Source: Candidatus Saccharimonadota bacterium
GTDB lineage: Bacteria > Patescibacteriota > Saccharimonadia > Saccharimonadales > DTSZ01
Assembly (NCBI GenBank): GCA_012965045.1
Contig: DTSZ01000001.1
Location: 92,937 to 156,936, forward strand
Length of the DNA stretch: 64,000 bases
Direction of reading: 5' to 3'
This document shows positions 1-64,000 of the stretch, piece after piece (within the stretch, counting starts at the first letter, position 1; every line of letters begins with the position of its first letter). Made by a program: the position numbers and the translations under genes. The notes beneath the pieces are model-generated. The model made no database searches. It had not been told where the DNA came from and was given only the letters and a program-made list of their open reading frames with translations.

Positions 1-42
1 ACAAATTATCAACTCGGCTAGTTGGCGTGTATACTACATTTT

Positions 43-1476
43 ATGAGCAAAACAGATGTAACCCTAGAAGATATTACCAGTTTATGTAAGCGCCGAGGCT
101 TTATTTATCAAGGCAGCGAAATATACGGCGGGTTGGCTGGTACATGGGACTATGGGCCGCTCGGGTTGCAGCTTAAAAAGAACATTATGAACCTGTGGTG
201 GAAGACGTTTGTTGAAGATCGCAGCGATATGTACGGTGTTGACGGTGCAATCTTAATGAACCAAAAAACCTGGCAGGCCAGTGGTCATGTCGATACGTTT
301 GTTGACCCATTGTGTGAAGACACCGTTAATCATAAACGATTTAGGACTGACCACATTTTAAAAGATAACGGCCACAATCCAGATGGCTTAACGATGCAAC
401 AAATAGATGAACTAATTGCAAACGAGGGCATTAAAAGCCCTGATGGCAACCCGTTGAGTGAATCTCGCACTTTTAATATGATGTTTGAAACTTTCATCGG
501 ACCAAACTCTAGGCACGAGATGCCTGGTGTCGTAAATGATGGACCTGCTAATTCAAATATAGTCACAATGGGAGGCTTGAACAAAGATTCGGTTGTTTCT
601 TATAACAAAAAAGACCTTATTTATTTACGACCAGAAACTGCTCAGGCGATTTTTACGAATTATCGCAATATAGTAGATAGCTTTAGCCCAAATTTTCCGT
701 TTGGAATTGCTCAGCAGGGTAAGGCGTTTAGAAATGAAATTTCTCCGCGTGATTTTGTGTTTCGATCACGAGAGTTTGAGCAAATGGAAATTGAATATTT
801 TGTTCATCCAGATAACTGGGAAGAGCAGTTTGAGTTGTGGCGCAAAGAAATACTAAGTTTTTTTGAAAAGCTAGGATTGCCACAGGATAAATTGCACGAA
901 CTAGAGGTTCCAGACAATGACTTGGCCCACTACAGCAAGCGCACGATTGATTTTGAGTTTGAGTATCCACATGGAAAAGACGAGCTAGCCGGATTTGCAT
1001 ATCGTACTGATTTTGATCTGAGCAATGTTCAGCGGGTGAGTGGTAAAAATATGCAATACCGACCTAAAGACCAAAGTGAACCTTTTGTGCCACATGTATT
1101 AGAGCCGTCGTTTGGCGTGGAACGTGCAGTTATGGCGGTGCTTACCAGCGCCTATTGGCACGACACAGAAAATGACCGAATTGTCTTACGACTACCCAAG
1201 CACCTCGCTCCAGTAAAAATGGCGGTTAGCCCGTTACTTAAAAACAAACCAGAGTTGGTAAAAAAAGCTCAAGAAGTGTTTGGCGCGATGAAGGAAAAAT
1301 ATGGCAATGTGATGTGGGACGACAATGGCAACATTGGTAAACGTTACCGACGCCAGGACGAGATTGGTACTCCAACCTGTGTCGTAATTGACTTTGACAC
1401 CCTTGAAGACGACACAGTCACCGTGCGCGACCGTGATACGACCGAACAAACACGCGTGAAAATTGAGGAACTGTAA
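43..1476 (+). CDS. glyQS: glycine--tRNA ligase (class II, homodimeric GlyQS type)
   Basis: ORF 22..1476. The conserved N-terminus RGFIYQGSEIYGGLAGTWDYGPLG follows the ATG at 43. Class II motifs are present (FRNEISPR, EPSFGVERA), as is a C-terminal anticodon-binding region (GKRYRRQDEIGTP). The gene ends in tandem TAA TAA. Confidence 0.9.
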   Translation: MSKTDVTLEDITSLCKRRGFIYQGSEIYGGLAGTWDYGPLGLQLKKNIMNLWWKTFVEDRSDMYGVDGAILMNQKTWQASGHVDTFVDPLCEDTVNHKRFRTDHILKDNGHNPDGLTMQQIDELIANEGIKSPDGNPLSESRTFNMMFETFIGPNSRHEMPGVVNDGPANSNIVTMGGLNKDSVVSYNKKDLIYLRPETAQAIFTNYRNIVDSFSPNFPFGIAQQGKAFRNEISPRDFVFRSREFEQMEIEYFVHPDNWEEQFELWRKEILSFFEKLGLPQDKLHELEVPDNDLAHYSKRTIDFEFEYPHGKDELAGFAYRTDFDLSNVQRVSGKNMQYRPKDQSEPFVPHVLEPSFGVERAVMAVLTSAYWHDTENDRIVLRLPKHLAPVKMAVSPLLKNKPELVKKAQEVFGAMKEKYGNVMWDDNGNIGKRYRRQDEIGTPTCVVIDFDTLEDDTVTVRDRDTTEQTRVKIEEL

Positions 1477-1559
1477 TAATTTCTGAGTCGATTGTTTACT
1501 ACACCGATGGCAGCGCCAGCCCCAACCCTGGTCCAGGAGGCTTTGCAGTTATTAAAGAT

Positions 1560-1910
1560 ATGAAGCCAGCTATATTAGGCGGTGAACCGAGCGGAACAGA
1601 AACCACTAATATCCGCATGGAAGGTTTTGCGATTATTGCAGCGCTCAAAGATGCCAACGGACGGGAATGCGTTATTCATACCGACAGTGAATTTTGGATT
1701 AATGTCATTACTAAATGGTCGATTGCGTGGGAGGCTAAAGGTTGGAAGAAAAAGGGTGGAGACATAAAAAACCTCGACATTGTTAAGGAGGTCTGTGGTT
1801 TGTACAAGCAATCAAAAGCCAAGCTCGTCTGGGTGCGCGCCCACAATGACGATCCTGGTAATGAGATGGCAGATGAGTACGCTAACAAGGCCCGCGAACA
1901 AAATCTATAG
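1560..1910 (+). CDS. rnhA: ribonuclease HI. The coordinates start at the first ATG, but the conserved N-terminus continues in frame upstream to at least 1491.
   Basis: RNase HI catalytic residues are recognisable: NIRME (Glu), HTDSE (Asp), RAHNDD..NEMADEYA (His/Asp). The first catalytic Asp (YYTDGS..NPGPGG) is encoded at 1491..1541, upstream of the first ATG. Confidence 0.8.
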   Translation: MKPAILGGEPSGTETTNIRMEGFAIIAALKDANGRECVIHTDSEFWINVITKWSIAWEAKGWKKKGGDIKNLDIVKEVCGLYKQSKAKLVWVRAHNDDPGNEMADEYANKAREQNL

Positions 1911-1933
1911 AAGTAAAGTGCTAAAATGAATCC

Positions 1934-2575
1934 ATGAAACTACTTTTAACTTCCGCGGGTATAGCTAATCAATCAATTGCAGATTCGCTAAGCGAATTAA
2001 CAGATAAGAAACCAGAGCAAACTAAGATTGGCTTTATCCCTACGGCTATGAATGTTGAAGGAGCAAATAAAAATGAGCGTTGGTATCTGGGGCTTATAGA
2101 TAACTTGCGAAGGTTTGGTTTCGGCTGGATTGATTTAATTGATATTTCAGCTGCAGATGTGGATTGGCGTACAAGGTTAAACGAAGTAGATGTTGTGTTT
2201 GTCGGAGGTGGTAATACGTTTCATTTACTAAACCAGGCACGCAAGACCGGTTTTGATCAATGGGTAAAGAAAAACATCAAAAATAAAGTATACGTAGGCG
2301 TAAGTGCCGGCAGCATTTTAGCAACTCCAACTATTGAAGTTGCAAGAATTGAACCAGCAGACCCAAATTTATGTGGATTAACTAATCTGACTGGTTTAGG
2401 GTTAATTGATTTTGAAATTGAGCCACACTGCGACCAAAAGAGGTTTAGGGTGGTAGAGAAATGGGCAGAGCAGAACAAGAAAAAAATTTATGCGCTCGAC
2501 GACGAATGCGCTCTTAAGGTAATTAACCGATCAATAGAAGTAGTTTCAGAGGGAGCCTGGGAATTTTATGGTTAA
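1934..2575 (+). CDS. peptidase E-like serine peptidase (family S51)
   Basis: 213 aa. It carries the PepE-like motifs VFVGGGNTFHLL and GVSAGS (nucleophile Ser), plus a downstream EPH His. Confidence 0.7.
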   Translation: MKLLLTSAGIANQSIADSLSELTDKKPEQTKIGFIPTAMNVEGANKNERWYLGLIDNLRRFGFGWIDLIDISAADVDWRTRLNEVDVVFVGGGNTFHLLNQARKTGFDQWVKKNIKNKVYVGVSAGSILATPTIEVARIEPADPNLCGLTNLTGLGLIDFEIEPHCDQKRFRVVEKWAEQNKKKIYALDDECALKVINRSIEVVSEGAWEFYG

Positions 2576-2939
2576 AGTCGCTGAATTTAGGTTAAAACTA
2601 TTCCCGAAAGATTTTTATAAAGTACGTAATTTTTACGAAGATCAGCTTGGCTTCAAGGTAGTGAACGAGTGGGATCATGAAGATAAAAAGGGTGTAATGT
2701 TTACAGTAGGCCCAGCAATACTGGAGCTATTGTGGGAGAAAGATCAAGCAACTCCAGAGTATCGATCATCAGATGTGTCTTGGCGAGTAGACGATGTGTG
2801 GAGTATTTGGGAAGAGTATAAAGGAAAAGAGTGTATTGTCTTTGAATTGCGAGACAATAGTTGGGGTGATACCTCATTTTTCATTAAAGACCCCGAAGGA
2901 TTTAGAATTACTTTTTTCACAGAGCTTAAAGCCACTTGA
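2568..2939 (+). CDS. VOC (glyoxalase/bleomycin-resistance fold) family protein
   Basis: 123 aa. The size and the N-terminal pattern FYEDQLGFKVV are typical of VOC-fold proteins. It overlaps the upstream gene by 8 nt. Confidence 0.5.
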   Translation: MVKVAEFRLKLFPKDFYKVRNFYEDQLGFKVVNEWDHEDKKGVMFTVGPAILELLWEKDQATPEYRSSDVSWRVDDVWSIWEEYKGKECIVFELRDNSWGDTSFFIKDPEGFRITFFTELKAT

Positions 2940-2951
2940 TATAATTGAGTC

Positions 2952-3578
2952 ATGAGCAAATTAGATTTTAAGAAACTTGATTATTTTAAAGCTAAAAGAG
3001 AGCCAAGTATTGTAAATGTACCTAAAGCACAATATTTAGCAGTAGATGGAACGGGGCACCCAAGCTTGTCGGACGATTGGCAAAAAGCTATAGAAATGCT
3101 GTATCCAGTGGCATATGCAATTAGGATGTCACCAAAAAAAGACAGAGCGCCTGCAGGTTACCGAGAATATACAGTCGGGCCGCTAAGTGGTTTATGGTGG
3201 GCTGATGATGTTACTTCGCAAGAAGATTTTGAGTCTCGATTAAAAGAAGAATGGAAATGGACAGCACTCATTGTTCAGCCTGATTTTGCAACAAAGGAAG
3301 TGGCCGAGCAGTTTATTGAACTAACTAAAGAAAACAAGCCAGAGCTTGATCTAGATAAAATGTATTATTTGCAAGAAGAGACAACTGAAGCAGCACAGAT
3401 ATTGCATATAGGGTCGTATGAAGCCGAAGCGCCGACAATAAGAAAGCTACATGATTTTATTGAAGCACAGGGCTATAAAATCAATGGCAAACATCACGAA
3501 ATATACTTAAGCGACCCGCGCCGAGTTGATGAATCAAAGCTTAAAACTATTATTAGGTATCCTGTAGAAAAATCATAA
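2952..3578 (+). CDS. GyrI-like small-molecule-binding domain protein
   Basis: 208 aa. The pattern (YLAVDGTGHP ... ILHIGSYEAEAPTIRKLHDFIEAQGY...HHEIYLSDPRR) resembles GyrI-like/SOUL-type effector-binding domains. Confidence 0.55.
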   Translation: MSKLDFKKLDYFKAKREPSIVNVPKAQYLAVDGTGHPSLSDDWQKAIEMLYPVAYAIRMSPKKDRAPAGYREYTVGPLSGLWWADDVTSQEDFESRLKEEWKWTALIVQPDFATKEVAEQFIELTKENKPELDLDKMYYLQEETTEAAQILHIGSYEAEAPTIRKLHDFIEAQGYKINGKHHEIYLSDPRRVDESKLKTIIRYPVEKS

Positions 3579-3598
3579 GTACGCTACACTAATAGAGT

Positions 3599-4657
3599 AT
3601 GGATTTAAATTTTATAGTCAGTTTAATTGGCGGGTTGATGATAGGGCTTTTGGTAGCTAGTTTATGGCTTAGAAAGCCACAGACTGGAACTAATAATGAG
3701 AATCAGAACGACAGCCAGCTGCGCTTATTGCAAGATCAGATTGCTAAACTTACAGATAAAATGGACACCCGTTTAGATAAATCTAACACCATGCTGTTAA
3801 ACAGTTTTGGTAAATTTCAAACAGAAACAAATCAAATCGTTAAAGATGTCACTCAGCGCCTGACTAAACTTGATGAAACTAATAAGCGTGTTGTTGATGT
3901 AGCAGACGAATTAAAGACCCTGCAAAACGTACTGCAAAATCCAAAACAACGAGGCGTATTAGGGGAGTATTATCTGCAGACGGTGTTAGAAAACGTCTTG
4001 CCACCTGGACGATTTGCTATGCAGTACAAGTTTGCTGATGGGGAAATAGTTGATGCGGCAATTTTTTTACAAGACAGCAAAATTTTACCAGTTGATTCGA
4101 AATTTAGTTTAGAAAATTACAATCGGCTTATAGACGAAAAGGACAAAACAAAACGGGATGCTCTTACGAAGTTAATAAAAAATGACTTAAAAAAACGGAT
4201 TGATGAAACCGCCAAATATATTCGCCCACAGGAAAACACTATGGATTTTGCCTTTATGTTTTTGCCAAGCGAGGCCATGTATTATGACCTCCTTATAGCT
4301 AACGTGGGTGTGGTTAGCAGGGACTTAATTGAGTATGCGTTTCAAGAAAAAAAGGTGATTATTGTAAGCCCAACAAGCTTTTTAGCTTATTTACAAACTG
4401 TGCTACAAGGGTTGCGTAGCTTGCAGATTGAAGAGCAAGCCAAAGAAATTCAAAAGAATGTTGGTAAACTTGGACGGCATTTAGAAGTATATGATGAGTT
4501 TATGGGCAAACTAGGTAGTTCGCTTGGCACGACCGTAAACCACTACAACCGAGCCCACAAAGAGCTTAAAAAAGTTGATAAGGATGTAACTAAAATCACT
4601 GGTGCGACAGAGGTAGTAGACCCATTGCAATTAGACAAGCCACAGGGAGACGATTAA
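3599..4657 (+). CDS. rmuC: DNA recombination protein RmuC
   Basis: 352 aa with an N-terminal TM helix and a coiled-coil. The conserved RmuC C-terminal region is present (DFAFMFLPSEAMY, VSPTSFLAYL). Confidence 0.85.
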   Translation: MDLNFIVSLIGGLMIGLLVASLWLRKPQTGTNNENQNDSQLRLLQDQIAKLTDKMDTRLDKSNTMLLNSFGKFQTETNQIVKDVTQRLTKLDETNKRVVDVADELKTLQNVLQNPKQRGVLGEYYLQTVLENVLPPGRFAMQYKFADGEIVDAAIFLQDSKILPVDSKFSLENYNRLIDEKDKTKRDALTKLIKNDLKKRIDETAKYIRPQENTMDFAFMFLPSEAMYYDLLIANVGVVSRDLIEYAFQEKKVIIVSPTSFLAYLQTVLQGLRSLQIEEQAKEIQKNVGKLGRHLEVYDEFMGKLGSSLGTTVNHYNRAHKELKKVDKDVTKITGATEVVDPLQLDKPQGDD

Positions 4658-5211
4658 TGGCGGCCGGAGTTCAGCAGGCGACATTTGCAGCTGGTTGTTT
4701 TTGGTGTTTAGACGCAATATTTCGTAAAACAATAGGAGTGACAAACGTTCAGTCTGGCTACAGTGGTGGCGAGCACGACAGCCCGACATATGATTCTATT
4801 CACACTCGAAATGACGGCTATGCAGAAAGTGTACATATTGAGTTCGATCCCGATCAAATTTCGTACGCAGTTTTGTTGGAAATTTTTTGGACGAGTCATA
4901 ACCCAACTACGCCGAACCAGGACGGAGCTAATATTGGGCAAGAGTACCGAAGCATAATTTTTTACCATGATGATGAACAAAAGCAGCAGGCCGATATCAG
5001 TAAGCACGAAGTAGCGCCGACGCTATGGGATAAGCCAATAGTTACAGAGATTGTAGCGTTTGAGAAATTTTATACAGCTGAAGATCATCACCAGAACTTT
5101 TTCTTTGAAAAACCTAACAATCCTTACTGCATGGTTGTCATAAACCCCAAGCTAGCGAAATTCAAAGAACGGTTCGCGGAGTATGTCCGCGAGGAACCGC
5201 TTGGTACTTAA
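4657..5211 (+). CDS. msrA: peptide-methionine (S)-S-oxide reductase
   Basis: Active-site motif GCFWC is near the N-terminus (ATFAAGCFWC). Conserved YHQNF-like HHQNFF is present. The start overlaps the rmuC stop (TAATG). Confidence 0.9.
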   Translation: MAAGVQQATFAAGCFWCLDAIFRKTIGVTNVQSGYSGGEHDSPTYDSIHTRNDGYAESVHIEFDPDQISYAVLLEIFWTSHNPTTPNQDGANIGQEYRSIIFYHDDEQKQQADISKHEVAPTLWDKPIVTEIVAFEKFYTAEDHHQNFFFEKPNNPYCMVVINPKLAKFKERFAEYVREEPLGT

Positions 5212-5603
5212 TGAAGAAAGTCCTGATTTTAGAGGATAATAGGCAATTTGTCTCATTACTCACTGGCTATTTAGAAGAGCTGGCAACAAACCAAAGTACT
5301 CACATACAAATTGATGTGTATGAGTCTGAGCGCGATGTACTTGAGATAGTCAACCCGAACGCGACAAACTGGGATGCGATTTTATTAGACTATTACGCCG
5401 TTGATGGGACATTCTTTAAGCTCGACTTTGACTTAATTGACGCACACAAAGTGATAGCTATGTCTTCCGAGCCGTCCAAAAATGCCATAGCCAGAAGGTA
5501 TGGAGTAACGCATACTGTGCAAAAGGATTATCGAAAACTAGGTACGAGCGCATACGCGATTGTACAAATATTAAAAGGAGTACTTTTTGGCAAAGAAGAA
5601 TAA
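5211..5603 (+). CDS. stand-alone receiver-like (REC) domain protein, divergent
   Basis: 130 aa. It has an LILEDN acidic pair, an AILLDYY putative phospho-acceptor Asp, and IAMSS. No output domain is present. Confidence 0.45.
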   Translation: MKKVLILEDNRQFVSLLTGYLEELATNQSTHIQIDVYESERDVLEIVNPNATNWDAILLDYYAVDGTFFKLDFDLIDAHKVIAMSSEPSKNAIARRYGVTHTVQKDYRKLGTSAYAIVQILKGVLFGKEE

Positions 5604-6846
5604 AACAGTAGTCGTAAACCTAGACGCCTTTGTGCCGAGTGGGCAGACTATAGGCGAGCTAGACGACGGTCGCAAGATTTTTGTGTGGGGAGGATTGCCA
5701 GGCGAAGAATGCAAGGTTGCTATCACTAAGTCGAAAACAAAATTTGCTCAAGGTATTGTCGTTGAGGTCATACAACCATCTAAGCAACGTGTTGAGCCAA
5801 AAGACGGAGCGTTTTTAAGTACGTCTCCGTGGCAGATCGTACCGTGGAAAATGGAGAACACCGAGAAACACCGATTGTTAAAGGAAACGTTTGCTCAGCA
5901 GGGAATTGAGGTGGAGTTCGATTGGCATAACGATGAGCAGCAATGGGCTTATCGCAACAAAATGGAGTTTAGTTTTTGGTGGGATCATGACACTGGACTT
6001 GAACTAGCGTTCCATATGCGCGGTGCACGACACCGACTACCCGTAGAGGGTAGTTCACTTGCCATGGAAGAAATTAACAGAGCAGCACGTGGAATTAGAG
6101 ACGCTCTACGCGTAGCAGAGGTTGAGGCGAGAGTTTTAAAAACACTAATGCTGCGCGCCGACAGGAATGGGTCTGTGTATGCAGCGTTATTTGTTAAAGA
6201 TAAAGATTTCCAGCCTCCGACCGACATAGAAAAAACAGTCGACGGTTTAAAAATTTATTTTAGTAATCCTAAAAGCCCGGCTTCTGTGAGCACGAAGCTT
6301 TTACATGCATTTGGCGAGGACAAGATCGTAGACAAAATCTTAGATACAGAACTGACGTATAGCGTTGAGTCATTTTTTCAGGTTAATATACCGGTCTTCG
6401 AGCAAGCCCTACGAGATATTAAAAAATTTACTACCGAAAGTGACGCTACCAGTATCGTAGATCTCTACAGTGGGGTAGGCAGTATTGGGCTGAGTGTTGG
6501 CGCCCATACGTTAGTTGATTCTGATACAGAATCAATTCGATTTGCAAAAATGAATGCCGCTAATAATGAAACAGTCATTCATTCCACCAGCGAACAGGCT
6601 GTTGAGCACATAAACAGCGCCGATATTCTAATTGTTGATCCACCGCGAGCTGGCCTGCATGGTTATGTAACTGATGCGATTGAGGAGTACCAGCCACGCT
6701 ATGTTGTGTACTTGTCGTGCAACCCGGCAACACAAGCCCGCGATATCGGCCATCTCGGCAGCTATAAGATAACAGCTGCCAAAGGGTATAACTTTTTTCC
6801 TAAAACTCCACACATCGAAAGTTTGGTTATTTTAGAAAAAACTTAA
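5587..6846 (+). CDS. RNA (uracil-5-)-methyltransferase, TrmA/RlmD (RumA) family
   Basis: TTG start. It has an N-terminal TRAM-like barrel, SAM motif DLYSGVGSIGL, DPPRAG, and the catalytic-Cys motif YLSCNPAT. Confidence 0.8.
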   Translation: MAKKNKTVVVNLDAFVPSGQTIGELDDGRKIFVWGGLPGEECKVAITKSKTKFAQGIVVEVIQPSKQRVEPKDGAFLSTSPWQIVPWKMENTEKHRLLKETFAQQGIEVEFDWHNDEQQWAYRNKMEFSFWWDHDTGLELAFHMRGARHRLPVEGSSLAMEEINRAARGIRDALRVAEVEARVLKTLMLRADRNGSVYAALFVKDKDFQPPTDIEKTVDGLKIYFSNPKSPASVSTKLLHAFGEDKIVDKILDTELTYSVESFFQVNIPVFEQALRDIKKFTTESDATSIVDLYSGVGSIGLSVGAHTLVDSDTESIRFAKMNAANNETVIHSTSEQAVEHINSADILIVDPPRAGLHGYVTDAIEEYQPRYVVYLSCNPATQARDIGHLGSYKITAAKGYNFFPKTPHIESLVILEKT

Positions 6847-6886
6847 CAGTGGCTGAACGGAGCCATGTTGTATAGTAGTTTCATAT

Positions 6887-7567
6887 ATGTATAAGATTTT
6901 GGTTGTTGAGGATAACTCGGATATGCGCCAGGCGGTTGCCGAAGCGCTGGTACGAGATGGCCATAAGGTGTATTCGGCTGAATCAGCTGAGAAGGCAAAG
7001 GATTTTTTAGCGCAGGACGCCGACATTGATATTGGGATATTGGATATTAATTTACCGGGTGATTCGGGCCTAGATCTAACAGATTATATTCGCGATCTCG
7101 ACATAACCATACCACTTATTGCAATTACAGCCCGGGATAGCCTACAAGAGCGAATTGAGGGGCTAGAGTCTGGCTTTACCGACTATGTTGTTAAGCCCTT
7201 CGATCTAACCGAGCTAATAGCCCGCGTCCACGCTCATTTACGTCAAGCTGGCCACAACGACGACAGGAGCCTTGTTTTGCGCACCAAGCGGTTTAAGTTA
7301 GTGCCAGATGCCTTTGAGTTCTTTGTTGATGACCATATGGTTGAGTTAACAAAAATTGAATTTAGAATTATGCAAAAACTGCTCGAAAATAACACTGTTA
7401 TGGTCCCGATAGACGACATTATAGAATTTGCCTGGGGCGAGCAGTCAGACCTGATAAACCCTCCGATACGTATCCATATAGCTAATCTTCGTAAGAAAAT
7501 TGGTGACGACGACTTTTCGGTAATCAAAACAATACCCGGTACAGGCTATAAGCTGAGTGATGGCTAG
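6887..7567 (+). CDS. OmpR-family response regulator
   Basis: REC domain (VVEDN, ILDINLPGDSG, KPF) plus a winged-helix C-terminus (IRIHIANLRKKI, IPGTGYKL). Confidence 0.85.
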   Translation: MYKILVVEDNSDMRQAVAEALVRDGHKVYSAESAEKAKDFLAQDADIDIGILDINLPGDSGLDLTDYIRDLDITIPLIAITARDSLQERIEGLESGFTDYVVKPFDLTELIARVHAHLRQAGHNDDRSLVLRTKRFKLVPDAFEFFVDDHMVELTKIEFRIMQKLLENNTVMVPIDDIIEFAWGEQSDLINPPIRIHIANLRKKIGDDDFSVIKTIPGTGYKLSDG

Positions 7568-8603
7568 AGAAAAGTCCTCAACAAATATTCGAGAATTATT
7601 TTATGGTGTACGGCTAAAAATAACTCTTACAATTATTGTATTGGTTGCTTTTTCGATTTTCGTCTACGCGTTGACGCTGTTGCAGTCGATATCGCAGGTC
7701 CGGCTTACAGAACAAGAAACCCTGCAGATAATTAGCGACACCCAACCAGATACACAGCGAATTTTTTTCATGGATGTGCCCCAGGAAGCACTGCAAGACT
7801 ATACAGGGGTATTGTACGAGGAATTTGTCGAGCGTAGAGCTCAAGGCGTAACCCGCTTAACGCCGTTAATTGTTCTAGCAAGCGGTGTAATTGCCTATGC
7901 CGTGGCACGTCAAATTTTGCGCCCAATCAAGGATTCTTACAGCGCTCAGGAGCGCTTTATGCAAGACGCAGCGCATGAATTTAGAAATCCGTTAGCGGCC
8001 CTAAAAGTTACCGTGCAAAATATTAAGTCGCGCGGCACGCTAGACAAAGACGATGCCTTAAAACTACTAAAATCAACTGAAACACAGGTAAATAGACTTA
8101 TTTCAATCAACGAAGACTTGCTTTATTTGGAGCGAAAAGAAGAATCGCTATCGAAAAAATCAAAAAAACTTAATATCTCAGAGCTTCTATTAGACGTTCT
8201 TGAAGATTTAGAGTCATTGGCTCGACAACAAAATCTTAAAATAATTTCTAAAATTCAAGATGATATTTCTTTACGTATTCCGGCAGAACGTTTTGTGAAG
8301 ATTGCCCAAAACATCATTGGCAATGCTATCAAATACAGTAAGCCTGGCTCTGGCGAAGTACGGGTTTCGCTGACAGAAAAGAATGGCAGTGTTCGGTTGA
8401 GCGTGCGGGACTTTGGAGTAGGTATTCCGAGTGACGACTTAGCTCAGATTGGCCGACGGTTCTACCGGGCGTCGAACACCTCGGCTTTTAGTGGTACCGG
8501 CCTTGGTATGGCGATTGTGCAAAAGGCAGTTTCGGCTCAAGGCGGTCAACTAACAGTTAATAGTAAGCCCGACGAGGGCACGCACGTTGTCGTGAATTTG
8601 TAG
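7557..8603 (+). CDS. sensor histidine kinase (partner of 6887..7567)
   Basis: Two TM segments, H-box AAHEFRNPL, N-box NAIKYS, and G-boxes DFGVGI / GTGLGMAIV. It overlaps the regulator gene by 11 nt. Confidence 0.85.
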   Translation: MMAREKSSTNIRELFYGVRLKITLTIIVLVAFSIFVYALTLLQSISQVRLTEQETLQIISDTQPDTQRIFFMDVPQEALQDYTGVLYEEFVERRAQGVTRLTPLIVLASGVIAYAVARQILRPIKDSYSAQERFMQDAAHEFRNPLAALKVTVQNIKSRGTLDKDDALKLLKSTETQVNRLISINEDLLYLERKEESLSKKSKKLNISELLLDVLEDLESLARQQNLKIISKIQDDISLRIPAERFVKIAQNIIGNAIKYSKPGSGEVRVSLTEKNGSVRLSVRDFGVGIPSDDLAQIGRRFYRASNTSAFSGTGLGMAIVQKAVSAQGGQLTVNSKPDEGTHVVVNL

Positions 8604-8679
8604 GTGCCTGACCCGCGTGGGTGTAATGGTCTACAATTGAACTGTACGAACTCCGGTATACGAGCTACGATATACTGAC

Positions 8680-10179
8680 ATGCAGCATCTTTCTAAGTCA
8701 GATTATTTAAAATTTCGGGTTCATCCAGCTTTCTTGTGGTATCAAAAACATAGTCCGAATGTTTTGCCAAAACCGACCGACAATCAAAAATATACCTTTC
8801 AACAAGGTGACGAATTTGAGCAGTACGCTAAACAACTGTTTGAGGGCGGGGTCGAGGTTGCTGCCGAGCATTATGATTTCAAGGAAGTTTTAAACCAGAC
8901 TAGACAACTACTTTCTGGTGAATGGCGCGTGGTGTTTCAGCCAGGGTTTATGACTGACGACCGCCTGTACTGTAGAAGCGATATCATCGAGAAAACGGAC
9001 ACTGGCTGGATCTTGTATGAAGTAAAGAGTTCCACAAGTGTTAAAACAAGTCACTTGTTTGATTTAGCTTTTCAAAAAAAAGTTCTACAACAACTCGGGC
9101 ATACCGTTACTGCCTGCCGGGTGCTGCATATTAATAAATTTTATAAAAGAAAAAAAGTCATACGACCTGAAAGTTTGGTTGCAATCCGTGACGTAAGCGA
9201 AGAAGTTGCCGAAATAGCCAATAAAGTCGACAAGGAAGTTGCAGAGGCGCAAGCCGTTATCGAGCAGGCGGAGGCCGACGATCACCCGGCTTTTGCTGGA
9301 AATTTGGCCGAATGGATGCCGATATACAATCATATTCATGACGTAGCGGATGATTCAGTTTTAAACCTAACAAGTATTAAACCATCGCAGGTAAAAGAAT
9401 ACTTTTTCGCTGGTATTGAGTCACTGCATGAGCTCGAGCCTAGTTCTGCATTAAATGACAGACAAAAATGGCAAATTAGGGCTACCAAAAATGGCTCGCC
9501 GCTGATTGACGGCGAAAAAGTAAAGACGTTTTTAGATTCTTTGCAGTATCCGTTGTATTTTCTCGATTACGAAACCTCGGCCTACGCAATTCCATTTTAC
9601 GAGGGGGTGAAGCCATATCAACAGATGCCATTTCAGTATTCGCTACATAAACTCGATTCGCCGCAATCACCATTAGAACATTATGAATATCTGCACACCG
9701 AAAAAAACAATCCAGCCCAGCAACTAACGGAGTCATTACTGGGTGATTTGGGTGAAACAGGCACGGTGTTAGCTTGGTTTGATAAGTTCGAAAAATACTG
9801 TAATCGAACGCTTGCAGACTTTGTACCCGAACATAAAGATAGGCTCCATGACATTAATAAACACATGAAAGATTTACGCATACCATTTGCTAACTTCGGA
9901 TATGTAGATGCGCGGTTTGGCGGCAGTACATCGATAAAAAATGTTCTTCCAGTGGTTGTACCTCAGTTAAGTTACAAAAGTCTCGGCATTCAAGAAGGCG
10001 GAGCAGCCCAGCGACTGTGGCAGCAGGTTGTGTTTGATTCTGTTGACGGAGGAGAACAAGTGTTTAACGATCTTATTGAATACTGCAAACTCGATACACT
10101 TGCTATGGTGGAAATTTATAGGGTGTTGCTTGCAGTTGCTGGTTTAGAGTCAGTCAAGACTCAAAGCAGTCTTTTTTAG
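8680..10179 (+). CDS. DUF2779-like protein: N-terminal PD-(D/E)XK nuclease fold plus C-terminal DnaQ-like (DxE) exonuclease-like region
   Basis: The N-terminal half has a D...EVK motif (SDIIEKTDTGWILYEVKSS). The C-terminal half has YFLDYETSAYAIPFY...PFQYSLH, which I recognise from the DUF2779 family. Confidence 0.55.
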   Translation: MQHLSKSDYLKFRVHPAFLWYQKHSPNVLPKPTDNQKYTFQQGDEFEQYAKQLFEGGVEVAAEHYDFKEVLNQTRQLLSGEWRVVFQPGFMTDDRLYCRSDIIEKTDTGWILYEVKSSTSVKTSHLFDLAFQKKVLQQLGHTVTACRVLHINKFYKRKKVIRPESLVAIRDVSEEVAEIANKVDKEVAEAQAVIEQAEADDHPAFAGNLAEWMPIYNHIHDVADDSVLNLTSIKPSQVKEYFFAGIESLHELEPSSALNDRQKWQIRATKNGSPLIDGEKVKTFLDSLQYPLYFLDYETSAYAIPFYEGVKPYQQMPFQYSLHKLDSPQSPLEHYEYLHTEKNNPAQQLTESLLGDLGETGTVLAWFDKFEKYCNRTLADFVPEHKDRLHDINKHMKDLRIPFANFGYVDARFGGSTSIKNVLPVVVPQLSYKSLGIQEGGAAQRLWQQVVFDSVDGGEQVFNDLIEYCKLDTLAMVEIYRVLLAVAGLESVKTQSSLF

Positions 10180-10219
10180 TTTCGTCATTAACGCTTTATT
10201 TTGAGACAATAGGACGGTA

Positions 10220-13200
10220 ATGTCTGATAATTTTACAAATCGGTACAATGGTTTAAACGCCAAGCAAAAGGAGGCTGTAGATTATATCGACGGCGCTCTG
10301 ATGGTATTAGCTGGTCCTGGCACGGGCAAGACAGAGCTTCTATCAATGAGGGCTGCAAACATTCTACAAACAACCGATACGCATCCAAGCTCTATCTTAT
10401 GTCTAACTTTTACTGACAAAGCATCGCTTAATATGCAGCAGCGGCTACAGGAAATCATTGGTTTTACAGCCCGTAATATTCAAGTGCGAACATTTCATAG
10501 TTTTAGCGCAGACGTGATTAACCAAAACCCAGAATATTTTTTTAATCATGCACTCGTCGAACCCGCCGATGACGTGATTCAACTACAAATTATTAATAAT
10601 ATTTTAGAAGAGCTACCATTTCAGAGTCGCCTTACGTCTAAATATGGCGGTAAGTTTACGCAAATTAAGCGAATTATCAGATCAATTGATCAAGCTAAAA
10701 AGGCTGGGCTCACCCCTGAGAAACTACGGTCGGTGGCTGCTCTGAACATTGCGTATATTGACTCTATCAGCGACAGGTTCGATCAAGTTTTTTCTAAGCG
10801 ATTTAATAAGAATACAGCCAATGAGATTCATCAATTTCTAGATGAAATACCGACACTTGAAACAAAAACTCATCCTATTCGCGGCTACGACGAAGTGCTT
10901 CACTCTTCGTTAGCTGCAGTTCTGGTAGAAGCAGATGAAAACAACACAACAAAACCACTTAGTGCGTGGAAGAGTGCTCATAGCCAGGTTGTTGACGGTA
11001 AGCGTGTGCTAAAAGACGTAAAACGAAGCCTGTGGTGGTTAGAGCTAGCTGATGTATACCAGCAGTACCAATCAGCACTTGAAGAGCAAGGGTATTATGA
11101 TTTTTCGGACATGGTTTTAAGTGTTATTACTGAGCTTGAGCAAAATGAGACGCTTCGACACGCAGTTGCAGAGCAATTTAATTATGTAATGGTTGATGAA
11201 TTTCAAGATACAAATGATGCTCAGATGAGGCTTGTGAACCTTATTGTAGAGCTGCAAGCCAATAACCCCAACATAATGGTGGTAGGAGACGACGACCAGG
11301 CGATATATAGGTTTCAGGGGGCAGAAATATCGAATGCTCAGAACTTCCTTGATACCTTTACTCATACGAAGATTATCTCGCTGACTGAAAATTATCGCTC
11401 TAGTAGTAAATTAATTAATTCCAGTCAGACTATCGCAAGCAAAATACTGCATCGACTATCGGCCCAACTTGATATACCTAAAAAAATCGAAGCAAAATTC
11501 AATACTACTACCGATAAAGTCGAACACAAAAGTTATTCAACGCTCGATGTTTCTTACGTTTCTATTGCACAATCAATCGAGCACGACTACAAAGCAGGCT
11601 TGTCGGTGGCTGTTTTAGCGCGCAATCATTCCAGCCTTGCCAAGATAGCTGCCGTGCTTGATGAATGCAATGTGCCACTGCAGTATGACAGGCAGAGCAA
11701 TGTGTTCGAGCTGCCTGGCATTCAGCTCCTTATAAATGTGTTAAAGACTGTTGCATCAATACAAAAAGGCGATATACAACAGTCTACCTATTTACTGCGT
11801 ACCATTTTGCCGAGCGATGTTGTAGGTTTAGATTCTAAGTTTTTATGGTCTTTTAGTATACGTAATCGATATGAAGACTGGGTGAGCGCTGCTCTTGCTA
11901 GTGAAAATGAGGACCTGTTGTCTTTTGTAGAGTGGTTGGTTGAGTTAGCAAAATTAGAAAGAAATACCTCGATTTCAATTTTGCTGGAATATATTTTAGG
12001 CTTGAAGCCCCTTGGTAGCTACGTTTCGCCACTGAAAAAACTTGTTGATTCTGCCGAAGATTTTGAAGCGATGCAATTACTGTCCGGTGTACAAAAACTA
12101 AGGTCTCTCGCGAGTAGCAGCTTAAAATCTAGCAGCAATAATCTGCAGTCATTTGTTGAGCTTTTACGGTCCTATGAAGATTTAGATCTTCAAATTTCAA
12201 ATGAACTAACTTTTTTAAATGGTGATTCATTTGTGAACCTAATGACTGTTCATAAATCTAAAGGGCTGGAGTTCGATAGTGTATTTGTGTTGGACGCTGT
12301 AGATTCTATTTGGAGTCCATCACGGTCTCGAAACAAAACACCAATTAATTTAGAAATGATGCAAGAGTACGGCGAGGATCCTGACGATTATGCTCGCTTA
12401 TTGTACGTTGCAGCAACACGGGCAAAGTCCAGATTAGTATTTGTTAGCTATAAAACCGATGCTGCAGGCAAAGCTCAATTACCAAGCCCACTTCTTGCCG
12501 ACATACCCCCAACAGATATAACTAGTACTAAGCAGGTACTTCACCAGTCCTTGCTACGAGCTAATACATGGCCACGACTCAACCATACTGACGAGAAGCT
12601 CCTACTTAAGCCCCTTCTTACCAACTATGAGCTTTCGGTGACTCATCTTATAAATTTTTTGGATATCGAAAATGGAGGGCCGCAGCTGTTCATTGAACGG
12701 AACCTTTTGCGTCTGCCAGATGTGAAGTCTCCCCACATGGGGTACGGGACGGCAATTCATGCCGCGCTCCGCTTACTGCAATTACAGTTCAATAAGCAGT
12801 CAGTGCAGCTTGATTTAGTGCTTGATGAATTTGATTCTGTACTTGAAACACAACACCTTGAGCAGCCAGCTTTTATAAAATATAGACAAAAGGGTCGTGA
12901 GTTGCTTGAGAAATATGTTAAAAATCCAGATCTGCTTACACTGATTGAAGGCGCACAGCCTGAACGTAGTATAAAAGCCGTAAAAATTGGCGATGCAACT
13001 ATTGGTGGTCAAATCGATAGGCTGGATGAACTACAGTCAGAGCTAGTTGTCGTTGATTATAAGACTGGCTCTCCGTTGGCTCCAGAGCTTGGCGCTAAAA
13101 CAAAAACACACGGTATAAAGGCTTTTAAGCATCGCTTACAACTCATCTTCTATAGCCTGTTACTAGAGGACTACGCAGCTCAGAAACATAAATCAATCAA

Positions 13201-13417
13201 GGGTCGCATGGTATATGTAGAAGCCCAAAGCGATAAAGATTTGGTGCGCGAATACATTCCGAGCCACGTAGAAAAAGATCAGTTAAAGCTGTTAATTGAC
13301 GTAGTGTGGGGCAAGATTCAGGCGTTCGAGTGGCCAGAGGTATCTGGATACGAGGAGTCTTTTGAAGGAATGAAGCAATTCATTACTGATTTAATTGGAG
13401 AAAATCAAATAATATGA
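10220..13417 (+). CDS. UvrD/PcrA-type SF1 helicase fused to a C-terminal PD-(D/E)XK nuclease (AddA/RecB-like)
   Basis: Walker A AGPGTGKT, DEFQDT (motif II), VGDDDQAIYRFQGA, TENYRS, TVHKSKGLEFD and YVAATRAK. The C-terminal nuclease motif is GQIDRLD ... VVVDYKTG. Confidence 0.8.
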   Translation: MSDNFTNRYNGLNAKQKEAVDYIDGALMVLAGPGTGKTELLSMRAANILQTTDTHPSSILCLTFTDKASLNMQQRLQEIIGFTARNIQVRTFHSFSADVINQNPEYFFNHALVEPADDVIQLQIINNILEELPFQSRLTSKYGGKFTQIKRIIRSIDQAKKAGLTPEKLRSVAALNIAYIDSISDRFDQVFSKRFNKNTANEIHQFLDEIPTLETKTHPIRGYDEVLHSSLAAVLVEADENNTTKPLSAWKSAHSQVVDGKRVLKDVKRSLWWLELADVYQQYQSALEEQGYYDFSDMVLSVITELEQNETLRHAVAEQFNYVMVDEFQDTNDAQMRLVNLIVELQANNPNIMVVGDDDQAIYRFQGAEISNAQNFLDTFTHTKIISLTENYRSSSKLINSSQTIASKILHRLSAQLDIPKKIEAKFNTTTDKVEHKSYSTLDVSYVSIAQSIEHDYKAGLSVAVLARNHSSLAKIAAVLDECNVPLQYDRQSNVFELPGIQLLINVLKTVASIQKGDIQQSTYLLRTILPSDVVGLDSKFLWSFSIRNRYEDWVSAALASENEDLLSFVEWLVELAKLERNTSISILLEYILGLKPLGSYVSPLKKLVDSAEDFEAMQLLSGVQKLRSLASSSLKSSSNNLQSFVELLRSYEDLDLQISNELTFLNGDSFVNLMTVHKSKGLEFDSVFVLDAVDSIWSPSRSRNKTPINLEMMQEYGEDPDDYARLLYVAATRAKSRLVFVSYKTDAAGKAQLPSPLLADIPPTDITSTKQVLHQSLLRANTWPRLNHTDEKLLLKPLLTNYELSVTHLINFLDIENGGPQLFIERNLLRLPDVKSPHMGYGTAIHAALRLLQLQFNKQSVQLDLVLDEFDSVLETQHLEQPAFIKYRQKGRELLEKYVKNPDLLTLIEGAQPERSIKAVKIGDATIGGQIDRLDELQSELVVVDYKTGSPLAPELGAKTKTHGIKAFKHRLQLIFYSLLLEDYAAQKHKSIKGRMVYVEAQSDKDLVREYIPSHVEKDQLKLLIDVVWGKIQAFEWPEVSGYEESFEGMKQFITDLIGENQII

Positions 13418-13959
13418 GGTATTTAGAGGTAGATATCGGTGGTACTCCTATGTCAATCAAAGTACTAAAACACCATTGGGCAAAAAAGCTTACTATGAAA
13501 GTGAATAGCTTGGGTGAAGTCACGGTCACAATACCCAAACATTCTTCGTATAATTTGGCAAAAAAATTTGTGGAGACTAATACCCCGTGGCTCCAGGCTC
13601 GAGCAGATGTAATTAGTCGACAAAAAACTAAGCCAACTCAGAACGAACTGCGACAGGCACGCGCTCTTGTCTATGCAAAATTAGATCGTTGGGGGAGTGA
13701 AGTTGGCGTAACTTGGAATAAAGTTTTTATCCGAAACCAATCAACCCGCTGGGGCAGTTGCTCATCTGTTAATAACCTAAGTTTTAACTGGCGAGTACTA
13801 AATTTATCACCCGAATTGCAAGACTACTTAATAGTTCATGAGCTCGCTCATATAAAACAACATAACCACAGTAAGCAGTTTTGGACTGAGGTTGCTCGTG
13901 TCCTGCCAGACTACCGAGAGCGAAAGCGCCAATTGGATGCTATCGATCTAATTCAGTAG
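13414..13959 (+). CDS. DUF45/YgjP-like zinc metallopeptidase-fold protein (HExxH)
   Basis: 181 aa with the HELAH zincin motif in the context YLIVHELAHIKQHNHSKQFW. Its ATG overlaps the helicase stop (ATATGA), implying translational coupling. Confidence 0.7.
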   Translation: MRYLEVDIGGTPMSIKVLKHHWAKKLTMKVNSLGEVTVTIPKHSSYNLAKKFVETNTPWLQARADVISRQKTKPTQNELRQARALVYAKLDRWGSEVGVTWNKVFIRNQSTRWGSCSSVNNLSFNWRVLNLSPELQDYLIVHELAHIKQHNHSKQFWTEVARVLPDYRERKRQLDAIDLIQ

Positions 13960-13978
13960 GAATGCTACGCTAGGTACC

Positions 13979-14977
13979 ATGAATGTAGAGGGTATTAAAT
14001 TAGTTACAATTGGCGGCGGAACCGGTAGCTTTACATTACTTTCAGCCTTACGTAATTATGTTACTAATGTTACAGCTATTGTAAACATGGCGGATGATGG
14101 TGGTTCGACAGGTAAATTACGAGATGAACTTGGAGTGTTGCCTCCAGGCGATGTCCGGCAGTGTCTTGTTGCTCTCGCGGAAGATTCATCAGTAGTTCGT
14201 GAGTTGTTTAATTATAGATTTGGAGAAGGTGATCTTAGCGGGCATAGCTTCGGGAACTTGTTTTTGACTGCGCTTGAAAAAGTTACCGGTGACTTTGCCC
14301 AAGCCGTTGAAACTGCAAGTAAAGTTTTAAATATCAGTGGTCGAGTTCTACCTGTTACTACCGACCCACTTACATTGGTGTATCAAAAGCAAAATGGCGA
14401 CGAAGTACGCGGTGAATTTAAAATTGCCGAATCAGATCTGCAGTCCGAGGGAGTGTTGCCGCAGTTAAAATTAGACCCTTCAGGGGCTATTACGCCCGAA
14501 GCGCGTGCGGCAATAACAACTGCCGATATGGTAGTAATCTGCCCGGGGAATCTTTATGGATCGCTGGCGCCTGCATTACTGGTGGAGGGTGTGGCTGAGG
14601 CTTTGCAAGAAACGAAAGGAACCGTAGTGTATGTAAGTAATTTGGTAACTAAACCCGGGCAGACAACCGGCTTATCTGTTGCCGACCACGCCAGTGAGAT
14701 CGAACGGTTTGTTGGCGATCGAATACTAGATTATGTGCTGTTCAACAACAAGAAACCGAGTGATAGTCTCTTGGCTAAATACGCAAAAAAGAACGAGTAT
14801 GCTTTGGATTTTGATATCGGGCGGCTGAAATCGATGCACTATACAACCAAAGGAGACAATTTTGTAAGCAATGATATGTATTTCCAAGATCCAAATGACA
14901 CCGCTATCCAACGAACACTGATTCGCCATAACGCAGATAAAGTGGCCCGAACCCTGATGAAAATATATTTTAGCTAA
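13979..14977 (+). CDS. YvcK/CofD-family (gluconeogenesis factor-like) protein
   Basis: N-terminal GGGTGSF and the family signature VNMADDGGSTGKLR. Confidence 0.8.
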   Translation: MNVEGIKLVTIGGGTGSFTLLSALRNYVTNVTAIVNMADDGGSTGKLRDELGVLPPGDVRQCLVALAEDSSVVRELFNYRFGEGDLSGHSFGNLFLTALEKVTGDFAQAVETASKVLNISGRVLPVTTDPLTLVYQKQNGDEVRGEFKIAESDLQSEGVLPQLKLDPSGAITPEARAAITTADMVVICPGNLYGSLAPALLVEGVAEALQETKGTVVYVSNLVTKPGQTTGLSVADHASEIERFVGDRILDYVLFNNKKPSDSLLAKYAKKNEYALDFDIGRLKSMHYTTKGDNFVSNDMYFQDPNDTAIQRTLIRHNADKVARTLMKIYFS

Positions 14978-15011
14978 TGCTAATTACGTATATGTTTGGT
15001 ACTGTTTGTGT

Positions 15012-15635
15012 ATGAAGAAATTATATTTTTTAGATTTTGATCGAACACTGTTTAACAATCATGAGTTTTTTCAGGACTTCTCAACTATTTTAGCGGCTTA
15101 TTTTGAAATCAACGGCGACGACTTACACCAAATCGCAAAAAAACATAATCAAATTAGGTCTACAGCCAAAGGCATTTTTAGCGCATTTGACATGATCCGT
15201 GAAGAATATCCACAAATTAATATTGATGATGTAAAACGCATAGCAACGCAAGAGTTGGCTGAACGGACCTATGTTTTTGCAGATGTAGAGAGAACATTAA
15301 AAATTATTGACGCGGCAAATGACGATATTCATATTGTGACAGTCGGGACAGATGAGTATCAGCGCTTTAAGTTTGGCTTTGCGCCAAAGCTAAAATACTA
15401 CCCGCTAACAATCACCCAAGAATCAAAAGGGAAGTGTTTGTTGCAGTTTAAGGATACATTTAATCAGTACGAAAAGGTGGTACTAGTAGACGACCGAGGC
15501 GACACATTTGACGATGAGTTCCGCGAACTTGGTATTGATGGGATTAGACTTAACCGCGTTGATAGTACCTATAGTTCAAAACCGACTCCGCCGGATGTTA
15601 AAGAAATAGCAACGTTAATTGAACTTGTGTCGTGA
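15012..15635 (+). CDS. HAD-superfamily hydrolase-like protein
   Basis: DxDxT motif at the N-terminus (LDFDRTLF) and a late acidic motif (VLVDDRGD). The ORF opens at 15006, and ATG 15012 was preferred. Confidence 0.5.
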   Translation: MKKLYFLDFDRTLFNNHEFFQDFSTILAAYFEINGDDLHQIAKKHNQIRSTAKGIFSAFDMIREEYPQINIDDVKRIATQELAERTYVFADVERTLKIIDAANDDIHIVTVGTDEYQRFKFGFAPKLKYYPLTITQESKGKCLLQFKDTFNQYEKVVLVDDRGDTFDDEFRELGIDGIRLNRVDSTYSSKPTPPDVKEIATLIELVS

Positions 15636-16468
15636 TACGTCCAAGAGTAGCTGTTATAGCTGCTGCTGGCTTTGGTGGTAGGATGATGCCTGTTACAAAA
15701 TCCATAAGTAAAGAAATGCTCCCCGTAGGCAACAGGCCGATAGTTGATTATGCGGTAGAGAACGCGGTTAAAGCGGGGGTTGAAAAGATAATATTTATTA
15801 CCCGCGAGGATGATGATCAGCTGCGGAGCTTTTATTCAAAGCCTAAACAAGCACTTGTAGACGGCCTAGCGTCAATCGGAAAAACGAACATTATCCCTGA
15901 TATTGAGTATTTACACACCCTGGCAGAGTTCGTGTTTGTAGATCAACCGCATGATGGACGGTACGGAACCGGCCTATTGCCGGTCATAGCCCAGCAGGCG
16001 CTAGAATCTGAAGAATTATTTTGGTTGCTGGCAGGTGACAATGCAGCTTTTAGGCCAGACGGCCGAGAGTTGGAATTACTACTCCAAACGCTTAACGAGC
16101 ACGATATGCACAGTGCAATCGCCTGCACCGAGGTTCCTCTACAGAATGTTGGACGGTATGGAGTGATTGAATATCAAGATAGTAACGATCATAAAATATT
16201 TAATCGGATAGTAGAGAAGCCAGCTCCAGACCAAGCACCATCTAATCTCATTAACATTTCAAGCTACTTATTTCATGCAGACATAATTGATATATGTAAA
16301 ACCATAGAGATAACTGACAATGAATATTTGTTAACCGATGCTTTTGAAGAATATTCAAAACGGCACCCGATGCTAACATGGCCGATTACTGGCAGTTTTA
16401 TAGATGTCGGCAACCCAAAAGCATTTGCCGAAGCAAACCAGCTCGTCATTAACACTATTCGTGGCTAA
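15632..16468 (+). CDS. sugar-1-phosphate nucleotidyltransferase (UTP-glucose-1-phosphate uridylyltransferase-like)
   Basis: N-terminal AAGFGGRMMPVTKSISKEMLPV matches the GalU-type GxGTRxxPxTK..KEMLPV signature. The GTG start overlaps the upstream stop (GTGA). Confidence 0.7.
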   Translation: MIRPRVAVIAAAGFGGRMMPVTKSISKEMLPVGNRPIVDYAVENAVKAGVEKIIFITREDDDQLRSFYSKPKQALVDGLASIGKTNIIPDIEYLHTLAEFVFVDQPHDGRYGTGLLPVIAQQALESEELFWLLAGDNAAFRPDGRELELLLQTLNEHDMHSAIACTEVPLQNVGRYGVIEYQDSNDHKIFNRIVEKPAPDQAPSNLINISSYLFHADIIDICKTIEITDNEYLLTDAFEEYSKRHPMLTWPITGSFIDVGNPKAFAEANQLVINTIRG

Positions 16469-16469
16469 C

Positions 16470-17213
16470 ATGGATCTGCTGCCGATTGCTACATGCTTTG
16501 TGGCTTTAGTAGCAAGCATTGGCAGCAGCATAGCGGGTGGAGGCGGTGGCCTACTTATTTCACCGTATATGATCTTAATTGGACTACCACCACAAGTAGC
16601 AGTTGCCACACCTAAACTTGCTGGCCTGGGGCTTGCAATCGGTTCGGTTCAACGGTTCGCCCGTTCCAATGTTATTAACTGGCGAATGGTTGTATGGCTT
16701 GCTCCAATATCAATTGTTGCCGGTATAGTTGGACCCCAGATTTTAGTACAAACTTCACAAAAAGTTGTCGGGTATATCGTAATTGCAGTATCTATTTCAT
16801 TGAGCCTAGCAACTCTTAAAAGTAAGGTCGGGCTCGAAGAAAGACAGCCGTCAAAACGTGGGCGCTTGCTTGGTTACGCGCTGTATAGCCTTATAGCAAT
16901 ACTGCAAGCCGCCTTCGGTTCTGGTATAGGCAGCTTAATAATGTTTGTTTTTATGGGGTTGCTCGGTATGAATGCTTTAGCCGCGAATGCCACTAAGCGA
17001 GTGGTGGGCGTCGGCATCTTAATACCAGCAAGTATTATTTTATTTAGTAATGGCCTCATTGATGTACCGCATGGAATAGCCATGCTGCTGGGCATGTACT
17101 GTGGCGGTTGGATCGGTGCACATATCGCTATCAACAGAGGTAGCCAATTTATAAGAACAGCTTTTATTGCAGTTACTATCGTCACGGCTATAACAGCGGC
17201 TATCAGATTTTAG
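16470..17213 (+). CDS. TauE/SafE-family anion exporter-like membrane protein
   Basis: A multi-TM, Gly-rich hydrophobic protein of about 247 aa. ATG 16470 lies directly after the upstream stop. The ORF-track start at 16404 would overlap the upstream gene. Confidence 0.65.
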   Translation: MDLLPIATCFVALVASIGSSIAGGGGGLLISPYMILIGLPPQVAVATPKLAGLGLAIGSVQRFARSNVINWRMVVWLAPISIVAGIVGPQILVQTSQKVVGYIVIAVSISLSLATLKSKVGLEERQPSKRGRLLGYALYSLIAILQAAFGSGIGSLIMFVFMGLLGMNALAANATKRVVGVGILIPASIILFSNGLIDVPHGIAMLLGMYCGGWIGAHIAINRGSQFIRTAFIAVTIVTAITAAIRF

Positions 17214-17255
17214 TTTTACACAATGCTGTGGAAAATAGGGTAATATACCAAAAAA

Positions 17256-17290
17256 GTGGGTATAAGTGGGTTGCAGTGGGTAATTGTGGG
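17256..17290 (+). promoter_or_regulatory. putative MraZ operator: four direct GTGGG repeats with exact 10-bp phasing
   Basis: GTGGG occurs at 17256, 17266, 17276 and 17286, with a weaker AGTGGA at 17305. The repeats start about 10 nt downstream of a TAATAT -10-like box (17241..17246) and lie about 90-125 nt upstream of mraZ. Confidence 0.7.
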
Positions 17291-17380
17291 TGGTAAAGTA
17301 ATGTCAGTGGAACAAAAAGCCCAAAAGCAGGGTAAAAAACAAAAATAAAAAAACCACTACATTAACAACAAAATAGGTAC

Positions 17381-17761
17381 ATGACTTCTATAGATTTTTT
17401 TGAACGCCGCTTAGACGACAAAAATCGGCTGACAATACCAGCCGAAGTTCGAAGCGAGTTCGATAACGGAGAAGTAGTACTCACACGAGGTTTTGGACCG
17501 TATCTGCATATGTACACACTCCAAGTATGGAATGAGCAGGTAGAACCAGAACTTAAAGGAGCAATCTTGGACGAAAAGATAGCTGATTTAAACGTAATAT
17601 TTCGCAGAGGAAAAGTAGTAACTACTATGGACTCTAAGCAAGGCAGAATTACGCTTGATCAAAGTCTTATCGATTTCGCCACTATTACTCGAGATGTTGT
17701 TGCCGTTAGAGCAGGAAACTACTGGAGATTAATGTCTCCCGCCGTTGCCGACGCAGTCTAA
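17381..17761 (+). CDS. mraZ: transcriptional regulator MraZ
   Basis: 126 aa with two SpoVT/AbrB-like halves, each carrying a DxxxR motif (DDKNRLTIP, DSKQGRITL). It is the first gene of the dcw cluster. Confidence 0.9.
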   Translation: MTSIDFFERRLDDKNRLTIPAEVRSEFDNGEVVLTRGFGPYLHMYTLQVWNEQVEPELKGAILDEKIADLNVIFRRGKVVTTMDSKQGRITLDQSLIDFATITRDVVAVRAGNYWRLMSPAVADAV

Positions 17762-18156
17762 ACACTTGTTTAGGTTAATGTTTTAGTACTTTAACAATCT
17801 AAGATTACGAGCAAATAACCAAAACCAATGGTTTGCCACAAACAATAGAAGTTTATCTATCTGGCAGCCAGCAAGTGGATTGAAGTAACCACTTTATAAA
17901 AACTTTTGCACCTTTTAAAAAATTTGGAAACACCTCCCAAACTCCACCTCACACATAAGTCTCTCAATCGCAAGTTCAAGCTTCTATTATAGAAGATACA
18001 TCCACTTGCGACTCATCATTTAGGATTCGTCCCGAATGATAAACAAAAACAAAAACATACGTACAAAACAAAACGCTGACTGCTGGTTAGATGAACTTTT
18101 TTTCATCGATTCTCTACAACTTATATTCTGCCAAAATTCTGGGCAGGGTCTAAGTT

Positions 18157-19065
18157 GTGGAGACACATCACAATCCACACACACCGGTTTTATGTAAGCA
18201 GGTAGTAACGCTACTAGAACCGCAAAAAGAACAAAGTTATCTTGACTTGACTGCCGGATATGGCGGTCATGCTAGTGAAATTCTTGATTCAACATGGGCA
18301 TGGAATCAAACAACACTAGTTGATCGAGACGCACAAGCCATAAAACACTTAGAAAACCGTTTTTATGAGCATAAGGACCTGTTGCGATTTGTTCACGCGG
18401 ATATGGTAACAGCACTACAGGCATTAATTGACGAATCTCGTCAGTTTGATATGATCTTGGCCGATTTGGGCATCTCTTCGGTTCATGTTGATCAAGCAGA
18501 CAGAGGCTTTAGCTTTATGCGAAACGGCCCGCTTGATATGCGCATGGACCCTCGCCAGGATCTAACAGCTGCAATCGTTGTCAATACATGGAGCGAGGTC
18601 GATTTACTACAAATTTTGCGCGAATATGGCGAAGAACGCCAAGCAAAACGAATAGTCCAGGCCATAATGGCACATCGACCTATCCGTACTACAGAAGAAC
18701 TGGCTGATGTTGTCTCCACGGTGGTACACCGCAAAGGGAAGAAACACCCAGCAACACGTACGTTCCAAGCACTGCGAATAGCCGTCAACGACGAAGTCGG
18801 ACAGCTAAAAACAATGCTACAACTCGTGCCAAAGGTCGTAAGTCCCGGTGGTAGAGTCGCAATTATAAGCTTCCATAGCTTAGAGGACCGCTTAGTAAAA
18901 CAAGCATTTAAAGACCTCACAAGCCTTGGTATTGAAAGCGATTTTACATTACTAACCACCAAGCCGGTAACGGCAACCGAAGATGATATAAATCCGCGTG
19001 CCCGTAGCGCAAAGCTGCGAGCCGTTGCAAAAATAAAACAAACAGGCGACAAAAAACCAAAATAG
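18157..19065 (+). CDS. rsmH: 16S rRNA (cytosine1402-N4)-methyltransferase
   Basis: GTG start. Motifs: HTPVL, DLTAGYGGH, DLGISS.Q.D...RGFSF, GPLDMRM, ISFHSLEDR.VK. Confidence 0.9.
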   Translation: METHHNPHTPVLCKQVVTLLEPQKEQSYLDLTAGYGGHASEILDSTWAWNQTTLVDRDAQAIKHLENRFYEHKDLLRFVHADMVTALQALIDESRQFDMILADLGISSVHVDQADRGFSFMRNGPLDMRMDPRQDLTAAIVVNTWSEVDLLQILREYGEERQAKRIVQAIMAHRPIRTTEELADVVSTVVHRKGKKHPATRTFQALRIAVNDEVGQLKTMLQLVPKVVSPGGRVAIISFHSLEDRLVKQAFKDLTSLGIESDFTLLTTKPVTATEDDINPRARSAKLRAVAKIKQTGDKKPK

Positions 19066-19249
19066 TTTTATCGCCGAGAAAGGACACCTTACTATGCCTA
19101 TCAAGGTACAAGGTCAATCCCACGCTTACAAAGTACTCGTAAAAGTACAGTAGGTAATAAATAGCCACGATTAATCGGTGCGTTAGCATGTACTCACGTG
19201 CGTGCTAGCCGCTGGCGTGGCCAAAAATAAAAAGAAAGAACATTAATAT

Positions 19250-19594
19250 ATGACACATTCCGCACGAGTTTCAGCCGGTTCGACCCGAAGAGTTAGTCGA
19301 AATCGCAATGCTGTCAGCCATCGAAGTAGTGTTTCCTTGGGTCCTATTTCTAATATGCTGATTGTAGGACTTATCCTTACTGCAATGGGGCTTTTGTACT
19401 TAGTTCAAATTACAAAGACCTCAGTGTATGGTTTTGAAGTTAACGAACTTAAAGAAACCCAAACAGAGCTAACTCAAGAGAACCAGAGTTTACGTGTTGA
19501 AGCAGCTCGGTTACAATCACTGCAGCGAATAAGCGACAGCGATTTGGTCCAAGAATTCCAACCAACTGAAGAACTTAGCTTTCTTCCTCGCTAG
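19250..19594 (+). CDS. FtsL/DivIC-like cell-division protein
   Basis: 114 aa with a basic N-terminus, a single TM (ISNMLIVGLILTAMGLLYLV), and then a coiled-coil (NELKETQTELTQENQSLRVEAARLQSL). It sits between rsmH and the PBP gene. Confidence 0.55.
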   Translation: MTHSARVSAGSTRRVSRNRNAVSHRSSVSLGPISNMLIVGLILTAMGLLYLVQITKTSVYGFEVNELKETQTELTQENQSLRVEAARLQSLQRISDSDLVQEFQPTEELSFLPR

Positions 19595-19613
19595 TATTTA
19601 AAAACGTACAATT

Positions 19614-21362
19614 ATGGCACGACAACAACAGTCAAAAGTTTCTATTGATAGGTATCTTCTTACAAAGATATTTTTGTTTGTTGTTGGATTATTTTTTATG
19701 GTGCGGCTGTTTCAAATACAAGTGCTTGAGCACAGCTACTACAGTCAAAAAGCAGTATCGACGCACAACAAAAGCTATGTAATTCCTGCCGAACGAGGAG
19801 AGATATTTATTCAAGATAAAAACGGCAATTCTGTGCCGTTAGCGTTAAATGAAACATTTGTACGGGTAATTGCTGATCCACGTTACATAACCAATTCCGA
19901 AGAGGTTAGCCAGCGTATTGCCGAAGCTACTGGTGGTGATCAAGGATATTACAAAGAACAACTCGATAAAGACACCTCTTACGCAGTTCTCGAGGACTAT
20001 TTAGATCTCGAAACCGGCGAAAAAGTAGCTGATCTTAATTTGGCGGGTATAGCTCTCCGCGATGTGACCCGCCGTGTCTACCCAGAAGGGTCTTTAGCGG
20101 CACATTCACTTGGTTTTGTGAATGCCGACGGGGCAGGGCAATATGGGATAGAACAGTACTATGACAAAGAGCTACAGGGCGTCGAAGGACGACTCAGCGG
20201 TGCGTTTGATGTGCGAGGAATTCCGATAGCTGTTGCAGATTCAATAGAGCAGCCAGCGCTGCCAGGTAATGACGTAGTCCTTACCATTGATAAAAACATC
20301 CAATACGAGGTAGAAAGAGCGTTGAAAGAGGGTGTAGAGCGGGTTGACGCCACCAAAGGGAGCGCGGTAGTAATGGATCCTTCGACAGGGGAGGTTAAGG
20401 CACTGGCCAACTACCCAAGCTACAGTCCAGAAAGTTACCGTTCCGTGGACGATATTGCAGTGTTTACCAACGCCGCAATATCCGAACCAATAGAACCGGG
20501 TTCGGTTGTGAAAATTTTTAGCATGGCTGCTGGCTTACAGTCAGGAACAGTAACGCCAGACACAACCTATTTAGACCGATCATGCGAAGAAATCGACGGC
20601 TTCACCATTTGCAATACTGGCGATCGCGTGACTAAACACCGTTCAATGACAGAGACCATTACTCGTAGTGCTAATACTGGTGTTATCTACGTTTTAAAAA
20701 CGCTTGATGGTGACGATGATTCTATTAGTCGAGAGGACAAAGAGTTATTGCATGATTATTACATCAATAGATTACATTTAGGATCGCCAACTAATATTGA
20801 ATTGTCGGGTGAGCGTGGCGGTGTTGTTGACGGGCCTGAGGTGAGCGATGTTCGCTACGCGAATATGACATTTGGCCAAGGTCTTTCAATTAATATGGTT
20901 CAGCTGGCTGCATCGTTGAGCTCGGTTATAAACGGGGGAACGTATTACAAACCACACATTGTAGCGAGCCAGATTGACAGCGCAGGCAACGAATATGCCG
21001 TTAAGCCACAAGTGGTTGAGCGCAATGTAGTGTCTGAAGAAGCTTCCCAGCAGCTAAAAACTATGATGGAAACAGTTGTCACTAACGGTGGCGGTAGGTC
21101 TGCATATCGGTCGGGCTATTCAATCGGCGGCAAAACCGGGTCTGCTCAAATCGCTAATCCTGAAGGTGGCTACTATGAAGACAGAGTCTTAGGAACGTTT
21201 TTTGGATTTGCACCGTCAGAAGATCCCCAGTACGTTATTGTCGTACGAATTGATGAACCCCAAGGTGTGTTTGCGGGCAGTGGTGCCGCCGCACCGGTTT
21301 TCGCAGATATTTCAAATTGGTTAATTGACTATTACGGTATCGCCCCTAAAGGAGTAGAATAA
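19614..21362 (+). CDS. ftsI: class B penicillin-binding protein (FtsI-like transpeptidase)
   Basis: N-terminal TM and PBP dimerisation region. Transpeptidase motifs are SVVK (GSVVKIF), SAN and KTGS (GGKTGSA). Confidence 0.85.
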   Translation: MARQQQSKVSIDRYLLTKIFLFVVGLFFMVRLFQIQVLEHSYYSQKAVSTHNKSYVIPAERGEIFIQDKNGNSVPLALNETFVRVIADPRYITNSEEVSQRIAEATGGDQGYYKEQLDKDTSYAVLEDYLDLETGEKVADLNLAGIALRDVTRRVYPEGSLAAHSLGFVNADGAGQYGIEQYYDKELQGVEGRLSGAFDVRGIPIAVADSIEQPALPGNDVVLTIDKNIQYEVERALKEGVERVDATKGSAVVMDPSTGEVKALANYPSYSPESYRSVDDIAVFTNAAISEPIEPGSVVKIFSMAAGLQSGTVTPDTTYLDRSCEEIDGFTICNTGDRVTKHRSMTETITRSANTGVIYVLKTLDGDDDSISREDKELLHDYYINRLHLGSPTNIELSGERGGVVDGPEVSDVRYANMTFGQGLSINMVQLAASLSSVINGGTYYKPHIVASQIDSAGNEYAVKPQVVERNVVSEEASQQLKTMMETVVTNGGGRSAYRSGYSIGGKTGSAQIANPEGGYYEDRVLGTFFGFAPSEDPQYVIVVRIDEPQGVFAGSGAAAPVFADISNWLIDYYGIAPKGVE

Positions 21363-21373
21363 AGGTAGCTTAC

Positions 21374-22414
21374 ATGGAACAAATATTTACAAACTTTACA
21401 TTAAACGATGTTCAACAACTTGCCGCACTTGGTTTGGCGGGGTTTGTGTTGGCATTAATATTTACTCCTATCTACACCAATATTGCCTTTAAAGAAAAGT
21501 GGTGGAAACGACCGCGTCAAGACGCAATGACCGGTGAAAAAGCCGTAGAATTCAACAAATTGCACAAGGCAAAACACAAACGTCATATTCCAACCATGGC
21601 CGGCCTTATATTTGTTTTTGCTACTGTGATCATCACCATACTGTTTAATCTAGATAGAGCCCAAACACTTCTACCGCTAACTGCTTTGCTCGGCGCTGCA
21701 TGGGTAGGCTTGTTAGATGACATCATTAATCTACGTGGCTCAAAAGGAGTCGCTGGATTAACCTCCAAGGTAAAATTTGCACTTATTAGCTTGGTTGCGC
21801 TTGTTGGTGGGGCCTATTTTCACTACAAGCTTGGCTATGACGCAATCTCAATTCCGTTTTTTGAAAGTAGCTTAACCATTGGCGGAATAGGAATTATCTT
21901 GTTGTTTACTTTGGTGGTGGTTTCAACCGCCAATGCAGTAAATATTTCTGACGGACTCGACGGGTTGTCGGGCGGATTACTAACCAGCGCCTTTGCTACC
22001 TATACAGCGATAGCCTTGTTACAGGGAAATATTGGCATAGCTGGATTCTGCGCTACGATTGTCGGAACACTTCAGGCCTACACGTGGTTCAATATCTATC
22101 CAGCGCGGTTCTTTATGGGCGACGTCGGATCGTTCAGTCTCGGAGCGGCCCTTGGAGTGGTCGCAATGCTAACAGGAACAGTGGTGCTATTACCGATTAT
22201 TGCTGGAGTTTTTGTGCTTGAGGCAGGTTCATCACTTATTCAGGTACTTTCAAAAAGATACTTGGGGCGAAAGATCTTTAAAGTCGCACCGCTTCATCAC
22301 CATTTCGAGGCGCTTGGCTGGCCCGAAACTAAAGTCACTATGCGCTTTTGGGTGGTTGGACAAGTATTTGGTCTTATGGGTCTTGTTATCGGATTGGTGG
22401 GAGGAGTCTTGTGA
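21374..22414 (+). CDS. mraY: phospho-N-acetylmuramoyl-pentapeptide transferase
   Basis: Polytopic membrane protein with NAVNISDGLDGL, MGDVGS and APLHHHFE motifs. Confidence 0.9.
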   Translation: MEQIFTNFTLNDVQQLAALGLAGFVLALIFTPIYTNIAFKEKWWKRPRQDAMTGEKAVEFNKLHKAKHKRHIPTMAGLIFVFATVIITILFNLDRAQTLLPLTALLGAAWVGLLDDIINLRGSKGVAGLTSKVKFALISLVALVGGAYFHYKLGYDAISIPFFESSLTIGGIGIILLFTLVVVSTANAVNISDGLDGLSGGLLTSAFATYTAIALLQGNIGIAGFCATIVGTLQAYTWFNIYPARFFMGDVGSFSLGAALGVVAMLTGTVVLLPIIAGVFVLEAGSSLIQVLSKRYLGRKIFKVAPLHHHFEALGWPETKVTMRFWVVGQVFGLMGLVIGLVGGVL

Positions 22415-23562
22415 TTCGAAGTCGGACAGCACGACGACAGGGTCAACGAGATTACGGGTTAATTGGAATCACTGGCCTGCTTATTCTAGTCGGCATTGTG
22501 GTTATCTACACTATTAGCCCAATTCTTAATTACGGGGCATTCGGCGAGGTTGGCGCCAACTATTTTTTGTACCGCCACTTGTTTAATTTATTACTTGGTG
22601 CGGTGGCGTTTTTCGTAGCCTCACGAATTCCACTTAAAACCTGGAAAGAACTTTTGCCAATTTTACTTGGAGCCTCGGTAGTAGCGAGCATACTACTGTT
22701 AATTCCTGCAACTGCTGTAACTATAAATGGGGCAACACGGTGGATTAGTTTGGCGGGTATTACCTTTCAGCCTTCAGAATTGATTAAGCTAACTGCGGTG
22801 ATATATACAGCTTTTTGGCTAGGTGGTAAAACCAAACAAGAACTCAATAACCCTAGTCTTACCTTGTGGCCGTTGATGGTGCTCATCGGTGTGCTTGGGA
22901 TTTTTATTGTCATTATTCAAAAAGACCTTGGAACAATGATTGTGCTTACGGCCATCTTGCTTGGAATGATGTATTTTAGCGGCATGCAACTGCGATATAT
23001 CGGTTTTGCGGTGGCGCTTTTAGGGCTGCTTGGCGCACTTTCGGTAGCAATTGCACCACACCGAATTGCTCGGCTTACAACGTTTTTAAACGCGTCTGAG
23101 GATATACAGGGGGCGGGCTATCATATTGACCAAGCTCTAACCGCTATCGGTTCTGGTGGGGTGTTTGGGGTTGGACTTGGTCGCAGCATTCAAGTGTACG
23201 GCTTTTTACCCGAGGCAGAGAACGATTCGGTTTTTGCGATCCACAGTGAGATATTTGGTTTTGTAGGAGCCGTTGTGTTGTTGGTCGCCTTTGGTGTGCT
23301 ACTGACTAAACTATTACGGATTTCGGAGCATCAAAAAACTCAGCCAGGCCGGCTGCTTGCTGCAGGATTGTTTTTTTGGCTTGGCGCCCATGTGTTTATT
23401 AATGTTGGCGCTATGTTGTCGGTACTGCCATTGACTGGACTAACATTGCCTTTTTTAAGTTACGGTGGCAGTAGTCTACTGATGATGATGACTGGTCTAG
23501 GAATTGCTTTTGGCCTTTCAGCACAAACGACAAGCCGGTCAGGCTTACGGAGCAGAGCATGA
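22411..23562 (+). CDS. ftsW: SEDS-family peptidoglycan polymerase FtsW
   Basis: The GTG at 22411 overlaps the mraY stop (GTGA) and is preceded by GGAGGAG. SEDS motifs are QPSELIKL, LPEAENDSVFA and LPFLSYGGSS. Confidence 0.85.
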   Translation: MIRSRTARRQGQRDYGLIGITGLLILVGIVVIYTISPILNYGAFGEVGANYFLYRHLFNLLLGAVAFFVASRIPLKTWKELLPILLGASVVASILLLIPATAVTINGATRWISLAGITFQPSELIKLTAVIYTAFWLGGKTKQELNNPSLTLWPLMVLIGVLGIFIVIIQKDLGTMIVLTAILLGMMYFSGMQLRYIGFAVALLGLLGALSVAIAPHRIARLTTFLNASEDIQGAGYHIDQALTAIGSGGVFGVGLGRSIQVYGFLPEAENDSVFAIHSEIFGFVGAVVLLVAFGVLLTKLLRISEHQKTQPGRLLAAGLFFWLGAHVFINVGAMLSVLPLTGLTLPFLSYGGSSLLMMMTGLGIAFGLSAQTTSRSGLRSRA

Positions 23563-24716
23563 CCGCAAACAAACGAGTCAAAGTATTGTTAACTGGGGGT
23601 GGTTCGGGCGGTCACACCACGCCACTGGTGGCGGTTGGCAAAGCCTTAGAGTCTATGAAGAATATCGATATTGTGGCAATTGGAGAAAAATCCATTCCCG
23701 CCCAACCAATCGGAGACTATAAAACCTATTATATTTCGGCTGGAAAATTTAGACGCTATAACGCGTTGGGGTGGCGACAGTATATTAATCCGCGGCTAGT
23801 TTACCAAAATCTTCGTGACTTATTTAAGGTTTGTATTGGCATTTTTGAATCAATGAAGATTCTGCGCAAAGTAAAACCAGACGTCATTTTTATAAAAGGA
23901 GGCTATGTGAGTTTACCGGTTGGTTTGGCTGCCCGGTTGCTAAATATACGCTATGTCACGCATGATTCTGATCTGTTGCCAGGCTTAACTAATAGAATTC
24001 TATCAAAAGGAGCGCACTATAATTTGGTAGGTTTTCCAATAGAAAATTATTCCTATGACAAGTCCAAAACCATTCAAGTTGGCGTGCCAATTCGAGAGGT
24101 CTTTCGGGCAACTTCCAAGGCAAGTGCTCGCAAAAAACTAAAGATACCAAGTAACGCCAAACACATTATGATTATTGGTGGTAGCAACGGTGCCAAAATA
24201 ATTAACGACGCCGTGCTGCGGGTGGCTGATAAATTATCTGGTCTAGCCTACGTCACGCATCAAGTCGGTGCTGTCCAAGAGCAAGAAATAGCAACCTCTA
24301 TTAAATCGAAGAAAATTAAAAAGTATGCTGTATTCGGCTTTATGGACGCAAACTCCTATTCAGCCCACTTGGCTTCTGCTGACGTTGTTATATCTCGTGC
24401 TGGCGCCACGGCTGTGAGCGAACTAGCATACTTAAAAAAAGCCAGCATTATTGTTCCAAATCCTCTGTTAACAGGTGGGCATCAACTCAAAAACGCCAAT
24501 GTTATTCAAAGTAATGACGCCTGTCGACTACTTCACGAAGCGACCATGTCGCACGACCCTAATTTACTCGTAGTATACTCTGATGAACTACTGGCGAATA
24601 CGAAAGAAAGTGCGTGGCTAGGAAATAATCTTCACAAACTTTTTAAGCATGATGCGCAAAAACAGACAGCAAAAATATTGGTGGATTTAGCACATGAAAC
24701 TGCGACCACAACGTAA
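23559..24716 (+). CDS. murG: UDP-N-acetylglucosamine--N-acetylmuramyl-(pentapeptide) pyrophosphoryl-undecaprenol GlcNAc transferase
   Basis: GT28 signatures are present: TGGGSGGHTTP at the N-terminus, GGSNGA, and SRAGATAVSEL. The start overlaps the ftsW stop. Confidence 0.85.
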   Translation: MTANKRVKVLLTGGGSGGHTTPLVAVGKALESMKNIDIVAIGEKSIPAQPIGDYKTYYISAGKFRRYNALGWRQYINPRLVYQNLRDLFKVCIGIFESMKILRKVKPDVIFIKGGYVSLPVGLAARLLNIRYVTHDSDLLPGLTNRILSKGAHYNLVGFPIENYSYDKSKTIQVGVPIREVFRATSKASARKKLKIPSNAKHIMIIGGSNGAKIINDAVLRVADKLSGLAYVTHQVGAVQEQEIATSIKSKKIKKYAVFGFMDANSYSAHLASADVVISRAGATAVSELAYLKKASIIVPNPLLTGGHQLKNANVIQSNDACRLLHEATMSHDPNLLVVYSDELLANTKESAWLGNNLHKLFKHDAQKQTAKILVDLAHETATTT

Positions 24717-25560
24717 CCGTAGACGTAAACCAACACCCACCTCGCGGTCTCGTGGTGTCTATAAAGGGACGACTACAAATACTAGCCGCCAACAGGGAAG
24801 AGTAGTGCGCCGTAGTTCTTCTCGCGTCGAATCTACTATTGTGCAAAAAATGCTGTCGTACGGCGTTTTTATTGGACTAACCGCAGGAATATTGGTGTGG
24901 TTAGTCATGTTTTCAAGAGTTAACCACATTGAGTATGAAGGCCCCTTGGATGATGGATTGGTGCAAGAGATATCTAACGAATATTTTGAGCAAACATCTC
25001 GGTGGCGTTTTGCTTTTGATTCAGCGTCTTTTGAGCGATATTTGCGCCAGCGCGCACCATTTTTTACTAATGTAACAACCCACATAGGCATATTTAGCGA
25101 CACGATGACCATCCGTGCTGATAATCTACCAACGCGGCTTCTATGGCAAAGTAATGGTGTTCAGTATGAGGTTAACCAACTCGGTTACATTAGCCAGTCA
25201 AAAGACCAGCTTGATGAACTGCCGATAGTGTTTGATGCCGCACGGCTAGAATATAGTGTAGGTCAAAAATTATTGCCTGAACGTGTGGTGGCTTTTATTA
25301 GTGAACTTACTGCAGTGGTAGCGAGTCAGTCTGATGTGAGCTATTTTGAAGGCATTAACTATGTTGCAGGTCAATCCACCGAGTCATTAACCCTGCAAAC
25401 TAGTCAAAATGGTCCAAAATTTTTGGTATCTACCTCTATTGATCCTCAAGCTCAGATCGACAGTATCCTTGACTTATATTCCAAACTGTCCCAAGAGGGA
25501 AGAGCAGCTCCTAAGGAGTATGTTGATACTCGAGTAGCAGGGCGAGTTTTTTGGAAATAG
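24694..25560 (+). CDS. FtsQ/DivIB-like cell-division protein
   Basis: Basic disordered N-terminus, a single TM (VFIGLTAGILVWLVMF), and an extracytoplasmic POTRA-like region. It occupies the last position of the dcw cluster. The true start may be internal. Confidence 0.5.
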   Translation: MKLRPQRNRRRKPTPTSRSRGVYKGTTTNTSRQQGRVVRRSSSRVESTIVQKMLSYGVFIGLTAGILVWLVMFSRVNHIEYEGPLDDGLVQEISNEYFEQTSRWRFAFDSASFERYLRQRAPFFTNVTTHIGIFSDTMTIRADNLPTRLLWQSNGVQYEVNQLGYISQSKDQLDELPIVFDAARLEYSVGQKLLPERVVAFISELTAVVASQSDVSYFEGINYVAGQSTESLTLQTSQNGPKFLVSTSIDPQAQIDSILDLYSKLSQEGRAAPKEYVDTRVAGRVFWK

Positions 25561-26371
25561 CAGAAGCAGCAATAGTCTAATTGGTACATAAATAAATATA
25601 CTTATCGTTGCTGTATGTAGGTAATTATCAATACTACTACTATCGCCCCATCAATGTTCGCTTTTTGTTCTTTGGAGAAATAGTCTGCTGTATTTTTTCT
25701 GCCTGTGTGTATTTTGTTCCGATACATATATTGAGACTTTGTTTTTAAAAATGACATAAACAGGGAAGAAAAGTATATAAAATACCAAAAACGAAAAAAA
25801 GCAAGGGTTGTTGTGGAAAAGTATGTGAAATACTATACAAAACAAGTTATTTCACGAAAATGCAAATATTGCAAAAAATACAATTTAGTATATAAAGATA
25901 CAAAAATAGCAAATATGCAAATAGTTGTCAGTTTAACAGAGGTACACTAGGGTTAATTAGTAGAGGCGTTAGGACGCGTAGAAGCTCAATGCTGGCAATG
26001 GCACGAAAGTTGCGTGGGTTGATTGCTAAACCTTAAAAAGTCTTAAGAACAGCGTAGGTTGAGCGCCACTAAATAGCTGAAGTAGCACAAAGTCCCCCGT
26101 CACTCGTGATGTACGTGTCATAGGTGATACATATACTTAGTGTCGCAAAATATACATTGTGCGACGTAGCGTTTAATTCTGTTTTAGGTATGAATAGTCA
26201 TCTTTCTTATGTTAATTTTTTGAGATTTATGTGCATGTGGCTGATTCGTGAATGTATCGATCAATCACTTCCCTTATTCGCCGCAGTACTTGCAGTAAGT
26301 AATTTCATTATGTGTTTGATTGTCGCTGTACATTATTTTTTATTGCGTAATGCAAAATGTTCGTTTTTTGA

Positions 26372-28984
26372 TCACCTTAACGTAATCACTTCATTTTCGT
26401 TTAATGATCCATCATTGTTTTGCTGAGCATGTGCTTGTTGAGCTTGTTGTGGTCTGGGCCGTGATTGGTTGGGTTTTGGTTGCGGTTGCCGATTAGTGCG
26501 CTGATTGTTTCTACCCCGCTCTTTTCTATTTTCTCTTCGTACGCGCGTGTTCGCTTTTTGTTTGCTATCACGTTCGAGGGCTTGTTTTTGTATGTACTGC
26601 TCTACGATTTGTCGCGGCGAACCAAATACTTGCCGTGAATTTTCGATTATTACAGGGCTTAAGTCCTGCTCTGTTGGTGGGATATTTAAGGTACTGGCAG
26701 AAAAGGCCTTAGATTTTTCGCCATCTATAGACAATGCAGCTGTAAAGTAACGGTTAGTGGTGTTCACGAGGTCGTTTGCAGTAAAGTAGGGTTCAAAATA
26801 TTTTTCGAGAATACGGCCATCCTCGGCGCCAACCCTAAAGGCTACAATACTACCAACGTTACCAAAAATAGCGTCTCGCACCTCTGGTATCATTTGATTA
26901 ATGTATTGGTTGGCAACGGTTAGTTTTAAGCCGTATTTACGGGCTTCACTTAAGATCACTGAGAACGAATCGGTCGCAAAGTTCTGAAACTCATCCACGT
27001 ATAGGTAGAATGGCCGTCGTTGGTCTTCGGGCATGTCTGCCCTGCTCATAGCGGCTAACTGAATCTTAGTCACCATTAACGCACCGAGTATGGCGGCGTT
27101 GTCTTCACCTACAAGACCACGCGAAAGGTTAACAATTAAGATTCCACCTTGGTCCATAACCTGACGAATATTAAAGCTCGACTGCGGTTGACCAACAATA
27201 TTACGCACCATTGGATTGGCCACAAACGCTCCGACTTTGTTTAGAATTGGTGCCACCGCCTCTGTTTGAAAGCGTGGCTCCCAGCTATTAAATTCGGCAA
27301 CCCAGAAGCTACGAACCACCGGATCTGTAATATGATCGATAACTTCGTCACGAAACCCTTTGTTGGTAAGCATGCGTGTAATGTCTAGCATGGTGGAGTT
27401 AGGGTAATCTAACAGAGCAAGAATGGTGTAGCGCAGAATATATTCTAAGCGTGGACCCCAAGAATCAAACATCCGTTTTAAAACTCCAACTAACTCGGAG
27501 CTAATGTGCCCTTTCAGCTTTGGATCAGTGACTTCCATAGGGTTGAATGCAAGTGGGTGTTCGGTGTCGGCAGGATTGAAATAGACAACCTGCTTGGCCC
27601 GCTCTTGTGGAATGTAGCGCAGCATATTTTGGGCATAGTCTCCATGCGGGTCAACCAATGCAAAGCCTTCGTGGTGATAAATGTCACTAAGGGTGAGCAA
27701 ATTCAATAACCCAGATTTACCAGTGCCGGTTTGACCAATAATGTATAGATGTCGTGCGCGGTCTTTGCGGCGTAGGCCAAATTGCAGGTTGCTGCCCCTA
27801 AAGTTAGTTACACCAAATAGGCTTAGCTCTTCTTCTGAGGCGTTTGTAAGCGTCGGGAGCTGCGAAGGCGGTTCTGCAACGTTCGTCTTTGTCCAAACGA
27901 TATTAGGCGTCTCTACGTTGGTGTGAGGCAAGTGCCAAATACTTGCCAGTTCCTCAGTGTTAAGAGTGAAACCTTTGCCTGCAAAGTAGCGGGCGCGGTA
28001 TTCGCGGACTACACTTGCGTCAAAACTGGACTTTCTTTGCTTGAAGCCATTTAAGTTAGTGCTGTTAAATTGCTTAAACGTGCCAACTAGTGATTGCATG
28101 CGTATTTTGGCGGTGCTTTCGTTATCGCCTAAGTACACTATTCGAATTTTTACCTCATAGCCAAGCTTATTGCTCTTTTCTTCTATAGCCGATATTTGAC
28201 TTCGTTCTCTCTCTGTTAAATCGACTCCGCTACTGGTTGAGCCGGTTGCTTCTGGCGGCTTGAATAAGGCACTAAAGATTTGCAAGAAATAGCCAAGTAC
28301 GCCGGCCCCCACTCCCCTACTCTTTCCACGTTTAATATTAATAATCTCTTTGGCGCCTTTAGTGTGCCATGAATCATTTAGGGGTCGTGCCAGAATCTGC
28401 ACCCATAGTTCTTCGTGTGCACTGTCCAGCTTCGACAAAGTCGCTGTAATAGCAGCTAGTGGATCAACCTCAAAATTTGGGAATGTCCTAATTGGCAGCG
28501 TGTCGCTAGCAATCATGCTAAGTTCGGCAGAGTGAGCCACTGTTTGGTTAAATTCGCGATTTGAGTAGTCATCGACAGCTTCAGATATTTGCACGTCTGG
28601 GTATTGAGCATAGATTTGACCTTCAACAAAACTTTGCAGGTGCTTTGGCGTCCATACGTAGAATTTAATCTGCTGTCCGATTGTCACAATCTCAAAACTT
28701 ATGTGCTCTTGAATTGCTCCTTCACGCAAGATTTCTTTACGGGGACGCAAAATACCATGCAAGCTGGCGAATAGTTGCTCTGCAGACAGTTCGCGTTTTT
28801 CGTTATTGCGAGGAATTTCAAGAATAAGCAACTGGTAATCGGTTTTAAGGGCGAATTTTGTGCGTCGCCAGTTTTGCCACGCTAAATAGCCCAGCACACC
28901 GGCAAGCGGTAACCATATCCATACAGTAGTCACTACAAGTTCAACCAAAGAGAATATAAACTGGACCACCCCGAAATTTGTCAT
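26372..28984 (-). CDS. membrane-anchored P-loop ATPase, VirD4/TraD (type IV coupling protein)-like, FtsK/HerA superfamily
   Basis: 870 aa with two N-terminal TM helices. Walker A is IIGQTGTGKSGLL and Walker B is FYLYVDEFQNF. The C-terminus is a basic Q/R/N-rich tail. Confidence 0.55.
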   Translation of the reverse strand: MTNFGVVQFIFSLVELVVTTVWIWLPLAGVLGYLAWQNWRRTKFALKTDYQLLILEIPRNNEKRELSAEQLFASLHGILRPRKEILREGAIQEHISFEIVTIGQQIKFYVWTPKHLQSFVEGQIYAQYPDVQISEAVDDYSNREFNQTVAHSAELSMIASDTLPIRTFPNFEVDPLAAITATLSKLDSAHEELWVQILARPLNDSWHTKGAKEIINIKRGKSRGVGAGVLGYFLQIFSALFKPPEATGSTSSGVDLTERERSQISAIEEKSNKLGYEVKIRIVYLGDNESTAKIRMQSLVGTFKQFNSTNLNGFKQRKSSFDASVVREYRARYFAGKGFTLNTEELASIWHLPHTNVETPNIVWTKTNVAEPPSQLPTLTNASEEELSLFGVTNFRGSNLQFGLRRKDRARHLYIIGQTGTGKSGLLNLLTLSDIYHHEGFALVDPHGDYAQNMLRYIPQERAKQVVYFNPADTEHPLAFNPMEVTDPKLKGHISSELVGVLKRMFDSWGPRLEYILRYTILALLDYPNSTMLDITRMLTNKGFRDEVIDHITDPVVRSFWVAEFNSWEPRFQTEAVAPILNKVGAFVANPMVRNIVGQPQSSFNIRQVMDQGGILIVNLSRGLVGEDNAAILGALMVTKIQLAAMSRADMPEDQRRPFYLYVDEFQNFATDSFSVILSEARKYGLKLTVANQYINQMIPEVRDAIFGNVGSIVAFRVGAEDGRILEKYFEPYFTANDLVNTTNRYFTAALSIDGEKSKAFSASTLNIPPTEQDLSPVIIENSRQVFGSPRQIVEQYIQKQALERDSKQKANTRVRRENRKERGRNNQRTNRQPQPKPNQSRPRPQQAQQAHAQQNNDGSLNENEVITLR

Positions 28985-29021
28985 AACACTAGTGTACTAC
29001 GATGCTTACGCCTAACAAATT

Positions 29022-29558
29022 TTATGATTGGCATATCTGATTCACTAGGTCATTTGCGATACCGCGAAGCGCCAATATGGCTGCTGCAGACAGCTGCTCG
29101 CCGCAGGGCCCCTTGCCAGAAGATATTCTATCGACAATGCGTTCCAGTCGATGTTCGATTTCCTCGTGGCTACTGAGGTTGATTTCGTCATTGCTGGTTG
29201 CTTGAATCCTAGTGCCCTCAACTACTTCGCTACGTAAACTCTCTGGTACATACGTGTGGCTTGCGGTGGTCGAGCATTGGATTTTCATAGGTGTACCTCG
29301 GACAATCATCGGCCCATCTAGGCAGTATTGGACAGCTGTATCTGCAACGCCAACCGAGCGTATGATCTCGTCTTGCTTTTGTCTTGTCTCGGAGTATGTT
29401 TGGATTATTACAGTAGAAACTGGCGCGTCTGGATTGTCGCTGAGTATTTCCTGCTTTGTATCAGCTATCTCATCCTCAAGTCTATCTATTCTTGATCGAC
29501 AAGTAGACACAACCGGGCAGTATCGTGCACAGTTGTTTTTTGCTGAGACTTCTCCCAT
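29022..29558 (-). CDS. hypothetical cytoplasmic protein (Cys-containing, no recognisable domain)
   Basis: 178 aa with an N-terminal CARYCPVVSTC cluster and no TM. It is packed between the HTH gene and the ATPase gene on the same strand. Confidence 0.4.
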   Translation of the reverse strand: MGEVSAKNNCARYCPVVSTCRSRIDRLEDEIADTKQEILSDNPDAPVSTVIIQTYSETRQKQDEIIRSVGVADTAVQYCLDGPMIVRGTPMKIQCSTTASHTYVPESLRSEVVEGTRIQATSNDEINLSSHEEIEHRLERIVDRISSGKGPCGEQLSAAAILALRGIANDLVNQICQS

Positions 29559-29566
29559 TAATAGGA

Positions 29567-30607
29567 CTATTCTTTATCAGCTAAGTCGTAGGTAGCTTTT
29601 TCTACTCGCTTAAACTGTGGTTTGCTCTGTAGGTTTAGCAGGATAGTTGTTTCTTTAACTTGGCGTTGTTTTAGTACTCGCTTAACAATTTCATCACGGT
29701 GCAGTGGACCACCCTCTTTTTTAAGAATACTTACAATCATGTCGGCCACTGTTCCTTTGCTGTAGCCCCATTCTTTAAGGGCGTAAATTCCCCGACCAAT
29801 CAATACAAAACGGGCATCTTTGATTAACTCATTATGGATTGCTTGGGTTGTTACGTCGCTTCGTCGTAGGTCAGATTCTTGAATAGCGCTTGCAATGTCG
29901 CTAAAGTGCATAGGTTCTTTGTTTTCGCTCAACACAACATAAATTTTGTCACGAATGTTTTTTGGGTTAACTGTTGGCCACTTTTTGAGCCCCCAGTTAC
30001 TCTTAAGACTAGCTAGTTTTTTAGACAGAGTTGCCATAGCGTGGGTGTGGGTGTGGTGCTCGTGGTCAGTGCTTTCGTGGATTTTTTCGATTGTATGTGG
30101 TTCGCCAATGTCTTTAATAGTTTTAACGAGATTTTTCACACGGTCTTTAACGGCTTTTTCATCGTGGTGCTCTTTTATTGCCACACCGTGATAGTAGTCG
30201 TTATTTTCGTTTATAACTGCTAGTTTTGGCGAAAGGCTTGATAAAAAGTGCACATGTGCGTGAGCTCGATCGTCAACTTCACTACTAACCTTAGGGGTAA
30301 GGTGTTCAATTCGAGCTGCTCGTCCCATTTCCTCGAGGTGACGAATAAAATTCTGTTCAATTTCTGGCAGGTGTGGCAATTGGTTCGACATAGACTTAAG
30401 TTTTTGAATTACAGATTTTTCAAGTTGGCGAACTCGTTCACGAGTAATACCTAATAGGTCGCCGATTTGCTCAAGAGTTTCACGACGGTCGTACAGCCCA
30501 AAACGACGACTAATGATTTCTCGCTCACGTTCTTTGTCGATTGTGTTCAAGATATTTTTAGCCGCCTCCTGAATAGTTATAGTTGGTTCAAGAGTGTCTG
30601 TTGCCAT
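29567..30607 (-). CDS. sigma-70 region-4-like HTH protein with His-rich linker and C-terminal HARE-HTH-like repeats
   Basis: The N-terminus RRFGLYDRRETLEQIGDLLGITRERVRQLEKSVIQKLK matches the RpoD region 4.2 signature, but regions 1-3 are absent. The middle holds HAHVH / HEHHTHTH runs. The C-terminal half resembles the N-terminal fold of the RNAP delta subunit. Confidence 0.55.
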   Translation of the reverse strand: MATDTLEPTITIQEAAKNILNTIDKEREREIISRRFGLYDRRETLEQIGDLLGITRERVRQLEKSVIQKLKSMSNQLPHLPEIEQNFIRHLEEMGRAARIEHLTPKVSSEVDDRAHAHVHFLSSLSPKLAVINENNDYYHGVAIKEHHDEKAVKDRVKNLVKTIKDIGEPHTIEKIHESTDHEHHTHTHAMATLSKKLASLKSNWGLKKWPTVNPKNIRDKIYVVLSENKEPMHFSDIASAIQESDLRRSDVTTQAIHNELIKDARFVLIGRGIYALKEWGYSKGTVADMIVSILKKEGGPLHRDEIVKRVLKQRQVKETTILLNLQSKPQFKRVEKATYDLADKE

Positions 30608-30768
30608 AATTTACCTAGTCTATTTTATAATTATTTTGTAAATGTGTCAATCAAGTCTTGTGATTTAAAAAATTATAGCAGCAACTAGAAAATTAACCAA
30701 CAATGTTGGATGAGTAATTAACAACATTACTTTATTTTATAACTGTAAAATATGTGTAAAAGCTACGT

Positions 30769-33069
30769 TTACTTAGTCTTTTTCTTTTTAGTGTTTTTTG
30801 CCTTCTTTTTTGGACCAGCCTTTTTGCGAGCTTCTAGTAGTTCTTTGGCTTTTTCTAAATCAATGTCCGATGGCTCAACGTCTTTAGGTACCTTTGCATT
30901 TGTTTTGCCGTCGGTAATGTACGGACCAAAACGACCATCTTTAATTTGTATGCCGTTTTTAAAGTCTTTTATAAGCTGTTTAGCGAGCTTTTCTTTATGA
31001 GCTGCAATTAATTCATTTGCGGTTGTCTCGTCGATTGTGAACGGGTCATAGTCTTTAATATTTACGTAGGTAGAGCCGTACTTAACATACGGGCCAAACC
31101 GACCTTTGTTTGCAATAATTTCTTCGCCATCGGCTGTTTTTCCAACAGTTCTTGGTAGGTCAAAGCCCTTTAAGGCTTGCTCGAGCGTGACAGTTTCAAG
31201 ATTTGCACCATCTGGTAGCGGTGCAAACTTTGGTTTTTCTTCGTCTTCAGCTTCACCAATTTGTACCATCGGACCATATCGGCCTAATCGAGCAATAACT
31301 GGCTTACCGCTCTTAGGGTCGGTGCCGAGCGTCCGCGCCTGTGAGGCTTCTTTACGGCTGACATCGGCAGCTTTTTCGACGTCATCATGAAACCCTTTGT
31401 AGAAGTTTTTCAGTACAGACTTCCACTGGGCTTTACCTTCGGCTATTTCGTCGAATTCTGCTTCGAGTTTGGCGGTAAAGTCATAGTCCACCACATCGTC
31501 GATGTGCTTGGTTAAAAAGTCAGTAACAATAGTTGCTATTGTTGTCGGCACAAGCTTGTTTTTGTCACCGCCAACTTCTTTTTTAGCCGTTTCAAGCGAT
31601 ACAGTTTTATCAGCAAGCTTTAGTACTGATATTTCGGTCTCCTCACCTATAACATCGCGCTTTTCGACGTATTTTCGGTCTTGGATGGTGCTAATTGTCG
31701 GAGCGTAGGTAGTTGGTCGGCCAATGCCGCGCTCTTCCAACGCTTTAATTAAACTGGCTTCGGTGTAGCGAGCAGGACCACGGCTAAGGGTTTCAGTGCT
31801 TTCAGCTGTTACAAGATCAACGGCTTGGCCTTCTGTTAAGTCTGGTAGTAGAGAGTCGTCTTTGCGGCGACTTTGTACTGCTAGAAAGCCAGGGAATGTC
31901 ACGACTTCGCCTTTTGCAATAAAATCTGGTGCCACATTAGCGGCTCCAAGTACAAGTGTAGTTTTTTCAGTAGCGGCTGGCGCCATTTGGCTGGCAAGTG
32001 CGCGCTCGCGAATAAGTTGGTAGAGCTTGCGTTCGCGTTCGTCTTTGCCTGCTGAGGTAGCGGCTAAATTAGTGGGCCTAATTGCTTCGTGAGCTTCTTG
32101 AGCGCCTTTGGACTTGGTCTTAAAGGTGCGGCGGTGATGATAGTTGCTGCCAAATTCACTGGTAATAATCTTTTCAGCTTGCGTTAAGGCTTGATCACTT
32201 AGATTTAGTGAATCTGTACGCATGTAGGTGATATGACCAGCTTCGTAGAGGCCTTGAGCGAGTCGCATTGTTTGTCGTGGGCTGAAACCAATCAGACTAC
32301 TGGCAGTTTGCTGCAGGCTCGATGTGGTAAACGGCGGACTCGGGTTGCGTTTGCCGGGCTTTTTTTCAACTGATTGTACGGTGTAGTCGGACTGAGCAGC
32401 GGTTTCTAGAAATATCTTTGCTTCTTCTTTTGACGCAAAGTCTTTAGTTTTCGCTTGAATCTCTTCCCCGTCAGCCGCAAATACAGCAGATGTTTTGAAA
32501 CTGGTTTCTGGTTCGTGAGCTTGAATTTCGCGCTCGCGTTCTACAACCAACCGCACGGCAACTGACTGGACTCGACCCGCACTTAAACCGGGCTGGACTT
32601 TACGCCACAGTAGCGGTGAAAGCTCGTAGCCTACTACCCTGTCAAGAACTCGCCGAGCTTGTTGGGCGTCGACGCGGTGGTAGTCGATATCACGCGGGTT
32701 TTTAATGGCGGTTTCAATTGCCGGCTTAGTGATTTCGTGGAACGTGATTCGTTTAGTGCTGGCGTCTTTAAGCTTTAAAGCCTCTTTTAAGTGCCAGGCA
32801 ATCGCCTCTCCTTCACGGTCTTCATCGCTGGCGAGCCATACGGTTTCTGCCTCTTTTACGGCTTTTTTAAGCGCACTGACAGTTTTTTTCTTATCAGCAT
32901 TAACTTCATAGGTTGGTTCAAAATCATTTTCGATATCAACAGACATGCCCTTTTTTGGTAAATCACGAATATGCCCAAAGCTGGACAATACTTTGTAATC
33001 TTTACCGAGATATTTCTCGATAGTTTTAGCCTTGGCTGGTGATTCTACTATAACGAGGTTCTTTGACAT
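30769..33069 (-). CDS. topA: DNA topoisomerase I (type IA) with Zn-less C-terminal repeats and Lys-rich tail
   Basis: TOPRIM (VIVESPAKAKTI, DEDREGEAIAWH) and the active-site Tyr context GHITYMRTDS. The C-terminus has GRFGPY/GRYGP repeats and a KKKAKNTKKKKTK tail. Confidence 0.95.
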   Translation of the reverse strand: MSKNLVIVESPAKAKTIEKYLGKDYKVLSSFGHIRDLPKKGMSVDIENDFEPTYEVNADKKKTVSALKKAVKEAETVWLASDEDREGEAIAWHLKEALKLKDASTKRITFHEITKPAIETAIKNPRDIDYHRVDAQQARRVLDRVVGYELSPLLWRKVQPGLSAGRVQSVAVRLVVEREREIQAHEPETSFKTSAVFAADGEEIQAKTKDFASKEEAKIFLETAAQSDYTVQSVEKKPGKRNPSPPFTTSSLQQTASSLIGFSPRQTMRLAQGLYEAGHITYMRTDSLNLSDQALTQAEKIITSEFGSNYHHRRTFKTKSKGAQEAHEAIRPTNLAATSAGKDERERKLYQLIRERALASQMAPAATEKTTLVLGAANVAPDFIAKGEVVTFPGFLAVQSRRKDDSLLPDLTEGQAVDLVTAESTETLSRGPARYTEASLIKALEERGIGRPTTYAPTISTIQDRKYVEKRDVIGEETEISVLKLADKTVSLETAKKEVGGDKNKLVPTTIATIVTDFLTKHIDDVVDYDFTAKLEAEFDEIAEGKAQWKSVLKNFYKGFHDDVEKAADVSRKEASQARTLGTDPKSGKPVIARLGRYGPMVQIGEAEDEEKPKFAPLPDGANLETVTLEQALKGFDLPRTVGKTADGEEIIANKGRFGPYVKYGSTYVNIKDYDPFTIDETTANELIAAHKEKLAKQLIKDFKNGIQIKDGRFGPYITDGKTNAKVPKDVEPSDIDLEKAKELLEARKKAGPKKKAKNTKKKKTK

Positions 33070-33193
33070 CGAGGCTCACTCTACGTTTTAAGCTTACGTA
33101 TTGTCAAGTAAAGTACCCGTAAACAAGCACAAGCGTCAAATTTGATTTAGTCATTGATAACTGATCTAGGATAACTTTATAGTAGGTGCACAT

Positions 33194-33658
33194 ATGGATT
33201 ACAACAGCGATTATTTACGCAGATCCTGCACGGATCTTTTTGAAGGCCTTATTTTTGGCGATGAGGTAATGGTGTCTAGTAATAGCAATGCTTTAGTGGA
33301 CGCTGGACTCCCTTTGGCGGAATATACCGGCATAGAAGAAGAATCCTTTGATGAAGACCATTTTCGGTTTGCTATTTTGTGTGCGGCATCAAGCAAATTA
33401 ATTTCAGACTGGTCGTATTTTAGATTTGTTGCGAATAGTCAGGGCTTTTCTGACGACTGGTTACGGTTTTTAAAGCGGCCGGAACATTACTTAGTAGATA
33501 ATACCGATTTAGACGACAAACAGATTCAAGAAATTACAGACTATATTAAAGATACCTTCCGTGAACAGTTCCCCGATCAGCATAATCGGTCGATCGAAGC
33601 TCTAAAGCGCTTTGGTCGTTCAATATCAAGTATTTTTGAGAAAACTAGCGCCGAATAG
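33194..33658 (+). CDS. hypothetical protein
   Basis: 154-aa ORF with no recognised motif. It is divergent from topA and its 3' end overlaps the dprA 3' end by 14 nt. Confidence 0.35.
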   Translation: MDYNSDYLRRSCTDLFEGLIFGDEVMVSSNSNALVDAGLPLAEYTGIEEESFDEDHFRFAILCAASSKLISDWSYFRFVANSQGFSDDWLRFLKRPEHYLVDNTDLDDKQIQEITDYIKDTFREQFPDQHNRSIEALKRFGRSISSIFEKTSAE

Positions 33659-34514
33659 CCCACTGATTGTTACCGAGCGGTCGAATATGACCTTCGATTT
33701 CTAGCATGGTAAGTGCTTGCTGAAAGACAGCGGTTTCTAGGTTAGCCCGTTGCTGTAGTTCATGCGCGTCGTGGCTCACCCCGTCTTTAATTAACTGGTA
33801 TATGACCGTTTGCGTGTCATCTGTGAAAATTGGCAAGCGAATGTCTTCGGTCGGATCGCTATGGTCAAGGTTTAAAACCTCCAGAATATCTATCGCTTTT
33901 GTAACTGGATGTGCGCCAGCCTTAATGAGCTGATTTGTTCCGTAGCTCAGTGGTGCCGTTATCGACCCGGGCACAGCAAATACTTCTTTTCCTTGCTCTA
34001 GAGCATGACGAGCGGTGTTTAATGAGCCGCTCCGTTGGGCGGCTTCCACAACGACCACAGCTCGGCTTAATCCAGAAATAATACGGTTTCGTTCTAGAAA
34101 CTGATGACCTAAATGTGGTGTGCCATTGCTATATTCGCTTACTAAAGCGCCTCCAGAAGTGACTATTGTGATTGCTAACTGGCGATGAGCAGGTGGTGAA
34201 ATAATATCCACACCGCCACCAAGCACCGCTACGGTGTAGCCATTGCTTTCTAGGGCGATTTTGTGCGCCCATGAGTCTATGCCAAAGGCAAGACCACTAA
34301 CAATGCCTACACCGTGACGCACAAGTTCTTTCGTAATAAGTTCTGTTGCTTGTTTACCGTAATTTGTAGCCTTCCTGCTACCAACAACAGCAACTAATGG
34401 CATTTTTGATTTTAAATTGCCGTGTACATACAGTTTGCTAACAGGCTGTGGAATATGTTTGAGGCTGCTCGGAAAGCTTTCTGAGTTGGCTGAAATTGAA
34501 GTTATTGTGCTCAT
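33645..34514 (-). CDS. dprA: DNA-processing protein DprA (Smf)
   Basis: Rossmann-like DprA core with VVGSRKAT, SGLAFGIDSWAHK and VVVEAAQRSGSL, plus a C-terminal winged-helix-like extension. Confidence 0.9.
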   Translation of the reverse strand: MSTITSISANSESFPSSLKHIPQPVSKLYVHGNLKSKMPLVAVVGSRKATNYGKQATELITKELVRHGVGIVSGLAFGIDSWAHKIALESNGYTVAVLGGGVDIISPPAHRQLAITIVTSGGALVSEYSNGTPHLGHQFLERNRIISGLSRAVVVVEAAQRSGSLNTARHALEQGKEVFAVPGSITAPLSYGTNQLIKAGAHPVTKAIDILEVLNLDHSDPTEDIRLPIFTDDTQTVIYQLIKDGVSHDAHELQQRANLETAVFQQALTMLEIEGHIRPLGNNQWAIRR

Positions 34515-34574
34515 GGTTTACTTATTTAAGAAAGACTATTGACAATTTGTAAAACAAATGTTAAATTTTATTGC

Positions 34575-34856
34575 GTGAGTAGTTAAATCTACTTTGTACA
34601 TATTCAACAACAGATGTTAGGTTACCTACGCTCAATTAAGTTTCTACCCTCCACTTGATTGAAAAAATCGTAGGTATCCTAATGCCCTTGATTATACCTC
34701 ACTGAGACTCCGGATATTTGAAATGGTGGTCCAAAATCCACAACTTGAGGTGTTATGAGCAGACATAAGCCTGTTCGTAATACCTCAAGGGTGGGAGGAA
34801 TAATCGAGGGTTGTAATGAGCCAAGCGGTGCCCACCCCCGCTTGGCTCTTTTTGTT
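34575..34856 (+). ncRNA. candidate small RNA (or leader plus 34-codon sORF 34755..34859); family unassigned
   Basis: Upstream are TTGACA (34539..34544), a 17-nt spacer and TAAATT (34562..34567). Several nested stems are visible, for example AGGTTACCTACG 34618/CGTAGGTATCCT 34669 and CTTGAGGT 34743/ACCTCAAG 34782. The candidate ends in a strong intrinsic terminator. Both flanking genes are on the opposite strand. Confidence 0.3.
34818..34856 (+). terminator. rho-independent terminator
   Basis: Perfect 11-bp stem GAGCCAAGCGG / CCGCTTGGCTC with a 9-nt loop, followed by TTTTTGTTT on the plus strand only. Confidence 0.7.
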
Positions 34857-34859
34857 TAA

Positions 34860-34910
34860 GGGGGATGTGAATCTTCACCCTTAGCTCAAGCTAAAGCTTT
34901 CGGATCCCCC
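34860..34910. other. compact three-helix structured element (function unknown)
   Basis: A 7-bp closing stem GGGGGAT/ATCCCCC encloses two hairpins (GTGAA..TTCAC and CTTAGCT..AGCTAAAG). It lies between the plus-strand terminator and the pth stop. Confidence 0.3.
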
Positions 34911-34960
34911 ACCCGAGTTGATGAATTTTATTCGAAGTGAATTCAAATAAAATTCACGCT

Positions 34961-35485
34961 TTATAATAGTTCTTTTATATGACTTACAGATTCTTGAATG
35001 ATTTTTTGCAAATTTTGCTTTTCGTTTTCATTAAAATTCGCTAGCACAAAGTCTGCTGGCACTGGTATTTCTCGCTGTTTTTGGTCTATGCCGACGCGGA
35101 CACGCCTATATTCTGGACCAATATGTTGAGTAACACTGGCAAGCCCGTTGTGAGAACCGTCACGGCCGCCATGTTTAACTTTTACGTCGCCAAACTGTAT
35201 ATCTAGCTCGTCGTGCACAACTATTAGGTCTTCAGGCGCCACTTTAAAGAAATCCATCAATGCTCGGGCGGCTTTGCCCGACTCGTTCATCATGGTTGTA
35301 GGTTTGGCTATAACAACTTCTGCCCCATCAAGTTCGCCCTTGGCCATGACGCAAAACAATTTAAACTTGTCTTTGTATTGGGCTTTCATTTCAAAAGCTA
35401 AAGCGTCGATGACCTTGAAGCCAACATTGTGGCGCGTGTTTACATATTGTCTGCCAACGTTGCCGAGGCCAATAATTATTTTCAT
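34961..35485 (-). CDS. pth: peptidyl-tRNA hydrolase
   Basis: MKIIIGLGNVGRQYVNTRHNVGF signature at the N-terminus. ATG 35485 overlaps the upstream stop (ATGA). The ORF-track start at 35515 is probably too long. Confidence 0.9.
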   Translation of the reverse strand: MKIIIGLGNVGRQYVNTRHNVGFKVIDALAFEMKAQYKDKFKLFCVMAKGELDGAEVVIAKPTTMMNESGKAARALMDFFKVAPEDLIVVHDELDIQFGDVKVKHGGRDGSHNGLASVTQHIGPEYRRVRVGIDQKQREIPVPADFVLANFNENEKQNLQKIIQESVSHIKELL

Positions 35486-36174
35486 GAGCTCATAATACCT
35501 TGGATTGCCGAGCACAGTTCATCTCGTTTTAGTGAAAAGTTATGGTTATCGTCGAGTATTTGCAAATTTGTAGTCTCTGAACTCAGGAATATATTGTCTG
35601 CCAATACCTCATCATTCTTTGCGGCAATGACATGCATCTGAGGGCTATCACTAACCCCCAGAATTGTTTTCTTAGGAGTTTTGTTTTTGAGCTCTCTCCA
35701 AAATTCGGCAGGAATAGTAGTAATAGTGCCATTACTGCGTGGGATTTTCATTTCGCTGCTAACGTCAAATTCCGGAACCCGGCTCTTAAAGGCATCTTGT
35801 AGGGTTTGATGCAAGTCCTCTGCTGCTGGGGCGAGGAATATTATCTTTTTAGCACCCTGCAATAATTGCTGATTCTCTGCCGCCAGTAAACATCCCATAG
35901 AGTGCGCGATGACTGAATATTTATTAGTTTTGTGCTCTTCAAACACTGCTTGTATGCGCTCGGCTTGAGTAGCAAGTGTGTTTAGCGTTAAGCCTTGCGC
36001 TCCTTCTACATTCAGGTCAAATAAAACATTCTTAAATGCAGGTAGCGACTTAGCAACATCTCTTAATAAATCGCCGCCATCGTAACGATTCTCACCAAAA
36101 CCATGAATATAAAAAATTGCGTGATTAGAGTTATTGTCTCCAATAATTTCGGTTATCACTTCCCTATCTTCCAT
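35482..36174 (-). CDS. alpha/beta-fold hydrolase
   Basis: HGFGE oxyanion region and nucleophile elbow AHSMG. The annotated ATG lies inside the recurrent purine-rich motif, so an alternative GTG five codons downstream is possible. Confidence 0.6.
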   Translation of the reverse strand: MEDREVITEIIGDNNSNHAIFYIHGFGENRYDGGDLLRDVAKSLPAFKNVLFDLNVEGAQGLTLNTLATQAERIQAVFEEHKTNKYSVIAHSMGCLLAAENQQLLQGAKKIIFLAPAAEDLHQTLQDAFKSRVPEFDVSSEMKIPRSNGTITTIPAEFWRELKNKTPKKTILGVSDSPQMHVIAAKNDEVLADNIFLSSETTNLQILDDNHNFSLKRDELCSAIQGIMSS

Positions 36175-36179
36175 CTTCC
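36161..36179 (-). repeat. purine-rich intergenic motif, copy 1 (GGAAGATGGAAGATAGGGA on the minus strand)
   Basis: It matches the copies at 57971..57990, 60614..60632 and 38702..38722. An upstream ATAGAAGATAGG half-copy is present. Confidence 0.6.
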
Positions 36180-36205
36180 AGCTACCAACTCCTCTATCCT
36201 ATCTT

Positions 36206-37540
36206 CTATTTATCCATCTCTCTATCTTTATCATTCTTAAGCCAAATCTTAAGCGGTACGCCACTTAGATTCCAGTTTTCACGAATAGCTTTTTCGACAT
36301 AGCGTTTGTAGCTCCAGTGCAGCACTTTCGCGTTTTTGCCGTGGATTGTTACTTCTTGCGGTTTTACGCTGGTTTGAACGGCGTATTTAAGCTTAGGGTA
36401 AATTTTTCTGCCAGCTGGTCCTGCTGGTGGGTGATGCTGTACGACTTTTCGCAGTAGCTTATTAAGGTCTTTGGTTTCTAGTTTTTGATTCATACGCTCG
36501 TGCAGTTCTAGAACTTGCTCGAATATTGTATTTACGTTCTGCCCTGTCTCGGCGCTGGTAAACATTAATTGCGCCCACGGCACGTGCTGGTAGTTACGCC
36601 CTACCCAACCGCCGATATTGTTTTGGCTGTAGGCGTCTTTGTCTTCTAACGTGTCCCATTTACTAACAGTCAATATCAACCCTTTGCCGCTGTCAGCAAT
36701 TATTCCAGCGAGCTTTTGGTCCATACTGACATTAAGTTCATTGACATCCATCAAAAGCATACAAATATCAGCCTCGTCGATAGCTGCCATGGTTCTAAGA
36801 ACACTGAATTTCTCAATGCCTCTCTGAATCTTGCCTGGGCGACGAATCCCAGCTGTATCAAGGAGCCGAATTTCTTTACCTTTGTACTTCAGCTCGGTTC
36901 TATTCACGTCGCGGGTTGTTCCAGCGATGTTAGCGACAATTGCCTGTTGTTTTTTAGCGAGGGCATTAAATAGGTATGACTTACCAACGTTTGGGCGGCC
37001 GATTAAGGCAACGCTAATTGAGTCGGACACTTCTTGCTTGGCTCGTGGTAGTTTTTCAGTCAGTCGTTTTACTAGCTGGTCAAAACCAATTCCGTGGATG
37101 GCCGACACTGCAAACAAGTCTTTTATGCCAGTTTTATTAAATTCATTAAAGTCAATTTTTTTACCGCGATCAGCTTTGTTTATAAGCATTATAACGGGGG
37201 TGTTAGATTTAAGTGCGGTCTTGGCAACTCGGCGATCTTCATCTGTTAAAATCGTCGTCCCGTCGACAGTCATTAAAATTAAATCTGCGGCCTGAGTAGC
37301 TTCCTCAATTTGCTCTTGAATAGAAGCCTCAAACTCGTCCTCTGCTGGCTTTAAGCCTGCAGTATCGACTAAGCGAATGGTATGGCTATCAGTTAGCTTT
37401 ACGCGGGCTGTGACGCTGTCTCGCGTTGTGCCTGCTTCGTCGGCGACAATGGCCTGCTTGTAGCCAACCAAGCGATTAAAAATGCTGGACTTACCAACAT
37501 TTGCACGGCCAATAATAGCGACTATAGGAATTTTACTCAT
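36206..37540 (-). CDS. der: ribosome-associated GTPase Der (EngA)
   Basis: Two tandem G domains (GRANVGKSS..DTAG..NKAD and GRPNVGKSY..DTAG..SKWD) plus a KH-like C-terminus. Confidence 0.95.
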   Translation of the reverse strand: MSKIPIVAIIGRANVGKSSIFNRLVGYKQAIVADEAGTTRDSVTARVKLTDSHTIRLVDTAGLKPAEDEFEASIQEQIEEATQAADLILMTVDGTTILTDEDRRVAKTALKSNTPVIMLINKADRGKKIDFNEFNKTGIKDLFAVSAIHGIGFDQLVKRLTEKLPRAKQEVSDSISVALIGRPNVGKSYLFNALAKKQQAIVANIAGTTRDVNRTELKYKGKEIRLLDTAGIRRPGKIQRGIEKFSVLRTMAAIDEADICMLLMDVNELNVSMDQKLAGIIADSGKGLILTVSKWDTLEDKDAYSQNNIGGWVGRNYQHVPWAQLMFTSAETGQNVNTIFEQVLELHERMNQKLETKDLNKLLRKVVQHHPPAGPAGRKIYPKLKYAVQTSVKPQEVTIHGKNAKVLHWSYKRYVEKAIRENWNLSGVPLKIWLKNDKDREMDK

Positions 37541-37596
37541 AACAGATGATAGTATAGCTTGTTACATCTGTTATTGCTACGCTCTCATTATAATTA

Positions 37597-37860
37597 GGGG
37601 TTCAACCCATAACTCAACCCTTAATTTAGGTATGCAAACTATCGTTTGCGAATTAATGTTCCATTTGTACAGACAAACGGAACCCGAAACTGCTGGGCGG
37701 ACAGCTAACCCACTCTGAGATCTTCCTGATGAAGAGCGTAAAAATAACAATTGCCCGGAGGGCGAGGACCACGAAAGCGAAAGCTTGAAGCTTTCTCCCG
37801 CAGCCAATTGTTATTTATACAACCGAATCATAAAGAAGGGTGAATGTGGTCGTTTTTTGG
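37597..37860. ncRNA. candidate structured RNA in the 430-bp der/rluB gap; family and strand unassigned
   Basis: TATAAT at 37589..37594 (plus strand). Visible structures are the hairpin GCAAAC-TATC-GTTTGC (37634..37649), an 11-bp inverted repeat AATAACAATTG / CAATTGTTATT (37743..37753 / 37805..37815) enclosing a 51-nt segment that is more GC-rich than its flanks, and a T-run at 37852..37857. The ORFs here (37482..37718, 37577..37807) look non-coding. Confidence 0.25.
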
Positions 37861-37969
37861 CTTTACCGTTTTGACGAGACAAAATGGTAATAAGTTTTGG
37901 TAAGCGACAGCTTACATCTAACCGCTCAAATACTCATAAACCATCTAATTAGCAACTATTAATGAATTA

Positions 37970-38626
37970 TCATTTATTAACTTCTTTGTAGTTTCTTTCT
38001 TCGATTCCTTCTAAATCATAATTTCCGTGCTGAGTTCTTTTTAAATCTAAAACCTCATATCCCGTGTGAGCGAAGGTTCGGCGGATTTGGCGGTTTTTTC
38101 CTTGGCGCATTTCAATTGTCCACTTTTTGCCAGAGCCGGAAAGTCCGAGTTTACTTATACCATCCTTTAGATTTATACCATCTATGATTTTTTTCTGATC
38201 ATCTTCGGACAGTGCTTTATGGAGTTCTACTTCATACACACGTTTTATCTCATATTTGGGATGTGTTAATTGTTGTAGCCATTGACCATCATTCGTTAGC
38301 AGTACAAGCCCATGAGAATCTACGTCTAATCGACCGACATAATTTAGGTTTTGTAGTTCTTTTGGAAGCAATTGGTACATACTTGGGTTTTTACCTTCTG
38401 GATTTTTGCTACATTCATAGCCAACGGGCTTATTAAATGCAAAGTATTTTAAAGTCACCGGGGCTAATACTTCCCCATCAATCTTAATTTCATCTTTTTT
38501 ATCAACCTTAGCGCCCAACATAGCCACAGCACCGTTAATTTGAACGCGCCCAGCCTTAATAAGTTCACTGGCCTTACGGCGTGAATATTGGCTTCGTTCT
38601 GCTACGGCGGCATTAAGGGATTGCAT
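37970..38626 (-). CDS. pseudouridine synthase, RsuA/RluB family
   Basis: N-terminal S4 domain (SRRKASELIKAGRVQING) and the catalytic motif VGRLDVDSHGLVLLTNDG. Confidence 0.85.
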   Translation of the reverse strand: MQSLNAAVAERSQYSRRKASELIKAGRVQINGAVAMLGAKVDKKDEIKIDGEVLAPVTLKYFAFNKPVGYECSKNPEGKNPSMYQLLPKELQNLNYVGRLDVDSHGLVLLTNDGQWLQQLTHPKYEIKRVYEVELHKALSEDDQKKIIDGINLKDGISKLGLSGSGKKWTIEMRQGKNRQIRRTFAHTGYEVLDLKRTQHGNYDLEGIEERNYKEVNK

Positions 38627-38701
38627 GAACTAATAGTAGAAGGTGAAAGGTAAAAAGTACAAAGTAATGGCTAAATTAATAATATTCTAAGAGAATACTA
38701 T

Positions 38702-38722
38702 GTTCGTCTATCTGTCATCTTC
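38702..38722 (-). repeat. purine-rich intergenic motif, degenerate copy (GAAGATGACAGATAGACGAAC on the minus strand)
   Basis: It has 3 mismatches to GAAGATGGAAGATAGAAGAA and is preceded by ATATA. It lies between the PA-tail regulator gene and the pseudouridine synthase gene. Confidence 0.45.
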
Positions 38723-38740
38723 TATATTCTGACTACTAAC

Positions 38741-40291
38741 TTATAGCGCTATATCGTGTGGGTTTACGTCGTCAGATGCAGCTGTTTCCTGCTGCTGATT
38801 TGCGGCCTCTGGTGCTGGTGCTTGTTCACTAGGTGGTGCTTGTGGTTGCGGCTGAGAATCTGCTGGCGCTTGAGCTGCTGTTTCGGTTGGTGTTGCTTCA
38901 GGCACTGGAGGTGTAGCTGGATCTGCTACAGGCTGTGGCGCTGGCGCAGGAGCTGCTGGTGCTGGCTCTGGATGAGCGATATCAGTAGTGTCTGGTTCAA
39001 TTTGTTCAGCTGGCTCTGGGGCAGGCTGTGGTTCTGGGGCTTGGGGAGTTGTTTGCTCTGGCTCTGCTGCGGGCGCAGGTTGAGCTGGCTCTGGGGCAGG
39101 TGTTGTAGGCTCAGTAGGTTGTGGGGCTTCCGTAGCGTCTTGCGCAGCTTGAATAAAGCCTTCAGCAGTGGTTTCTTGGCTGTCTTGTAGTGCCTGTTCG
39201 ACGGCTTGTTCTGCGCTTTCAAGCGCTTCTGGAGCAGCTGTAGCATTATTTTCGGTTTGAGCTGGTTCTTCGGCTGCTCCCTCATTTTGTGAGCTAGAAT
39301 CGGCTGGCTGGTCAAGGTCGGCTGCAGCGTCGCTAATTGTTTCTTGAGGAATATCGACATCGGCAACTGCCAAATTATCGAGTTGGGGGCTTGTTGTTTG
39401 CTCGCTTGCATTAGCAGCTTGTGGTTCCGGTTCAATGCTAGTTGTTGGCGGTTCGCTGTCCTGAACTTGATCGTCGTCCGCAGGAGTTGGCGTGACGATT
39501 ACTGGAGCTGGAGGTACTTGTGTAGTTGGCTCTGGAACACTCGCTACAGGAGCTGGAGCTGGCTCGGGTGCAGGTGGTGGTGCAGGCGCAGGAGGCGTTG
39601 CAGGTTGTGGAGCTGGAGCACTCGTTGGTACAGGTGTAGGCGGTGTAGCAGGTTGCGGAGCCGCTGTTGGCTGAGTTGGAGGCGCTGGAGCAGGTGCAGG
39701 TGGTGGTGTTGCCACTTCTGCAGGAGCTGGTTGTGGGCTGGCTTGTGGTTCTGGTGGTGTGGCAGGTGCTGGAGCTTCAGCGACCGGTGGTGCGGCCGCA
39801 ACTGGGACTTGATCGCTGGTGTCAGAAACTGGTAGATTTGGCAATTCAATATCAGCTTGTGGCTGAGCAACGTCGCTAGCCGATGGTGCAGCTGACTCAT
39901 CGTTGCCTTTATCTGGTGCTGGACCTTGAGATAATAGTTCATTTACGTTACTTACGATGTCTGGAATAGTTACCTGTGATTTAACAAGGTATCTGTCAGC
40001 GCCAAGTCGTTCACCGCGCTCTTTGTCGCTTTGTTGACTTAGGGCTGTCATCATCATGATTCGGGCATTTTTTGCTTCTGGAGTTGAACGGAGAATATCA
40101 AGAACATCGAAGCCGCTGATTTTAGGCATCATGACGTCTAAAATAATTAGTTCTGGCTTTTCTTTTACGGCAACTGCGAGGGCTTCTTCACCATCGGCAG
40201 CAGCAACAACCTCGTGGCCTTCGGCTACGAGTGCGTCGGTATATATTTCTCTTAAATTATTGTCGTCTTCAACGACCATTACTTTTGACAT
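38741..40291 (-). CDS. response regulator receiver domain fused to an approximately 390-aa Pro/Ala/Gln/Glu/Thr-rich low-complexity tail
   Basis: The REC domain covers aa 1-120 (VVEDD, LIILDVMMPKISG, MMTA, YLVKS). The remainder is compositionally biased (PAPAPAPP.., EPQPAPEP..) with no recognisable output domain. Confidence 0.8.
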   Translation of the reverse strand: MSKVMVVEDDNNLREIYTDALVAEGHEVVAAADGEEALAVAVKEKPELIILDVMMPKISGFDVLDILRSTPEAKNARIMMMTALSQQSDKERGERLGADRYLVKSQVTIPDIVSNVNELLSQGPAPDKGNDESAAPSASDVAQPQADIELPNLPVSDTSDQVPVAAAPPVAEAPAPATPPEPQASPQPAPAEVATPPPAPAPAPPTQPTAAPQPATPPTPVPTSAPAPQPATPPAPAPPPAPEPAPAPVASVPEPTTQVPPAPVIVTPTPADDDQVQDSEPPTTSIEPEPQAANASEQTTSPQLDNLAVADVDIPQETISDAAADLDQPADSSSQNEGAAEEPAQTENNATAAPEALESAEQAVEQALQDSQETTAEGFIQAAQDATEAPQPTEPTTPAPEPAQPAPAAEPEQTTPQAPEPQPAPEPAEQIEPDTTDIAHPEPAPAAPAPAPQPVADPATPPVPEATPTETAAQAPADSQPQPQAPPSEQAPAPEAANQQQETAASDDVNPHDIAL

Positions 40292-40334
40292 CTTGCCCCT
40301 ATTCTAACTCATAATACTTATGCTAACCACCCTT

Positions 40335-42065
40335 TTATAACCTGCCTTCTAACTCTAGTGGTTTAACCTGTCCTTCTTCTTGCTGTTTTAATTGAGCGGC
40401 TCTGTCGGCATCCAGTCGCGGTAAATTAATGTAGAATGTGCTGCCTTCGCCTAATTTACTTTCGACCCAAATTCTTCCTTTGTACATTTCAACAATATTC
40501 TTAGAAATAAACAAACCTAACCCAGTGCCGCCAATGGCACGCGTGTTAGAGTTGTCGACCCGGTAGAATTTTTGAAACAGGTGCTGAATGTCTTCTTCGG
40601 GTATGCCGTAGCCAGTGTCGCGGACGCTGATTTGAATATAGTCTGGCATGGCTCGTAAACCAACTGTCACGCTGCCGTCCTCGGTAAACTTAACGGCGTT
40701 GTTGATTAGGTTGGTAATAACTTCGCGAATCCGTTCCTCGTCTACATGAATGTACATCAACGGAACAATGGTGTTTTCTCCGTGTGAACCAGACGAGTCG
40801 CCGGCCACCGCGTAGTTAAGTTTTAGGCCTTTCTTTTCAACACTAAAGCGAGCGTCCTCGGTGAGTTGAGTAAGTAGTTGATGAATATCGATAACTTTGG
40901 GGTGGTTTTCTAGTCTGCCATCCTCGCTTTTTGCAGCGGCTAATAAGTCTTTAAATAACTGGCCTAGGTGCTCGGTTGATTCGTGAGCTTTTTCTAGGTA
41001 ATTACGAGCTTTACTGTCGATTTTGGCTACTTTTTCGTTTAAGGCAAGGGCTAGGTAGCCCTCGATAGCTGCAACTGGGGTGCGCATTTCGTGGCTGGCG
41101 GTCGAAATAAACTCTGCTCGCTGTCGCTCAGCTTGGCGGGCCGCACTTACGTCCCTAAAGACTGCAACAACACCTTGTTTTACGTTGGCCGCACTAATTA
41201 ACGACACCGACAGCGACAGTTCCACGGTTTTTTTACTTGCAGTCGTAAGGTTTATCGATTCATACTTTTGGCCACTTGACGAGTCTAAGGCCTTTACAAT
41301 GGGGTGTTCATTGCGCGGTAGTTCGCTAAATTGCCCTTCCCCTGCTGGAGTGACAAATTTCAAGACACTGGTCACGTCTAGCCCCGTGGCGTCTTCTTGT
41401 TTCCAGCCAGTAATGTTGTGTGCAGCTGGGTTAAAAATAACTATTTGCCCAGCGTTATTAACCACAATCACTCCGTCGGCAATCGAGTTAATAACAATTT
41501 CAGACTTTAGTTGCTCGGCCTGCAGTTCGGTGTTGGCATGCTCTATGGTTTTACCGCCTACATGCTCCCAACTAAAGTACGAAATCATGGCCATAAGTAA
41601 ATTAGCAGTTGAATATATGGCCGTTGCTGCGGTTGCGGTGCTGTTTTGCAATAATCCATCTGGAGCTGTCACTAAGTAGACCAAAATTACACCAAGCGTC
41701 ACCAGCAGCGATTTTATGCCAAATGCGCCAGAGAAAAATATAAGCACCGACCATATAAACAGCCATACAGAGGTAATACCACCGCTAATATGGATTAATA
41801 GCAGGCTAGCCATGCCGCTAAGTACCAGTGTTACCAGCGACGAAAGCACAGGTTTTAGCTTTTTGCGCTCTAAAAAATACAACCCAAACGCTTGCACGCA
41901 CACCACAGCAAAACCAGCTACTGCTACATTGGTGAGACCTAATACTTCTGTGGAGTCAACAATCCCAAAAACTTTAAAAACAACAAAACTAAGCGCAATT
42001 AGAAGCGCACCCACCCCTAATGCAAAATTTATTCGGCTATACCAGATGTCAGGAACTTTTTGCAT
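40335..42065 (-). CDS. sensor histidine kinase with polytopic N-terminal membrane domain and PAS domain
   Basis: About 5-6 TM helices, then a PAS-like region (ADGVIVVNNAGQIVIFNPAAHNITGW). H-box STASHEMRTPV, N-box NNAVKFT, and GTGLGLFISK. Confidence 0.85.
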   Translation of the reverse strand: MQKVPDIWYSRINFALGVGALLIALSFVVFKVFGIVDSTEVLGLTNVAVAGFAVVCVQAFGLYFLERKKLKPVLSSLVTLVLSGMASLLLIHISGGITSVWLFIWSVLIFFSGAFGIKSLLVTLGVILVYLVTAPDGLLQNSTATAATAIYSTANLLMAMISYFSWEHVGGKTIEHANTELQAEQLKSEIVINSIADGVIVVNNAGQIVIFNPAAHNITGWKQEDATGLDVTSVLKFVTPAGEGQFSELPRNEHPIVKALDSSSGQKYESINLTTASKKTVELSLSVSLISAANVKQGVVAVFRDVSAARQAERQRAEFISTASHEMRTPVAAIEGYLALALNEKVAKIDSKARNYLEKAHESTEHLGQLFKDLLAAAKSEDGRLENHPKVIDIHQLLTQLTEDARFSVEKKGLKLNYAVAGDSSGSHGENTIVPLMYIHVDEERIREVITNLINNAVKFTEDGSVTVGLRAMPDYIQISVRDTGYGIPEEDIQHLFQKFYRVDNSNTRAIGGTGLGLFISKNIVEMYKGRIWVESKLGEGSTFYINLPRLDADRAAQLKQQEEGQVKPLELEGRL

Positions 42066-42341
42066 GAATCATTTCCGTTGCTGTTTATTATGCTCGTGTT
42101 TGGCTTTTTTACCAAATACCAACAGCTCAAAATTGTTGATTTTTTAATCAAATTAGTGCATAATATATACGATTTTGAGACCCTGTCTCAAAAGGACTTT
42201 GATAAGTAGGTTTAGCATAAGGTGAGACGCAAGATTGCTCTTTGGAAGTAATTTAGCGCCTCATCTTGTGTGTTTATAGAAAAACACAGCATGTAGTTAA
42301 ACATGTGCATAGTGCCAAGTTGCTGGAGAAAGCACAACAAA

Positions 42342-42665
42342 ATGGCTGACAAGTCTAAGTATGAAATCACCGAACACGACGACGGCAGATTGACTGTCGT
42401 TGCTCCTGCGGGCGCGGATGTCAACGTTCGCATTGACTGGAGTGGTGCCGTCATCGTGACGCTCACGCCGCAGGAGACCGGCCTGAAGCAAGCACTGGGG
42501 GCCGACTTCTTCGATATTTCCGAGGAGCTGCTGCAGAACAGTCCTCCCCTTCGACCCAACCACCCCGAAGACAAGCGGCCAGGAGAGGTCTACTTGAAGA
42601 AGGAGAACGTCTCTGTAGAGCCGCCGGAATCTAGCCTCCCCCATCGGCACAGGATGTCCTACTAG
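42342..42665 (+). CDS. hypothetical protein encoded in a high-GC (about 59%) patch
   Basis: The plus-strand frame shows strong GC3 bias (gac gac ggc..gtc gcg ggc gcg). ATG 42342 is preceded by GGAGAAAG. The two overlapping minus-strand ORFs are typical high-GC shadows. Confidence 0.45.
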   Translation: MADKSKYEITEHDDGRLTVVAPAGADVNVRIDWSGAVIVTLTPQETGLKQALGADFFDISEELLQNSPPLRPNHPEDKRPGEVYLKKENVSVEPPESSLPHRHRMSY

Positions 42666-42972
42666 CCAGCTACACGAGTGATAGGTAGACATGAATATAG
42701 AACGTATACATGGCTGGTGCACTCTCGCACATTTCTACCCCGCCCTGTTTTTCTATATTGATGCCTACTTATCACTCTTATTCCATAAATGCGGATTTAT
42801 GCTGACGAGTTCAAAAGAACGAAAATAAGAGTATAAAGACCGCTCCACGTGTTAAGTTGCGAGTTGCTAACTGCGCAAAGTGCTGTTTATTCCCTCGGAG
42901 TTTTTAAAACCAAGAAAATCCGTTATATCTAGAATATCCCCGAGCAAAACGGTATATTATTGTAAACATCAT

Positions 42973-43047
42973 GGCCCCATCGTCTAACGGTTAGGACACC
43001 AGATTCTCAATCTGGTAATAGGAGTTCGATTCTCCTTGGGGTCACCA
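42973..43047 (+). tRNA. tRNA-Glu (anticodon CUC), CCA encoded
   Basis: Hand-folded cloverleaf: acceptor GGCCCCA/TGGGGTC, D arm GTCT/GGAC, anticodon stem CCAGA/TCTGG with loop TTCTCAA, T arm AGGAG-TTCGATT-CTCCT, and discriminator A followed by CCA. Confidence 0.9.
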
Positions 43048-43052
43048 ACTAA

Positions 43053-43079
43053 AAAACCTGCCATTTGGCGGGTTTTTTA
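43053..43079 (+). terminator. rho-independent terminator after tRNA-Glu
   Basis: AACCTGCC-ATTT-GGCGGGTT hairpin followed by a T6 run. Confidence 0.7.
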
Positions 43080-43102
43080 GTTGAGCGATTCTTCAGGAGA
43101 AG

Positions 43103-43250
43103 CGAACTCCGTATAAGCGGCCATTAGGCTGCGCGGAGTTCAGATAACAACGAGCACGCGCAGAAGCTACCTCCTAGTTTCGAGCATGTGAGGCAGTTAT
43201 ACAAAGTATTCTCCCCTGCCTACCGGCAGGCAGGTTGGGGTCACCAATTT
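43103..43250 (+). repeat. repeat unit A (uninterrupted copy), ending in a 13-nt copy of the tRNA-Glu 3' end
   Basis: It contains GAACTCCG..CGGAGTTCAGATAACAAC, CATGTGAGGCAGTTATACAAAGTATTC, a CCTGCC/GGCAGG hairpin, and then TTGGGGTCACCAA (43235..43247). That last segment is identical to tRNA positions 43036..43048. A second terminator-like hairpin follows. Confidence 0.65.
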
Positions 43251-43655
43251 AAGATCCGCTCGAAAGGGCGGTTTTTAAATTGGTAAGCTTTAATGCGAAA
43301 CGAACTCCGCAAAATGCGTTATTACCTCTTTTATTACTTGAGAAACAGTAATTGTATAAAAAAGGATGCTGGCTGCGAAACAAAGACAAAGTGAAGCAGT
43401 GTGTAGTTTCTTTACTATCCCATAAGTTAGCCAATGATTTTACCGATTTTAGTGTAAGGATACGCAAGTATCTTGTGTGAGAAAATGGCGTTAGAGGTTG
43501 TGAAATCTGGAGAAAAATCGTAAGAAGAGTAGCCCAGTAACAATATCGGTTGAATAGCGAACCGACTTTTAATGCCTTCTGGGTACATTTAGAGACGGCT
43601 AGAGCGATTTTTAGACTATAATCTAAGGTAATATCCTTATGATATTATTTATGAT

Positions 43656-44852
43656 ATGGATGAAAATAAAAACAATGAAAATAAAATAATCCAGTCATTT
43701 GATCCACAGTCGAATACTCAGCAATCCGTTGAAGTTAATCAGTCTACTAATACTCCTCTTTCAAGCCCAGCCTCAAGCAGTCAATTTAACCAGTATCAGA
43801 ATAATAAACCTTCAAAATGGCGTTATTTCTTCGTAGTATTAGGAATATTGCAAGCATTGGGTGTTGCAGTATTTTTCTTAATAATGTTTTGGGCTATACA
43901 GCAAGCTAAGGTAGGAGTTTCAGGTACTGAATATGTTGGCTTAATTCTCTTCGTGACTCTTGTACCTGCCGTTGGAGTAATTGCTTTAATAAATCTAATA
44001 AGCTTACCGATATACATGAGGAAATTCAAACCACGTGGTAAGGGGTTCTTGCTGGCTGTCGTTTCGCTGATCATATCAGTAATATTATTTATGTATGGAG
44101 CATACAGTGTATACCAATTAAGAGTTGCGGCTCCTAGACAGTATGAAGAGTTCAGTGAGCAACTGAAGAAAGATTCGGAACAAAGGGAACAGGAGTTCGC
44201 CGTAGATAATGCAAATCCAGAAATAACTAAAGAAGAAGCAATAACATTAATACAAAGCTGTAAGTTAAAGGGTTTCTACTATACAAAGGAAACCGAAAAA
44301 GAGCATGGGACATCACCTGCTATATCAGCAACTGGTATTGTTCTGACTAAAATAGATGGAGAACCTTACAGAATCAGTATCGCTGATAGTCTAGTAGACG
44401 AACTGGTACCTATTGCTCGAGAAGCTCAAAAAACGTGTGGCGGTCCTCAATTTTGGCATGACGGTAGGTACGAACAGTTCAAAGATGGTAGTTGGTATTT
44501 CAAGGGTGAGGTTGTGAATAGTACGCAATCTGGTAAAACTAAAGAAGAAGCTATTAGTTTCATGCAGGATTGTAAGGCGGACTATTTTGTTGGCTACACT
44601 GATATAGGACTTGTGAAGGACAGTAATACTAAATCGTGGCTGGAGAAAGCCGAACAGTCAAGTAGCGGTATAGAAATATCTGAAGGACCAACGTCTTATG
44701 TATTCGCATCAACGTCAATGACTACAGAACTACAGGATACGGCAAGGCAGTTTCGACAGTCTTGTTACAACACTAAAAAGCTGTATGTAACAATAGATGA
44801 CTGGATAGAGACTGAATATCCAGCGGGCCAATGGACTAGAGTAAAACAATAA
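43656..44852 (+). CDS. hypothetical membrane protein with duplicated C-terminal Cys-containing domain
   Basis: 398 aa with a Q/N/S-rich N-terminus and 4 TM helices. Two related soluble repeats follow (TKEEAITLIQSCKLKGFYYT.. and TKEEAISFMQDCKADYFVGYT..). Confidence 0.5.
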   Translation: MDENKNNENKIIQSFDPQSNTQQSVEVNQSTNTPLSSPASSSQFNQYQNNKPSKWRYFFVVLGILQALGVAVFFLIMFWAIQQAKVGVSGTEYVGLILFVTLVPAVGVIALINLISLPIYMRKFKPRGKGFLLAVVSLIISVILFMYGAYSVYQLRVAAPRQYEEFSEQLKKDSEQREQEFAVDNANPEITKEEAITLIQSCKLKGFYYTKETEKEHGTSPAISATGIVLTKIDGEPYRISIADSLVDELVPIAREAQKTCGGPQFWHDGRYEQFKDGSWYFKGEVVNSTQSGKTKEEAISFMQDCKADYFVGYTDIGLVKDSNTKSWLEKAEQSSSGIEISEGPTSYVFASTSMTTELQDTARQFRQSCYNTKKLYVTIDDWIETEYPAGQWTRVKQ

Positions 44853-45011
44853 AACCCAACCGAAAATACAACAATAGAATAGTCGGTAGTAGTTCTACTC
44901 TAAGCGGAAATGCATCCTGCTACTGTTGTCGCCCTCATATAGTTGTATACCTCAGGTAATTCAGTACAGATTACGTTCGATTTCGACTTCACATAGGTCA
45001 CTATGAAAGCG

Positions 45012-45034
45012 CCCAGCCTTGTGCTGGGTTTTTT
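45012..45034 (+). terminator. rho-independent terminator
   Basis: CCCAGC-CTTGT-GCTGGG hairpin followed by TTTTTT. Confidence 0.6.
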
Positions 45035-45054
45035 CATGATGGATTTCGTTGATG

Positions 45055-45105
45055 AAATCTCGAACTCTAGAGTTCAGATAGCAACAACCACGCACAGAAC
45101 CAAAT
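45055..45105 (+). repeat. repeat unit B, left part
   Basis: GAACTCTAGAGTTCAGATAGCAACAACCACGCACAGAACC aligns with 43122..43166 of unit A. Confidence 0.55.
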
Positions 45106-45197
45106 CCCCGAGTCTATACATTTTTCTGATATTCTTAAACGAATGAATACATCAAGCAATAAAAACAAATCACTTAAACCAGAAAGAACCTTATAAT

Positions 45198-45560
45198 TTG
45201 AAAGCTCATAAACTGTCCAAATGGGGCCTGTTCTTTATTAGCATGAGTGTCTTGCAACTTTTAGGAATTATTTCTTACTATGTTACGGGGTTTTTATTTA
45301 AGCAACAGTTTGGGTCTGACAATTCATCAACCCCGTTTAACACCGACGATTTATTTATCTTGATGTTTGGAACTATTGTCCCGGCTGTGTTTTATATTTC
45401 ACTAATGAATATAGTTGGGCTTCTGATTTATGAAAGTAAACATAAATCAGAAGGTATCCGATCTGTTGCGATTATGCTTTCTTTTATTTTTTCTTTAATT
45501 CTCTGTTTATTGGCATCTCTCTTTTTGCGCGAGACGAGGTTTTTGTTTTTCTTCCCCTAA
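45198..45560 (+). CDS. small membrane protein, truncated paralogue of the TM region of 43656..44852
   Basis: TTG start, 120 aa. It shares SKW..FF..LQ.LG...VPAV...N...L.IY..K.K..G....S.IL with the larger protein and lacks the soluble repeats. Confidence 0.45.
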   Translation: MKAHKLSKWGLFFISMSVLQLLGIISYYVTGFLFKQQFGSDNSSTPFNTDDLFILMFGTIVPAVFYISLMNIVGLLIYESKHKSEGIRSVAIMLSFIFSLILCLLASLFLRETRFLFFFP

Positions 45561-45576
45561 GGACGCACAGTCTTGC

Positions 45577-45683
45577 GAACGATCAACCATGTGAGGCAGT
45601 TCTACAAAGTATTCCCCATCTAGATTTCAGGTATTCAAGCAAGCAGCACGATGCCTGCCTGTCGCCAGGCGGGTCGGGGTCTT
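45577..45683 (+). repeat. repeat unit B, right part, ending in a degenerate tRNA-3'-end echo
   Basis: CATGTGAGGCAGTTCTACAAAGTATTCCCC (45588..) aligns with 43185.. of unit A. It is followed by the hairpin CCTGCCTG/CAGGCGGG and TCGGGGTC (45674..45681). Confidence 0.55.
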
Positions 45684-45701
45684 GTCGACTATGCAAGGGG
45701 T

Positions 45702-47297
45702 CTATAGTTCCATCGCATCCGAATATTCAGGTAGCAGCTCCTTCTCATCTTCTACTTTTTTGATCACTAGTTTGGTTACATGCCAGTTCGGCAAATGCCC
45801 CAAATGTACCGTATTACAATGTAGTCCATCATAGTTAAATTGCTCTGTAATGAACGACGAAGAAAACTTACTCTCTTCTTCGGGATAGAAATATGCCACT
45901 GATTCTTCCATCTGGCTGTCGGTTTCGTTAAACAACGATCGAAATGGTTTTTCGGTAGAAAATTCAGTGGGCGCATATAGATCGTTATTGCTAAGAGAAA
46001 GGTCGGTGCGATCCATTTGAAATAGCGGCATATTTAAATATGCAGTAATTAATGCGTCTTCTAACAGCTCATTATCGCCTATGATGTGCTCTTTGATTTC
46101 TTTGAAACTGTGTCCTTTTTCATCGTAGCGCAAGTCTTGAACATTAAATTTTTTTAACCGAAACGAAATAGCCTTTTCTACACACAGCATTTCTAGTGCT
46201 CTTGTCGAAACATCTAGCTGCCTGGCTTGTTGGTCTAGGTAGGTAAGATAATCCTCTTCGTATTTTTTTAATTCTATCGTGTGTGTGGTATCAGGGTTTA
46301 AATACTTTTCAAGGTATGCGTTGTCTATATAGCGGTACTCTGTCTGCAACACTTTAATTGTTAAATCCAAGTCAAGTAAAAGAACCACGCCGATATCTGC
46401 ATAGCGCTCGAAGTACATCTTCATTTTGAAGATTTTTAGTATGTCCTTCGCTTCCAGTCGGTCAATATCATCAAAAACTACATAGAGCTTTTTTGGACTG
46501 CTAGTACTTGTTTTTTGTGCGGCATTAAATGCAACGGGATTAGAGTGTAGATTTTTTTTAAACAGTTCAATGCCATATTTGTGTTTAATAAAGCTATTCA
46601 AGTAGTCTTCTATATCATCGTGTTCATCTACGCCAGTCACGTCTTTCATTTCTTTAAATTCTTGGAGCAGCAGCCTTATATAGTCGTCAAAATCATTCAA
46701 AATCACAGGACAGATATACAGTAGTTTTGGTTTTTCTGTTAATTTTTCGAGTCCTTCGACTGTATATATAAGCTTTTCGAACTTATTTTTTTCTTCGTCT
46801 TTTGCCCACAGCAGGTTATTCACAATAGCCAATAGAGTAGTTTTGCCAGTGCGGTGCTTGCCATCTATCAAAATAGTCGACTTGGATTGCGGACTATCTG
46901 TATTTGTTAGCTCATCAAGTAGTGCCTTTAACGCTCGATAGTGCATGAAGCTATTACGGTATTTTTCTAGAAAGTTGCTTGCTTCCTTATCTCCAACTTC
47001 ATAAATAGAAAAAATATTGGTATTGGCTGTAGTGCTCCAATCATTTTTTTTAGCTCTCTTTCTTGCAGTATTATAGGAGGAATCTGATTTTGTAAAATAA
47101 AATAAAACAGCCGCGGATGAAATCACTACTAGCACGGTAGCTATGCAGTATGGCAAACTATTAAAATTTATAGCTGGAAAAAAGGAACTAATTACACTAA
47201 GTGATTGAAGTACCTTGGCCAACAGAAAAGTCGATACACCACTGATAATTGCAATGTAGAGGATGATGCGGCCAAGGAATTTTAATTTAAACTTCAT
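45702..47297 (-). CDS. KAP-family P-loop NTPase with N-terminal TM helices
   Basis: Walker A DGKHRTGKTTLL and the KAP-type Walker B LYVVFDDIDRL. Two N-terminal TM segments are present. Confidence 0.7.
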   Translation of the reverse strand: MKFKLKFLGRIILYIAIISGVSTFLLAKVLQSLSVISSFFPAINFNSLPYCIATVLVVISSAAVLFYFTKSDSSYNTARKRAKKNDWSTTANTNIFSIYEVGDKEASNFLEKYRNSFMHYRALKALLDELTNTDSPQSKSTILIDGKHRTGKTTLLAIVNNLLWAKDEEKNKFEKLIYTVEGLEKLTEKPKLLYICPVILNDFDDYIRLLLQEFKEMKDVTGVDEHDDIEDYLNSFIKHKYGIELFKKNLHSNPVAFNAAQKTSTSSPKKLYVVFDDIDRLEAKDILKIFKMKMYFERYADIGVVLLLDLDLTIKVLQTEYRYIDNAYLEKYLNPDTTHTIELKKYEEDYLTYLDQQARQLDVSTRALEMLCVEKAISFRLKKFNVQDLRYDEKGHSFKEIKEHIIGDNELLEDALITAYLNMPLFQMDRTDLSLSNNDLYAPTEFSTEKPFRSLFNETDSQMEESVAYFYPEEESKFSSSFITEQFNYDGLHCNTVHLGHLPNWHVTKLVIKKVEDEKELLPEYSDAMEL

Positions 47298-47407
47298 AAT
47301 TTAAGTATATAACAGAGAGGTTGCACCCAGATAAATTCCAATGATATCAATGGAGTAAAGCAGTCGATAAATTGACAAAATTATATAAATATACTAAAAT
47401 ATATTTC

Positions 47408-48061
47408 ATGAACATCCACGACGCTGAACTTACTATCATCGGAGGAATTAATACCCCTGCGCGATCGATGGAGCGGGTGCTGGATGAGCTTATTGATGCT
47501 GATTTAGCCACTGACGGACAGGCTTTTTCGTTTAGAGAAGCCATGAATAATCCTGATTTAATTAAACGGGCTGCTGCTGGCAACACTGTAGTCGCTCACT
47601 CTGCAGGTCTGCTTGCAGTAACGTCTGAAATGCGACCAGCGCATGTAGAGGCCATTGCTGGTCCAGAGCCACGGTCTTTTGGCCGGTTAATAGTTGGAGC
47701 TGTAAAACTTAGCCTTAATCATGCGCGTAATTCTGGGCTAAGCGAGCAGGGTCAGCGCCATTTACATCTTAATGCCGAAAAAGGCTTAGAGCTTGCGACT
47801 CACACTTACGGGAATTTACGACACATGAAGGCCATTGGTAGTTTTTCAACCTTCGAAATCCTACGAGAAATGGCAGAGGCTGGTCAATCTGTTGGTTCAG
47901 TGCTTATGGATGCGGATGAGTTTTTCCCGATTGCTACGATACAACCTCGCTATGAAGAGGCTGCATTTTCACGGACACCGGTACCGTATGCTATTGCCGA
48001 AGGTGGCCACGATCAGTTTTTGACCCACCCTATCGAAACATCCACAAACTCGTCACTATAA
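47408..48061 (+). CDS. alpha/beta-hydrolase-like protein (putative Ser-Asp-His triad)
   Basis: Nucleophile elbow VVAHSAGL, a later MDADEFF, and GGHDQF in the canonical S-D-H order. It is divergent from the KAP gene. The ORF opens at 47372. Confidence 0.4.
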   Translation: MNIHDAELTIIGGINTPARSMERVLDELIDADLATDGQAFSFREAMNNPDLIKRAAAGNTVVAHSAGLLAVTSEMRPAHVEAIAGPEPRSFGRLIVGAVKLSLNHARNSGLSEQGQRHLHLNAEKGLELATHTYGNLRHMKAIGSFSTFEILREMAEAGQSVGSVLMDADEFFPIATIQPRYEEAAFSRTPVPYAIAEGGHDQFLTHPIETSTNSSL

Positions 48062-48084
48062 ACCTTCTCTTGCGGAGGTATGGG

Positions 48085-49263
48085 CTATAGCGCCTTCCAC
48101 TCCTTCAACTCCTCTGGCAAAAAACCCTCTGGGTGCTTAAAGCCGGCTTCCCATTTTGTGCCTTTGCTATAGCCAAGGTCTTTCATGAGCTCTGTCGGAG
48201 CGTTACGAATATGGAGTGGTACTTGGGCGGTTGGATTGTCTTTGGCCGTTTGCAGAGCGTTTTTCATGGCTGTTGTGACATCACGCGACTTGTCGCAGCG
48301 CGCAAGTACTAAGGCGCAGTGGAACAGATTATACTGACACTCTGGCATGCCGATTCGCTCCACCGCCATAAACGTACTGACAGCTACATTAAGCACGCCA
48401 TTTACCGCCAAGCCGACGTCTTCGCTGGCGAATATAACCATTCTGCGGGCAATAAACTTAGGGTCCTCCCCTGCTTGTAGCATTCGCGCTAAATAAAAAC
48501 TGGCGGCATTTTCGTCGCTGCCACGCAATGATTTTATAAATGCGCTAATAGTGTTGTAGTGGTCCTCGCCCTTTTTGTCGTAGCCAGGTAATTTGTTTTG
48601 AGCTGCAGTTTGAATTGTATCGGGCGCTATAACGCCCTTTCCAGCTATTTGTAGGGCTAATTCGAGTGTATTTAGAGCTGTGCGGGCATCGCCGTGGGAG
48701 AGCCGTATTAAAGTAGTGACGCTTTTTGACGGTAGTTGTTTAACTGTTAGTTTAAGCTCTTTTTTTGCTCGTTGGATTATTTGTTTTAAAGATTGTTCTG
48801 ACAGCTGTTTGAGTACAACTACTTTACTGCGGGACAACAAGGCGTTTATTACTTCAAAGCTCGGGTTTTCGGTTGTGGCTCCGATTAAGGTGATAACACC
48901 ACTTTCCACATACGGTAAAAAGGCGTCTTGTTGGGCTTTATTGAATCGATGGATTTCGTCTACAAACAACACAGTACGGTTTTGCAGGCGGTTATTTTGT
49001 TTAGCGCGTTCGATTACCTTCATTACGTCTGCTTTGCCGCTCGCGACAGCACTGAGTTCTATAAAGTCAGCTTTGGTTTCGGTGGCTAAAATTCGTGCGA
49101 GAGTTGTCTTACCGGTACCTGGTGGCCCCCAAAAAATAAGGCTGGTGAGCTTTTTTGTTTTAGCCAATTCAAAAAGCAGCCCACCCTTTTTGGTTAGGTG
49201 TTCTTGCCCAATTACGTCAGCTAATTTTTGTGGACGCAGCTTGTCTGCAAGTGGTTGGATCAT
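48085..49263 (-). CDS. rarA: replication-associated recombination protein A (AAA+ ATPase RarA/MgsA)
   Basis: MIQPLADKLRP.. N-terminus, Walker A GPPGTGKTT, Walker B FVDEIHRFNK, and a MgsA C-terminal helical domain. ATG 49263 was preferred, with TATAAT ending 10 nt upstream. Confidence 0.9.
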   Translation of the reverse strand: MIQPLADKLRPQKLADVIGQEHLTKKGGLLFELAKTKKLTSLIFWGPPGTGKTTLARILATETKADFIELSAVASGKADVMKVIERAKQNNRLQNRTVLFVDEIHRFNKAQQDAFLPYVESGVITLIGATTENPSFEVINALLSRSKVVVLKQLSEQSLKQIIQRAKKELKLTVKQLPSKSVTTLIRLSHGDARTALNTLELALQIAGKGVIAPDTIQTAAQNKLPGYDKKGEDHYNTISAFIKSLRGSDENAASFYLARMLQAGEDPKFIARRMVIFASEDVGLAVNGVLNVAVSTFMAVERIGMPECQYNLFHCALVLARCDKSRDVTTAMKNALQTAKDNPTAQVPLHIRNAPTELMKDLGYSKGTKWEAGFKHPEGFLPEELKEWKAL

Positions 49264-49479
49264 CTTAAGTTTAATTATACTATCTGCTGCTTTCATAGCG
49301 TTGTTAACTTCTCATATAGGTGGGTTTATCGTTAATATTCTAGATGCTTTAATTTAAGAAGGATATTTTGATGAAGCGCGTATTGACACGTTCAACGTAA
49401 CAGTCTTAAGCATCTTTCTAAGTTTTCTCTAAGCTGTCCAGATGCACGAGGGGCGGTGATTGATTTAATAAGTAATAGC

Positions 49480-50280
49480 CTAGCCTCCACAAACGCTGTT
49501 TTCCAGTTCAATGAAATTGATGCGAGCAGACTCAATCTGCTCTGCAGTAGGCTCGGTGTCTTGTATGAATATAACCACATCTCCGATAAGGTTTTGTATG
49601 CGTTTTAGGTCAGACTCATCTGGTAGGTCTTCTTGTGCGTGAGCCACAGGAAAAAATCTGTTCAGGAAGCTAGTTTCCGGAGGATTAAAGCTACTTTGGT
49701 CCCCGAAAAAGGTCTCTAAGTCATCATTTAAGAAAGCATCTATGTCCCTGAGTTCTAATCCTGAATCAGTAGCAGCGTAGACCCACATCGAGTCTTTTAA
49801 TGTGTTGTCGAGTAAATCCCCATGAGCGGGTACTTTCTCCCAATCCGTTAGTGAATTTTGCTTGTACCCAAGCGTGCCATCGACACCACCAACGCTATTT
49901 CCATAGTAGCCAAGTAGTTGTGCGCCCGTTACGTCTTTCCAGTGAAGATGCACAAATTGGTCTAAATTATCATGAAAATGGATAGGTTGCTTTGGGAATT
50001 CAGCGCTACATACTCCCTTCTTGTATTCTTGCTGAAACTTATCATCACTAAAGTCGATTGCTGTACCATCAACGACATACTGCATTCGTAAGTGTGCGTG
50101 TTCTAGTTTTGGGCTTCTGAAATTTACGGGTGAGTTGAAAAACAAAAAACCGTACACGCCGCCAACGATTAGAAACGCAGCAAATAACCCAATAACCAGC
50201 GCTTTAACTTTTGAATTTTTGTTAGAACTTGTCTCTTTATTAGCCTCTTCGGTGTTTAGTTTTTGTGAATTGTCTTCCAT
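49480..50280 (-). CDS. hypothetical membrane-anchored protein with His-rich motifs
   Basis: 266 aa with a single N-terminal TM and His clusters (LEHAHLRM, IHFHDNLDQFVHLHW). It ends in CGG and overlaps the upstream BNR gene by 25 nt. Confidence 0.4.
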   Translation of the reverse strand: MEDNSQKLNTEEANKETSSNKNSKVKALVIGLFAAFLIVGGVYGFLFFNSPVNFRSPKLEHAHLRMQYVVDGTAIDFSDDKFQQEYKKGVCSAEFPKQPIHFHDNLDQFVHLHWKDVTGAQLLGYYGNSVGGVDGTLGYKQNSLTDWEKVPAHGDLLDNTLKDSMWVYAATDSGLELRDIDAFLNDDLETFFGDQSSFNPPETSFLNRFFPVAHAQEDLPDESDLKRIQNLIGDVVIFIQDTEPTAEQIESARINFIELENSVCGG

Positions 50281-51149
50281 GTGGCTCCTTCGTTAGTTGT
50301 ACTATGTATTGATAGATCCTGCAGCAATGCAAACACTGTGTTTGATTCGTCACCAGCGAAGTCAATGTAAAGAACAGGCACACTGCTTTCGCTCGGTGAC
50401 GTCATTTGGTTCCAGCTCTCTCCATCATCAATACTCCTCAGCAGGCCAGATTCAGCAAATGATGCTATACGCTCGCTTGGGTTGTTGGGATTGATTGCAA
50501 ATGCAATAACAGCTGATTCTCCGTAGTATTTTTCCCAACTATCACCTGCATCGGTACTAACAAAAATACCCGTTGATGTAGATGCATACACCGTATCTTG
50601 ATCTTCTACGTCAGCAGTTAGAGAAATAATATTTGTATTGGCTGGTCCATTAGTAATTTCCCATGTTACACCGCCGTCAATACTGCGCTGAAAGGTTCCA
50701 GTATATGAACCATAGAGATACAGCGGATTAGCGTCGCTAATTGTCATTGCATGAAAATCAACTGGCCCTTGAGCTCCATCTGAAATTTTTTCAAATGTTT
50801 GTCCGCCGTCGGTAGATTTTAAGACACCAAGATTACCACCAGTCTTGGGGTGCCCACTTGCGTACATTACCTTAGGATCTGCAGGATGAGCCGCAAACCC
50901 CATAAAATCATGTTGGGCCTCACTTATTCTTTCTAGCGTCGCTTCATCAAGAAGTCTATAGAGGCCATTGTGATTTGCTATATAGAGGCTTTCTTTGTCG
51001 CTGAGATCAACCGAAAAGCCGTGTGCGTCAGCAAGTGTGTCTACTGCAACTGGGCTGAATGCTTCTGGCTCTGTGTCGCCAGACATAATTAAAACTAAAC
51101 CTCCGAGCATTAAGAACACTACTAGCAGTACTGTATTCTTCATATTCAT
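50256..51149 (-). CDS. secreted BNR/Asp-box repeat beta-propeller protein
   Basis: N-terminal signal/anchor. Five Asp-box-like repeats are present (STDGGQTF, SIDGGVTW, STDAGDSW, SIDDGESW, TTNEGATW). Confidence 0.65.
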   Translation of the reverse strand: MNMKNTVLLVVFLMLGGLVLIMSGDTEPEAFSPVAVDTLADAHGFSVDLSDKESLYIANHNGLYRLLDEATLERISEAQHDFMGFAAHPADPKVMYASGHPKTGGNLGVLKSTDGGQTFEKISDGAQGPVDFHAMTISDANPLYLYGSYTGTFQRSIDGGVTWEITNGPANTNIISLTADVEDQDTVYASTSTGIFVSTDAGDSWEKYYGESAVIAFAINPNNPSERIASFAESGLLRSIDDGESWNQMTSPSESSVPVLYIDFAGDESNTVFALLQDLSIHSTTNEGATWKTIHKN

Positions 51150-51152
51150 CCT

Positions 51153-53240
51153 TTATATATTAATTCTGCGAAGCAATTGTGCGTTAAGCGCCACGATAAC
51201 TGTAGATCCAGACATCAGTGCCGCGCCCACCGCAGGTGATAAAACAAACCCGGTAAATGCCAGTGCACCTCCGGCAAGTGGAACGGCTGCCAAGTTATAG
51301 AATGTTGCCCAGATAAGATTCTGTACCATTTTGCTATAAGTTGCTTTACTCAGTTTAATTACCGATGTGACAGCCCGTGGATCATTTCTGGCCAAGACTA
51401 CCCCTGCTGATTCGATAGCAACATCAGTGCCCGCACCGATTGCTATACCAACATCAGCTTGGGTGAGCGCTGGTGCATCGTTCACACCATCGCCGACCAT
51501 TGCAACTCGTTTTCCACCAGATTGGATGTGTTTAATGATGTCGGCTTTATCGCCCGGGAGCACCTCGGCATGCACCGTATCGATACCAACACTTTTTGCA
51601 ACCCAATCGGCTACAGCTTGGCTGTCCCCAGTAAGCATTCCGACTTTAATTCCTTGGCTATGCAAATAACGAATAGCCTCTTTAGATTCCTCACGAATGA
51701 CATCAGCAATAAGAAATACTGCAAGAACCTTCGTGTCCTCTACAAGATAAACTGCACTTTGAGCGTTTTTTGCAGCTTTATTAGATGCTTCTTTAAATGT
51801 TCCAGACAGCTTTACTCCACGTTCCTTCAGAAGTTGAGGTCCACCGATATAGTATTTCTTGGAATCGACTTTGGCACTTACACCTTTGCCAGATATTGAG
51901 GTAAAGTCGGTGGCTTTCTTGGGTCGAATCTTTTCTTCGTCTGCGTAGTCAGTAATTGCTTTGGCGAGTGGATGCTCGGAGTCTGCTTCAATTCCAGCTG
52001 CTACGGAAACAGCATGTTTTTTGTCCTCGGCAACAACTTCGACTACTCCGTGCTCTGCTTTTGTAAGTGTGCCGGTTTTATCAAACACGACAACATCTAT
52101 CTTTCGTGCCTGCTCAAGAGCGAGCCGATCCCGGACTAATATTCCAGAGTTTGCAGCTTTTGTTGTCGATATCGCAGTTACTAAAGGTATAGCGAGCCCG
52201 AGTGCATGAGGGCATGCGATAATCAGCACTGCAACAACTCGCTCGATAGTATAGTCTAATCCGCTCGTCCCCAGGATCGCCCAAGAAACTGCAGTTATCA
52301 AAGCTGCTATAAGTGCGTAGTAGAACAAATACTTAGCGGCAGAATCAGCAAGTAGCTGTGTTTTAGATTTTGAATTCTGAGCGTCTGCTACGAGCTTCAT
52401 TATCCCAGACAAAACAGTGTCATCACCGAGCTCTGTAACCTGTACTGTGAGTGAGCCTTCAGAATTGATTGCACCTGCGACGACTTTATCGCCAACATCT
52501 TTTTCTACCAGCTTAGATTCGCCGGTGATGAATGATTCATCTATGCCAGATTTACCTTTTATAATTTCACCATCAACAGGGATACTTGCACCCGGACGCA
52601 CCAGCACTTTGTCGCCAACTTTTAACTCTGCAACAGATACAGTCTTGGTACCGTCTTTAGTAGCGCGCTCTGCAGTGTCTGGGAGTAGTTTTGCAAGTTC
52701 GCCTAGAGCTCCTTGCGCGCTATCAATAGATGCCATTTCAAGCCAGTGTCCTAGAAGCATGATAGTGATAAGCGTAGCGAGCTCCCACCAGAAATCCATG
52801 CCATCAACAAGCCCAAATGTAACAGCTGCGCTATAAAGGAAAGAAACAGAAATTGCCATGCTGATTAACGTCATCATGCCGGGTGTTCTAATGCCAATTT
52901 CGGCACGTGCACTTTTTAGGAATACTAAGCCTCCATAGATTAAGATAACCAATGAAAGCAACGCAGGAATATAGGTAGAACCACTAAATTCTACTGATTT
53001 AAATGATAAGAACGTTTGAATTGAAGGAGAAAAATACAGCACAGGTATCGTTAAGAAAAGTGACACCCAAAATTTTCGCTTAAATATGTTTGGGCTATGT
53101 CCAGCATGTTTATCGTGATTTTGTGTATGTGATACGTAGCCTTTATTTTGTTTTTCCAGCGCCATCTGGCATTTTGGGCAAGTACCTTTTTTATCCTGGG
53201 TTATTTCTGGATGCATCGGACAGGTGTAGTAATGGTCCAT
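51153..53240 (-). CDS. heavy-metal-translocating P1B-type ATPase, CPH (CopB-like) subtype
   Basis: The N-terminus has CPMHPE...CPKCQM and a His-rich stretch. TM motif CPH (IIACPHALGL), phosphorylation site DKTGTLT, TGD and GDGVNDAP are all present. Confidence 0.9.
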   Translation of the reverse strand: MDHYYTCPMHPEITQDKKGTCPKCQMALEKQNKGYVSHTQNHDKHAGHSPNIFKRKFWVSLFLTIPVLYFSPSIQTFLSFKSVEFSGSTYIPALLSLVILIYGGLVFLKSARAEIGIRTPGMMTLISMAISVSFLYSAAVTFGLVDGMDFWWELATLITIMLLGHWLEMASIDSAQGALGELAKLLPDTAERATKDGTKTVSVAELKVGDKVLVRPGASIPVDGEIIKGKSGIDESFITGESKLVEKDVGDKVVAGAINSEGSLTVQVTELGDDTVLSGIMKLVADAQNSKSKTQLLADSAAKYLFYYALIAALITAVSWAILGTSGLDYTIERVVAVLIIACPHALGLAIPLVTAISTTKAANSGILVRDRLALEQARKIDVVVFDKTGTLTKAEHGVVEVVAEDKKHAVSVAAGIEADSEHPLAKAITDYADEEKIRPKKATDFTSISGKGVSAKVDSKKYYIGGPQLLKERGVKLSGTFKEASNKAAKNAQSAVYLVEDTKVLAVFLIADVIREESKEAIRYLHSQGIKVGMLTGDSQAVADWVAKSVGIDTVHAEVLPGDKADIIKHIQSGGKRVAMVGDGVNDAPALTQADVGIAIGAGTDVAIESAGVVLARNDPRAVTSVIKLSKATYSKMVQNLIWATFYNLAAVPLAGGALAFTGFVLSPAVGAALMSGSTVIVALNAQLLRRINI

Positions 53241-53252
53241 GTTGTTTCCTTT

Positions 53253-53582
53253 TTATTGGTTACACTTGCATTTATCGTCACAAGAGACACACGACTCACA
53301 CGAGCAATAGTTTTCGATGTGCGAGTCTATCAATTTCAAAAGCGGCGCAATCGTATCCTGATTTAGAGCGTATATGCGTTCTTTGCCTTGTTGAGTGACA
53401 CTCACGAAGTGGCATGACAAAAGTCTATGCATGTGGCGGGATACGAGTGATTGTTCAAGCGAGGTGTTTTCTGCAATATCATTCACTGAACTATGTTCAC
53501 ATTGCAGTAAATACTGAACAATACTTAGGCGGTTTTCATTGGCAAGCGTTCCAAAAAATCTCTCATATGACGTATCTAACAT
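53253..53582 (-). CDS. ArsR/SmtB-family metalloregulator with C-terminal Cys-rich tail
   Basis: wHTH (LANENRLSIVQYLL...VNDIAENTSLEQSLVSRHMHRL) and the tail CSCESCVSCDDKCKCNQ. Confidence 0.8.
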   Translation of the reverse strand: MLDTSYERFFGTLANENRLSIVQYLLQCEHSSVNDIAENTSLEQSLVSRHMHRLLSCHFVSVTQQGKERIYALNQDTIAPLLKLIDSHIENYCSCESCVSCDDKCKCNQ

Positions 53583-53626
53583 ATGTGTATGGTATCATAG
53601 GATATCAATTAAACAAGCAAGTTTTC

Positions 53627-54181
53627 ATGAAAACAATCCAATTTATTGCAAAAGAAATTGCAGACAGACCCTATGGTTTTTTGGGAATCTGGATAGGAAC
53701 CCTATGGATCTTTCAGTATGCAACTAGTTTTAGTTTGTTTTCCCATATACTTACAAACAATGCGCTTAATATTTTTGAAAAATTGAGCTTTTTTTTAGAC
53801 TCAATAACTAATTTATTCAGGTATAGTAGCGACCCGCGCGCTGCATCTATTATTGTCTTTAGTTTTATCGCTGCAATTAATTTTTTTCTTATGGTTCGAG
53901 CCTATCGAAACAAACAAGCCATTAAAAATAAACGCGCAGGGACCGCCAGTACTCTCGGCGCCCTCATCGGGACCCACTGTGTAGCATGTGGAGGCTCATT
54001 GCTTGCCCCTCTGGTTACAACAATAGCCGGCAGTGGAGCTTATTTCAGTTCATCGCGAATCCAAACAGGCATATTTATAAGTGTATTTATTAATGCAATC
54101 GCTATCGTATTTATAACAAAAGCCACTATTAAGATGGCAAAAAAACACATGATAATGAACGAAATTGCACAGCAAGTATGA
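53627..54181 (+). CDS. hypothetical 4-TM membrane protein with intramembrane CxxC
   Basis: ATG 53627 was preferred because the ORF-track start at 53414 runs antisense through arsR. It has the motif GTHCVACGGSLLAPL and is divergent from arsR across a 44-bp spacer. Confidence 0.5.
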   Translation: MKTIQFIAKEIADRPYGFLGIWIGTLWIFQYATSFSLFSHILTNNALNIFEKLSFFLDSITNLFRYSSDPRAASIIVFSFIAAINFFLMVRAYRNKQAIKNKRAGTASTLGALIGTHCVACGGSLLAPLVTTIAGSGAYFSSSRIQTGIFISVFINAIAIVFITKATIKMAKKHMIMNEIAQQV

Positions 54182-54654
54182 GATATAAAAGTTATCACTC
54201 GCAAACTCCAAAAATTGTTTTAGCAGCTTCGATAGTTTCAATTGGCTTAGCAAACTTATACGTATATACAGAGATGGACTTTGAAAGCAACGAAGTTAGC
54301 GTGACTGTTAAAGAAAAAGAGACAATATCCACAAAATTAATCGAGACTTCAGAAGCAGCAGTGCTTGACGAAGAAAAGCCACAAGAAGTTACATTTAGCG
54401 TTGAGTACACAGTTCCCGGTAATAAGCGCAATGCGCTTGATGTAAAATTAATACTAGATAATAAAATTATTATTTCTGTTGAAACTGTCCATAGATCGAT
54501 AGATGCAGCTTCAGCAGGCCACATCAGAATTTTTGATAAGGGTGTTCAAGAGCAAGCGACAGGAAAGGCTACTGGAGAAATTGAGGATATTCTGATATCT
54601 AAAGCTAGCTTAACCACGAAAGCGTTTAAGGCTGGTCTTCGTGACGCCATATAG
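54178..54654 (+). CDS. hypothetical membrane-anchored protein; possible divergent FMN-binding-domain-like ApbE substrate
   Basis: 158 aa with an N-terminal TM. Two imperfect matches to the D..SGAT flavinylation context are present (SIDAASAGH; DILISKASLTTKAF). It lies immediately upstream of apbE. Confidence 0.3.
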   Translation: MRYKSYHSQTPKIVLAASIVSIGLANLYVYTEMDFESNEVSVTVKEKETISTKLIETSEAAVLDEEKPQEVTFSVEYTVPGNKRNALDVKLILDNKIIISVETVHRSIDAASAGHIRIFDKGVQEQATGKATGEIEDILISKASLTTKAFKAGLRDAI

Positions 54655-54668
54655 TTGATTGAGTATGT

Positions 54669-55475
54669 ATGCTTACGTTTGAGGCACTCGGCACCGGCTG
54701 GAAAATTAAAGCAAATGATTTTGACGTTGTTGCCGAAAAGAACAAAATCCTCTCCGTCGTTACGGAGTTCGAAAACAATTACAGTCGCTTTAAAAAAACT
54801 TCTTATGTTGGAAGGTTGAATACTGGATCATCAATCAACCAGCCCCCAAGTGAACTCTACGAAATGCTGGAATTTGCTTACCGGGCTTACCAGAACACAC
54901 AGGGAATGTTTAATATTTTTATCGGCGCTACGCTCGAAAACAGTGGCTATGGACTCAAAAACAACAATAAGTTCAGTAATGCATTCAGTGGAGCTATTTC
55001 GTTCTCTGAACAAGAGATAAAACTTACTGGTGAGCATAGTATTGATCTCGGCGGTTTTGGTAAGGGGTGGCTTATAGATAAATTAGCTTTAATTCTGCAA
55101 GATAAATCTGATAACTTTGTGATCAATGGCGGCGGAGATATGTATGTTAAGGGTAAAAAAATAGTACAAATTGAAAGTACTGGACATAAGGTGGGGGTAG
55201 AAGACCAAGCCGTTGCATCTAGTAGTGCTGCGGCTCGGGCATGGAGGTTTGGAGGCGTACAACACACTCACATTCCCAGTGCTCAATCCGAGCACCAAGC
55301 AAGTGTTATTGCAGGTGATGCGAAGACCGCAGATATGCTAGCAACAGTTAGTTTGCTAAGTAATAATGCACAACTAAAATCACTCGAGAAATCATATAAA
55401 GCGAAAATCATGCTTGTGCAAGGCAGTGATATTATCTACTGTTCAAAAGCTGAATTCTTCAATATGAATATTTGA
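54669..55475 (+). CDS. apbE: FAD:protein FMN transferase (ApbE family)
   Basis: FEALGTGWKI start, DLGGFGKGWLID, and INGGGDMYV. These are the characteristic ApbE motifs. Confidence 0.7.
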   Translation: MLTFEALGTGWKIKANDFDVVAEKNKILSVVTEFENNYSRFKKTSYVGRLNTGSSINQPPSELYEMLEFAYRAYQNTQGMFNIFIGATLENSGYGLKNNNKFSNAFSGAISFSEQEIKLTGEHSIDLGGFGKGWLIDKLALILQDKSDNFVINGGGDMYVKGKKIVQIESTGHKVGVEDQAVASSSAAARAWRFGGVQHTHIPSAQSEHQASVIAGDAKTADMLATVSLLSNNAQLKSLEKSYKAKIMLVQGSDIIYCSKAEFFNMNI

Positions 55476-56720
55476 AGCTTTTACACCTTGGTTTTTTAAG
55501 TCATCTCTCAATATTTTCATCATTTGGCTTGGTCCACAAATAATATATTGTGCACTCTGCCAATCTGGGACGTTTTCTTTGATTTTTGAAGCTGTTATTC
55601 GATCTGCCCTGCTGCCTGCTTTTGAGCTCTTCTCTTCACTATAGAATTCATGCAAATTTTGGCCTAGTTCTCTGCGGAGACTAGTTATGAAGTTTGCATT
55701 TTCTCTCTGTCGGTTGGCATAGAAGAGCTGTTTATTTTTTAACTTTGGATTAAAAAGATGCATCAAAAAAGGCGTTATGCCAATACCTCCGGCAATAAAT
55801 ACAATTGTCTCACCAGAATTTAGGTTTGCGACTTGTGTAAATGTCCCGTACGGACCATCAATATACATGGTTGCGCCCTGTTTGACCCTCGTTAACTCCC
55901 CGGTGTATCTACCAAACACCTTAAAGGCTACAAATATATTCCCACTTTTTTTGCTATAGTGAGCAACGCTAAACGGGTGGGATTCGCTCGTTATGGAGCG
56001 GCGAAGATATACGTACTGCCCTGGCTTAATTCGTAACTTTTTATTTTGTGGCGACAGTTCGAGCAGCACTACATGTCCATTTAACTTCGTTAGCTTAATG
56101 ACTGTGTACTTAGTTCTCCCTAAAGACACAAACATTCGAAGTCTTACGACGGTAAATACTCCAAATACGGCAGCGAGTGAATACCAGTATGCAAAGACAG
56201 CATGATTAATAAAGCTAGTTCCAATACTTGGTGCGTGGATAAAGACAAACGGCAGAGAGATATAGGCAAGATAGTGAATATACTTCCACAACCTGTAACT
56301 CAAGAATCTCCTAAGCAGAACGGATGTGAGCCATATAGTTAGGATGAAAAAGAGGGCAATTCTTCCGTAGCTCACGCTTGTCTCTAGTCCGCCAGAAAAG
56401 TTTAGTGCAAATGAATATGTCCACGACTTTGCATAAAGAATCGTAGCTGCAACTGGATGTGCAAAGATTAGCAGACTCCCCCAGACACCAAACAGTACAT
56501 GCAGGCGCGTGACCCACGGCAATTCGTTAAAATATAATCCTGAAACACTACGGGTGCCAAGAATGTATTGCCAAAGAATTAGCACTGTGCCAATGAATCC
56601 AGAGAAAGTGGAAATATATAGCCACGTCAACTTTGGCGTTCCAGCTAGAATAAATGTTGGTAGAATCGACAGCAATATTAGGCAAAATAAAAGTATCTTC
56701 TTGTTTTTTTCGTTTTGCAT
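55443..56720 (-). CDS. NOX/FRE-family transmembrane oxidoreductase (ferric-reductase haem domain plus FAD/NAD(P)H-binding domain)
   Basis: Six TM helices carry two His pairs, 14 and 13 residues apart (LHV..FAHP; IHY..FIHAP). FAD motif HPFS, NAD(P)H motif GGIGITP, and a C-terminal CGP are present. Confidence 0.8.
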   Translation of the reverse strand: MQNEKNKKILLFCLILLSILPTFILAGTPKLTWLYISTFSGFIGTVLILWQYILGTRSVSGLYFNELPWVTRLHVLFGVWGSLLIFAHPVAATILYAKSWTYSFALNFSGGLETSVSYGRIALFFILTIWLTSVLLRRFLSYRLWKYIHYLAYISLPFVFIHAPSIGTSFINHAVFAYWYSLAAVFGVFTVVRLRMFVSLGRTKYTVIKLTKLNGHVVLLELSPQNKKLRIKPGQYVYLRRSITSESHPFSVAHYSKKSGNIFVAFKVFGRYTGELTRVKQGATMYIDGPYGTFTQVANLNSGETIVFIAGGIGITPFLMHLFNPKLKNKQLFYANRQRENANFITSLRRELGQNLHEFYSEEKSSKAGSRADRITASKIKENVPDWQSAQYIICGPSQMMKILRDDLKNQGVKASNIHIEEFSF

Positions 56721-56860
56721 TTTAGTATAGTATCAGTTTTCTTGGTTGCTGGTTTGTTCTATGTGATTTATTAGGCTACCTATTTTTGCTGTAAATTGAT
56801 CGAAGATTTCATGCCTACTAACTGCTTAATTTTGGCATGTTTATACAGAAATTCATCTAG

Positions 56861-56935
56861 CTACGTAAGGTGTTCTTGGCCAATTACCTCGGCAAGTTTA
56901 TTGGGACGTAGTTTGTCGGCCAGCGGTTGATTCAT
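56861..56935 (-). pseudogene. displaced 5' fragment of rarA (24 codons plus stop)
   Basis: It encodes MNQPLADKLRPNKLAEVIGQEHLT*, which matches rarA MIQPLADKLRPQKLADVIGQEHLT at 21 of 24 positions. A TATACT box ends 7 nt upstream. Confidence 0.75.
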
Positions 56936-56951
56936 ATTATTTAGTATACTG

Positions 56952-57137
56952 GTGTTGATGTTTAAGAACACAATTCATAAAACCAACTGCAAGCGTAAGC
57001 GCCGGTTTGACAACTTAGAGTCGGCCAATGCAGCTTTAGACCTCATAAACCCTAAGCGAAAACCCAAAAAGCCCAACCGGGTCTACAAGTGCAATCAATG
57101 CTCTGGCTACCACCTGTCGTCAAAAAAATCTATTTAA
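56952..57137 (+). CDS. small basic protein with C-terminal CxxC (zinc-ribbon-like)
   Basis: 61 aa, GTG start. The pattern KRRFDNLESANAAL...YKCNQCSGYHLSS recurs in small bacterial and phage proteins of unknown function. Confidence 0.4.
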   Translation: MLMFKNTIHKTNCKRKRRFDNLESANAALDLINPKRKPKKPNRVYKCNQCSGYHLSSKKSI

Positions 57138-57402
57138 TAATAATCCGAACAGCTGTGATTGGTTTTGTAACTGCAGAGTTAATAATTTCTAACAATTCTA
57201 CCTGTTGAAACCGCAGCTCTGTAGCTTTTGCAGCAGAATTTGCAGTGACTAAAATTGACCGATCGGTGTTAATTTTCAGCAATTTAACAGATGTGTCGTG
57301 TAGTCGGCTTAATTCAGTTTGGATAATTTCAAGCTCGGACTTTTTGGAGTCAAAATCAAGCTGCTTGGCTTTCTTTAACAACAAGTCGCTAATAGGGTCC
57401 AT
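57130..57402 (-). CDS. DUF721/DciA-like small protein
   Basis: 90 aa. The pattern SILVTANSAAKATELRFQQVELLEIIN resembles the DUF721 core. It is the last gene of the gltX-to-RR minus-strand string. Confidence 0.35.
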   Translation of the reverse strand: MDPISDLLLKKAKQLDFDSKKSELEIIQTELSRLHDTSVKLLKINTDRSILVTANSAAKATELRFQQVELLEIINSAVTKPITAVRIIIK

Positions 57403-57408
57403 GCTGAA

Positions 57409-57786
57409 CTAACCTATGACTTGCTTGACCAATGCGACCAAGCTTTTAGGAGTAATGTCGGCTTTTATAAAGTAGCCGTCAGCACGAGTTTCTAAAGCTT
57501 GTTTAGACATGTCGTCTTGAGCGTAGTTGGTCATAATTACTATTTTGGTGTCGGGCAGGCCTTTGCCGTCTGCACCGCGCAGGTCAGCTAGAACTTCTAT
57601 GCCGGTGCGTTCTGGAATAAAAATATCTAGCAAAATCAAATCATAGGTTTGTTTTCGCGCTTGGGAAATACCATCTGGGCCGGTACTTACTTCGTCAACT
57701 TCGTAGCCAGCTTTGCGTAAGGCACGGGTGTACATTTCGCTAATGAACATGTCGTCTTCAATGCACAGTATCTTTTTTTCGTTCAT
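57409..57786 (-). CDS. single-domain (CheY-like) response regulator
   Basis: CIEDD, LILLDIFIPERTG, VIMTNY and YFIKAD receiver signatures. No output domain is present. Confidence 0.85.
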   Translation of the reverse strand: MNEKKILCIEDDMFISEMYTRALRKAGYEVDEVSTGPDGISQARKQTYDLILLDIFIPERTGIEVLADLRGADGKGLPDTKIVIMTNYAQDDMSKQALETRADGYFIKADITPKSLVALVKQVIG

Positions 57787-57986
57787 CGTAAAAACCTGCT
57801 TTCTGACAGAGTCAGAAACTCTGTTTTTACTTGCAACGCACTTCTTTGTTGCTTACTCCACTGCTCCTTCAGCGTATTGCTAATACGTTTCAGTCCGCGG
57901 TTCGTAATCGCCTTGAATTGCATCTGCATGAACGAAAAAAAGTTGTGATTGTCTGTGTTTTTCATATCCCTTCTTCTATCTTCCAT
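57783..57986 (-). CDS. possible small basic protein between kinase and regulator (uncertain)
   Basis: 67 codons. Its stop overlaps the regulator ATG (ATGA). However, its ATG is supplied by the recurrent purine-rich motif, and there is no recognisable domain. Confidence 0.3.
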   Translation of the reverse strand: MEDRRRDMKNTDNHNFFSFMQMQFKAITNRGLKRISNTLKEQWSKQQRSALQVKTEFLTLSESRFLR

Positions 57987-57990
57987 CTTC
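57971..57990 (-). repeat. purine-rich intergenic motif, copy 2 (GAAGATGGAAGATAGAAGAA on the minus strand)
   Basis: This is the best copy. It is preceded by ATATAGAAGATAA, which spans the kinase stop codon. Confidence 0.6.
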
Positions 57991-57995
57991 TAATT

Positions 57996-59516
57996 TTATC
58001 TTCTATATAGTGAATGATTTTTAATCCAGCCGTGTGTACCACGAGTAATTGTTGGTGAGTCGCCTTCTTCTAGTTTAGCAGCTATTTTTTCATATGGCGG
58101 CAAACTAAAGCCGAATGTACTGCCTTCTCCCTCTTTTGATTGTGCCCAGACATGACCGTGGTGAGCGTCAATGATAGCTTTGCTTATAAATAACCCTAAT
58201 CCAGTGCCGCCAAACTCTTTTTGAGTACGGTGTGATCGGTAATATTTTGTGAACAATTTCCCGACTAAATTGTCTGGTATGCCAACACCGAAATCTTGCA
58301 CAGTTGTTTCGATTTCGCTCTTGTCGTTAAGCCGAGCAGTAATGATGATACGTTCATTGTTACTACCGCTGTACTTAATTGCGTTGTCGACGAAGTTATT
58401 AATTACTTCGATAATACTAACCGGGTCGACAGCTACATGTGGCAATGCACTGTCGATTTTAAGTTCGATAGTTTTGCCGTGCGCTTTGGCGCGTATCTGC
58501 AGTTGGTCAACCGCTTGGCGCAAAATAGTACCCCATTCTCCTTCTTGCAGACTAAGGTTAAGCTTTCCGCGGTCAACTTTTGCAACATTTAGTATGTTGT
58601 TTATGAAACCACTTAGCTGGGCGGCAGAGGCGTCAAGTTTATGCATATAATTTTTTTGATCGGCAGTCATGGCCTTTTCTAGCTCGTCGGCAATGGTTTC
58701 TATATAGCCGCGAATAACCGTAACAGGTGCGCGCAAGTCGTGTGCAGCCATTGCTACAAAGTCGACTTTCATTTCTTCATGCTGGCGCTCAAGCGTGCGG
58801 TCCACCAGCATAATACTTGTTTCAATGCCGCTCTCTTCTGCCCGGATGTAGCGGGCCCACACATCAAAGTTATATTCTTGACGGTCTTTATTTTGAAAAC
58901 GAATTTCGGTCCATTGTTGTTCGGCATTTACCGCTCCCGCTTGTTGGAGGTCGACCCAGGTTGGTAGCACGTGTTTGTCGTTTTGAATTAATGCAAATAC
59001 GGCTGTAAATTCTTGGCCCAACAAGTCGTGGCTGGATTCTACACCGACTAATTGAGCGGCTGCTTGGTTGGCCAGAGCAATTTTTTTATTATGGTCTAAA
59101 CCAATGACCGGGTATGGCAAAATATTTAACGTCCGCGCAACTTGCCGAGCAGTGGAATTTAGTTTTTCTGAGTTGTTCATTGAGTTGCTAATGAAGTTCT
59201 GCAAAGAATTAAGTGCATGGGTAATTAAATCGTTTCCCAGTTGGCTTGAAACGGGGTCGAGGGTGGTTTCGCTAGCGGTGGCGTGTTCAACTTGCTGAGC
59301 CAAACTAACTAAAGGAGCGCTAAATTGTTTAGATACAGACAGCGACAGAGTCATGCCAAGCGCACACCCAACAACCAGGCTTGCAGCGAAAATAATTAGC
59401 GGTTGCAAGTCGGTAAAGCTAGCTAACAGCAATCCGACACCTGCAACACCCAAAACTACTACTGCCATTACAATAATAAGCCGTTTAAAAATTTGACCTT
59501 CGTATTTATTGGTCAT
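57996..59516 (-). CDS. sensor histidine kinase (PhoR-like architecture: TM-TM-PAS-HisKA-HATPase)
   Basis: ATG 59516 was preferred (MTNKYEG..). H-box AAHDLRAPV, N-box DNAIKYS, DFGVGI and GTGLGLFISKAI are present. Confidence 0.85.
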   Translation of the reverse strand: MTNKYEGQIFKRLIIVMAVVVLGVAGVGLLLASFTDLQPLIIFAASLVVGCALGMTLSLSVSKQFSAPLVSLAQQVEHATASETTLDPVSSQLGNDLITHALNSLQNFISNSMNNSEKLNSTARQVARTLNILPYPVIGLDHNKKIALANQAAAQLVGVESSHDLLGQEFTAVFALIQNDKHVLPTWVDLQQAGAVNAEQQWTEIRFQNKDRQEYNFDVWARYIRAEESGIETSIMLVDRTLERQHEEMKVDFVAMAAHDLRAPVTVIRGYIETIADELEKAMTADQKNYMHKLDASAAQLSGFINNILNVAKVDRGKLNLSLQEGEWGTILRQAVDQLQIRAKAHGKTIELKIDSALPHVAVDPVSIIEVINNFVDNAIKYSGSNNERIIITARLNDKSEIETTVQDFGVGIPDNLVGKLFTKYYRSHRTQKEFGGTGLGLFISKAIIDAHHGHVWAQSKEGEGSTFGFSLPPYEKIAAKLEEGDSPTITRGTHGWIKNHSLYRR

Positions 59517-60585
59517 AGCTGGTTGTTTGACCTTCGGGTTGAGCTGCGAACCATACTTTACCGCTGTTAATGGCGATTTGTTGACCTGCTTCGTCGGTAA
59601 ATTCATATTGGTCGGTTAGGTTGTTTTTAGTCCAAGTTGCTTTGGTGAAGCCGCCATCCTGAAAGATAAAAGCAGTGTTACTGCCAGTGCTTTGAATGCT
59701 GTTATAGGTTGTGCCGCCTTCGCTGAATTGACTGTATTTATTCTTAAGAACCACTACAACGTCAAAGCGCAGCTGTTCTTTAGTTTCTAGGTCGGTGTGC
59801 GGCGCACCAGCCAAGGTTCGCTTGTAGTCGTTGGTGGCAGGGTCGTATTGCCAAGCCGTGTCGTATTTTGCGGCTGAATACTCAATGTTGATCGTAGAGG
59901 CTGTTGGCGTGGCGAGTGGTTCGGGCTCTTTGCGCAGCAGTGAGTCAAATTCACTGGCGTTGCCACCGCCAACATTGCTTAGGTCGTCGTAGTTGGTATA
60001 GACATTATGTGGAGCAAACCGAAAGTCTACTCGTTCAAAGGCGCGCGTGCCAATGCTGAATTGATTGAGGTCTCTGCTGCCAAGTTTTGTTGCGGCTTCG
60101 CTAAGCGCTCGTGGGCTCCCTCCGACATGAGCAACATAGGCATTAAACGACAAAGCGAAGTCGGTAAAGTATGGCCGCAAGCTTCGCACTGGACCAATTG
60201 TTTCTGGCGTGTTGTCATGGAATAGCGCTAGGTAACGGGTTATGCCACCTTCAGCAATTGCCTCAAACACAATGTCGGCATCTTTTAGGCCAGTTTGCGG
60301 TCGTGCTTCGCTACTATTGCTGATCATGACTCCAATCACTGGCTGTTGGTTAACAGATTCGGTGACGTCGTGGCCGGTTGTTATCGAAGGCACGAGCTTA
60401 ACGGCTTCGCTGGCCTCGCTGGCTGACACGTCAAGAGCTGTTCGATCAACCTTTTCGACGCCATTAAAAATTTTCAAACCAAAAAAAATAGCAAACATAA
60501 CAATTACAACCCCAGCAGTACTGGCGCCGAGTTTTACTTTATTTCGTTTAATCCAAGCAGAAAAATCAGCAAGTTTATCGCGCAT
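59506..60585 (-). CDS. DUF3048 (YerB-like) membrane-anchored protein
   Basis: N-terminal TM, and PVIGVMISNSSEARPQTGLKDADIVFEAIAEGGITRYLALF, which is characteristic of DUF3048. Confidence 0.7.
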   Translation of the reverse strand: MRDKLADFSAWIKRNKVKLGASTAGVVIVMFAIFFGLKIFNGVEKVDRTALDVSASEASEAVKLVPSITTGHDVTESVNQQPVIGVMISNSSEARPQTGLKDADIVFEAIAEGGITRYLALFHDNTPETIGPVRSLRPYFTDFALSFNAYVAHVGGSPRALSEAATKLGSRDLNQFSIGTRAFERVDFRFAPHNVYTNYDDLSNVGGGNASEFDSLLRKEPEPLATPTASTINIEYSAAKYDTAWQYDPATNDYKRTLAGAPHTDLETKEQLRFDVVVVLKNKYSQFSEGGTTYNSIQSTGSNTAFIFQDGGFTKATWTKNNLTDQYEFTDEAGQQIAINSGKVWFAAQPEGQTTSYDQ

Positions 60586-60613
60586 ATGGTTATAAGTATA
60601 AGGCCTACGGGCA

Positions 60614-60632
60614 GAAGATGGAAGATAGAAGA
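60614..60632 (+). repeat. purine-rich intergenic motif, copy 3 (GAAGATGGAAGATAGAAGA, plus strand)
   Basis: It is inverted relative to the flanking minus-strand genes. A perfect 14-nt palindrome TATAGTTAACTATA (60637..60650) follows. Confidence 0.6.
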
Positions 60633-60646
60633 CTGAGTATAGTTAA

Positions 60647-62083
60647 CTATAGTTTGCTCTGGGCGATTCTTATACGCTCTAGGGATTCGTCTTTGCCTAA
60701 AACTGCTAATGTTTCGAATAAGCCAGGAGCGACTGTGCTGCCAGTCACAGAAATTCGGATTAGCTTAAATAGAACCCCAACCTTGGTTTCTAGCTCATCG
60801 ACAAGGTTGCGCAGAGCCGTTTCAAGGTCCTGTTCGCTAAAGTCGCTTTGTTGCAGCTTTTCAATAGCGGCTTCTAAAAAGTCGGTTAATTCGGTGTCGG
60901 TAAGCTTTTTAAGTTGCTTGTCGTTTGCAATAAAATCACGGGGGTTAAAGTCGGGCCGTGTGAAAAAGAACCGAGTAGCGTCTGGAATTTCGCTGAATTT
61001 TTTTAATTTTTCTTGAATTAAACTCAGGATTTTCTTTTTCAGATCATCATCGGCGCTGGCGGCTTCTTCGGGCCACCATTGTTTTGACAGTTCGTAAATA
61101 TCGTCAAGTTCGAGCGTGCGGATATGATGACCAGATATCCAATTAAGCTGCTTTTCGTCGTAGCGAGCGCCCGATTTTTGCACTCTATCTAAGCTGAAGC
61201 TATCTATTAAATCTGCACGACTATAAACTTCTTGCTCGGTTCCGTCGTTCCAGCCAAGTTTAACCAAAAAATTAAGAATGGCGTCGGGTAGGTAGCCTTG
61301 GTCTCGGTATTGAAGCAAATCAGGAGCTCCGTCACGCTTGCTGAGTTTTTTGTTGCCGGTTGGCGCTAATATACTTGGTAAATGCGCAAAAACTGGCGGT
61401 GTTATGCCAAGTGCTTTGTAAAGCATTAAGTATTTAGGGACAGAACTAACAAATTCTTCGCCGCGGATAACGTGCGTTACACCCATTTCAAAGTCGTCAA
61501 CAATGTGAGCGAAATTATAGGTTGGGTAGCCGTCGGCTTTCATTAAAATAAAGTCATCAATATTTTCTTTTGATTCCTTTTGTGGCCCCCGAACTTCATC
61601 GTTCCAGGCTGGGCTTTGTGGTTCGTCTATTTTGAGTCGTAGTGGCAAGCCAATCTGCCATTCTGGTGGGTTAGCAGGCCGGTGGTCGTTGAAGTGGAAT
61701 GGGCGTTTTTCGGCTTTGGCTTTTTCGCGCCATTTAGTTAACTGCTCTGGGGTGGTGGTGTCGGCGTAAGCTTTACCTTCGTCGACGAGCTTTTGGGCGT
61801 AGCGGGCGTAGATTTCTAAGCGTTCAGACTGGCGATACGGACCGGCTTCACCACCAATATCGGGCCCTTGGGTCCAATTCAAGCCAAGCCATTTTAAAGA
61901 TTCTATTAAGTGCGCTTCCGAACCTTGCACTTCCCTATTCTTGTCGGTGTCTTCGATGCGTAAAATAAATTCGCCATTGCTTTGCTGAGCGAGCAACCAT
62001 GCAAAGATAGCGGTACGAGCCGCACCAATATGCATATAGCCTGTCGGGCTTGGGGCGAAACGAGTTACGATCTTTTGTTCCAT
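60647..62083 (-). CDS. gltX: glutamate--tRNA ligase
   Basis: Class I signatures are PSPTGYMHIGAARTA (HIGH) and KLSKR (KMSKS), with a C-terminal anticodon-binding domain. Confidence 0.95.
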   Translation of the reverse strand: MEQKIVTRFAPSPTGYMHIGAARTAIFAWLLAQQSNGEFILRIEDTDKNREVQGSEAHLIESLKWLGLNWTQGPDIGGEAGPYRQSERLEIYARYAQKLVDEGKAYADTTTPEQLTKWREKAKAEKRPFHFNDHRPANPPEWQIGLPLRLKIDEPQSPAWNDEVRGPQKESKENIDDFILMKADGYPTYNFAHIVDDFEMGVTHVIRGEEFVSSVPKYLMLYKALGITPPVFAHLPSILAPTGNKKLSKRDGAPDLLQYRDQGYLPDAILNFLVKLGWNDGTEQEVYSRADLIDSFSLDRVQKSGARYDEKQLNWISGHHIRTLELDDIYELSKQWWPEEAASADDDLKKKILSLIQEKLKKFSEIPDATRFFFTRPDFNPRDFIANDKQLKKLTDTELTDFLEAAIEKLQQSDFSEQDLETALRNLVDELETKVGVLFKLIRISVTGSTVAPGLFETLAVLGKDESLERIRIAQSKL

Positions 62084-62119
62084 AATCCTATTGTATAGGA
62101 GTTTGTAATTTAGACTAGC

Positions 62120-62713
62120 TTACAGGTTCTTGTTGGCTCGCTTGACTGCAACTGCTCCGGCTACGGCGGCAGCTACTAATGCCAGAGTTCCACTAACAAT
62201 GTCTATTGACGGTGTTTCAGGTACATCTGCAAAGAGTGGTGGCGCTTCTAGTCCTCTAGCAAAATCCTCCGAAGTGTATAAACCACAAATACTCTCAACT
62301 TGCGGAAGACAGGTGTAATAATCGTTTTCATGCCTACTAGGTATGTATGGTCCATATTCAGGGTGTACGTAATCTGGTGGTGCATTAAGTTCTTCACCCT
62401 CCATCGGGCATTCCTCGATGGTTTGAACATAAACACCATCAGCACAGAAATAAAGCTCAGGGTCTTCTTCCACTGAATCAGAGTCTCCTCCCGCTGAACC
62501 CATGTCTAGATAATCATTATCTAGTTCAGTAACGGGGTCGTTGGGGCATTCTTGCAGTCCTTCATGATTATCTGCGGGCAGAATAGTCCCATCCGGGCAT
62601 TCTGTGTACTGATGAGGGTATTCATTCGGCTCAATCATAGTCGGCGTTGCTGGATCTTCATCACTTGATGGCTCGGAAAAAGAATAGCCGGAATCTTGGA
62701 ATTCGTAATTCAT
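62120..62713 (-). CDS. acidic Cys-containing protein with C-terminal hydrophobic anchor and basic tail
   Basis: ATG 62713 is preceded by GGAGA. There is no N-terminal signal peptide. The C-terminus is VPETPSIDIVSGTLALVAAAVAGAVAVKRANKNL. Confidence 0.45.
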   Translation of the reverse strand: MNYEFQDSGYSFSEPSSDEDPATPTMIEPNEYPHQYTECPDGTILPADNHEGLQECPNDPVTELDNDYLDMGSAGGDSDSVEEDPELYFCADGVYVQTIEECPMEGEELNAPPDYVHPEYGPYIPSRHENDYYTCLPQVESICGLYTSEDFARGLEAPPLFADVPETPSIDIVSGTLALVAAAVAGAVAVKRANKNL

Positions 62714-62838
62714 TATTATTTCTCCACAATTTATTGAAAACATATTACAATGAAAATTATGATTTGTCAATAGAGTTCCAAAACTGGCATTTTATTTTTC
62801 ATATCACCTAGTATCAGTGACGTTCTATTCTTAATAAA

Positions 62839-63909
62839 CTAAAGACTTGTCGCTAATCGAGTTAACTGGTCTTTATCAAGAAGAGATTCGCCGTCAATAA
62901 CAAATAGCATGCCCCTGTTCACCCAGGCGGCTTCGGACCCGTTGTAGTTGTATATGGTTAAGCCATCTTCTTCGATTACTTCGTAGCGAGCTGATTCGCG
63001 CGATACATAGTTTTCAAGTAATGATCGAGAGTCCCAATCACTTTCGCGCTGGATGAGTGAAAACTTACGTTGGTCGGCATTGGCTTTGTAGTTAATGGTG
63101 ACTTCGCCGTCGGTGTATTCAATTGGGCCATTCAAAGCAAAGCCACTCGGTTGATAGCCGGGCATGGTTGCTTCAATTCCAGCACGAGAAGCCGCAACTC
63201 TAAACGCTAAGTTAGGAGCGTTTAGATAGGCTGCATAACCCAACAGCACCATGAAACTGAGTGCAGCGGCAGACAAGCTAACAATGCGGCGACTAGAGAA
63301 AATTCCCCCAAGTCGTTGCGATGGTTTGGCAGTTGGCTTTGGCAGTTGCGATGATTGCTGATTTAGGTGGTATTCGGCAATCTGTTTATTGATAGTACGG
63401 GGTTTAGCTGGTGGTCCTGCCTGAGGAATAACATATTCAACCACATTAACGGCTGCATGCTTTGCTTTTTGCGACGGGTGCTGGCGGTATTGCTTAAACG
63501 AATGATCACTCAACACACCAAAACGAGTAACGTGATGAGACTGACGGTGGTAGGCAGCACGTTGTAAGCGAGCTTCTGTTAGGGCTGCACTTTGTGGCAA
63601 CTTATGGTCTTTGTGGTTGGCAGTCGGTTTTTTGTGAGTTTTGACGAATACGACGTTTTGCGCTGGTTTGCGTCGCTTTACAGCAGTTGATTGTTTTTGG
63701 TGGAGTGCGTGGGCTTTTTTAGGTACTCGGCGTGTAATGGGTTTAACAGGGGCAGCTTGAGTAGGAGTTGTGGCTTGGTTGTGTCGTGGAAGTGGAGCGG
63801 GTGAAGCTTTTGGTGCCCCCGGGGCAAAGCTAAGTCCGTCCAACGACCGACGAGGTTGACCTGCAACCTTCCTGCCATTTATAACCATTGTGTGTTTGTT
63901 GTTTGCCAT
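62839..63909 (-). CDS. hypothetical single-pass membrane protein (basic disordered N-terminus, extracytoplasmic C-terminal domain)
   Basis: 356 aa. The K/R/H/Q-rich N-terminal half is followed by the TM IVSLSAAALSFMVLLGYAAYL and a folded C-terminal domain of about 130 aa. Confidence 0.4.
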   Translation of the reverse strand: MANNKHTMVINGRKVAGQPRRSLDGLSFAPGAPKASPAPLPRHNQATTPTQAAPVKPITRRVPKKAHALHQKQSTAVKRRKPAQNVVFVKTHKKPTANHKDHKLPQSAALTEARLQRAAYHRQSHHVTRFGVLSDHSFKQYRQHPSQKAKHAAVNVVEYVIPQAGPPAKPRTINKQIAEYHLNQQSSQLPKPTAKPSQRLGGIFSSRRIVSLSAAALSFMVLLGYAAYLNAPNLAFRVAASRAGIEATMPGYQPSGFALNGPIEYTDGEVTINYKANADQRKFSLIQRESDWDSRSLLENYVSRESARYEVIEEDGLTIYNYNGSEAAWVNRGMLFVIDGESLLDKDQLTRLATSL

Positions 63910-64000
63910 GTACTTGGTTAATTATACCCTTTTCCAAGCGCTTACGCTTTGGCTCTATAATACGGAATTTCACCTCTATTGGCAAGGTGCTGTATGAGGT

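Follow-up and report, generated by a model that had tools for sequence, protein, structure and literature searches.

Three open reading frames (ORFs) of 346, 178 and 870 aa occupy positions 26372..30607 of the minus strand in the window, a 64,000-nucleotide stretch of Candidatus Saccharimonadota DNA (GCA_012965045.1 DTSZ01000001.1:92937-156936). The first (29567..30607) encodes a sigma-region-4/HARE-HTH protein, here called sig4HARE, and is followed after 8 bp by the 178-aa ORF (29022..29558) and after a further 37 bp by the ATPase gene (26372..28984). Upstream of sig4HARE lie topA (30769..33069) and dprA (33645..34514), the orthologues of which carry Toprim/Topoisom_bac and DNA_processg_A domains, respectively. 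An earlier sequence-only reading of this DNA had described three minus-strand ORFs following topA and dprA, and their coordinates and strand are confirmed; the profile and structure searches that it proposed were run, and its domain identifications hold.

A sigma-70-type promoter (TTGACA-17-TAAAAT, 30622..30650, minus strand) with 11 of 12 consensus matches precedes sig4HARE. An equivalent with at least 10/12 matches is present within 150 bp upstream of the sig4HARE orthologue in 66 of 72 species, as against 2 of 72 control windows, and a comparable promoter directly upstream of the ATPase gene occurs in only 2 of 77 species. Between the topA stop codon and the operon promoter there is a terminator-like hairpin (30697..30709, minus strand), which is weak evidence because it comes from a consensus scan only. 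The operon comprises two genes and has a strong sigma-70-type promoter of its own; it is kept across much of the ultrasmall Patescibacteria. The view that topA and dprA are part of this unit had to be dropped given the hairpin and the separate strong promoter after topA, and distant lineages keep the gene pair without topA or dprA; the adjacency is inherited, lineage-level synteny outside the transcription unit.

The proposed three-gene unit survives in part: the HTH gene and the ATPase gene are co-operonic and syntenic, whereas the 178-aa gene between them is a singleton, lineage-specific ORFan in a variable slot. Its product, rightly regarded as an unknown, has no family match in Pfam or NCBIfam and finds only itself among 5.8 billion proteins, and the gene is not found in 80 related loci. 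The same slot harbors an unrelated 137-aa ORF in the closest relative and is empty or filled with unrelated cargo in relatives generally. The codon log-odds of the 178-aa ORF (0.047) are higher than those of all its shadow frames and lower than those of typical genes. The gene is strain-specific cargo.

The gene order anticipated in the sequence-only reading was found for the HTH gene and the ATPase gene from both directions. In 74 of 77 Saccharimonadia species sig4HARE is directly upstream of the ATPase gene on the same strand, with a gap of 131 bp or less in 64, and in a reverse test seeded with the HTH gene the ATPase gene is downstream in 55 of 62 informative, diverse metagenome loci, many of which have no topA or dprA nearby. 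The HTH-seeded loci include lineages lacking topA or dprA in which the ATPase is only 21-30% identical. The pair adjoins ligA in Kazan and secDF in other lineages, and in hundreds of species its position is fixed between topA and the dcw cluster; the DNA-related contexts of the ATPase gene are topA/dprA, ligA and yebC-ruvCAB-integrase. Where the slot has received insertions, the two genes are never more than about 3.3 kb apart and never inverted, bar single exceptions. A Dojkabacteria-type clade has the ATPase gene without the HTH gene and instead carries a LytR_C-like gene upstream.

The N-terminus of sig4HARE is a complete sigma-70 region 4 (4.1 and 4.2; aa 11-76, 30380..30577) with the TRERxRQ recognition helix, here ITRERVRQ, and Pfam assigns Sigma70_r4 to aa 26-71 (2.7e-13) and HARE-HTH to two stretches (1.9e-12). 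The TRERVRQ motif is invariant across classes in which the proteins share only 31-59% identity. Of the two C-terminal winged helices, the HARE-HTH domain proper (aa 220-280, 29768..29950; PF05066, TIGR04567) resembles the N-domain of the RNA polymerase (RNAP) delta subunit, and a second, HARE-HTH-like one (aa 283-340, 29588..29761) corresponds to the second Pfam stretch, with weak matches to DUF3320 and WH_PARP12; DPAM labels residues 286-345 of an orthologue as 'winged'. Pfam searches thus agree with the earlier description of a region-4 protein with HARE-HTH-like repeats, and they recover Sigma70_r4 only and none of sigma regions 1-3. Matches to the sigma equivalogs are all confined to aa 10-76 and score far below their cut-offs. 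As regions 1.2, 2 and 3 are missing, sig4HARE is not a sigma factor, an assignment that we rejected on the absence of region 2. Its winged helix at aa 220-280 scores above the cut-off of the delta model TIGR04567 (43.7 bits versus 42), but the protein ends in ...KATYDLADKE and has no acidic C-terminal tail, and it is therefore not the delta subunit (RpoE of Bacillota) either. The combination of both domains, which sets sig4HARE apart from delta and from sigma-70, appears specific to Patescibacteria. These sequence features, an invariant -35-recognition helix followed by RNAP-delta-like winged helices, show sig4HARE to be a predicted DNA/RNAP-binding protein.

The 870-aa protein is a membrane-anchored P-loop ATPase of the VirB4/VirD4 superfamily and the DUF8128 family, as indicated by its ORF, profile matches, AF2 model and Foldseek results. 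It begins with a hydrophobic hairpin, a putative membrane anchor (aa 3-37, 28874..28978), for which AF2 gives helices at 3-19 and 21-47 with a basic stretch after them, and hydropathy gives segments within aa 2-32. The long domain that had been noticed between the TM helices and the P-loop is real; it comprises about 340 aa and equals Pfam DUF8128 (PF26449, precomputed annotation; aa 48-385, 27830..28843). Foldseek searches with this domain alone place TrwK/VirB4 structures in each of the top 13 positions (E 7e-6 to 1.5e-4, TM 0.40-0.46), pointing to a fold like that of the VirB4 N-terminal domain, and no match to PDB chains is found at the sequence level. A RecA-like NTPase follows (aa 386-790, 26615..27829), TrwB/VirD4-like by Pfam, AF2, Foldseek and profile searches against the PDB, with a helical insertion at aa 488-611 in the AF2 model. 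The Walker A (GQTGTGKS, 27713..27736) and the D664 and E665 residues of the Walker B (YLYVDEF, 26987..27007) are invariant in 60 homologues. The C-terminal tail (26375..26518) is basic, Q-rich and disordered (pLDDT <50), and ends in ...E.VI.LR, a terminal motif present in 100 of 120 Saccharimonadia homologues that shows no co-variation with linkage to the HTH gene. The TM hairpin, Walker boxes and basic tail of the earlier description are all verified by AF2, hydropathy and motif checks.

Over aa 402-720 the ATPase matches the Pfam families DUF87, TrwB_AAD_bind, T4SS-DNA_transf and TraG-D_C, each just over its gathering score (for example, PF10412 31.5 bits versus 20.5, PF02534 25.3 versus 20.1 and PF12696 23.0 versus 22). 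Profile searches against the PDB give TrwB (8.5e-5) and DotL as best matches, and Foldseek matches include VirB4, Cag-beta, TrwB, DotL and HerA, with a target-normalized TM score of 0.56-0.62 for TrwB. The protein belongs to a very large family that combines DUF8128 with a TrwB-like NTPase. Within the HerA-FtsK superfamily it falls into the VirB4/VirD4 branch, and it has intact Walker A and B motifs and a VirB4-NTD-like N-domain.

The label 'VirD4/TraD-like' is supported by the NTPase, which is nearest to TrwB and DotL by sequence, and tells only half of it, since the fold of the long N-domain is like that of the VirB4 NTD. In common with type IV coupling proteins (T4CPs; VirD4/TrwB/TraD/DotL), the ATPase has a transmembrane hairpin (hydropathy, AF2), a RecA-like nucleotide-binding domain with Walker A/B motifs and an all-alpha insertion, and the corresponding Pfam memberships; it also shares with TraD a disordered C-terminal tail bearing a conserved terminal motif. 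A small DNA-binding protein is encoded alongside in both cases, though it is a ribbon-helix-helix protein in T4CP systems (TraM, TrwA) and the sigma-4/HARE-HTH protein here. The ATPase differs from T4CPs in that the nucleotide-binding domain does not directly follow the anchor, the 340-aa DUF8128 domain intervening, in that no relaxase or Mpf (VirB4) gene is found among the ten largest other ORFs of the window or by it in about 170 related loci, and in that the NCBIfam TraD and VirD4-like CD1115 equivalogs fail widely, with 28-40 bits versus cut-offs of 250-650. With VirB4 (TrwK of R388) it may share the order of an N-terminal domain and a C-terminal NTPase, and VirB4 proteins provide the only solved structures matching its N-domain in Foldseek. 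A hydrophobic hairpin ahead of the N-domain is also seen in VirB3-VirB4 fusions. However, searches for VirB4 membership at the sequence level give no PF03135 match, an AAA_10 score of 13.6 bits versus 27.5 and no VirB4 in profile searches against the PDB; moreover, unlike VirB4, the ATPase is encoded outside any type IV secretion system (T4SS) cluster, and a bona fide VirB4 is encoded separately in Patescibacteria. Assignment to FtsK/SpoIIIE was rejected: PF01580 reaches 15.9 bits versus a cut-off of 24 and covers the P-loop only, and a relative keeps a distinct FtsK, essential and complete in its domains, in line with the placement of the ATPase outside that clade. HerA (PF01935) scores 33.9 versus 23.2, the Foldseek ranking puts HerA structures after those of VirB4 and TrwB, and no NurA-like neighbor is seen in the related loci examined.

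Distant homologues of the ATPase lacking the membrane anchor are carried by Bacillus and Geobacillus phages (phrog_5156: Bacillus phage G gp156, phage JL, TP-84 gp48 and D6E). They share the full architecture of N-domain and NTPase (hmmscan 5e-85; tblastn 8e-56; Foldseek 2e-44, TM 0.61) and differ in having 19-26% identity, no membrane hairpin and no sigma-r4/HARE-HTH partner. Their genes lie in early regions, adjoining recombination and replication genes.

As had been noticed before, no T4SS genes lie near the ATPase gene; the ten largest other ORFs of the window include no T4SS component. Orphan T4CP homologues have already been described in Patescibacteria, where T4CP-like genes were counted in 2,918 genomes and VirB4 in 2,417 of 3,035, only 148 of 5,713 T4CP-like genes are near virB4, and relaxases are almost absent (Quinonero-Coronel et al. 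2025). On the grounds of synteny (0293-0294-topA-dprA) and of Pfam coordinates that agree, rather than of aligned sequences, the ATPase is assigned to the same gene family as these homologues and SEML1_0293 of S. epibionticum, and sig4HARE is taken as the orthologue of SEML1_0294. The published Tn-seq data, a source that the sequence-only reading had proposed to consult, score SEML1_0293 as non-essential (NE/NE/NE; its reads fall about 4-fold from T0 to T2) and SEML1_0294 as essential (ES/ES/ES), and both genes are flagged as 'core family' and 'Patescibacteria enriched' (Wang et al. 2023). The T4SS cluster of S. epibionticum is located elsewhere in the genome and is essential in the published Tn-seq. 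The module is real and partly known: both genes are already published. Within the searchable literature, the HTH pairing, the VirB4-like N-domain and the phage homologues are not described in the papers of Quinonero-Coronel et al. and Wang et al., and 'DUF8128' is named in no paper.

The most likely identity of the module is that of a motor handling DNA, paired with an HTH protein. We tentatively favor the fuller reading of the two-gene operon as a membrane DNA motor devoted to an accessory DNA transaction, together with an HTH recognition partner that has an extra essential role. At the membrane the ATPase would form a hexameric ring that acts on DNA, either by translocation or by docking of a nucleoprotein substrate. 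The DNA theme is supported by the separate contexts of topA/dprA, ligA and yebC-ruvCAB-integrase and by the recombination and replication genes beside the phage homologues. Speaking against it, relatives of VirB4 and VirD4 serve as motors for building pili and exporting effectors as well, and the substrate may be protein. By analogy to TraM-TraD or TrwA-TrwB, sig4HARE may serve as its DNA-recognition or recruitment partner. An additional, ATPase-independent role of sig4HARE, most simply in transcription, is suggested because SEML1_0294 is essential while the downstream ATPase gene is dispensable. The motor's own task would be non-essential, perhaps uptake, transfer or recombination-linked handling of DNA, with no obligatory link to the chromosomal T4SS, which is essential.

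That the ATPase is instead the separately encoded coupling protein of the chromosomal, MPF-FATA-like Patescibacterial T4SS, delivering DNA or protein with the HTH protein as a substrate-processing accessory, is somewhat unlikely. The T4CP Pfam families and the TrwB and DotL matches fit such a role, as does the literature, which names the ATPase gene as a T4CP homologue, and a review lists a VirD4-like component. The proposition that complete T4SS loci elsewhere account for the gene holds only partly: Saccharibacteria have a chromosomal T4SS elsewhere, the cluster of which contains no recognizable coupling protein of its own, orphan T4CPs are on record, and T4CP genes distant from virB4 are not unusual. 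Against it, the genomes with T4CP-like genes outnumber those with VirB4 by at least 501, relaxases are nearly lacking, the VirB4-NTD-like domain is foreign to T4CPs, the equivalog scores are far too low, and anchor-less homologues exist in phages without a T4SS. In the only organism with such data, the T4SS is also essential and the ATPase gene is not, which argues against a T4CP role, though as an indirect test.

Somewhat unlikely, too, is the absence of any mechanistic coupling, with sig4HARE acting as an essential, general factor in transcription or as an accessory subunit of RNAP and the ATPase merely co-transcribed from its strong promoter for an unrelated task, such as the export of proteins or pilins or the biogenesis of the envelope. 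The essentiality of the two genes differs, and co-transcription could therefore reflect co-regulation only; the invariant sigma-4 recognition helix and delta-like winged helix suit a transcriptional role, and with only one bona fide sigma factor encoded in the cultured relative's genome, another global regulator is plausible. The clade with the ATPase next to a LytR_C-like envelope gene, without the HTH gene, also fits. However, adjacency and order persist at 21-30% ATPase identity with changing flanks, which would be unusual without functional coupling, and insertions in the slot leave the pair close and uninverted. A mobile-element remnant or anti-phage defence module, with a HerA-type ATPase and a sigma-like, MzaA-type partner, is already disfavored and very improbable: despite phage homologues and weak PADLOC matches (mad8 7e-16 and HerA 1e-8 for the ATPase, MzaA 1.6e-7 for the HTH protein), these matches span generic P-loop and sigma-4 segments only, a search for an integrase, repeats or a composition shift saw none, and the two genes are a core, Patescibacteria-enriched pair at a fixed position in hundreds of species, of which the HTH gene is essential.

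The three minus-strand open reading frames downstream of topA and dprA lie exactly where the sequence-only reading had placed them: the gene for the 870-aa P-loop ATPase of the VirB4/VirD4 superfamily at 26372..28984, a 178-aa gene at 29022..29558, and at 29567..30607 the gene for the 346-aa protein with sigma-70 region 4 and HARE-HTH domains (sig4HARE), with intergenic gaps of 37 and 8 bp. The orthologous neighbours upstream bear the Toprim/Topoisom_bac (topA) and DNA_processg_A (dprA) domains. Of the window's other ORFs, the ten largest include no part of a type IV secretion system (T4SS), in agreement with the earlier claim that no such components are nearby. The observation is thereby confirmed, while its interpretation as a membrane machine for DNA translocation or DNA uptake is supported only in part, and the proposed three-gene unit gives way to a two-gene one, since the 178-aa gene has no homologue and its slot is variable.

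The 178-aa protein matches no family among the Pfam and NCBIfam profiles, has no homologues in 87 loci, and is its own sole match among 5.8 billion (5.8e9) proteins. The same slot holds an unrelated 137-aa ORF in the nearest relative (70% identity in the ATPase), and unrelated cargo occupies the slot in further lineages too. In codon usage the 178-aa ORF ranks above every shadow frame and below typical genes. Given the lack of homologues, the unrelated slot occupants and this intermediate codon usage, the ORF is probably a genuine gene, young or of foreign origin, that occupies a variable slot and belongs to no conserved trio. The slot (28985-29566) behaves as an insertion hotspot and is also filled in the homologous loci L005, L011, L023, L024, L046, L054, L065, L070, L078 and L088, with cargo that differs by lineage: an ABC-F ATPase together with a HIT-like gene, a pair of opposite-strand paralogues of 360-376 aa, a gene for a 322-aa protein, or ORFans. 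An apparent natural fusion of sig4HARE and the ATPase in L007 was rejected as an artefact of a run of N.

When one genome per species was scanned, the ATPase turned up in more than 590 species, and 80 loci, all Saccharibacteria-type, were kept. Upstream sequence was sufficient in 77 of these loci, and in 74 of the 77 sig4HARE directly precedes the ATPase on the same strand, separated by at most 131 bp in 64 of these 74 and by an insert of 0.5-2.8 kb in 9. Within Saccharimonadia the order der-pth-dprA-topA-sig4HARE-ATPase and the convergent ftsQ-murG-ftsW-mraY-ftsI cluster are kept as a whole, so that adjacency there says little by itself. The ATPase family (6,578 clusters at 50% identity, E<=1e-30) extends beyond this class to Kazan, Howlettbacteria, Dojkabacteria and others, and the pair recurs in new contexts, beside ligA in Kazan and beside secDF in two other lineages. 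A reverse test seeded with a cross-class sig4HARE alignment gave 80 metagenome loci, 62 of them informative; the ATPase is encoded downstream on the same strand in 55 of the 62, and immediately so in 48. Many of these ATPases are just 21-30% identical to that of the window, and many of the loci are devoid of topA or dprA inside 6 kb. The conserved unit is the sig4HARE-ATPase pair, with topA and dprA outside it.

A Dojkabacteria-type clade has the ATPase without sig4HARE. In the loci of this type (L081, L084, L085, L089) a membrane LytR_C-like gene precedes the ATPase, and yebC-ruvC(-ruvA-ruvB) and a tyrosine recombinase come after it; in the cultured relative S. epibionticum, yebC adjoins comEC rather than the ATPase. 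No divergent HTH homologue was detected upstream of the unlinked ATPases of L081, L084, L089 and L090 with all HMMER filters off.

A sigma-70-type promoter (TTGACA-17-TAAAAT, 11/12 matches; 30622..30650, minus strand) lies just upstream of sig4HARE, and a terminator-like hairpin is present between the end of topA and this promoter. In 66 of 72 species a promoter with at least 10/12 matches occurs within 150 bp upstream of the sig4HARE orthologue, compared with 2 of 72 control windows, whereas just 2 of 77 loci have one upstream of the ATPase. With a promoter conserved before sig4HARE, absent before the ATPase, and a hairpin after topA, sig4HARE and the ATPase are most likely co-transcribed from their own strong promoter, apart from topA. 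The equivalent promoter in L001-L080 is often a 12/12 match (TTGACA-17-TATAAT). Autoregulation of sig4HARE at this promoter is conceivable, as the promoter is near-consensus and the -35-recognition helix of the protein is intact.

The coupling-protein boxes ascribed to the ATPase were verified (Walker A, GQTGTGKS; Walker B, YLYVDEF), and DUF87/HerA, TrwB_AAD_bind, T4SS-DNA_transf and TraG-D_C each score slightly over the Pfam gathering score within aa 402-720. The unusually long domain noted between the transmembrane helices and the P-loop is Pfam DUF8128 (PF26449); no paper naming 'DUF8128' was found. The N-terminus forms a hydrophobic hairpin and the tail is disordered, basic and Q-rich. In the AlphaFold2 model (mean pLDDT 82.7), a helical hairpin at the N-terminus leads into an alpha/beta domain (the DUF8128 N-domain, aa 48-385); the RecA-like NTPase, interrupted by a helical insertion at aa 488-611, comes next, and a long C-terminal helix precedes the disordered tail.

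Foldseek searches initiated with the whole ATPase against the PDB ranked TrwK/VirB4 of R388 first (E 5e-12 over about 900 aligned columns, with a TM of only about 0.26), followed by Cag-beta, TrwB (target-normalised TM 0.56-0.62), DotL and HerA. The N-domain modelled alone (pLDDT 65) found TrwK/VirB4 in all of the first 13 places (E 7e-6 to 1.5e-4, TM 0.40-0.46), and by sequence it has no match among PDB chains. At the level of sequence profiles, the PDB entries closest to the whole ATPase are TrwB (8.5e-5) and DotL (0.012), VirB4 not being among the matches; the TraD and VirD4 equivalog models score far below their cut-offs, and FtsK_SpoIIIE (PF01580) is also below its own. Thus, the VirB4-like fold ranking, the sequence affinity to TrwB and DotL, and these failed models describe a distinct family in the VirB4/VirD4 branch of the HerA-FtsK superfamily, laid out like VirB4, with an NTPase that resembles VirD4 in sequence and with a membrane anchor. 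A role as an FtsK substitute was rejected, as S. epibionticum has a complete, essential FtsK and the PF01580 match is sub-threshold, and a defence system was rejected as well, the matches being limited to generic P-loop and sigma-4 segments.

Other members of the family vary in architecture. L090 (1894-7946) encodes in tandem an 817-aa DUF8128-only protein, a 212-aa protein and a 981-aa full ATPase, with no sig4HARE gene at the locus. The members P0225, P0228, P0232, P0233, P0251 and P0254 reach 1,700-2,000 aa; their DUF8128-ATPase unit lies within the first 800 residues, and they hence carry about 1,000 further residues fused C-terminally. The C-terminal motif of the ATPase does not co-vary with the presence of the HTH partner, and a similar alternating hydrophobic ending is also seen in ATPase clades unlinked to sig4HARE.

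The family also has relatives in phages. The PHROGs family phrog_5156 (no function assigned) matches aa 92-810 of the ATPase (5e-85), and tblastn identified Bacillus phage G gp156 (25.7% identity over aa 56-774, E 8e-56) and homologues in TP-84 (gp48), D6E, vB_BceS-M2 and others. Foldseek against BFVD revealed a shared fold (phage G, 2e-44; phage JL, TM 0.61). The phage homologues share the whole N-domain and NTPase architecture but lack the membrane hairpin and are anchor-less. In Geobacillus phage TP-84 (L092, 6767-9031) and Bacillus phage vB_BceS-M2 (L093, 6866-9028), the homologue is an early-region gene, with recombination and replication genes downstream of it. In phage G two paralogues, gp155/gp156, stand side by side.

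For sig4HARE, Pfam agrees with the earlier description of a region-4 HTH followed by HARE-HTH repeats: Sigma70_r4 covers aa 26-71 (2.7e-13), two HARE-HTH stretches follow (1.9e-12), and neither Pfam nor NCBIfam finds sigma regions 1-3. The protein has four HTH-type domains; one of the winged helices scores 43.7 bits with the NCBIfam RNAP-delta model, narrowly over the cut-off of 42. The sigma-4.2 recognition helix ITRERVRQ is invariant and the HARE-HTH cores are conserved across classes. The His-rich linkers (HAHVH, HHDEK, HEHHTHTH; aa 110-200) are confined to close relatives, and their alignment columns are unconserved across classes. A split sigma factor, in which sig4HARE would complement in trans an RpoD devoid of region 4, was rejected because the RpoD of S. 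epibionticum has all regions (1.2, 2, 3 and 4).

Fitness data are available for S. epibionticum ML1, where synteny and domain coordinates point to SEML1_0293 and SEML1_0294 as the orthologues of the ATPase and sig4HARE, respectively. SEML1_0293 (TrwB_AAD_bind at aa 402-719) was scored NE/NE/NE (reads 5817, 2940 and 1372 in succession) and SEML1_0294 (Sigma70_r4 and HARE-HTH) ES/ES/ES (input insertions 24 to 1), both being tagged 'core family' and 'Patescibacteria enriched'; topA is essential, dprA is non-essential, and the T4SS cluster SEML1_0006-0019 is essential, without recognisable coupling or relaxase proteins (Wang et al. 2023, PMC10633639). A survey of Patescibacteria reported 5,713 homologues of VirD4-type coupling proteins (T4CPs) in 2,918 genomes, 148 of them near virB4, and VirB4 in 2,417 of 3,035 genomes; the T4CP homologue of S. 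epibionticum ML1 was described as far from virB4 and non-essential, and exaptation was considered possible (Quinonero-Coronel et al. 2025, PMC12102498).

The locus is thus shown to be a conserved two-gene operon with intact catalytic motifs and a membrane anchor. We infer that the ATPase acts as a membrane-anchored ring motor on DNA, based on its DNA-handling neighbours in three independent settings (topA/dprA/ligA; yebC-ruvCAB; phage recombination/replication modules), its HTH partner and its basic tail. By analogy with TraM-TraD, sig4HARE probably recruits or regulates this motor, and it must in addition serve an essential function that does not depend on the ATPase, the simplest being one in transcription. 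Essentiality discordant with that of the T4SS and a distribution wider than that of VirB4 argue against an obligatory coupling-protein role for the ATPase, a facultative one being possible. An unlikely alternative is that the pair forms a Patescibacteria-specific DNA-import module, with the ATPase as the missing cytoplasmic motor of ComEC/ComFC/DprA transformation or as a T4SS-independent motor for host-DNA acquisition, to which sig4HARE would hand incoming or target DNA. S. epibionticum has ComEC, ComFC and DprA, and neither ComFA nor ComEA is annotated there, hence the proposal of a missing motor; the module would also account for the fact that epibiotic growth does not require the ATPase, just as it does not require comEC, comF or dprA.

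Both the orphan T4CP and the fitness data on it had been published before. What is new here is the deep conservation of its pairing with a sigma-4/HARE-HTH protein that is essential, the resemblance of its N-domain to VirB4, the strong promoter and its conservation, the variability of the slot between the two genes, and the homologues in phages. Patescibacteria account for much of bacterial diversity, and what their T4SS-related machinery does has been called unknown in the literature. A widespread 'orphan coupling protein' now becomes a distinct family, operon-locked with an essential protein of sigma-70 region 4 and delta-like winged helices, and a core Patescibacterial gene is linked to an uncharacterised early gene of Bacillus/Geobacillus phages. 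SEML1_0293 and SEML1_0294 are two genetically tractable targets, for DNA handling in reduced cells and for a possible unusual RNAP accessory factor.

The ATPase orthologue of S. epibionticum ML1 is followed, two genes further downstream, by a type II CRISPR-Cas9 locus (SEML1_0289-0291), with no counterpart at the same position of the window. A 531-aa ORF of the window (45702-47297, minus strand) has no Pfam match. Between topA and dprA, the window carries a 154-aa ORF on the opposite strand (33194-33658, plus strand), and the relative L088 a 181-aa gene without a Pfam match. A second DNA-processing pair is present at 8680-13417 (plus strand), where the gene for a DUF2779 protein precedes that for a 1,065-aa AddA-like UvrD-helicase/PD-(D/E)XK nuclease.

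Follow-up and report, generated by a model that had tools for sequence, protein, structure and literature searches.

Cis-mobilizable elements (CIMEs) have attL/attR-type flanks, encode no integrase or transfer functions and build up in tandem with related elements; those known to us are deletion derivatives of integrative elements, several kilobases in length and without conserved secondary structure. Integron arrays and CALINs are made up of very short cassettes that carry no gene or a single one, can stand without a nearby integrase, and have imperfect palindromes between the cassettes, in which structure is conserved more than sequence. In plant mitochondrial t-elements, mascRNA and tmRNA, a mimic of the acceptor stem and T-arm can be processed by RNase P or RNase Z. 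Saccharibacteria and other CPR bacteria have tiny genomes in which, to our knowledge, few mobile elements have been described, and the gain of accessory genes by them is poorly understood. The ssrA islands of Dehalococcoides form tandem arrays with 20-bp mid-T-loop direct repeats; some members are integrase-less, and those without integration genes were described as possible cis-mobilizable elements (McMurdie et al. 2011, PMC3146451), with the CIME concept cited in the same paper. These islands are kilobases long, and in most of them a CcrB-like serine recombinase module adjoins attL (PMC3146451).

We analysed a 64-kb stretch of DNA (hereafter the window) from an uncultured hydrothermal-vent Saccharibacterium. 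The locus of interest, at 43.05–45.68 kb, is three echo-bounded cassettes in tandem at the 3′ end of a tRNA-Glu(CUC) gene, which is the anchor of the array and the source of all the tRNA-tail echoes (Table 1). The last 13 nt of the tRNA, TTGGGGTCACCAA, had been predicted to recur downstream; the match between 43036–43048 and 43235–43247 is exact, and no further copy with up to 2 mismatches was found in the window. The chance expectation of an exact 13-mer within 400 nt is 6e-6. The full echo is 20 nt long and is made of ATTCTCC (43208–43214), which starts at tRNA position 58, and TTGGGGTCACCA, with a 20-nt hairpin in between. A degenerate echo remnant, GGTCACTA, is located at 44996–45003, 5′ of the third terminator. 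The degenerate echo that the original prediction placed after a similar hairpin is indeed present: TCGGGGTC at 45674–45681, truncated and without CCA, follows the hairpin at 45654–45673. The 3′ part of the tRNA is thus directly repeated at the far boundary (43208–43247, degenerate at 44996–45003 and 45674–45681). Inverted copies of the T-arm were detected at 43095–43110 (94% complementary, inverted repeat I6) and 43292–43308 (82%, I11). ARAGORN reported one tRNA and no tmRNA, and neither it nor Rfam revealed a tRNA-like or tmRNA-like gene among the echoes. A tRNA-like structure, tmRNA or pseudo-tRNA was rejected since the echo has no 5′ acceptor-strand partner; in the predicted folds CACCA pairs with an upstream TTGGTG and the echo folds on itself.

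Table 1. Features of the tRNA-Glu cassette array (positions in the window)
Feature	Position	Strand	Basis
tRNA-Glu(CUC), CCA encoded	42973..43047	+	ARAGORN; Rfam tRNA 64.6 bits
Terminator T1	43046..43083	+	inverted repeat I3, 18 nt, 94% complementary; sequence
Unit A, "empty" cassette (module without cargo)	43084..43247	+	repeats, shuffles, fold z-score, covariance model R1
Terminator T2	43243..43284	+	inverted repeat I9; terminator scan match 43256–43271
Cassette 2 start, truncated 5′ module	43280..43311	+	direct repeat D5, inverted repeat I11; layout compared with other modules
HTH gene remnant, C-terminal part only	43327..43423	+	BLASTN match to L145/L146 begins at 43327; frame by eye
ORF398, cargo of cassette 2	43656..44852	+	ORF call, homologue comparisons
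Cassette 2 3′ end	44943..45003	+	sequence compared with other modules
Terminator T3, cassette 3 start	45004..45036	+	terminator scan match 45011–45029
Unit B 5′ module	45037..45099	+	direct repeat D4; layout identical to modules of other loci
ORF120, cargo inside unit B	45198..45560	+	ORF call; homology search
Unit B 3′ module	45583..45681	+	direct repeat D2, inverted repeats I5/I8; sequence

The layout of a cassette is a terminator, short T-arm-derived hairpins, optional cargo and a tRNA-tail echo. The intrinsic terminator that opens each cassette lies directly after the CCA of the tRNA or echo and accounts for the hairpin and T-run earlier noticed behind each 13-nt copy. T1 is a GC hairpin between A and T runs with an extended stem that reaches into the CCA end of the tRNA, and the extended stem of T2 likewise pairs with the CCAA of the echo. 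Unit A contains the inverted T-arm copy at 43095–43110, a stem GCGAACTCCG/CGGAGTTCAG around a small hairpin, a conserved block (43136–43165), an apical hairpin and a second conserved block (43180–43214); its echo is formed by ATTCTCC, an inserted hairpin (43215–43234) and TTGGGGTCACCA(A) at 43235–43247. The proposed homology of this unit to two blocks further on was confirmed. The first conserved block matches 45070–45099 of unit B at 87% and the second matches 45583–45617 at 89%, with 0 matches to the two patterns in 100 shuffles. The inserted hairpin is similar to the one at 45654–45673 (I5/I8).

Cassette 2 starts with TTGGT and an inverted T-arm piece, CGAACTCC (43301–43308); the suspected partial copy of the unit A 5′ end is real and occupies 43290–43314. 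The small helix-turn-helix gene, of which a remnant follows, is intact upstream of the ORF398 homologue in the related loci L145, L146 and L005. ORF398 combines a membrane domain at the N-terminus with a repeated domain at the C-terminus. Its family is widespread in Saccharimonadales in varying genomic contexts, and L145/L146 have the ORF398 cassette behind a different echo of tRNA-Glu type. In the 3′ end region of cassette 2, GTTGTATACCTCAGGTAATTC is, by eye, similar to the 3′ module of L125b/L112, and the equivalent place in L145 is taken by GTTCACCA and a terminator. Unit B begins at the third terminator with the same terminator/hairpin layout as the other cassettes: TGATGG, hairpin h1 (GATTTC, 45042–45047/GAAATC, 45054–45059), the palindrome h2 (TCGAACTC-TA-GAGTTCAG, 45060–45077) and the conserved block 45070–45099. 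The gene predicted between the two unit B blocks corresponds to ORF120, carried in a roughly 480-nt interval between the unit B modules; this ORF is paralogous to the membrane domain of ORF398 (E 4e-16). Public gene callers assign ORF120 a length of 105 aa and a start at 45243. In the 3′ module the conserved block 45583–45617 is followed by the hairpin and the truncated echo. A KAP NTPase gene adjoins the array in the window, and the cargo of other arrays includes Fic and ParE. The cargo genes come with terminators and apparent promoters of their own.

Among the 28 ORFs of the window and 32 ORFs of other module-bearing loci (10 beside modules and 22 further downstream, the latter mostly glycolytic genes), we detected no tyrosine or serine recombinase and no transposase. 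ORF scans of the window and of the module-bearing loci yielded no Phage_integrase match, and no IntI homologue was seen in the scanned sequences. Motif scans of viral contigs produced only chance matches inside ORFs, and no helper element appeared in these contigs.

Unit A belongs to a family of modules, 94–199 nt in length, that occur behind tRNA-Glu genes in Saccharimonadia. Of 124 sampled tRNA-Glu genes, 11 are followed 120–199 nt downstream by an exact echo of their own tail that spans 12 nt or more, compared to 1 of 171 other tRNAs on the same contigs (Fisher p 4e-4); about 0.003 are expected by chance. The exact echoes are 13–22 nt long and most start at A58 ± 1, and in 11 of 11 first-position modules the duplication stops precisely at the CCA of the mature 3′ terminus. 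A covariance model, R1, built from seven modules of other loci with the window excluded, matched unit A at 43065–43246 (23.9 bits; E 0.0064 in the full search and 0.0016 in a smaller one). R1 matches were located only directly downstream of tRNA-Glu genes and only on the tRNA strand, and the window contains none apart from unit A. Rfam 15 at the gathering threshold returned only tRNA matches and no family for the module; at E up to 10, only sub-threshold matches overlapping the tRNA and its terminators were added. The module family is undescribed, with such hairpin-rich mini-insertions standing behind about one in ten sampled tRNA-Glu genes.

The modules differ between related loci. In the empty sites L075 and L032 the tRNA CCA runs straight into the flank that follows the echo in L057; therefore, the 163-bp module is a discrete indel with the duplication at its borders. 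At these empty sites the tRNA lacks a terminator of its own, which fits a terminator supplied by the element. L069 and L086 are mosaic: their identity is 99% upstream, falls to 96.5% within the module and drops to 75% within the cassette that follows. Homologous modules occupy non-syntenic places (L112 and the second module of L125 are 87% identical, and L125a matches L040), and a GTTCAGATAA...GCGCAGAA block is common to window units A and B, L112 and L125b. Distal echoes are cleanly truncated on the 3′ side in window unit B, L125b, L133b and L026. A hammerhead-like motif closes a neighbouring cassette in L086. The window's own population is represented by L166–L168, which are 100% identical and are its only close relatives, the others being too distant to compare. 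In the module family, invariance across all relatives does not hold: related loci differ by presence or absence of modules. The three cassettes, the indels in related loci, the accessory cargo and the lack of a recombinase among the scanned ORFs together uphold and strengthen the original prediction of a cassette-like variable locus built by serial insertion without an integrase.

The module has a strong predicted fold (z-score −4.8 to −6.8 for unit A and −6.1 for the L011 module). With 7 sequences aligned, compensatory changes affect 12 of the 33 pairs, and with 16 sequences 25 of them, covariation that 0 of 500 shuffles reached, and 92% of paired cells are complementary, compared to 31–51% with the partners slid. 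Between L057 and L086, substitutions occur in 1 of 66 paired and 9 of 64 unpaired columns. Unpaired motifs, GCGCAGAA ... CGAGCA, are conserved around a covarying hairpin. Module identity is 91% where coding flanks have 69–73%; being better conserved than flanking protein genes, unit A is not decaying debris. To describe the repeats as scars is to understate them, since unit A belongs to a conserved, structured family marked by compensatory changes.

We tentatively favour, at somewhat less than even confidence, a reading in which the cassettes are integrase-less, cis-mobilizable elements inserted by mid-T-loop site-specific recombination, as in the Dehalococcoides ssrA islands. We infer the following mechanism, source of the enzyme and sequence of events. 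Conservative site-specific recombination would join the T-loop region of the tRNA (attB) to a corresponding site carried by the incoming cassette, which would supply a new tRNA 3′ end and terminator and displace the old 3′ end downstream. Repeated events would stack cassettes, the newest adjoining the tRNA, and, with the recombinase encoded elsewhere, the cassettes would be mobilizable in cis. This reading is suggested by the recurrence at tRNA-Glu (11/124 vs 1/171), the echo geometry, which matches the 20-bp mid-T-loop repeats of the ssrA islands, the empty sites, the L069/L086 mosaicism and the shuffling of modules between non-syntenic places, the accessory-type cargo (Fic, ParE, KAP NTPase, and the ORF398 cassette found elsewhere) and the specificity of R1 for the position downstream of tRNA-Glu. 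Several observations speak against it. No recombinase was found in the 28 window ORFs or the 32 ORFs of other loci, and modules of 94–199 bp are shorter than the double-stranded DNA circles that recombinases are known to handle. A conserved fold with 25 of 33 compensatory pairs is not expected of plain att arms, and a dyad-symmetric att site would mirror the echo on its left, while the sequence there, by eye, does not. The 3′-truncated distal echoes need extra events, and L166–L168 display no variation in the window's own population. The tiny size and the conserved fold are unexplained by the site-specific recombination model.

The fold could instead be selected in a structured non-coding RNA, made as a read-through co-transcript of tRNA-Glu or from its own promoter, with the echo and the inverted T-arm pieces acting at the RNA level (such as interaction with tRNA-Glu or with the enzymes that process it, or 3′-end definition). 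The fold strength, the covariation, the sparing of paired columns, the conservation above neighbouring genes and the conserved unpaired motifs would all suit such an RNA, as would a slight preference of minimum-free-energy folds for the tRNA strand (G-U 62 vs 38; total energy −745 vs −712 kcal/mol). We nevertheless consider it unlikely, because a terminator lies directly upstream and leaves no space for a promoter, G-U is not clearly preferred to A-C in conserved helices (12 vs 7, with 88% of pairs Watson-Crick), Rfam gives no matching family even with E relaxed to 10, close relatives have or lack the module, unit B accommodates roughly 480 nt with a gene, and a perfect palindrome with only 2 nt between its arms, as h2 often is, makes an awkward RNA loop. 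The echo without a 5′ acceptor partner makes no tRNA mimic, and the earlier suggestion of tRNA-3′-like ends of small transcripts is not supported in the form in which it was made. The same structure, kept while sequence varies, almost only Watson-Crick and without strand bias, may rather point to the junctions (echo, terminator, TTGGTG and hairpins) as folded single-stranded DNA recombination sites, like attC or HUH/Y1 subterminal hairpins, with the tRNA T-arm as the primary attachment site. With the terminator loop at its centre, each junction forms a long imperfect palindrome, in the order tRNA 3′ half/terminator/TTGGTG...TCGAAC (one inverted repeat is 52 nt long); cassettes of 100–200 nt pose no problem for single-strand mechanisms, and the cassettes in the arrays are short and carry at most one gene. 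That this is so seems doubtful to us, as the loci examined yielded neither an integron integrase nor a HUH transposase, the cargo has its own terminators and apparent promoters, unlike integron cassettes, and h2 (TCGAACyC/GrGTTCGA), by eye, shares only the AAC/GTT cores with attC R boxes (RYYYAAC/GTTRRRY). A tRNA-anchored, integron-like cassette system in Saccharimonadia, with empty 100–200-nt cassettes as the basic mobile unit, appears equally doubtful. In such a system the T-arm-to-CCA segment of tRNA-Glu would be the primary attachment site, the junction of echo, terminator and T-arm-derived hairpins would be the cassette site, folded and read by a putative trans-acting recombinase, and accessory genes would ride within or between empty cassettes.

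The modules might also be functionless products of a replication fork that switched templates at palindromes (tandem inversion duplication), where hairpins of the terminator and T-arm would promote snap-back synthesis that leaves sense, antisense and sense copies of the tRNA 3′ part, remodelled later. The order of tRNA 3′ part, inverted T-arm copy and direct copy is that expected from two snap-backs, the junctions are perfect palindromes with 2–3-nt spacers, and the copies match the local tRNA (h2 AACTC occurs only with T-stem GGAG, 3/4 vs 0/9, p 0.014). This is very unlikely given that non-tRNA sequence (h1, the GCGCAGAA block) is common to different loci and isoacceptors, and hence homologous and not independently generated, that structure is constrained and conservation exceeds that of coding flanks, and that modules are almost exclusive to tRNA-Glu. 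Alternatively, the modules could be non-autonomous retro-inserted elements, whose RNA with a tRNA tail anneals to the tRNA gene for target-primed reverse transcription and leaves the 19-nt echo as a target-site duplication. The echo always matches the local tRNA, ends exactly at CCA in 11 of 11 first-position modules and mostly starts at A58/T59, where reverse transcriptase classically stops and so sets the 18-nt primer-binding site of retroviruses; the hammerhead-like motif in L086 would also fit. We know of no bacterial precedent for a retro-inserted element of such kind and regard this origin as very improbable. No reverse transcriptase was found in any locus examined, and mid-T-loop site-specific recombination gives the same boundaries (PMC3146451).

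The locus and about seventeen related ones point to the 3′ end of tRNA-Glu as a recurrent hot spot, where small structured integrase-less cassettes are gained, lost and exchanged with membrane proteins, toxin genes and similar cargo. If site-specific recombination in trans is the mechanism, these would be the smallest cis-mobilizable elements described and would help in tracing the recombinase at work. Should the conserved fold be the actual substrate, or an RNA product, the modules would represent a novel type of recombination site or a novel family of RNAs linked to tRNA. Either way, R1 is a marker for gene flux in CPR genomes.

Among the known systems, a MITE or IS-derived element was rejected, as no terminal inverted repeats were seen by eye and the duplication is about 19 nt; no dispersed R1 copies away from the tRNA-Glu locus were found in the window. 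As in t-elements, mascRNA and tmRNA, a tRNA-derived 3′ segment with CCA ends non-tRNA sequence, but the array has no 5′ strand to complete the acceptor, and no tRNA-like fold was recognised by ARAGORN or Rfam. With integron and CALIN arrays the cassettes share shortness, zero or one gene, structured palindromic junctions and the lack of a nearby integrase, whereas their anchor is a tRNA gene and not attI, and the cargo has its own signals. Like CIMEs, they are flanked by att-type repeats and encode no recombinase, two properties of a cis-mobilizable element; unlike known CIMEs, their 94–199-nt modules have a conserved fold. As in a tRNA-targeted island, the tRNA marks one boundary and a repeat of its tail the other; unlike in such an island, no integrase or recombinase gene was found inside. 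The Dehalococcoides ssrA islands resemble the array in insertion at the 3′ end of a tRNA-like gene, in tandem, repeat-bounded organization and in integrase-less members. In contrast to these islands, no recombinase was found here, the target is tRNA-Glu in Saccharimonadia and not ssrA, and the commonest unit is a 94–199-nt non-coding module with a conserved fold, a terminator and inverted T-arm copies.

The repeats of the original prediction, namely a recurring tRNA tail, two homology blocks and their terminators behind the tRNA-Glu(CUC) gene, were all recovered at the locus. The 13-mer TTGGGGTCACCAA is present as two exact copies and at no other site in the window, the chance expectation being 6e-6 per 400 nt. 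The homology blocks are 87% and 89% identical, and neither pattern was matched in 100 shuffled controls. Both tail copies are followed by a hairpin/T-run terminator, whose stem extends to pair with CCAA (inverted repeats I3 and I9). The pseudo-tRNA check, run with ARAGORN, recovered tRNA-Glu(CUC) alone, with no pseudo-tRNA or tmRNA.

The true start of the tail copy, or echo, in unit A is ATTCTCC, corresponding to tRNA position 58 onward, and a 20-nt hairpin interrupts this echo. Both terminators are followed by inverted T-arm copies (I6, 94%; I11, 82%). A third, degenerate echo, GGTCACTA, lies upstream of a third terminator, after which unit B starts with the same order of parts; it is split by ORF120, a paralogue of the ORF398 membrane domain. 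On this closer reading of the sequence, with a third echo and terminator and a repeated part order, we interpret the locus as three cassettes of one layout: terminator, T-arm-derived hairpins, optional cargo, 3′ module and echo. Several module boundaries in cassette 2, which carries ORF398, were set by eye. The duplicated tRNA-Glu segment is self-complementary in the tRNA and in all echoes (ATTCC/GGGAT around CCUU) and forms its own hairpin, helix 9, in the consensus structure. This property may be the reason why tRNA-Glu is a preferred target.

Coordinates of features in the window and, where a locus is named, in comparison loci
Feature	Position	Strand	Remarks
Cas4-like/DUF2779 nuclease	8680-10179	plus	
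VirD4/TraG-like coupling ATPase	26372-28984	minus	
DprA	33645-34514	minus	
Response regulator	38741-40291	minus	partner of the histidine kinase; receiver domain, then ~400 residues of Pro/Ala/Glu-rich low-complexity sequence
Histidine kinase	40335-42065	minus	one flank of tRNA-Glu(CUC); paired with the response regulator
tRNA-Glu(CUC)	42973-43047		sole tRNA gene of the window (ARAGORN, Rfam)
Duplicated tRNA-Glu segment	43029-43047		
13-mer copies	43036, 43235		
R1 match, unit A	43065-43246		
Start of unit A echo	43208-43214		
ORF398	43656-44852		
ORF398 internal DNA repeat	44225-44264 / 44537-44576		
Third echo	44996-45003		
Third terminator	45011-45029		
rarA	48085-49296		other flank, ~5 kb beyond tRNA-Glu(CUC)
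L011 heliorhodopsin gene	2980-3744	minus	Pfam E 2e-100; variable segment between tRNA-Glu module and conserved kinase
L043 tRNA-Glu(UUC)	1482-1556	minus	
L056 tRNA-Glu(UUC)	1588-1662	minus	
L073 tRNA-Leu(CAG)	6504-6590	minus	last of a seven-tRNA cluster
L086 type III hammerhead-like motif	1903-1955	plus	CUGAUGA...GAAA core intact
L112 anomalous segment	1-95		high G+C

The window comes from the genome of an uncultured member of the Saccharimonadales (Candidatus Saccharibacteria, CPR). Metagenomes of Lau Basin hydrothermal vents contain contigs with identical DNA, of which the longest measures 929,678 bp, and ORF398 homologues are labelled Saccharimonadales or Saccharibacteria in their source records. 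ORF120 is carried by three public contigs, each 100% identical to the window, and therefore no population variation is usable there; the search for its homologues returned only ORF120. L168, a separate public contig from this population, begins at window position 45098, the exact end of the B5′ block, where module and ORF120 cargo meet. Strain heterogeneity at this junction could have broken the assembly here. The VirD4/TraG-like ATPase, DprA and the Cas4-like nuclease serve DNA uptake or processing and could have a bearing on the entry of foreign cassettes.

A genome-collection search with the neighbouring histidine kinase returned species-representative relatives that were only 44-54% identical. 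Among kinase-synteny relatives, L006, L009 and L010 had no echo, and the sole one with an echo was L011, a Saccharibacterium with 53% kinase identity to the window. Here, a 20-21-nt exact copy of the tRNA-Glu(CUC) own 3′ end is located 192 nt downstream. The L011 tRNA 3′ end and its echo differ in sequence from those of the window, and the echo comes with its own terminator and inverted T-arm copies, as in the window. Contexts reached through ORF398 homologues differed, none having the tRNA-Glu neighbourhood, and the 87-89% relatives were short contigs.

A metagenome scan for the tRNA-Glu T-arm and acceptor yielded 120 loci, on contigs that lack annotation and are taxonomically uncertain. Of 124 tRNA-Glu genes (CUC and UUC), 11 had an exact echo of 12 nt or more located 120-199 nt downstream (0.003 expected by chance), compared to 1 of 171 other tRNA genes on the same contigs (Fisher p 4e-4). 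Exact echoes are 13-22 nt long and mostly start at A58 plus or minus 1. The single non-Glu exception is the tRNA-Leu(CAG) of L073, from a different organism: over about 170 nt downstream it is followed by a terminator, part of the T-arm in inverted orientation, hairpins and a 28-nt repeat of T-arm, acceptor and CCA. Since this is the module layout, the phenomenon is not strictly limited to tRNA-Glu or Saccharibacteria. In L043 and L056, an intact tRNA-Glu(UUC) is followed, after a gap of 91-93 nt that is again tiny, by a ~54-nt partial tRNA-Glu copy spanning the anticodon stem to CCA. This copy differs from the intact gene in T-stem and acceptor, which marks the displaced or imported 3′ part as foreign.

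All modules follow a common plan. CACCA and a terminator are followed by TTGGTG, complementary to CACCAA, and by hairpin h1. In hairpin h2 the 5′ half of the T-arm is copied twice, first inverted (TCGAACyC) and then, past a short loop, in direct orientation (GrGTTC(G/A)A). Then come at least one further hairpin, often including a GCGCAGAA-hairpin-CGAGCA block that is also present in window units A and B, and finally ATTCyCC, the acceptor 3′ strand and CCA.

RNAalifold analysis of seven modules from other loci revealed 33 pairs, and compensatory changes affect 12 of these. In a pair-counting test none of 500 shuffles scored as high as observed, and 92% of cells were paired, compared to 35-47% with partners slid. 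A covariance model built from these seven modules, R1, matched L125, L112, L133 (two copies), L070, L050, L128 and L011 outside its seed, as well as window unit A (23.9 bits; E 0.0064 in the full search, 0.0016 in a smaller one), with no other match over the 64-kb window. Every match lies directly behind a tRNA-Glu gene, on the tRNA strand. Compensatory changes were seen in 25 of the 33 pairs of a 16-member alignment, which was fitted to R1 and therefore leans towards it. Between L057 and L086 the module is 91% identical and the coding flanks 69-73%, with substitutions in 1 of 66 paired versus 9 of 64 unpaired columns (p 0.008). The modules are a real family with a conserved fold, the covariation being drawn from 7-16 related sequences. 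MAFFT and RNAalifold applied to the h3 region alone gave a poor alignment and zero pairs; the whole-module alignment and covariance model were used instead. Predicted MFE folds slightly favour the tRNA strand; in the conserved helices 88% of pairs are Watson-Crick, and G-U (12) shows no clear excess over A-C (7), which makes for a weak strand assignment. In L112 the tRNA 5′ acceptor strand does not pair with the 3′ strand; the metagenome contig is probably a chimera whose join falls within the conserved D-arm of tRNA-Glu. None of the kink-turn, hairpin-ribozyme and T-box motifs considered fits the GCGCAGAA...CGAGCA loop and TTGGTG.

Loci L057, L075, L032, L096 and L120 are syntenic, pgk coming after tRNA-Glu(UUC) in each. 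The flank that in L057 comes after the echo is joined directly to the tRNA CCA in L075 and L032. This makes the 163-bp module a discrete insertion or deletion, delimited by a 19-nt duplication; it also supplies the tRNA's only terminator. Identity between L069 and L086 falls from 99% upstream and 96.5% within the module to only 75% in the cassette that follows, with the breakpoint at the echo. Arrays also occur: in L066 the tRNA and a module are followed by a gene on the minus strand, another module whose echo is of a foreign type, a Fic gene, and an echo with terminator. L125 and L133 contain two modules each, followed in L125 by the gene of a ParE toxin; in L011 a heliorhodopsin gene comes after the module. 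The hammerhead-like motif of L086 matches Rfam Hammerhead_3 over the full model length (23.5 bits, E 0.023, under the gathering score) and lies at the right boundary of a small cargo cassette, the place expected for a tRNA echo.

The ORF398 cassette is also found in L145/L146 (87% identical), with a tRNA-Glu-type echo, GTAGAGATCACCAA, upstream; its small HTH gene is intact there and reduced to the 3′ end in the window. Members of the ORF398 family (window, L001, L003, L005, L145) combine a membrane domain with a repeated ~100-aa C-terminal domain. The family is widespread in Saccharimonadales; its neighbourhood differs per genome, often with a small HTH gene upstream. One homologue lies behind tRNA-Pro (L001), another close to tRNA-Arg and a serine recombinase of 520 aa (L003).

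Pfam searches detected no recombinase among 28 window ORFs, which included DprA, RmuC, the Cas4-like nuclease, the VirD4-like ATPase and a KAP NTPase. None was found among 10 ORFs adjoining modules or 22 further downstream ORFs, mostly glycolytic enzymes. Viral contigs scanned for the tRNA tail and three module motifs gave phage tRNA clusters or chance matches within ORFs; none of these was an attP-bearing element. Against Rfam, both at the gathering threshold and with E relaxed to 10, the window and 16 loci matched tRNAs only, and literature searches on integrons or islands in Saccharibacteria yielded nothing relevant.

Chance origin of the repeats is rejected on the computed expectations, a decayed tandem tRNA gene on the non-tRNA sequence common to modules across loci, and a large-island remnant on neighbours that are mostly glycolytic housekeeping genes. 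The mechanism we tentatively place first is one in which a cassette would be inserted site-specifically at the tRNA-Glu 3′ end, mobilised in trans. Left unexplained by it are the conserved multi-hairpin fold, the very small module size, the clean truncation of distal echoes on the 3′ side, and the inverted T-arm pieces, whose sequence follows that of the local T-stem (p 0.014). Because of these features, three rivals are retained. The modules might be a functional RNA, which we consider unlikely; that they act, by analogy with attC, as a folded single-strand recombination site is a little more doubtful, and an origin through replication template switching is improbable. Retro-insertion, suggested by a duplication whose exact limits are A58 and the mature CCA end, lacks a supporting enzyme and is very improbable.

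The ranking of trans-mobilised, site-specific insertion as most likely rests on a geometric precedent. The ssrA islands of Dehalococcoides are bounded by a ~20-nt duplication from mid-T-loop to the 3′ end, with crossover by a serine recombinase in the T-loop; they form tandem stacks, and some members are without integration genes (PMC3146451). In duplication geometry the tRNA-Glu modules are alike.

Follow-up and report, generated by a model that had tools for sequence, protein, structure and literature searches.

Integrative elements that insert at the start of a conserved gene have been described in several bacteria. Tn5253, a self-transmissible element of 64 kb, has its own integrase and conjugation genes and forms detectable circles. 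Its att of ~84 bp consists of the upstream region and the first 20 nt of rbgA, the insertion point lies immediately past a conserved 11-bp block, and the coding sequence is restored (PMC8571831). SXT inserts site-specifically at the 5′ end of prfC, a conserved housekeeping gene which remains functional, and what defines its family is a tyrosine recombinase, Int, that is almost the same in all members. Decayed relatives of such elements, the CIMEs, derive from ICEs or IMEs that kept attL and attR while the integration and transfer genes were lost, and are recognised by att sites shared with a mobilising cognate ICE or IME (PMC5704250). Comparable fragments can also arise where no recombinase is required: at T6SS and Rhs loci, an incoming conserved gene end is proposed to leave the resident end orphaned beside new cargo (PMC5361080, PMC6382021). 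In those cases polymorphic toxin genes lose their 3′ ends, and homology in the anchor is good.

Mobile elements and routes of gene gain are poorly charted in Saccharibacteria and other CPR bacteria, whose genomes are tiny and hold few recognisable recombinases. Here, we analyse a 64-kb stretch of DNA (the window, to which all coordinates refer) from a hydrothermal-vent Saccharibacterium, a CPR bacterium, in which a fragment of the rarA start is separated by 7.6 kb from the complete gene downstream, the insertion point being 24 codons into rarA.

A second rarA start in the window

The features that concern us are these:

48085..49263, minus strand: full-length rarA (MgsA/RarA AAA+ ATPase; Pfam MgsA_C, AAA_assoc_2, AAA, RuvB_N)
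49193..49281, minus strand: repeat copy R, attR-like, with the TATAAT hexamer supplied by the island and rarA codons 1-24 (BLASTN and alignments)
49282..49479, minus strand: right-hand non-coding island spacer
49480..50280, minus strand: i1, 266-aa membrane-anchored protein (no match in Pfam, NCBIfam or PHROG)
50256..51149, minus strand: i2, BNR/Sortilin-type beta-propeller, similar to the F510_1955 family
51153..53240, minus strand: i3, copper-type P1B heavy-metal ATPase with N-terminal HMBD (Pfam E1-E2_ATPase, Hydrolase, HMBD)
53253..53582, minus strand: i4, ArsR/SmtB metalloregulator (NF033788)
53627..54181, plus strand: i5, 184-aa multi-pass membrane protein, 72% identical to a 184-aa gene product of genome L087 (see below)
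54178..54654, plus strand: i6, 158-aa exported protein, without assigned function in Pfam, NCBIfam and PHROG searches
54669..55475, plus strand: i7, ApbE-family FAD:protein FMN transferase (Pfam ApbE, E 5e-28)
55443..56720, minus strand: i8, ferric-reductase-like membrane flavoprotein (Ferric_reduct, FAD_binding_8 and NAD_binding_1)
56721..56863, minus strand: left-hand non-coding island spacer, its first bases being the TAG of the rarA fragment
56864..56950, minus strand: repeat copy L, attL-like, with the native TATACT hexamer and the displaced native rarA codons 1-24
56958..57137, plus strand: orf61, small conserved CxxC protein divergent from rarA, native flank marker by its similarity to the L086 flank (see below)
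57130..57402, minus strand: DciA-like gene, native flank (Pfam DciA, 24.1 bits)

The resident rarA is an intact ORF of 392 aa with all RarA domains present; gene callers prolong it to 49296, and its homologs begin at MQPLADK. The fragment has its ATG at 56935 and its codon 24 at 56864, followed by TAG (56863..56861). BLASTN of 56700-57100 against the whole window gave a single non-self match, 56865-56950 against 49193-49281 (75% over 89 columns, E 1.2e-11), the second-best match standing at E 0.25, and a TBLASTN query with the resident N-terminus recovered the fragment at E 1.4e-10. Ungapped, 49193-49267 and 56865-56939 are 77% identical over 75 nt; in frame, the two starts agree at 55/72 nt and 21/24 aa. 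The longest identity tract is the 11-nt AGGTGTTCTTG (56868-56878, and 49196-49206, where copy R ends), and similarity ceases 4-7 nt past it. The preliminary description of this locus had placed a duplicated rarA 5′ end at these two places on the minus strand, with a hand alignment of about 53 of 68 identical bases, an uninterrupted identical core at the inner edge, and -10-like hexamers 7-10 nt upstream of each ATG, all of which is borne out.

The hexamers are TATAAT, 10 nt upstream of the resident ATG, and TATACT, 7 nt upstream of that of the fragment. Promoter consensus scans at both junctions gave no excess over shuffled controls, and for this reason we take the hexamers as conserved sequence and as putative promoters at most.

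Divergence of the two starts and an empty site

The two starts are 22-23% diverged in a pattern typical of coding sequence. Fourteen of the 17 differences fall at third codon positions, giving a divergence of 0.58 there against 0.06 at positions 1 and 2 (3/48 changed), a bias improbable both under a uniform spread (P = 5e-5) and if one copy had evolved neutrally (P = 0.0014). This preponderance of third-position differences means that each copy was a working gene start while it evolved, in a lineage of its own. Because the copies diverge almost only synonymously, the resident start is a xenolog imported with the island, and the fragment is the displaced native start.

A related species, L086, whose rarA is 82% identical to that of the window in amino acids, provides the empty site. 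In L086, positions 1-210 match window 57056..56864 (E 7e-16), whereupon an intact rarA follows, and the homologous flank, that on the fragment side, includes the start of the divergent small gene at 56958..57137 (orf61, with matches to PHROG families of no assigned function; 69% identical to the translated L086 flank over 32 aa, E 1e-16). Copy R is homologous to the L086 upstream flank for no more than ~17 nt ahead of its ATG. The fragment is marginally nearer to L086 (58/69) than to the resident copy (54/69), the longest identity tract between the rarA genes of window and L086 is 17 nt, and the 11-nt core is conserved in L086 too. The L086 empty site is that of a different species, contigs of the same population all being occupied. 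A breakpoint inside rarA could not be located, and for the genes downstream of rarA in L086 no counterpart was found in the window.

The check for an empty site proposed earlier was thereby answered by a native-type flank running straight into intact rarA, and this, with the nearly all-synonymous divergence, upholds the earlier claim that an insertion displaced the original rarA start. That claim had included a replacement 5′ end together with a promoter: the start stands on the synonymous divergence, and the promoter, a putative one, goes back to the conserved hexamers. All the conditions named earlier under which the claim would have failed were examined, and none of them held. The locus is a dated, directional example of gene gain, with rarA rescued by an imported start; the module was acquired recently, since the displaced start has not yet decayed.

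Cargo and its second occurrence

Between the rarA copies lies an island segment of 7.6 kb with eight genes (49282..56863), predicted to serve metal export and flavin redox chemistry. A P1B ATPase with a metal-binding domain (i3, HMBD; TIGR01511 at 586 bits) is accompanied by an ArsR/SmtB metalloregulator (i4), a combination that assigns the island to the metal-homeostasis class, and such a metal-export and redox module suits a metal-rich hydrothermal vent. For i1, 11 homologs were found, the BNR gene always being its partner; i5 had no family match in Pfam, NCBIfam or PHROG searches. The i8 gene is co-oriented with the displaced rarA start, 143 nt downstream of it; 56600-57200 contains no minus-strand terminator, and the spacer between i1 and rarA (49282..49479) has no terminator-like site.

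The eight-gene module recurs in a distant Saccharibacterium, L087, where it is colinear over the whole span between the start of FRE and the stop of i1, at 68-75% nt identity. There it occupies another locus and is flanked by ~100-nt direct repeats that are 86% identical and different from the rarA repeats. These ~100-nt repeats begin with a motif resembling the 3′ end of tRNA-Glu and adjoin a real tRNA-Glu. Both genomes share a repeat layout of fuzzy edge, identical block, and sharp edge. Module genes are 57-84% identical in amino acids between L087 and the window (median 72%), against 22-54% for syntenic core genes. As to composition, the comparison with the flanks that had been suggested earlier gave a modest signal in the window (gene GC 0.410 vs 0.451, p 0.0009; tetranucleotide z ≤ 2.7) and a strong one in L087 (GC 0.407 vs 0.497; GC3 0.361 vs 0.510; p 2e-5), where the module is compositionally foreign. 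That a second and distant genome has the cargo as well, flanked by other gene-end repeats, shows it to be horizontally mobile and to travel as a unit.

In each genome no more than ~10 kb separates the module from rarA and tRNA-Glu, and the stretch between tRNA-Glu and rarA shows synteny from one genome to the other but varies in gene content. In L087 the block order is swapped, the rarA block preceding the module. The adjacency of rarA and a convergent 229-aa neighbour looks ancestral because it is common to the window and the distant L087.

Searches for recombinases and parent elements

Searches of the island ORFs and flanks against Pfam, NCBIfam, and PHROGs found no recombinase, integrase, transposase, relaxase, or excisionase family, and neither did those of the ORFs of at least 150 aa across the 64-kb window or of the genes called in the 20 kb of the L087 locus. 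The earlier observation that no integrase, recombinase, or transposase lies in or beside the segment therefore holds, including for the cryptic recombinases for which an HMM check of the island ORFs had been advised. Transfer or mobilisation functions (relaxase, oriT, T4SS, virion genes) are absent from the island, and its ends carry no arm-type or inverted repeats beyond chance. A VirD4/TrwB-like ATPase is encoded outside the island, 20 kb off at 26372-28984.

No integrase-bearing parent or helper element was found among viral contigs, a phage database, and rarA loci, collections that are sparse for this lineage. Viral and provirus contigs showed no rarA-start mimic, element att copy, or end spacer, and the phage-database matches proved to be either host rarA genes of full length or clamp-loader genes of phages. 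Among 78 further rarA loci there was none with a second copy of its own rarA start, so that the rarA 5′ end does not seem to be targeted repeatedly.

How the island may have entered

The best explanation, to which we give about an even chance, is that the island is integrative and site-specific, is aimed at the rarA 5′ end, for which it brings a replacement start, and is either decayed or non-autonomous. The horizontally acquired segment 49282..56863 would have entered by site-specific recombination within the rarA 5′ end, with crossover at a short conserved core, CAAGAACACCT, encoding QEHL. The attachment site of the element would have borne a mimic of the rarA start from about -19 to +72; the first 24 chromosomal codons would have been stranded on the far side as attL (56864-56950), and the element copy, attR (49193-49281), joined in frame to codon 25 onward, keeping rarA intact. 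The recombinase would since have been lost, leaving a CIME-like remnant of a larger integrative element, or else the island would be non-autonomous and moved by a recombinase acting in trans.

Several observations are as expected for integration: the 89-nt imperfect direct repeats share the 11-nt identical core near a sharp edge, and the significant repeat stops just past this longest identity tract; the imported 24 codons are in frame, 21/24 as in the native start; and L086 offers a candidate unoccupied attB. RecA-driven exchange needs 25-35 bp, and the divergence of the rarA copies is in the range where transformation nearly fails (PMC6382021). A divergence of 22-23% with an 11-nt tract, below that requirement, favours a site-specific recombinase, for which a short core suffices. 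Against integration, the island has neither its own tyrosine or serine recombinase beside the att-like site nor transfer or mobilisation genes; no parent or helper element, no repeated use of the rarA 5′ end, and no arm-type or inverted repeats above chance at the island ends came to light in the searches described above; the identity of the 11-nt core could reflect protein conservation alone, since the core is conserved in L086 as well; and the proximity of the module to rarA and tRNA-Glu in both genomes is not predicted by the targeting model.

The main rival, to which we allow a minor but real chance, is natural transformation with homology-facilitated illegitimate recombination (HFIR), which involves one illegitimate joint and needs no recombinase. 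A donor Saccharibacterium with the module directly upstream of its own rarA would have provided a fragment anchored by rarA homology, the far end of which was joined illegitimately after recipient codon 24, stranding the native start. This would agree with the lack of a recombinase anywhere in the window and with the natural competence of Saccharibacteria, which recombine linear DNA after uptake via ComEC (PMC10633639); DprA is encoded in the window (33645-34514), and ComEC was not seen in these 64 kb. The module lies in the variable tRNA-Glu to rarA region in both genomes, as for a recombination hotspot, and stranded fragments from HFIR-like displacement have been proposed at T6SS and Rhs loci (PMC5361080). 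Had the joint formed further upstream, orf61 and the DciA-like gene would have been destroyed; viable joints may therefore be confined to the rarA start. The anchor, however, would have diverged by ~22-28%, with no identity tract longer than 11-17 nt (in that part of the donor sequence which is visible, the divergence is 22-23% and the longest tract 11 nt). Such divergence lies beyond the range in which RecA-dependent transformation or HFIR could be detected in B. subtilis (PMC6382021), and HFIR is orders of magnitude rarer than homologous recombination (PMC5361080). Moreover, no donor genome was found, the donor arrangement required is absent from all module and rarA contexts examined, and the 100-nt repeats around the L087 module would call for a second, similar accident.

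A larger replacement would have brought in everything between tRNA-Glu (43047) and the far end of the module, rarA included, from a single donor, with its anchor in the conserved tRNA gene and an illegitimate joint within the native rarA start. The resident rarA would then be wholly foreign, and we consider this reading quite unlikely. It would account for the most atypical block of the window (43-47.5 kb, z up to 4.6), the tRNA-Glu 3′-end scars at 43235-43285, the L086 genes without window counterpart downstream of rarA, and the lack of a locatable breakpoint within rarA. However, the pairing of rarA with its 229-aa neighbour is also found in L087 and looks ancestral; GC values of ~0.37 in the block, 0.465 in rarA, and 0.41 in the module fit a single donor poorly; and the 82% identity of the window rarA is to L086, a lineage with the same native flank.

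Local duplication or rearrangement, for example a tandem copy of rarA and module followed by deletions, would make the fragment a decaying paralog, and duplication-deletion could convert the swapped L087 order into that of the window. The substitution pattern strongly disfavours this very improbable course: a non-functional 72-nt remnant whose third positions had diverged by 58% could not have kept its frame and 21/24 residues, with no more than 3/48 changes at positions 1 and 2 (mixed model, P = 0.0014). Further, the fragment is slightly nearer L086 than the resident copy, and the module is compositionally distinct and horizontally mobile. Insertion of a transposon or IS with target-site duplication is hardly credible: direct repeats do flank the segment, but there is neither a transposase nor terminal inverted repeats, and a repeat of ~89 nt, 23% diverged by coding-type changes, does not fit a duplication made at insertion.

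The insertion set out in the preliminary description is thus supported; that its mechanism was site-specific rather than transformational we infer and do not regard as proven. A more speculative idea, which we rate as improbable, is that integrase-free cassettes move cargo among competent, recombinase-poor CPR bacteria, their only homing device being a gene-end mimic of ~90-100 nt (a rarA start here, a tRNA-like 3′ end in L087); such insertion would use a host function in place of a recombinase encoded by the element, tolerate >20% divergence, and regenerate the target gene.

Comparison with known systems

The site-specific integrative island favoured here would most resemble Tn5253, with an element att that reproduces, imperfectly and at length (17-84 nt), the upstream region and first codons of its target, a crossover just past a conserved 11-bp block at the repeat end, a restored coding sequence, attL as the native copy and attR as the element copy. 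Unlike Tn5253, the rarA island is 7.6 kb of cargo alone, without a recombinase, in a CPR host, and is known from sequence alone; its target is rarA, not rbgA, and 72 nt of coding sequence are duplicated instead of 20 nt. With SXT it would share site-specific insertion into a conserved housekeeping gene, at its 5′ end and with its function preserved, whereas it lacks the defining Int and a conjugation module and resides in an unrelated phylum. As in CIMEs, a cargo-only island lies between att-like direct repeats at a gene end without integration or transfer genes, and we would class it there if the repeats are indeed att sites; in contrast to CIMEs, no cognate element of rarA-start specificity occurs in any collection searched.

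The likeness to the HFIR cases at T6SS and Rhs loci lies in the orphaned gene end beside new cargo, the dispensable recombinase, and a naturally competent host phylum, but at rarA the displacement concerns the 5′ end, and the divergence of the putative anchor is 22-28%. The L087 copy recalls tRNA-gene islands, its cargo lying beside tRNA-Glu between repeats with a motif like the tRNA-Glu 3′ end, and the window bears similar scars at its own tRNA-Glu; yet the window island sits in rarA and not at the tRNA, and the integrase is missing.

Altogether, the footprint is that of a familiar kind of mobile island, unusual mainly for its missing recombinase gene and its CPR host. If the integrase-free state is functional, competent CPR bacteria would possess an unrecognised insertion route and a new mode of island mobility; if it reflects decay, the locus is an ordinary, clean case of 5′-end-targeting integration in a phylum and a target gene, rarA, that are new to such systems.

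Two copies of the rarA start

The genome, reconstructed from hydrothermal-vent metagenomes of the Lau Basin and Mariner, belongs to the Saccharibacteria (TM7); identical contigs are as long as 930 kb. Two stretches of the window begin as rarA does:

48085..49263, minus strand: rarA, with the full RarA/MgsA domain set
56935..56864, minus strand: rarA-start fragment, an ATG and 23 codons followed by TAG

The duplicate of the rarA 5' end reported in the preliminary description was thus present where it had been placed. When 56700-57100 was compared with the whole window by BLASTN, the one non-self match paired 56865-56950 with 49193-49281 (75% over 89 columns, E 1.2e-11), the runner-up having an E value of 0.25. 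In frame, the first 24 codons of the full-length gene (the resident copy) and the fragment are identical at 55/72 nucleotides and 21/24 residues; no identical run is longer than the 11-nt CAAGAACACCT (plus strand: AGGTGTTCTTG), and 4-7 nt past it the similarity stops.

Annotations of the rarA start vary, from 49296 (403 aa) in automatic gene calls to an ATC codon at 49260 (391 aa) in the NCBI record, while homologs and L086, a short contig of a related species with an intact rarA, favour 49263 or 49260. Relative to L086, each window copy has an additional second codon (ATC, AAT).

The fragment as the displaced native start

Third codon positions hold 14 of the 17 differences between the two copies (11 synonymous and 3 non-synonymous codon differences), so that divergence is 0.58 at third positions, close to saturation, and 0.06 at positions 1 and 2. 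This pattern is improbable under an even spread (P 5e-5) and under neutral drift of one copy since a local duplication (P 0.0014). Both copies were therefore kept as working rarA starts for almost the whole time that they were separate, and this takes two different genomes; the fragment turned pseudogene only recently.

Among 5.8 billion proteins, the sole intermediate relative of this RarA was P0002 (82% identical), which is encoded on the 1.8-kb contig L086. Positions 1-210 of L086, covering 141 nt upstream of its rarA, align to window positions 57056..56864 (E 7e-16), and the flank in common encodes the start of orf61, a small divergent gene at 56958..57137 (69% over 32 aa, E 1e-16). Against the DNA upstream of the resident rarA, in contrast, similarity begins only ~17 nt before the ATG. 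Because its flank matches the fragment side and not the resident side, L086 represents an empty site of the kind that had been sought in relatives, its flank leading, with the orf61 start included, into rarA. The earlier proposal, that an insert entered the 5' end of rarA and supplied a replacement start, is thereby supported: the fragment is the displaced native start, and resident codons 1-24 came with the insert.

The fragment, resident, and L086 starts are about equidistant pairwise (58, 56, and 54 of 69 nt). For a point inside rarA where donor sequence might give way to native, identity to L086 in sliding windows and GC3 (p 0.42) were both uninformative: with third positions saturated, neither separates donor from native sequence beyond codon 24. 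All five same-population contigs (L081-L085, 99.8-100% identical to the window) carry the island, i.e., there is no strain-level polymorphism. GTDB species representatives were too distant to serve as empty sites (nearest rarA 68%, synteny not conserved, no second fragment). The native flank also holds one further gene:

57130-57402: DciA-like gene (helicase-loader family)

A protein search with it matched nothing but itself; its presence places rarA natively within a small cluster of replication-related genes.

Cargo genes and transcription across the junctions

Profile families describe eight genes between the rarA-start copies:

i1: membrane-anchored protein, no assigned function
BNR propeller gene
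copper-type P1B ATPase with HMBD
ArsR/SmtB regulator
two envelope proteins, no assigned function
ApbE flavin transferase
FRE: ferric-reductase-like flavoprotein

These families suggest a metal-efflux and flavin-based redox module, a cargo that would plausibly fit a metal-rich vent. The pairing of the BNR propeller gene with i1 is conserved across several CPR contigs (L088, L090, L093, and L094), with ApbE and a 155-aa gene also present in L090 and DUF3105 and DUF305 genes adjacent in L088, contexts that hint that i1 is part of a metal-related envelope system.

FRE follows the stranded rarA start at a distance of 143 nt, in the same orientation and with no intervening terminator, and none was found between i1 and rarA; with neither junction terminated, transcription may be rewired on both sides of the island. 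The preliminary description had the insert supplying both a replacement start and a promoter; the start stands, while promoter and terminator scans of the junctions did not rise above shuffled controls.

TATAAT or TATACT hexamers occur 3-10 nt upstream of the ATG of the resident rarA (49273-49278), the displaced start (56943-56948), and FRE (56724-56729), and are placed likewise before L086 rarA (~130-135) and before FRE in L087, a scaffold of a distant Saccharibacterium (~5371-5376), a spacing that suggests transcripts that are leaderless or nearly so in these organisms. Separately, the start of orf61 is 22 nt away from the native rarA ATG; its promoter-like hexamers (TTGTCG-16-TATTAT), a match not above shuffled controls, fall within the displaced fragment (56913-56958), and orf61 expression may depend on the fragment being kept.

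The same module in a second genome

The closest i1 homolog (72%) is on L087, an 860-kb scaffold, where the module is colinear with that of the window between the start of FRE and the stop of i1 (68-75% nucleotide identity). All that is left there of copA, the copper ATPase gene, is a 91-aa in-frame remnant (8853-9128; first 68 and last 31 residues), which indicates a module decaying in L087 and intact in the window. The place of the module differs as well, beside tRNA-Glu and ~4.6 kb past the 3' end of rarA, between 100-nt direct repeats (5210-5309 and 10885-10984, 86% identical). These repeats open with a motif similar to the 3' end of tRNA-Glu, with tRNA-Glu(ttc) adjoining at 11163-11237, and are built like the window repeat, passing from a fuzzy edge through identical blocks (25 and 18 nt) to a sharp edge. 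An Rfam scan found only tRNA-Glu in both genomes, and the L087 repeat unit matched no Rfam family.

Window and L087 share the order pseudouridine synthase, response regulator, PAS kinase, tRNA-Glu, then a 229-aa gene and rarA. The syntenic proteins are 22-54% identical, except a receiver domain at 77%, and the seven module proteins 57-84% (median 72%); as the module proteins are the more alike, the module moved more recently than the hosts diverged. In L087 the module differs from its neighbours in GC (0.407 vs 0.497, p 3e-4) and GC3 (0.361 vs 0.510, p 2e-5). The compositional check proposed for the island likewise came out positive at the gene level (GC 0.410 vs 0.451, p 0.0009), though with a smaller contrast than in L087 and without striking tetranucleotides (z <=2.7). 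The module therefore keeps its own ~41% GC in both hosts. Other contigs with i1 homologs (L088-L095) hold parts of the module, with no rarA, tRNA, or integrase beside them.

Other features of the window

The 3' end of a tRNA-Glu(ctc) gene (42973-43047) recurs ~190 nt further on as TTGGGGTCACCAA (43235-43247), a separate terminator-like hairpin accompanying this copy. No other part of the window is as atypical in composition as the block that follows at 43-47.5 kb (GC 0.38-0.40, tetranucleotide z as high as 4.6), which encodes a KAP-family P-loop NTPase (45702-47297) and no integrase; the region 42973-47500 looks like old integration scars at tRNA-Glu. Two short repeats (43136-43165 with 45070-45099 at 87%, and 43180-43214 with 45583-45617 at 89%) are contiguous near the tRNA and are parted at 45070-45617 by ~480 nt that contain a 120-aa membrane ORF (45198-45560), an arrangement resembling a repeat unit interrupted by a small cassette. 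Within a 398-aa membrane protein (43656-44852), a 40-nt repeat (44225-44264 vs 44537-44576, 75% identical, 312 nt apart) indicates a duplicated domain.

The window also encodes uptake, transfer, and recombination functions relevant to the entry of foreign DNA:

3599-4657: RmuC
10220-13417: AddA-like helicase-nuclease
26372-28984: VirD4/TrwB-like coupling ATPase
33645-34514: DprA

Searches for a recombinase and a cognate element

As the preliminary description had remarked, no recombinase is visible: Pfam, NCBIfam, and PHROGs profiles found no integrase, recombinase, transposase, excisionase, or relaxase in the island ORFs and flanking genes, Pfam found none among all ORFs >=150 aa of the 64-kb window, and the 20-kb L087 locus contained none of these families among its called genes. 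Terminal inverted repeats and shared arm motifs at the island ends did not exceed chance. None of 78 rarA loci carried a second rarA start, so this start is not a recurrent target. A viral and provirus collection contained no rarA-start mimic, FRE or i1 relative, element-specific att copy, or island end spacer, and no circular form, cognate integrase-bearing element, or same-species empty site was found in databases that are thin for this lineage. In metagenomes, a degenerate rarA-start pattern matched nothing, missing the source contig itself, and an FRE alignment gave a single irrelevant match (26%). Ralstonia inovirus records that matched rarA at their ends proved to contain full-length host rarA, and the remaining phage-database matches were phage clamp-loader or RarA-like genes.

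Origin of the island and comparison with known systems

We hold with moderate confidence that the island arose by site-specific integration at the rarA 5' end. An element with an att site mimicking the gene start would have integrated there, its recombinase being later lost or the island depending on one acting in trans; a short-core recombinase fits the limit of 11 nt on identity between the two copies.

In recombinational import, the strongest alternative but one that we consider unlikely, homology would have anchored a donor fragment with the module and a rarA start, and its joint after codon 24 would have been illegitimate. Such import by transformation requires no recombinase and accounts for the module lying near rarA and tRNA-Glu in both genomes; DprA is encoded in the window, Saccharibacteria are naturally competent (PMC10633639), and orphan gene ends at T6SS and Rhs loci are thought to form by such joining (PMC5361080). 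However, what can be seen of the donor sequence diverges by 22-23%, with identity tracts of at most 11 nt, and the longest tract common to window and L086 rarA is 17 nt, while RecA-driven exchange needs ~25-35 bp and transformation or homology-facilitated illegitimate recombination fades at 15-23% divergence (PMC6382021). Further, the required donor arrangement was never seen in the module or rarA contexts examined, and the L087 repeats would demand a second accident of the same kind. A larger replacement anchored in the tRNA is very improbable, and in-situ duplication and transposition, even taken together, are scarcely credible.

Site-specific integration also has a close precedent in Tn5253, whose att site is an imperfect copy, of up to 84 nt, of the upstream sequence and first codons of rbgA, whose crossover point immediately follows a conserved 11-bp block at the end of the repeat, with the coding sequence restored, and whose attL is native and attR element-derived (PMC8571831). 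The island matches the anatomy of Tn5253 at rbgA nearly point for point. Events of this type are already known; new here are rarA as the target, the phylum of the host, and an island made up of cargo only.
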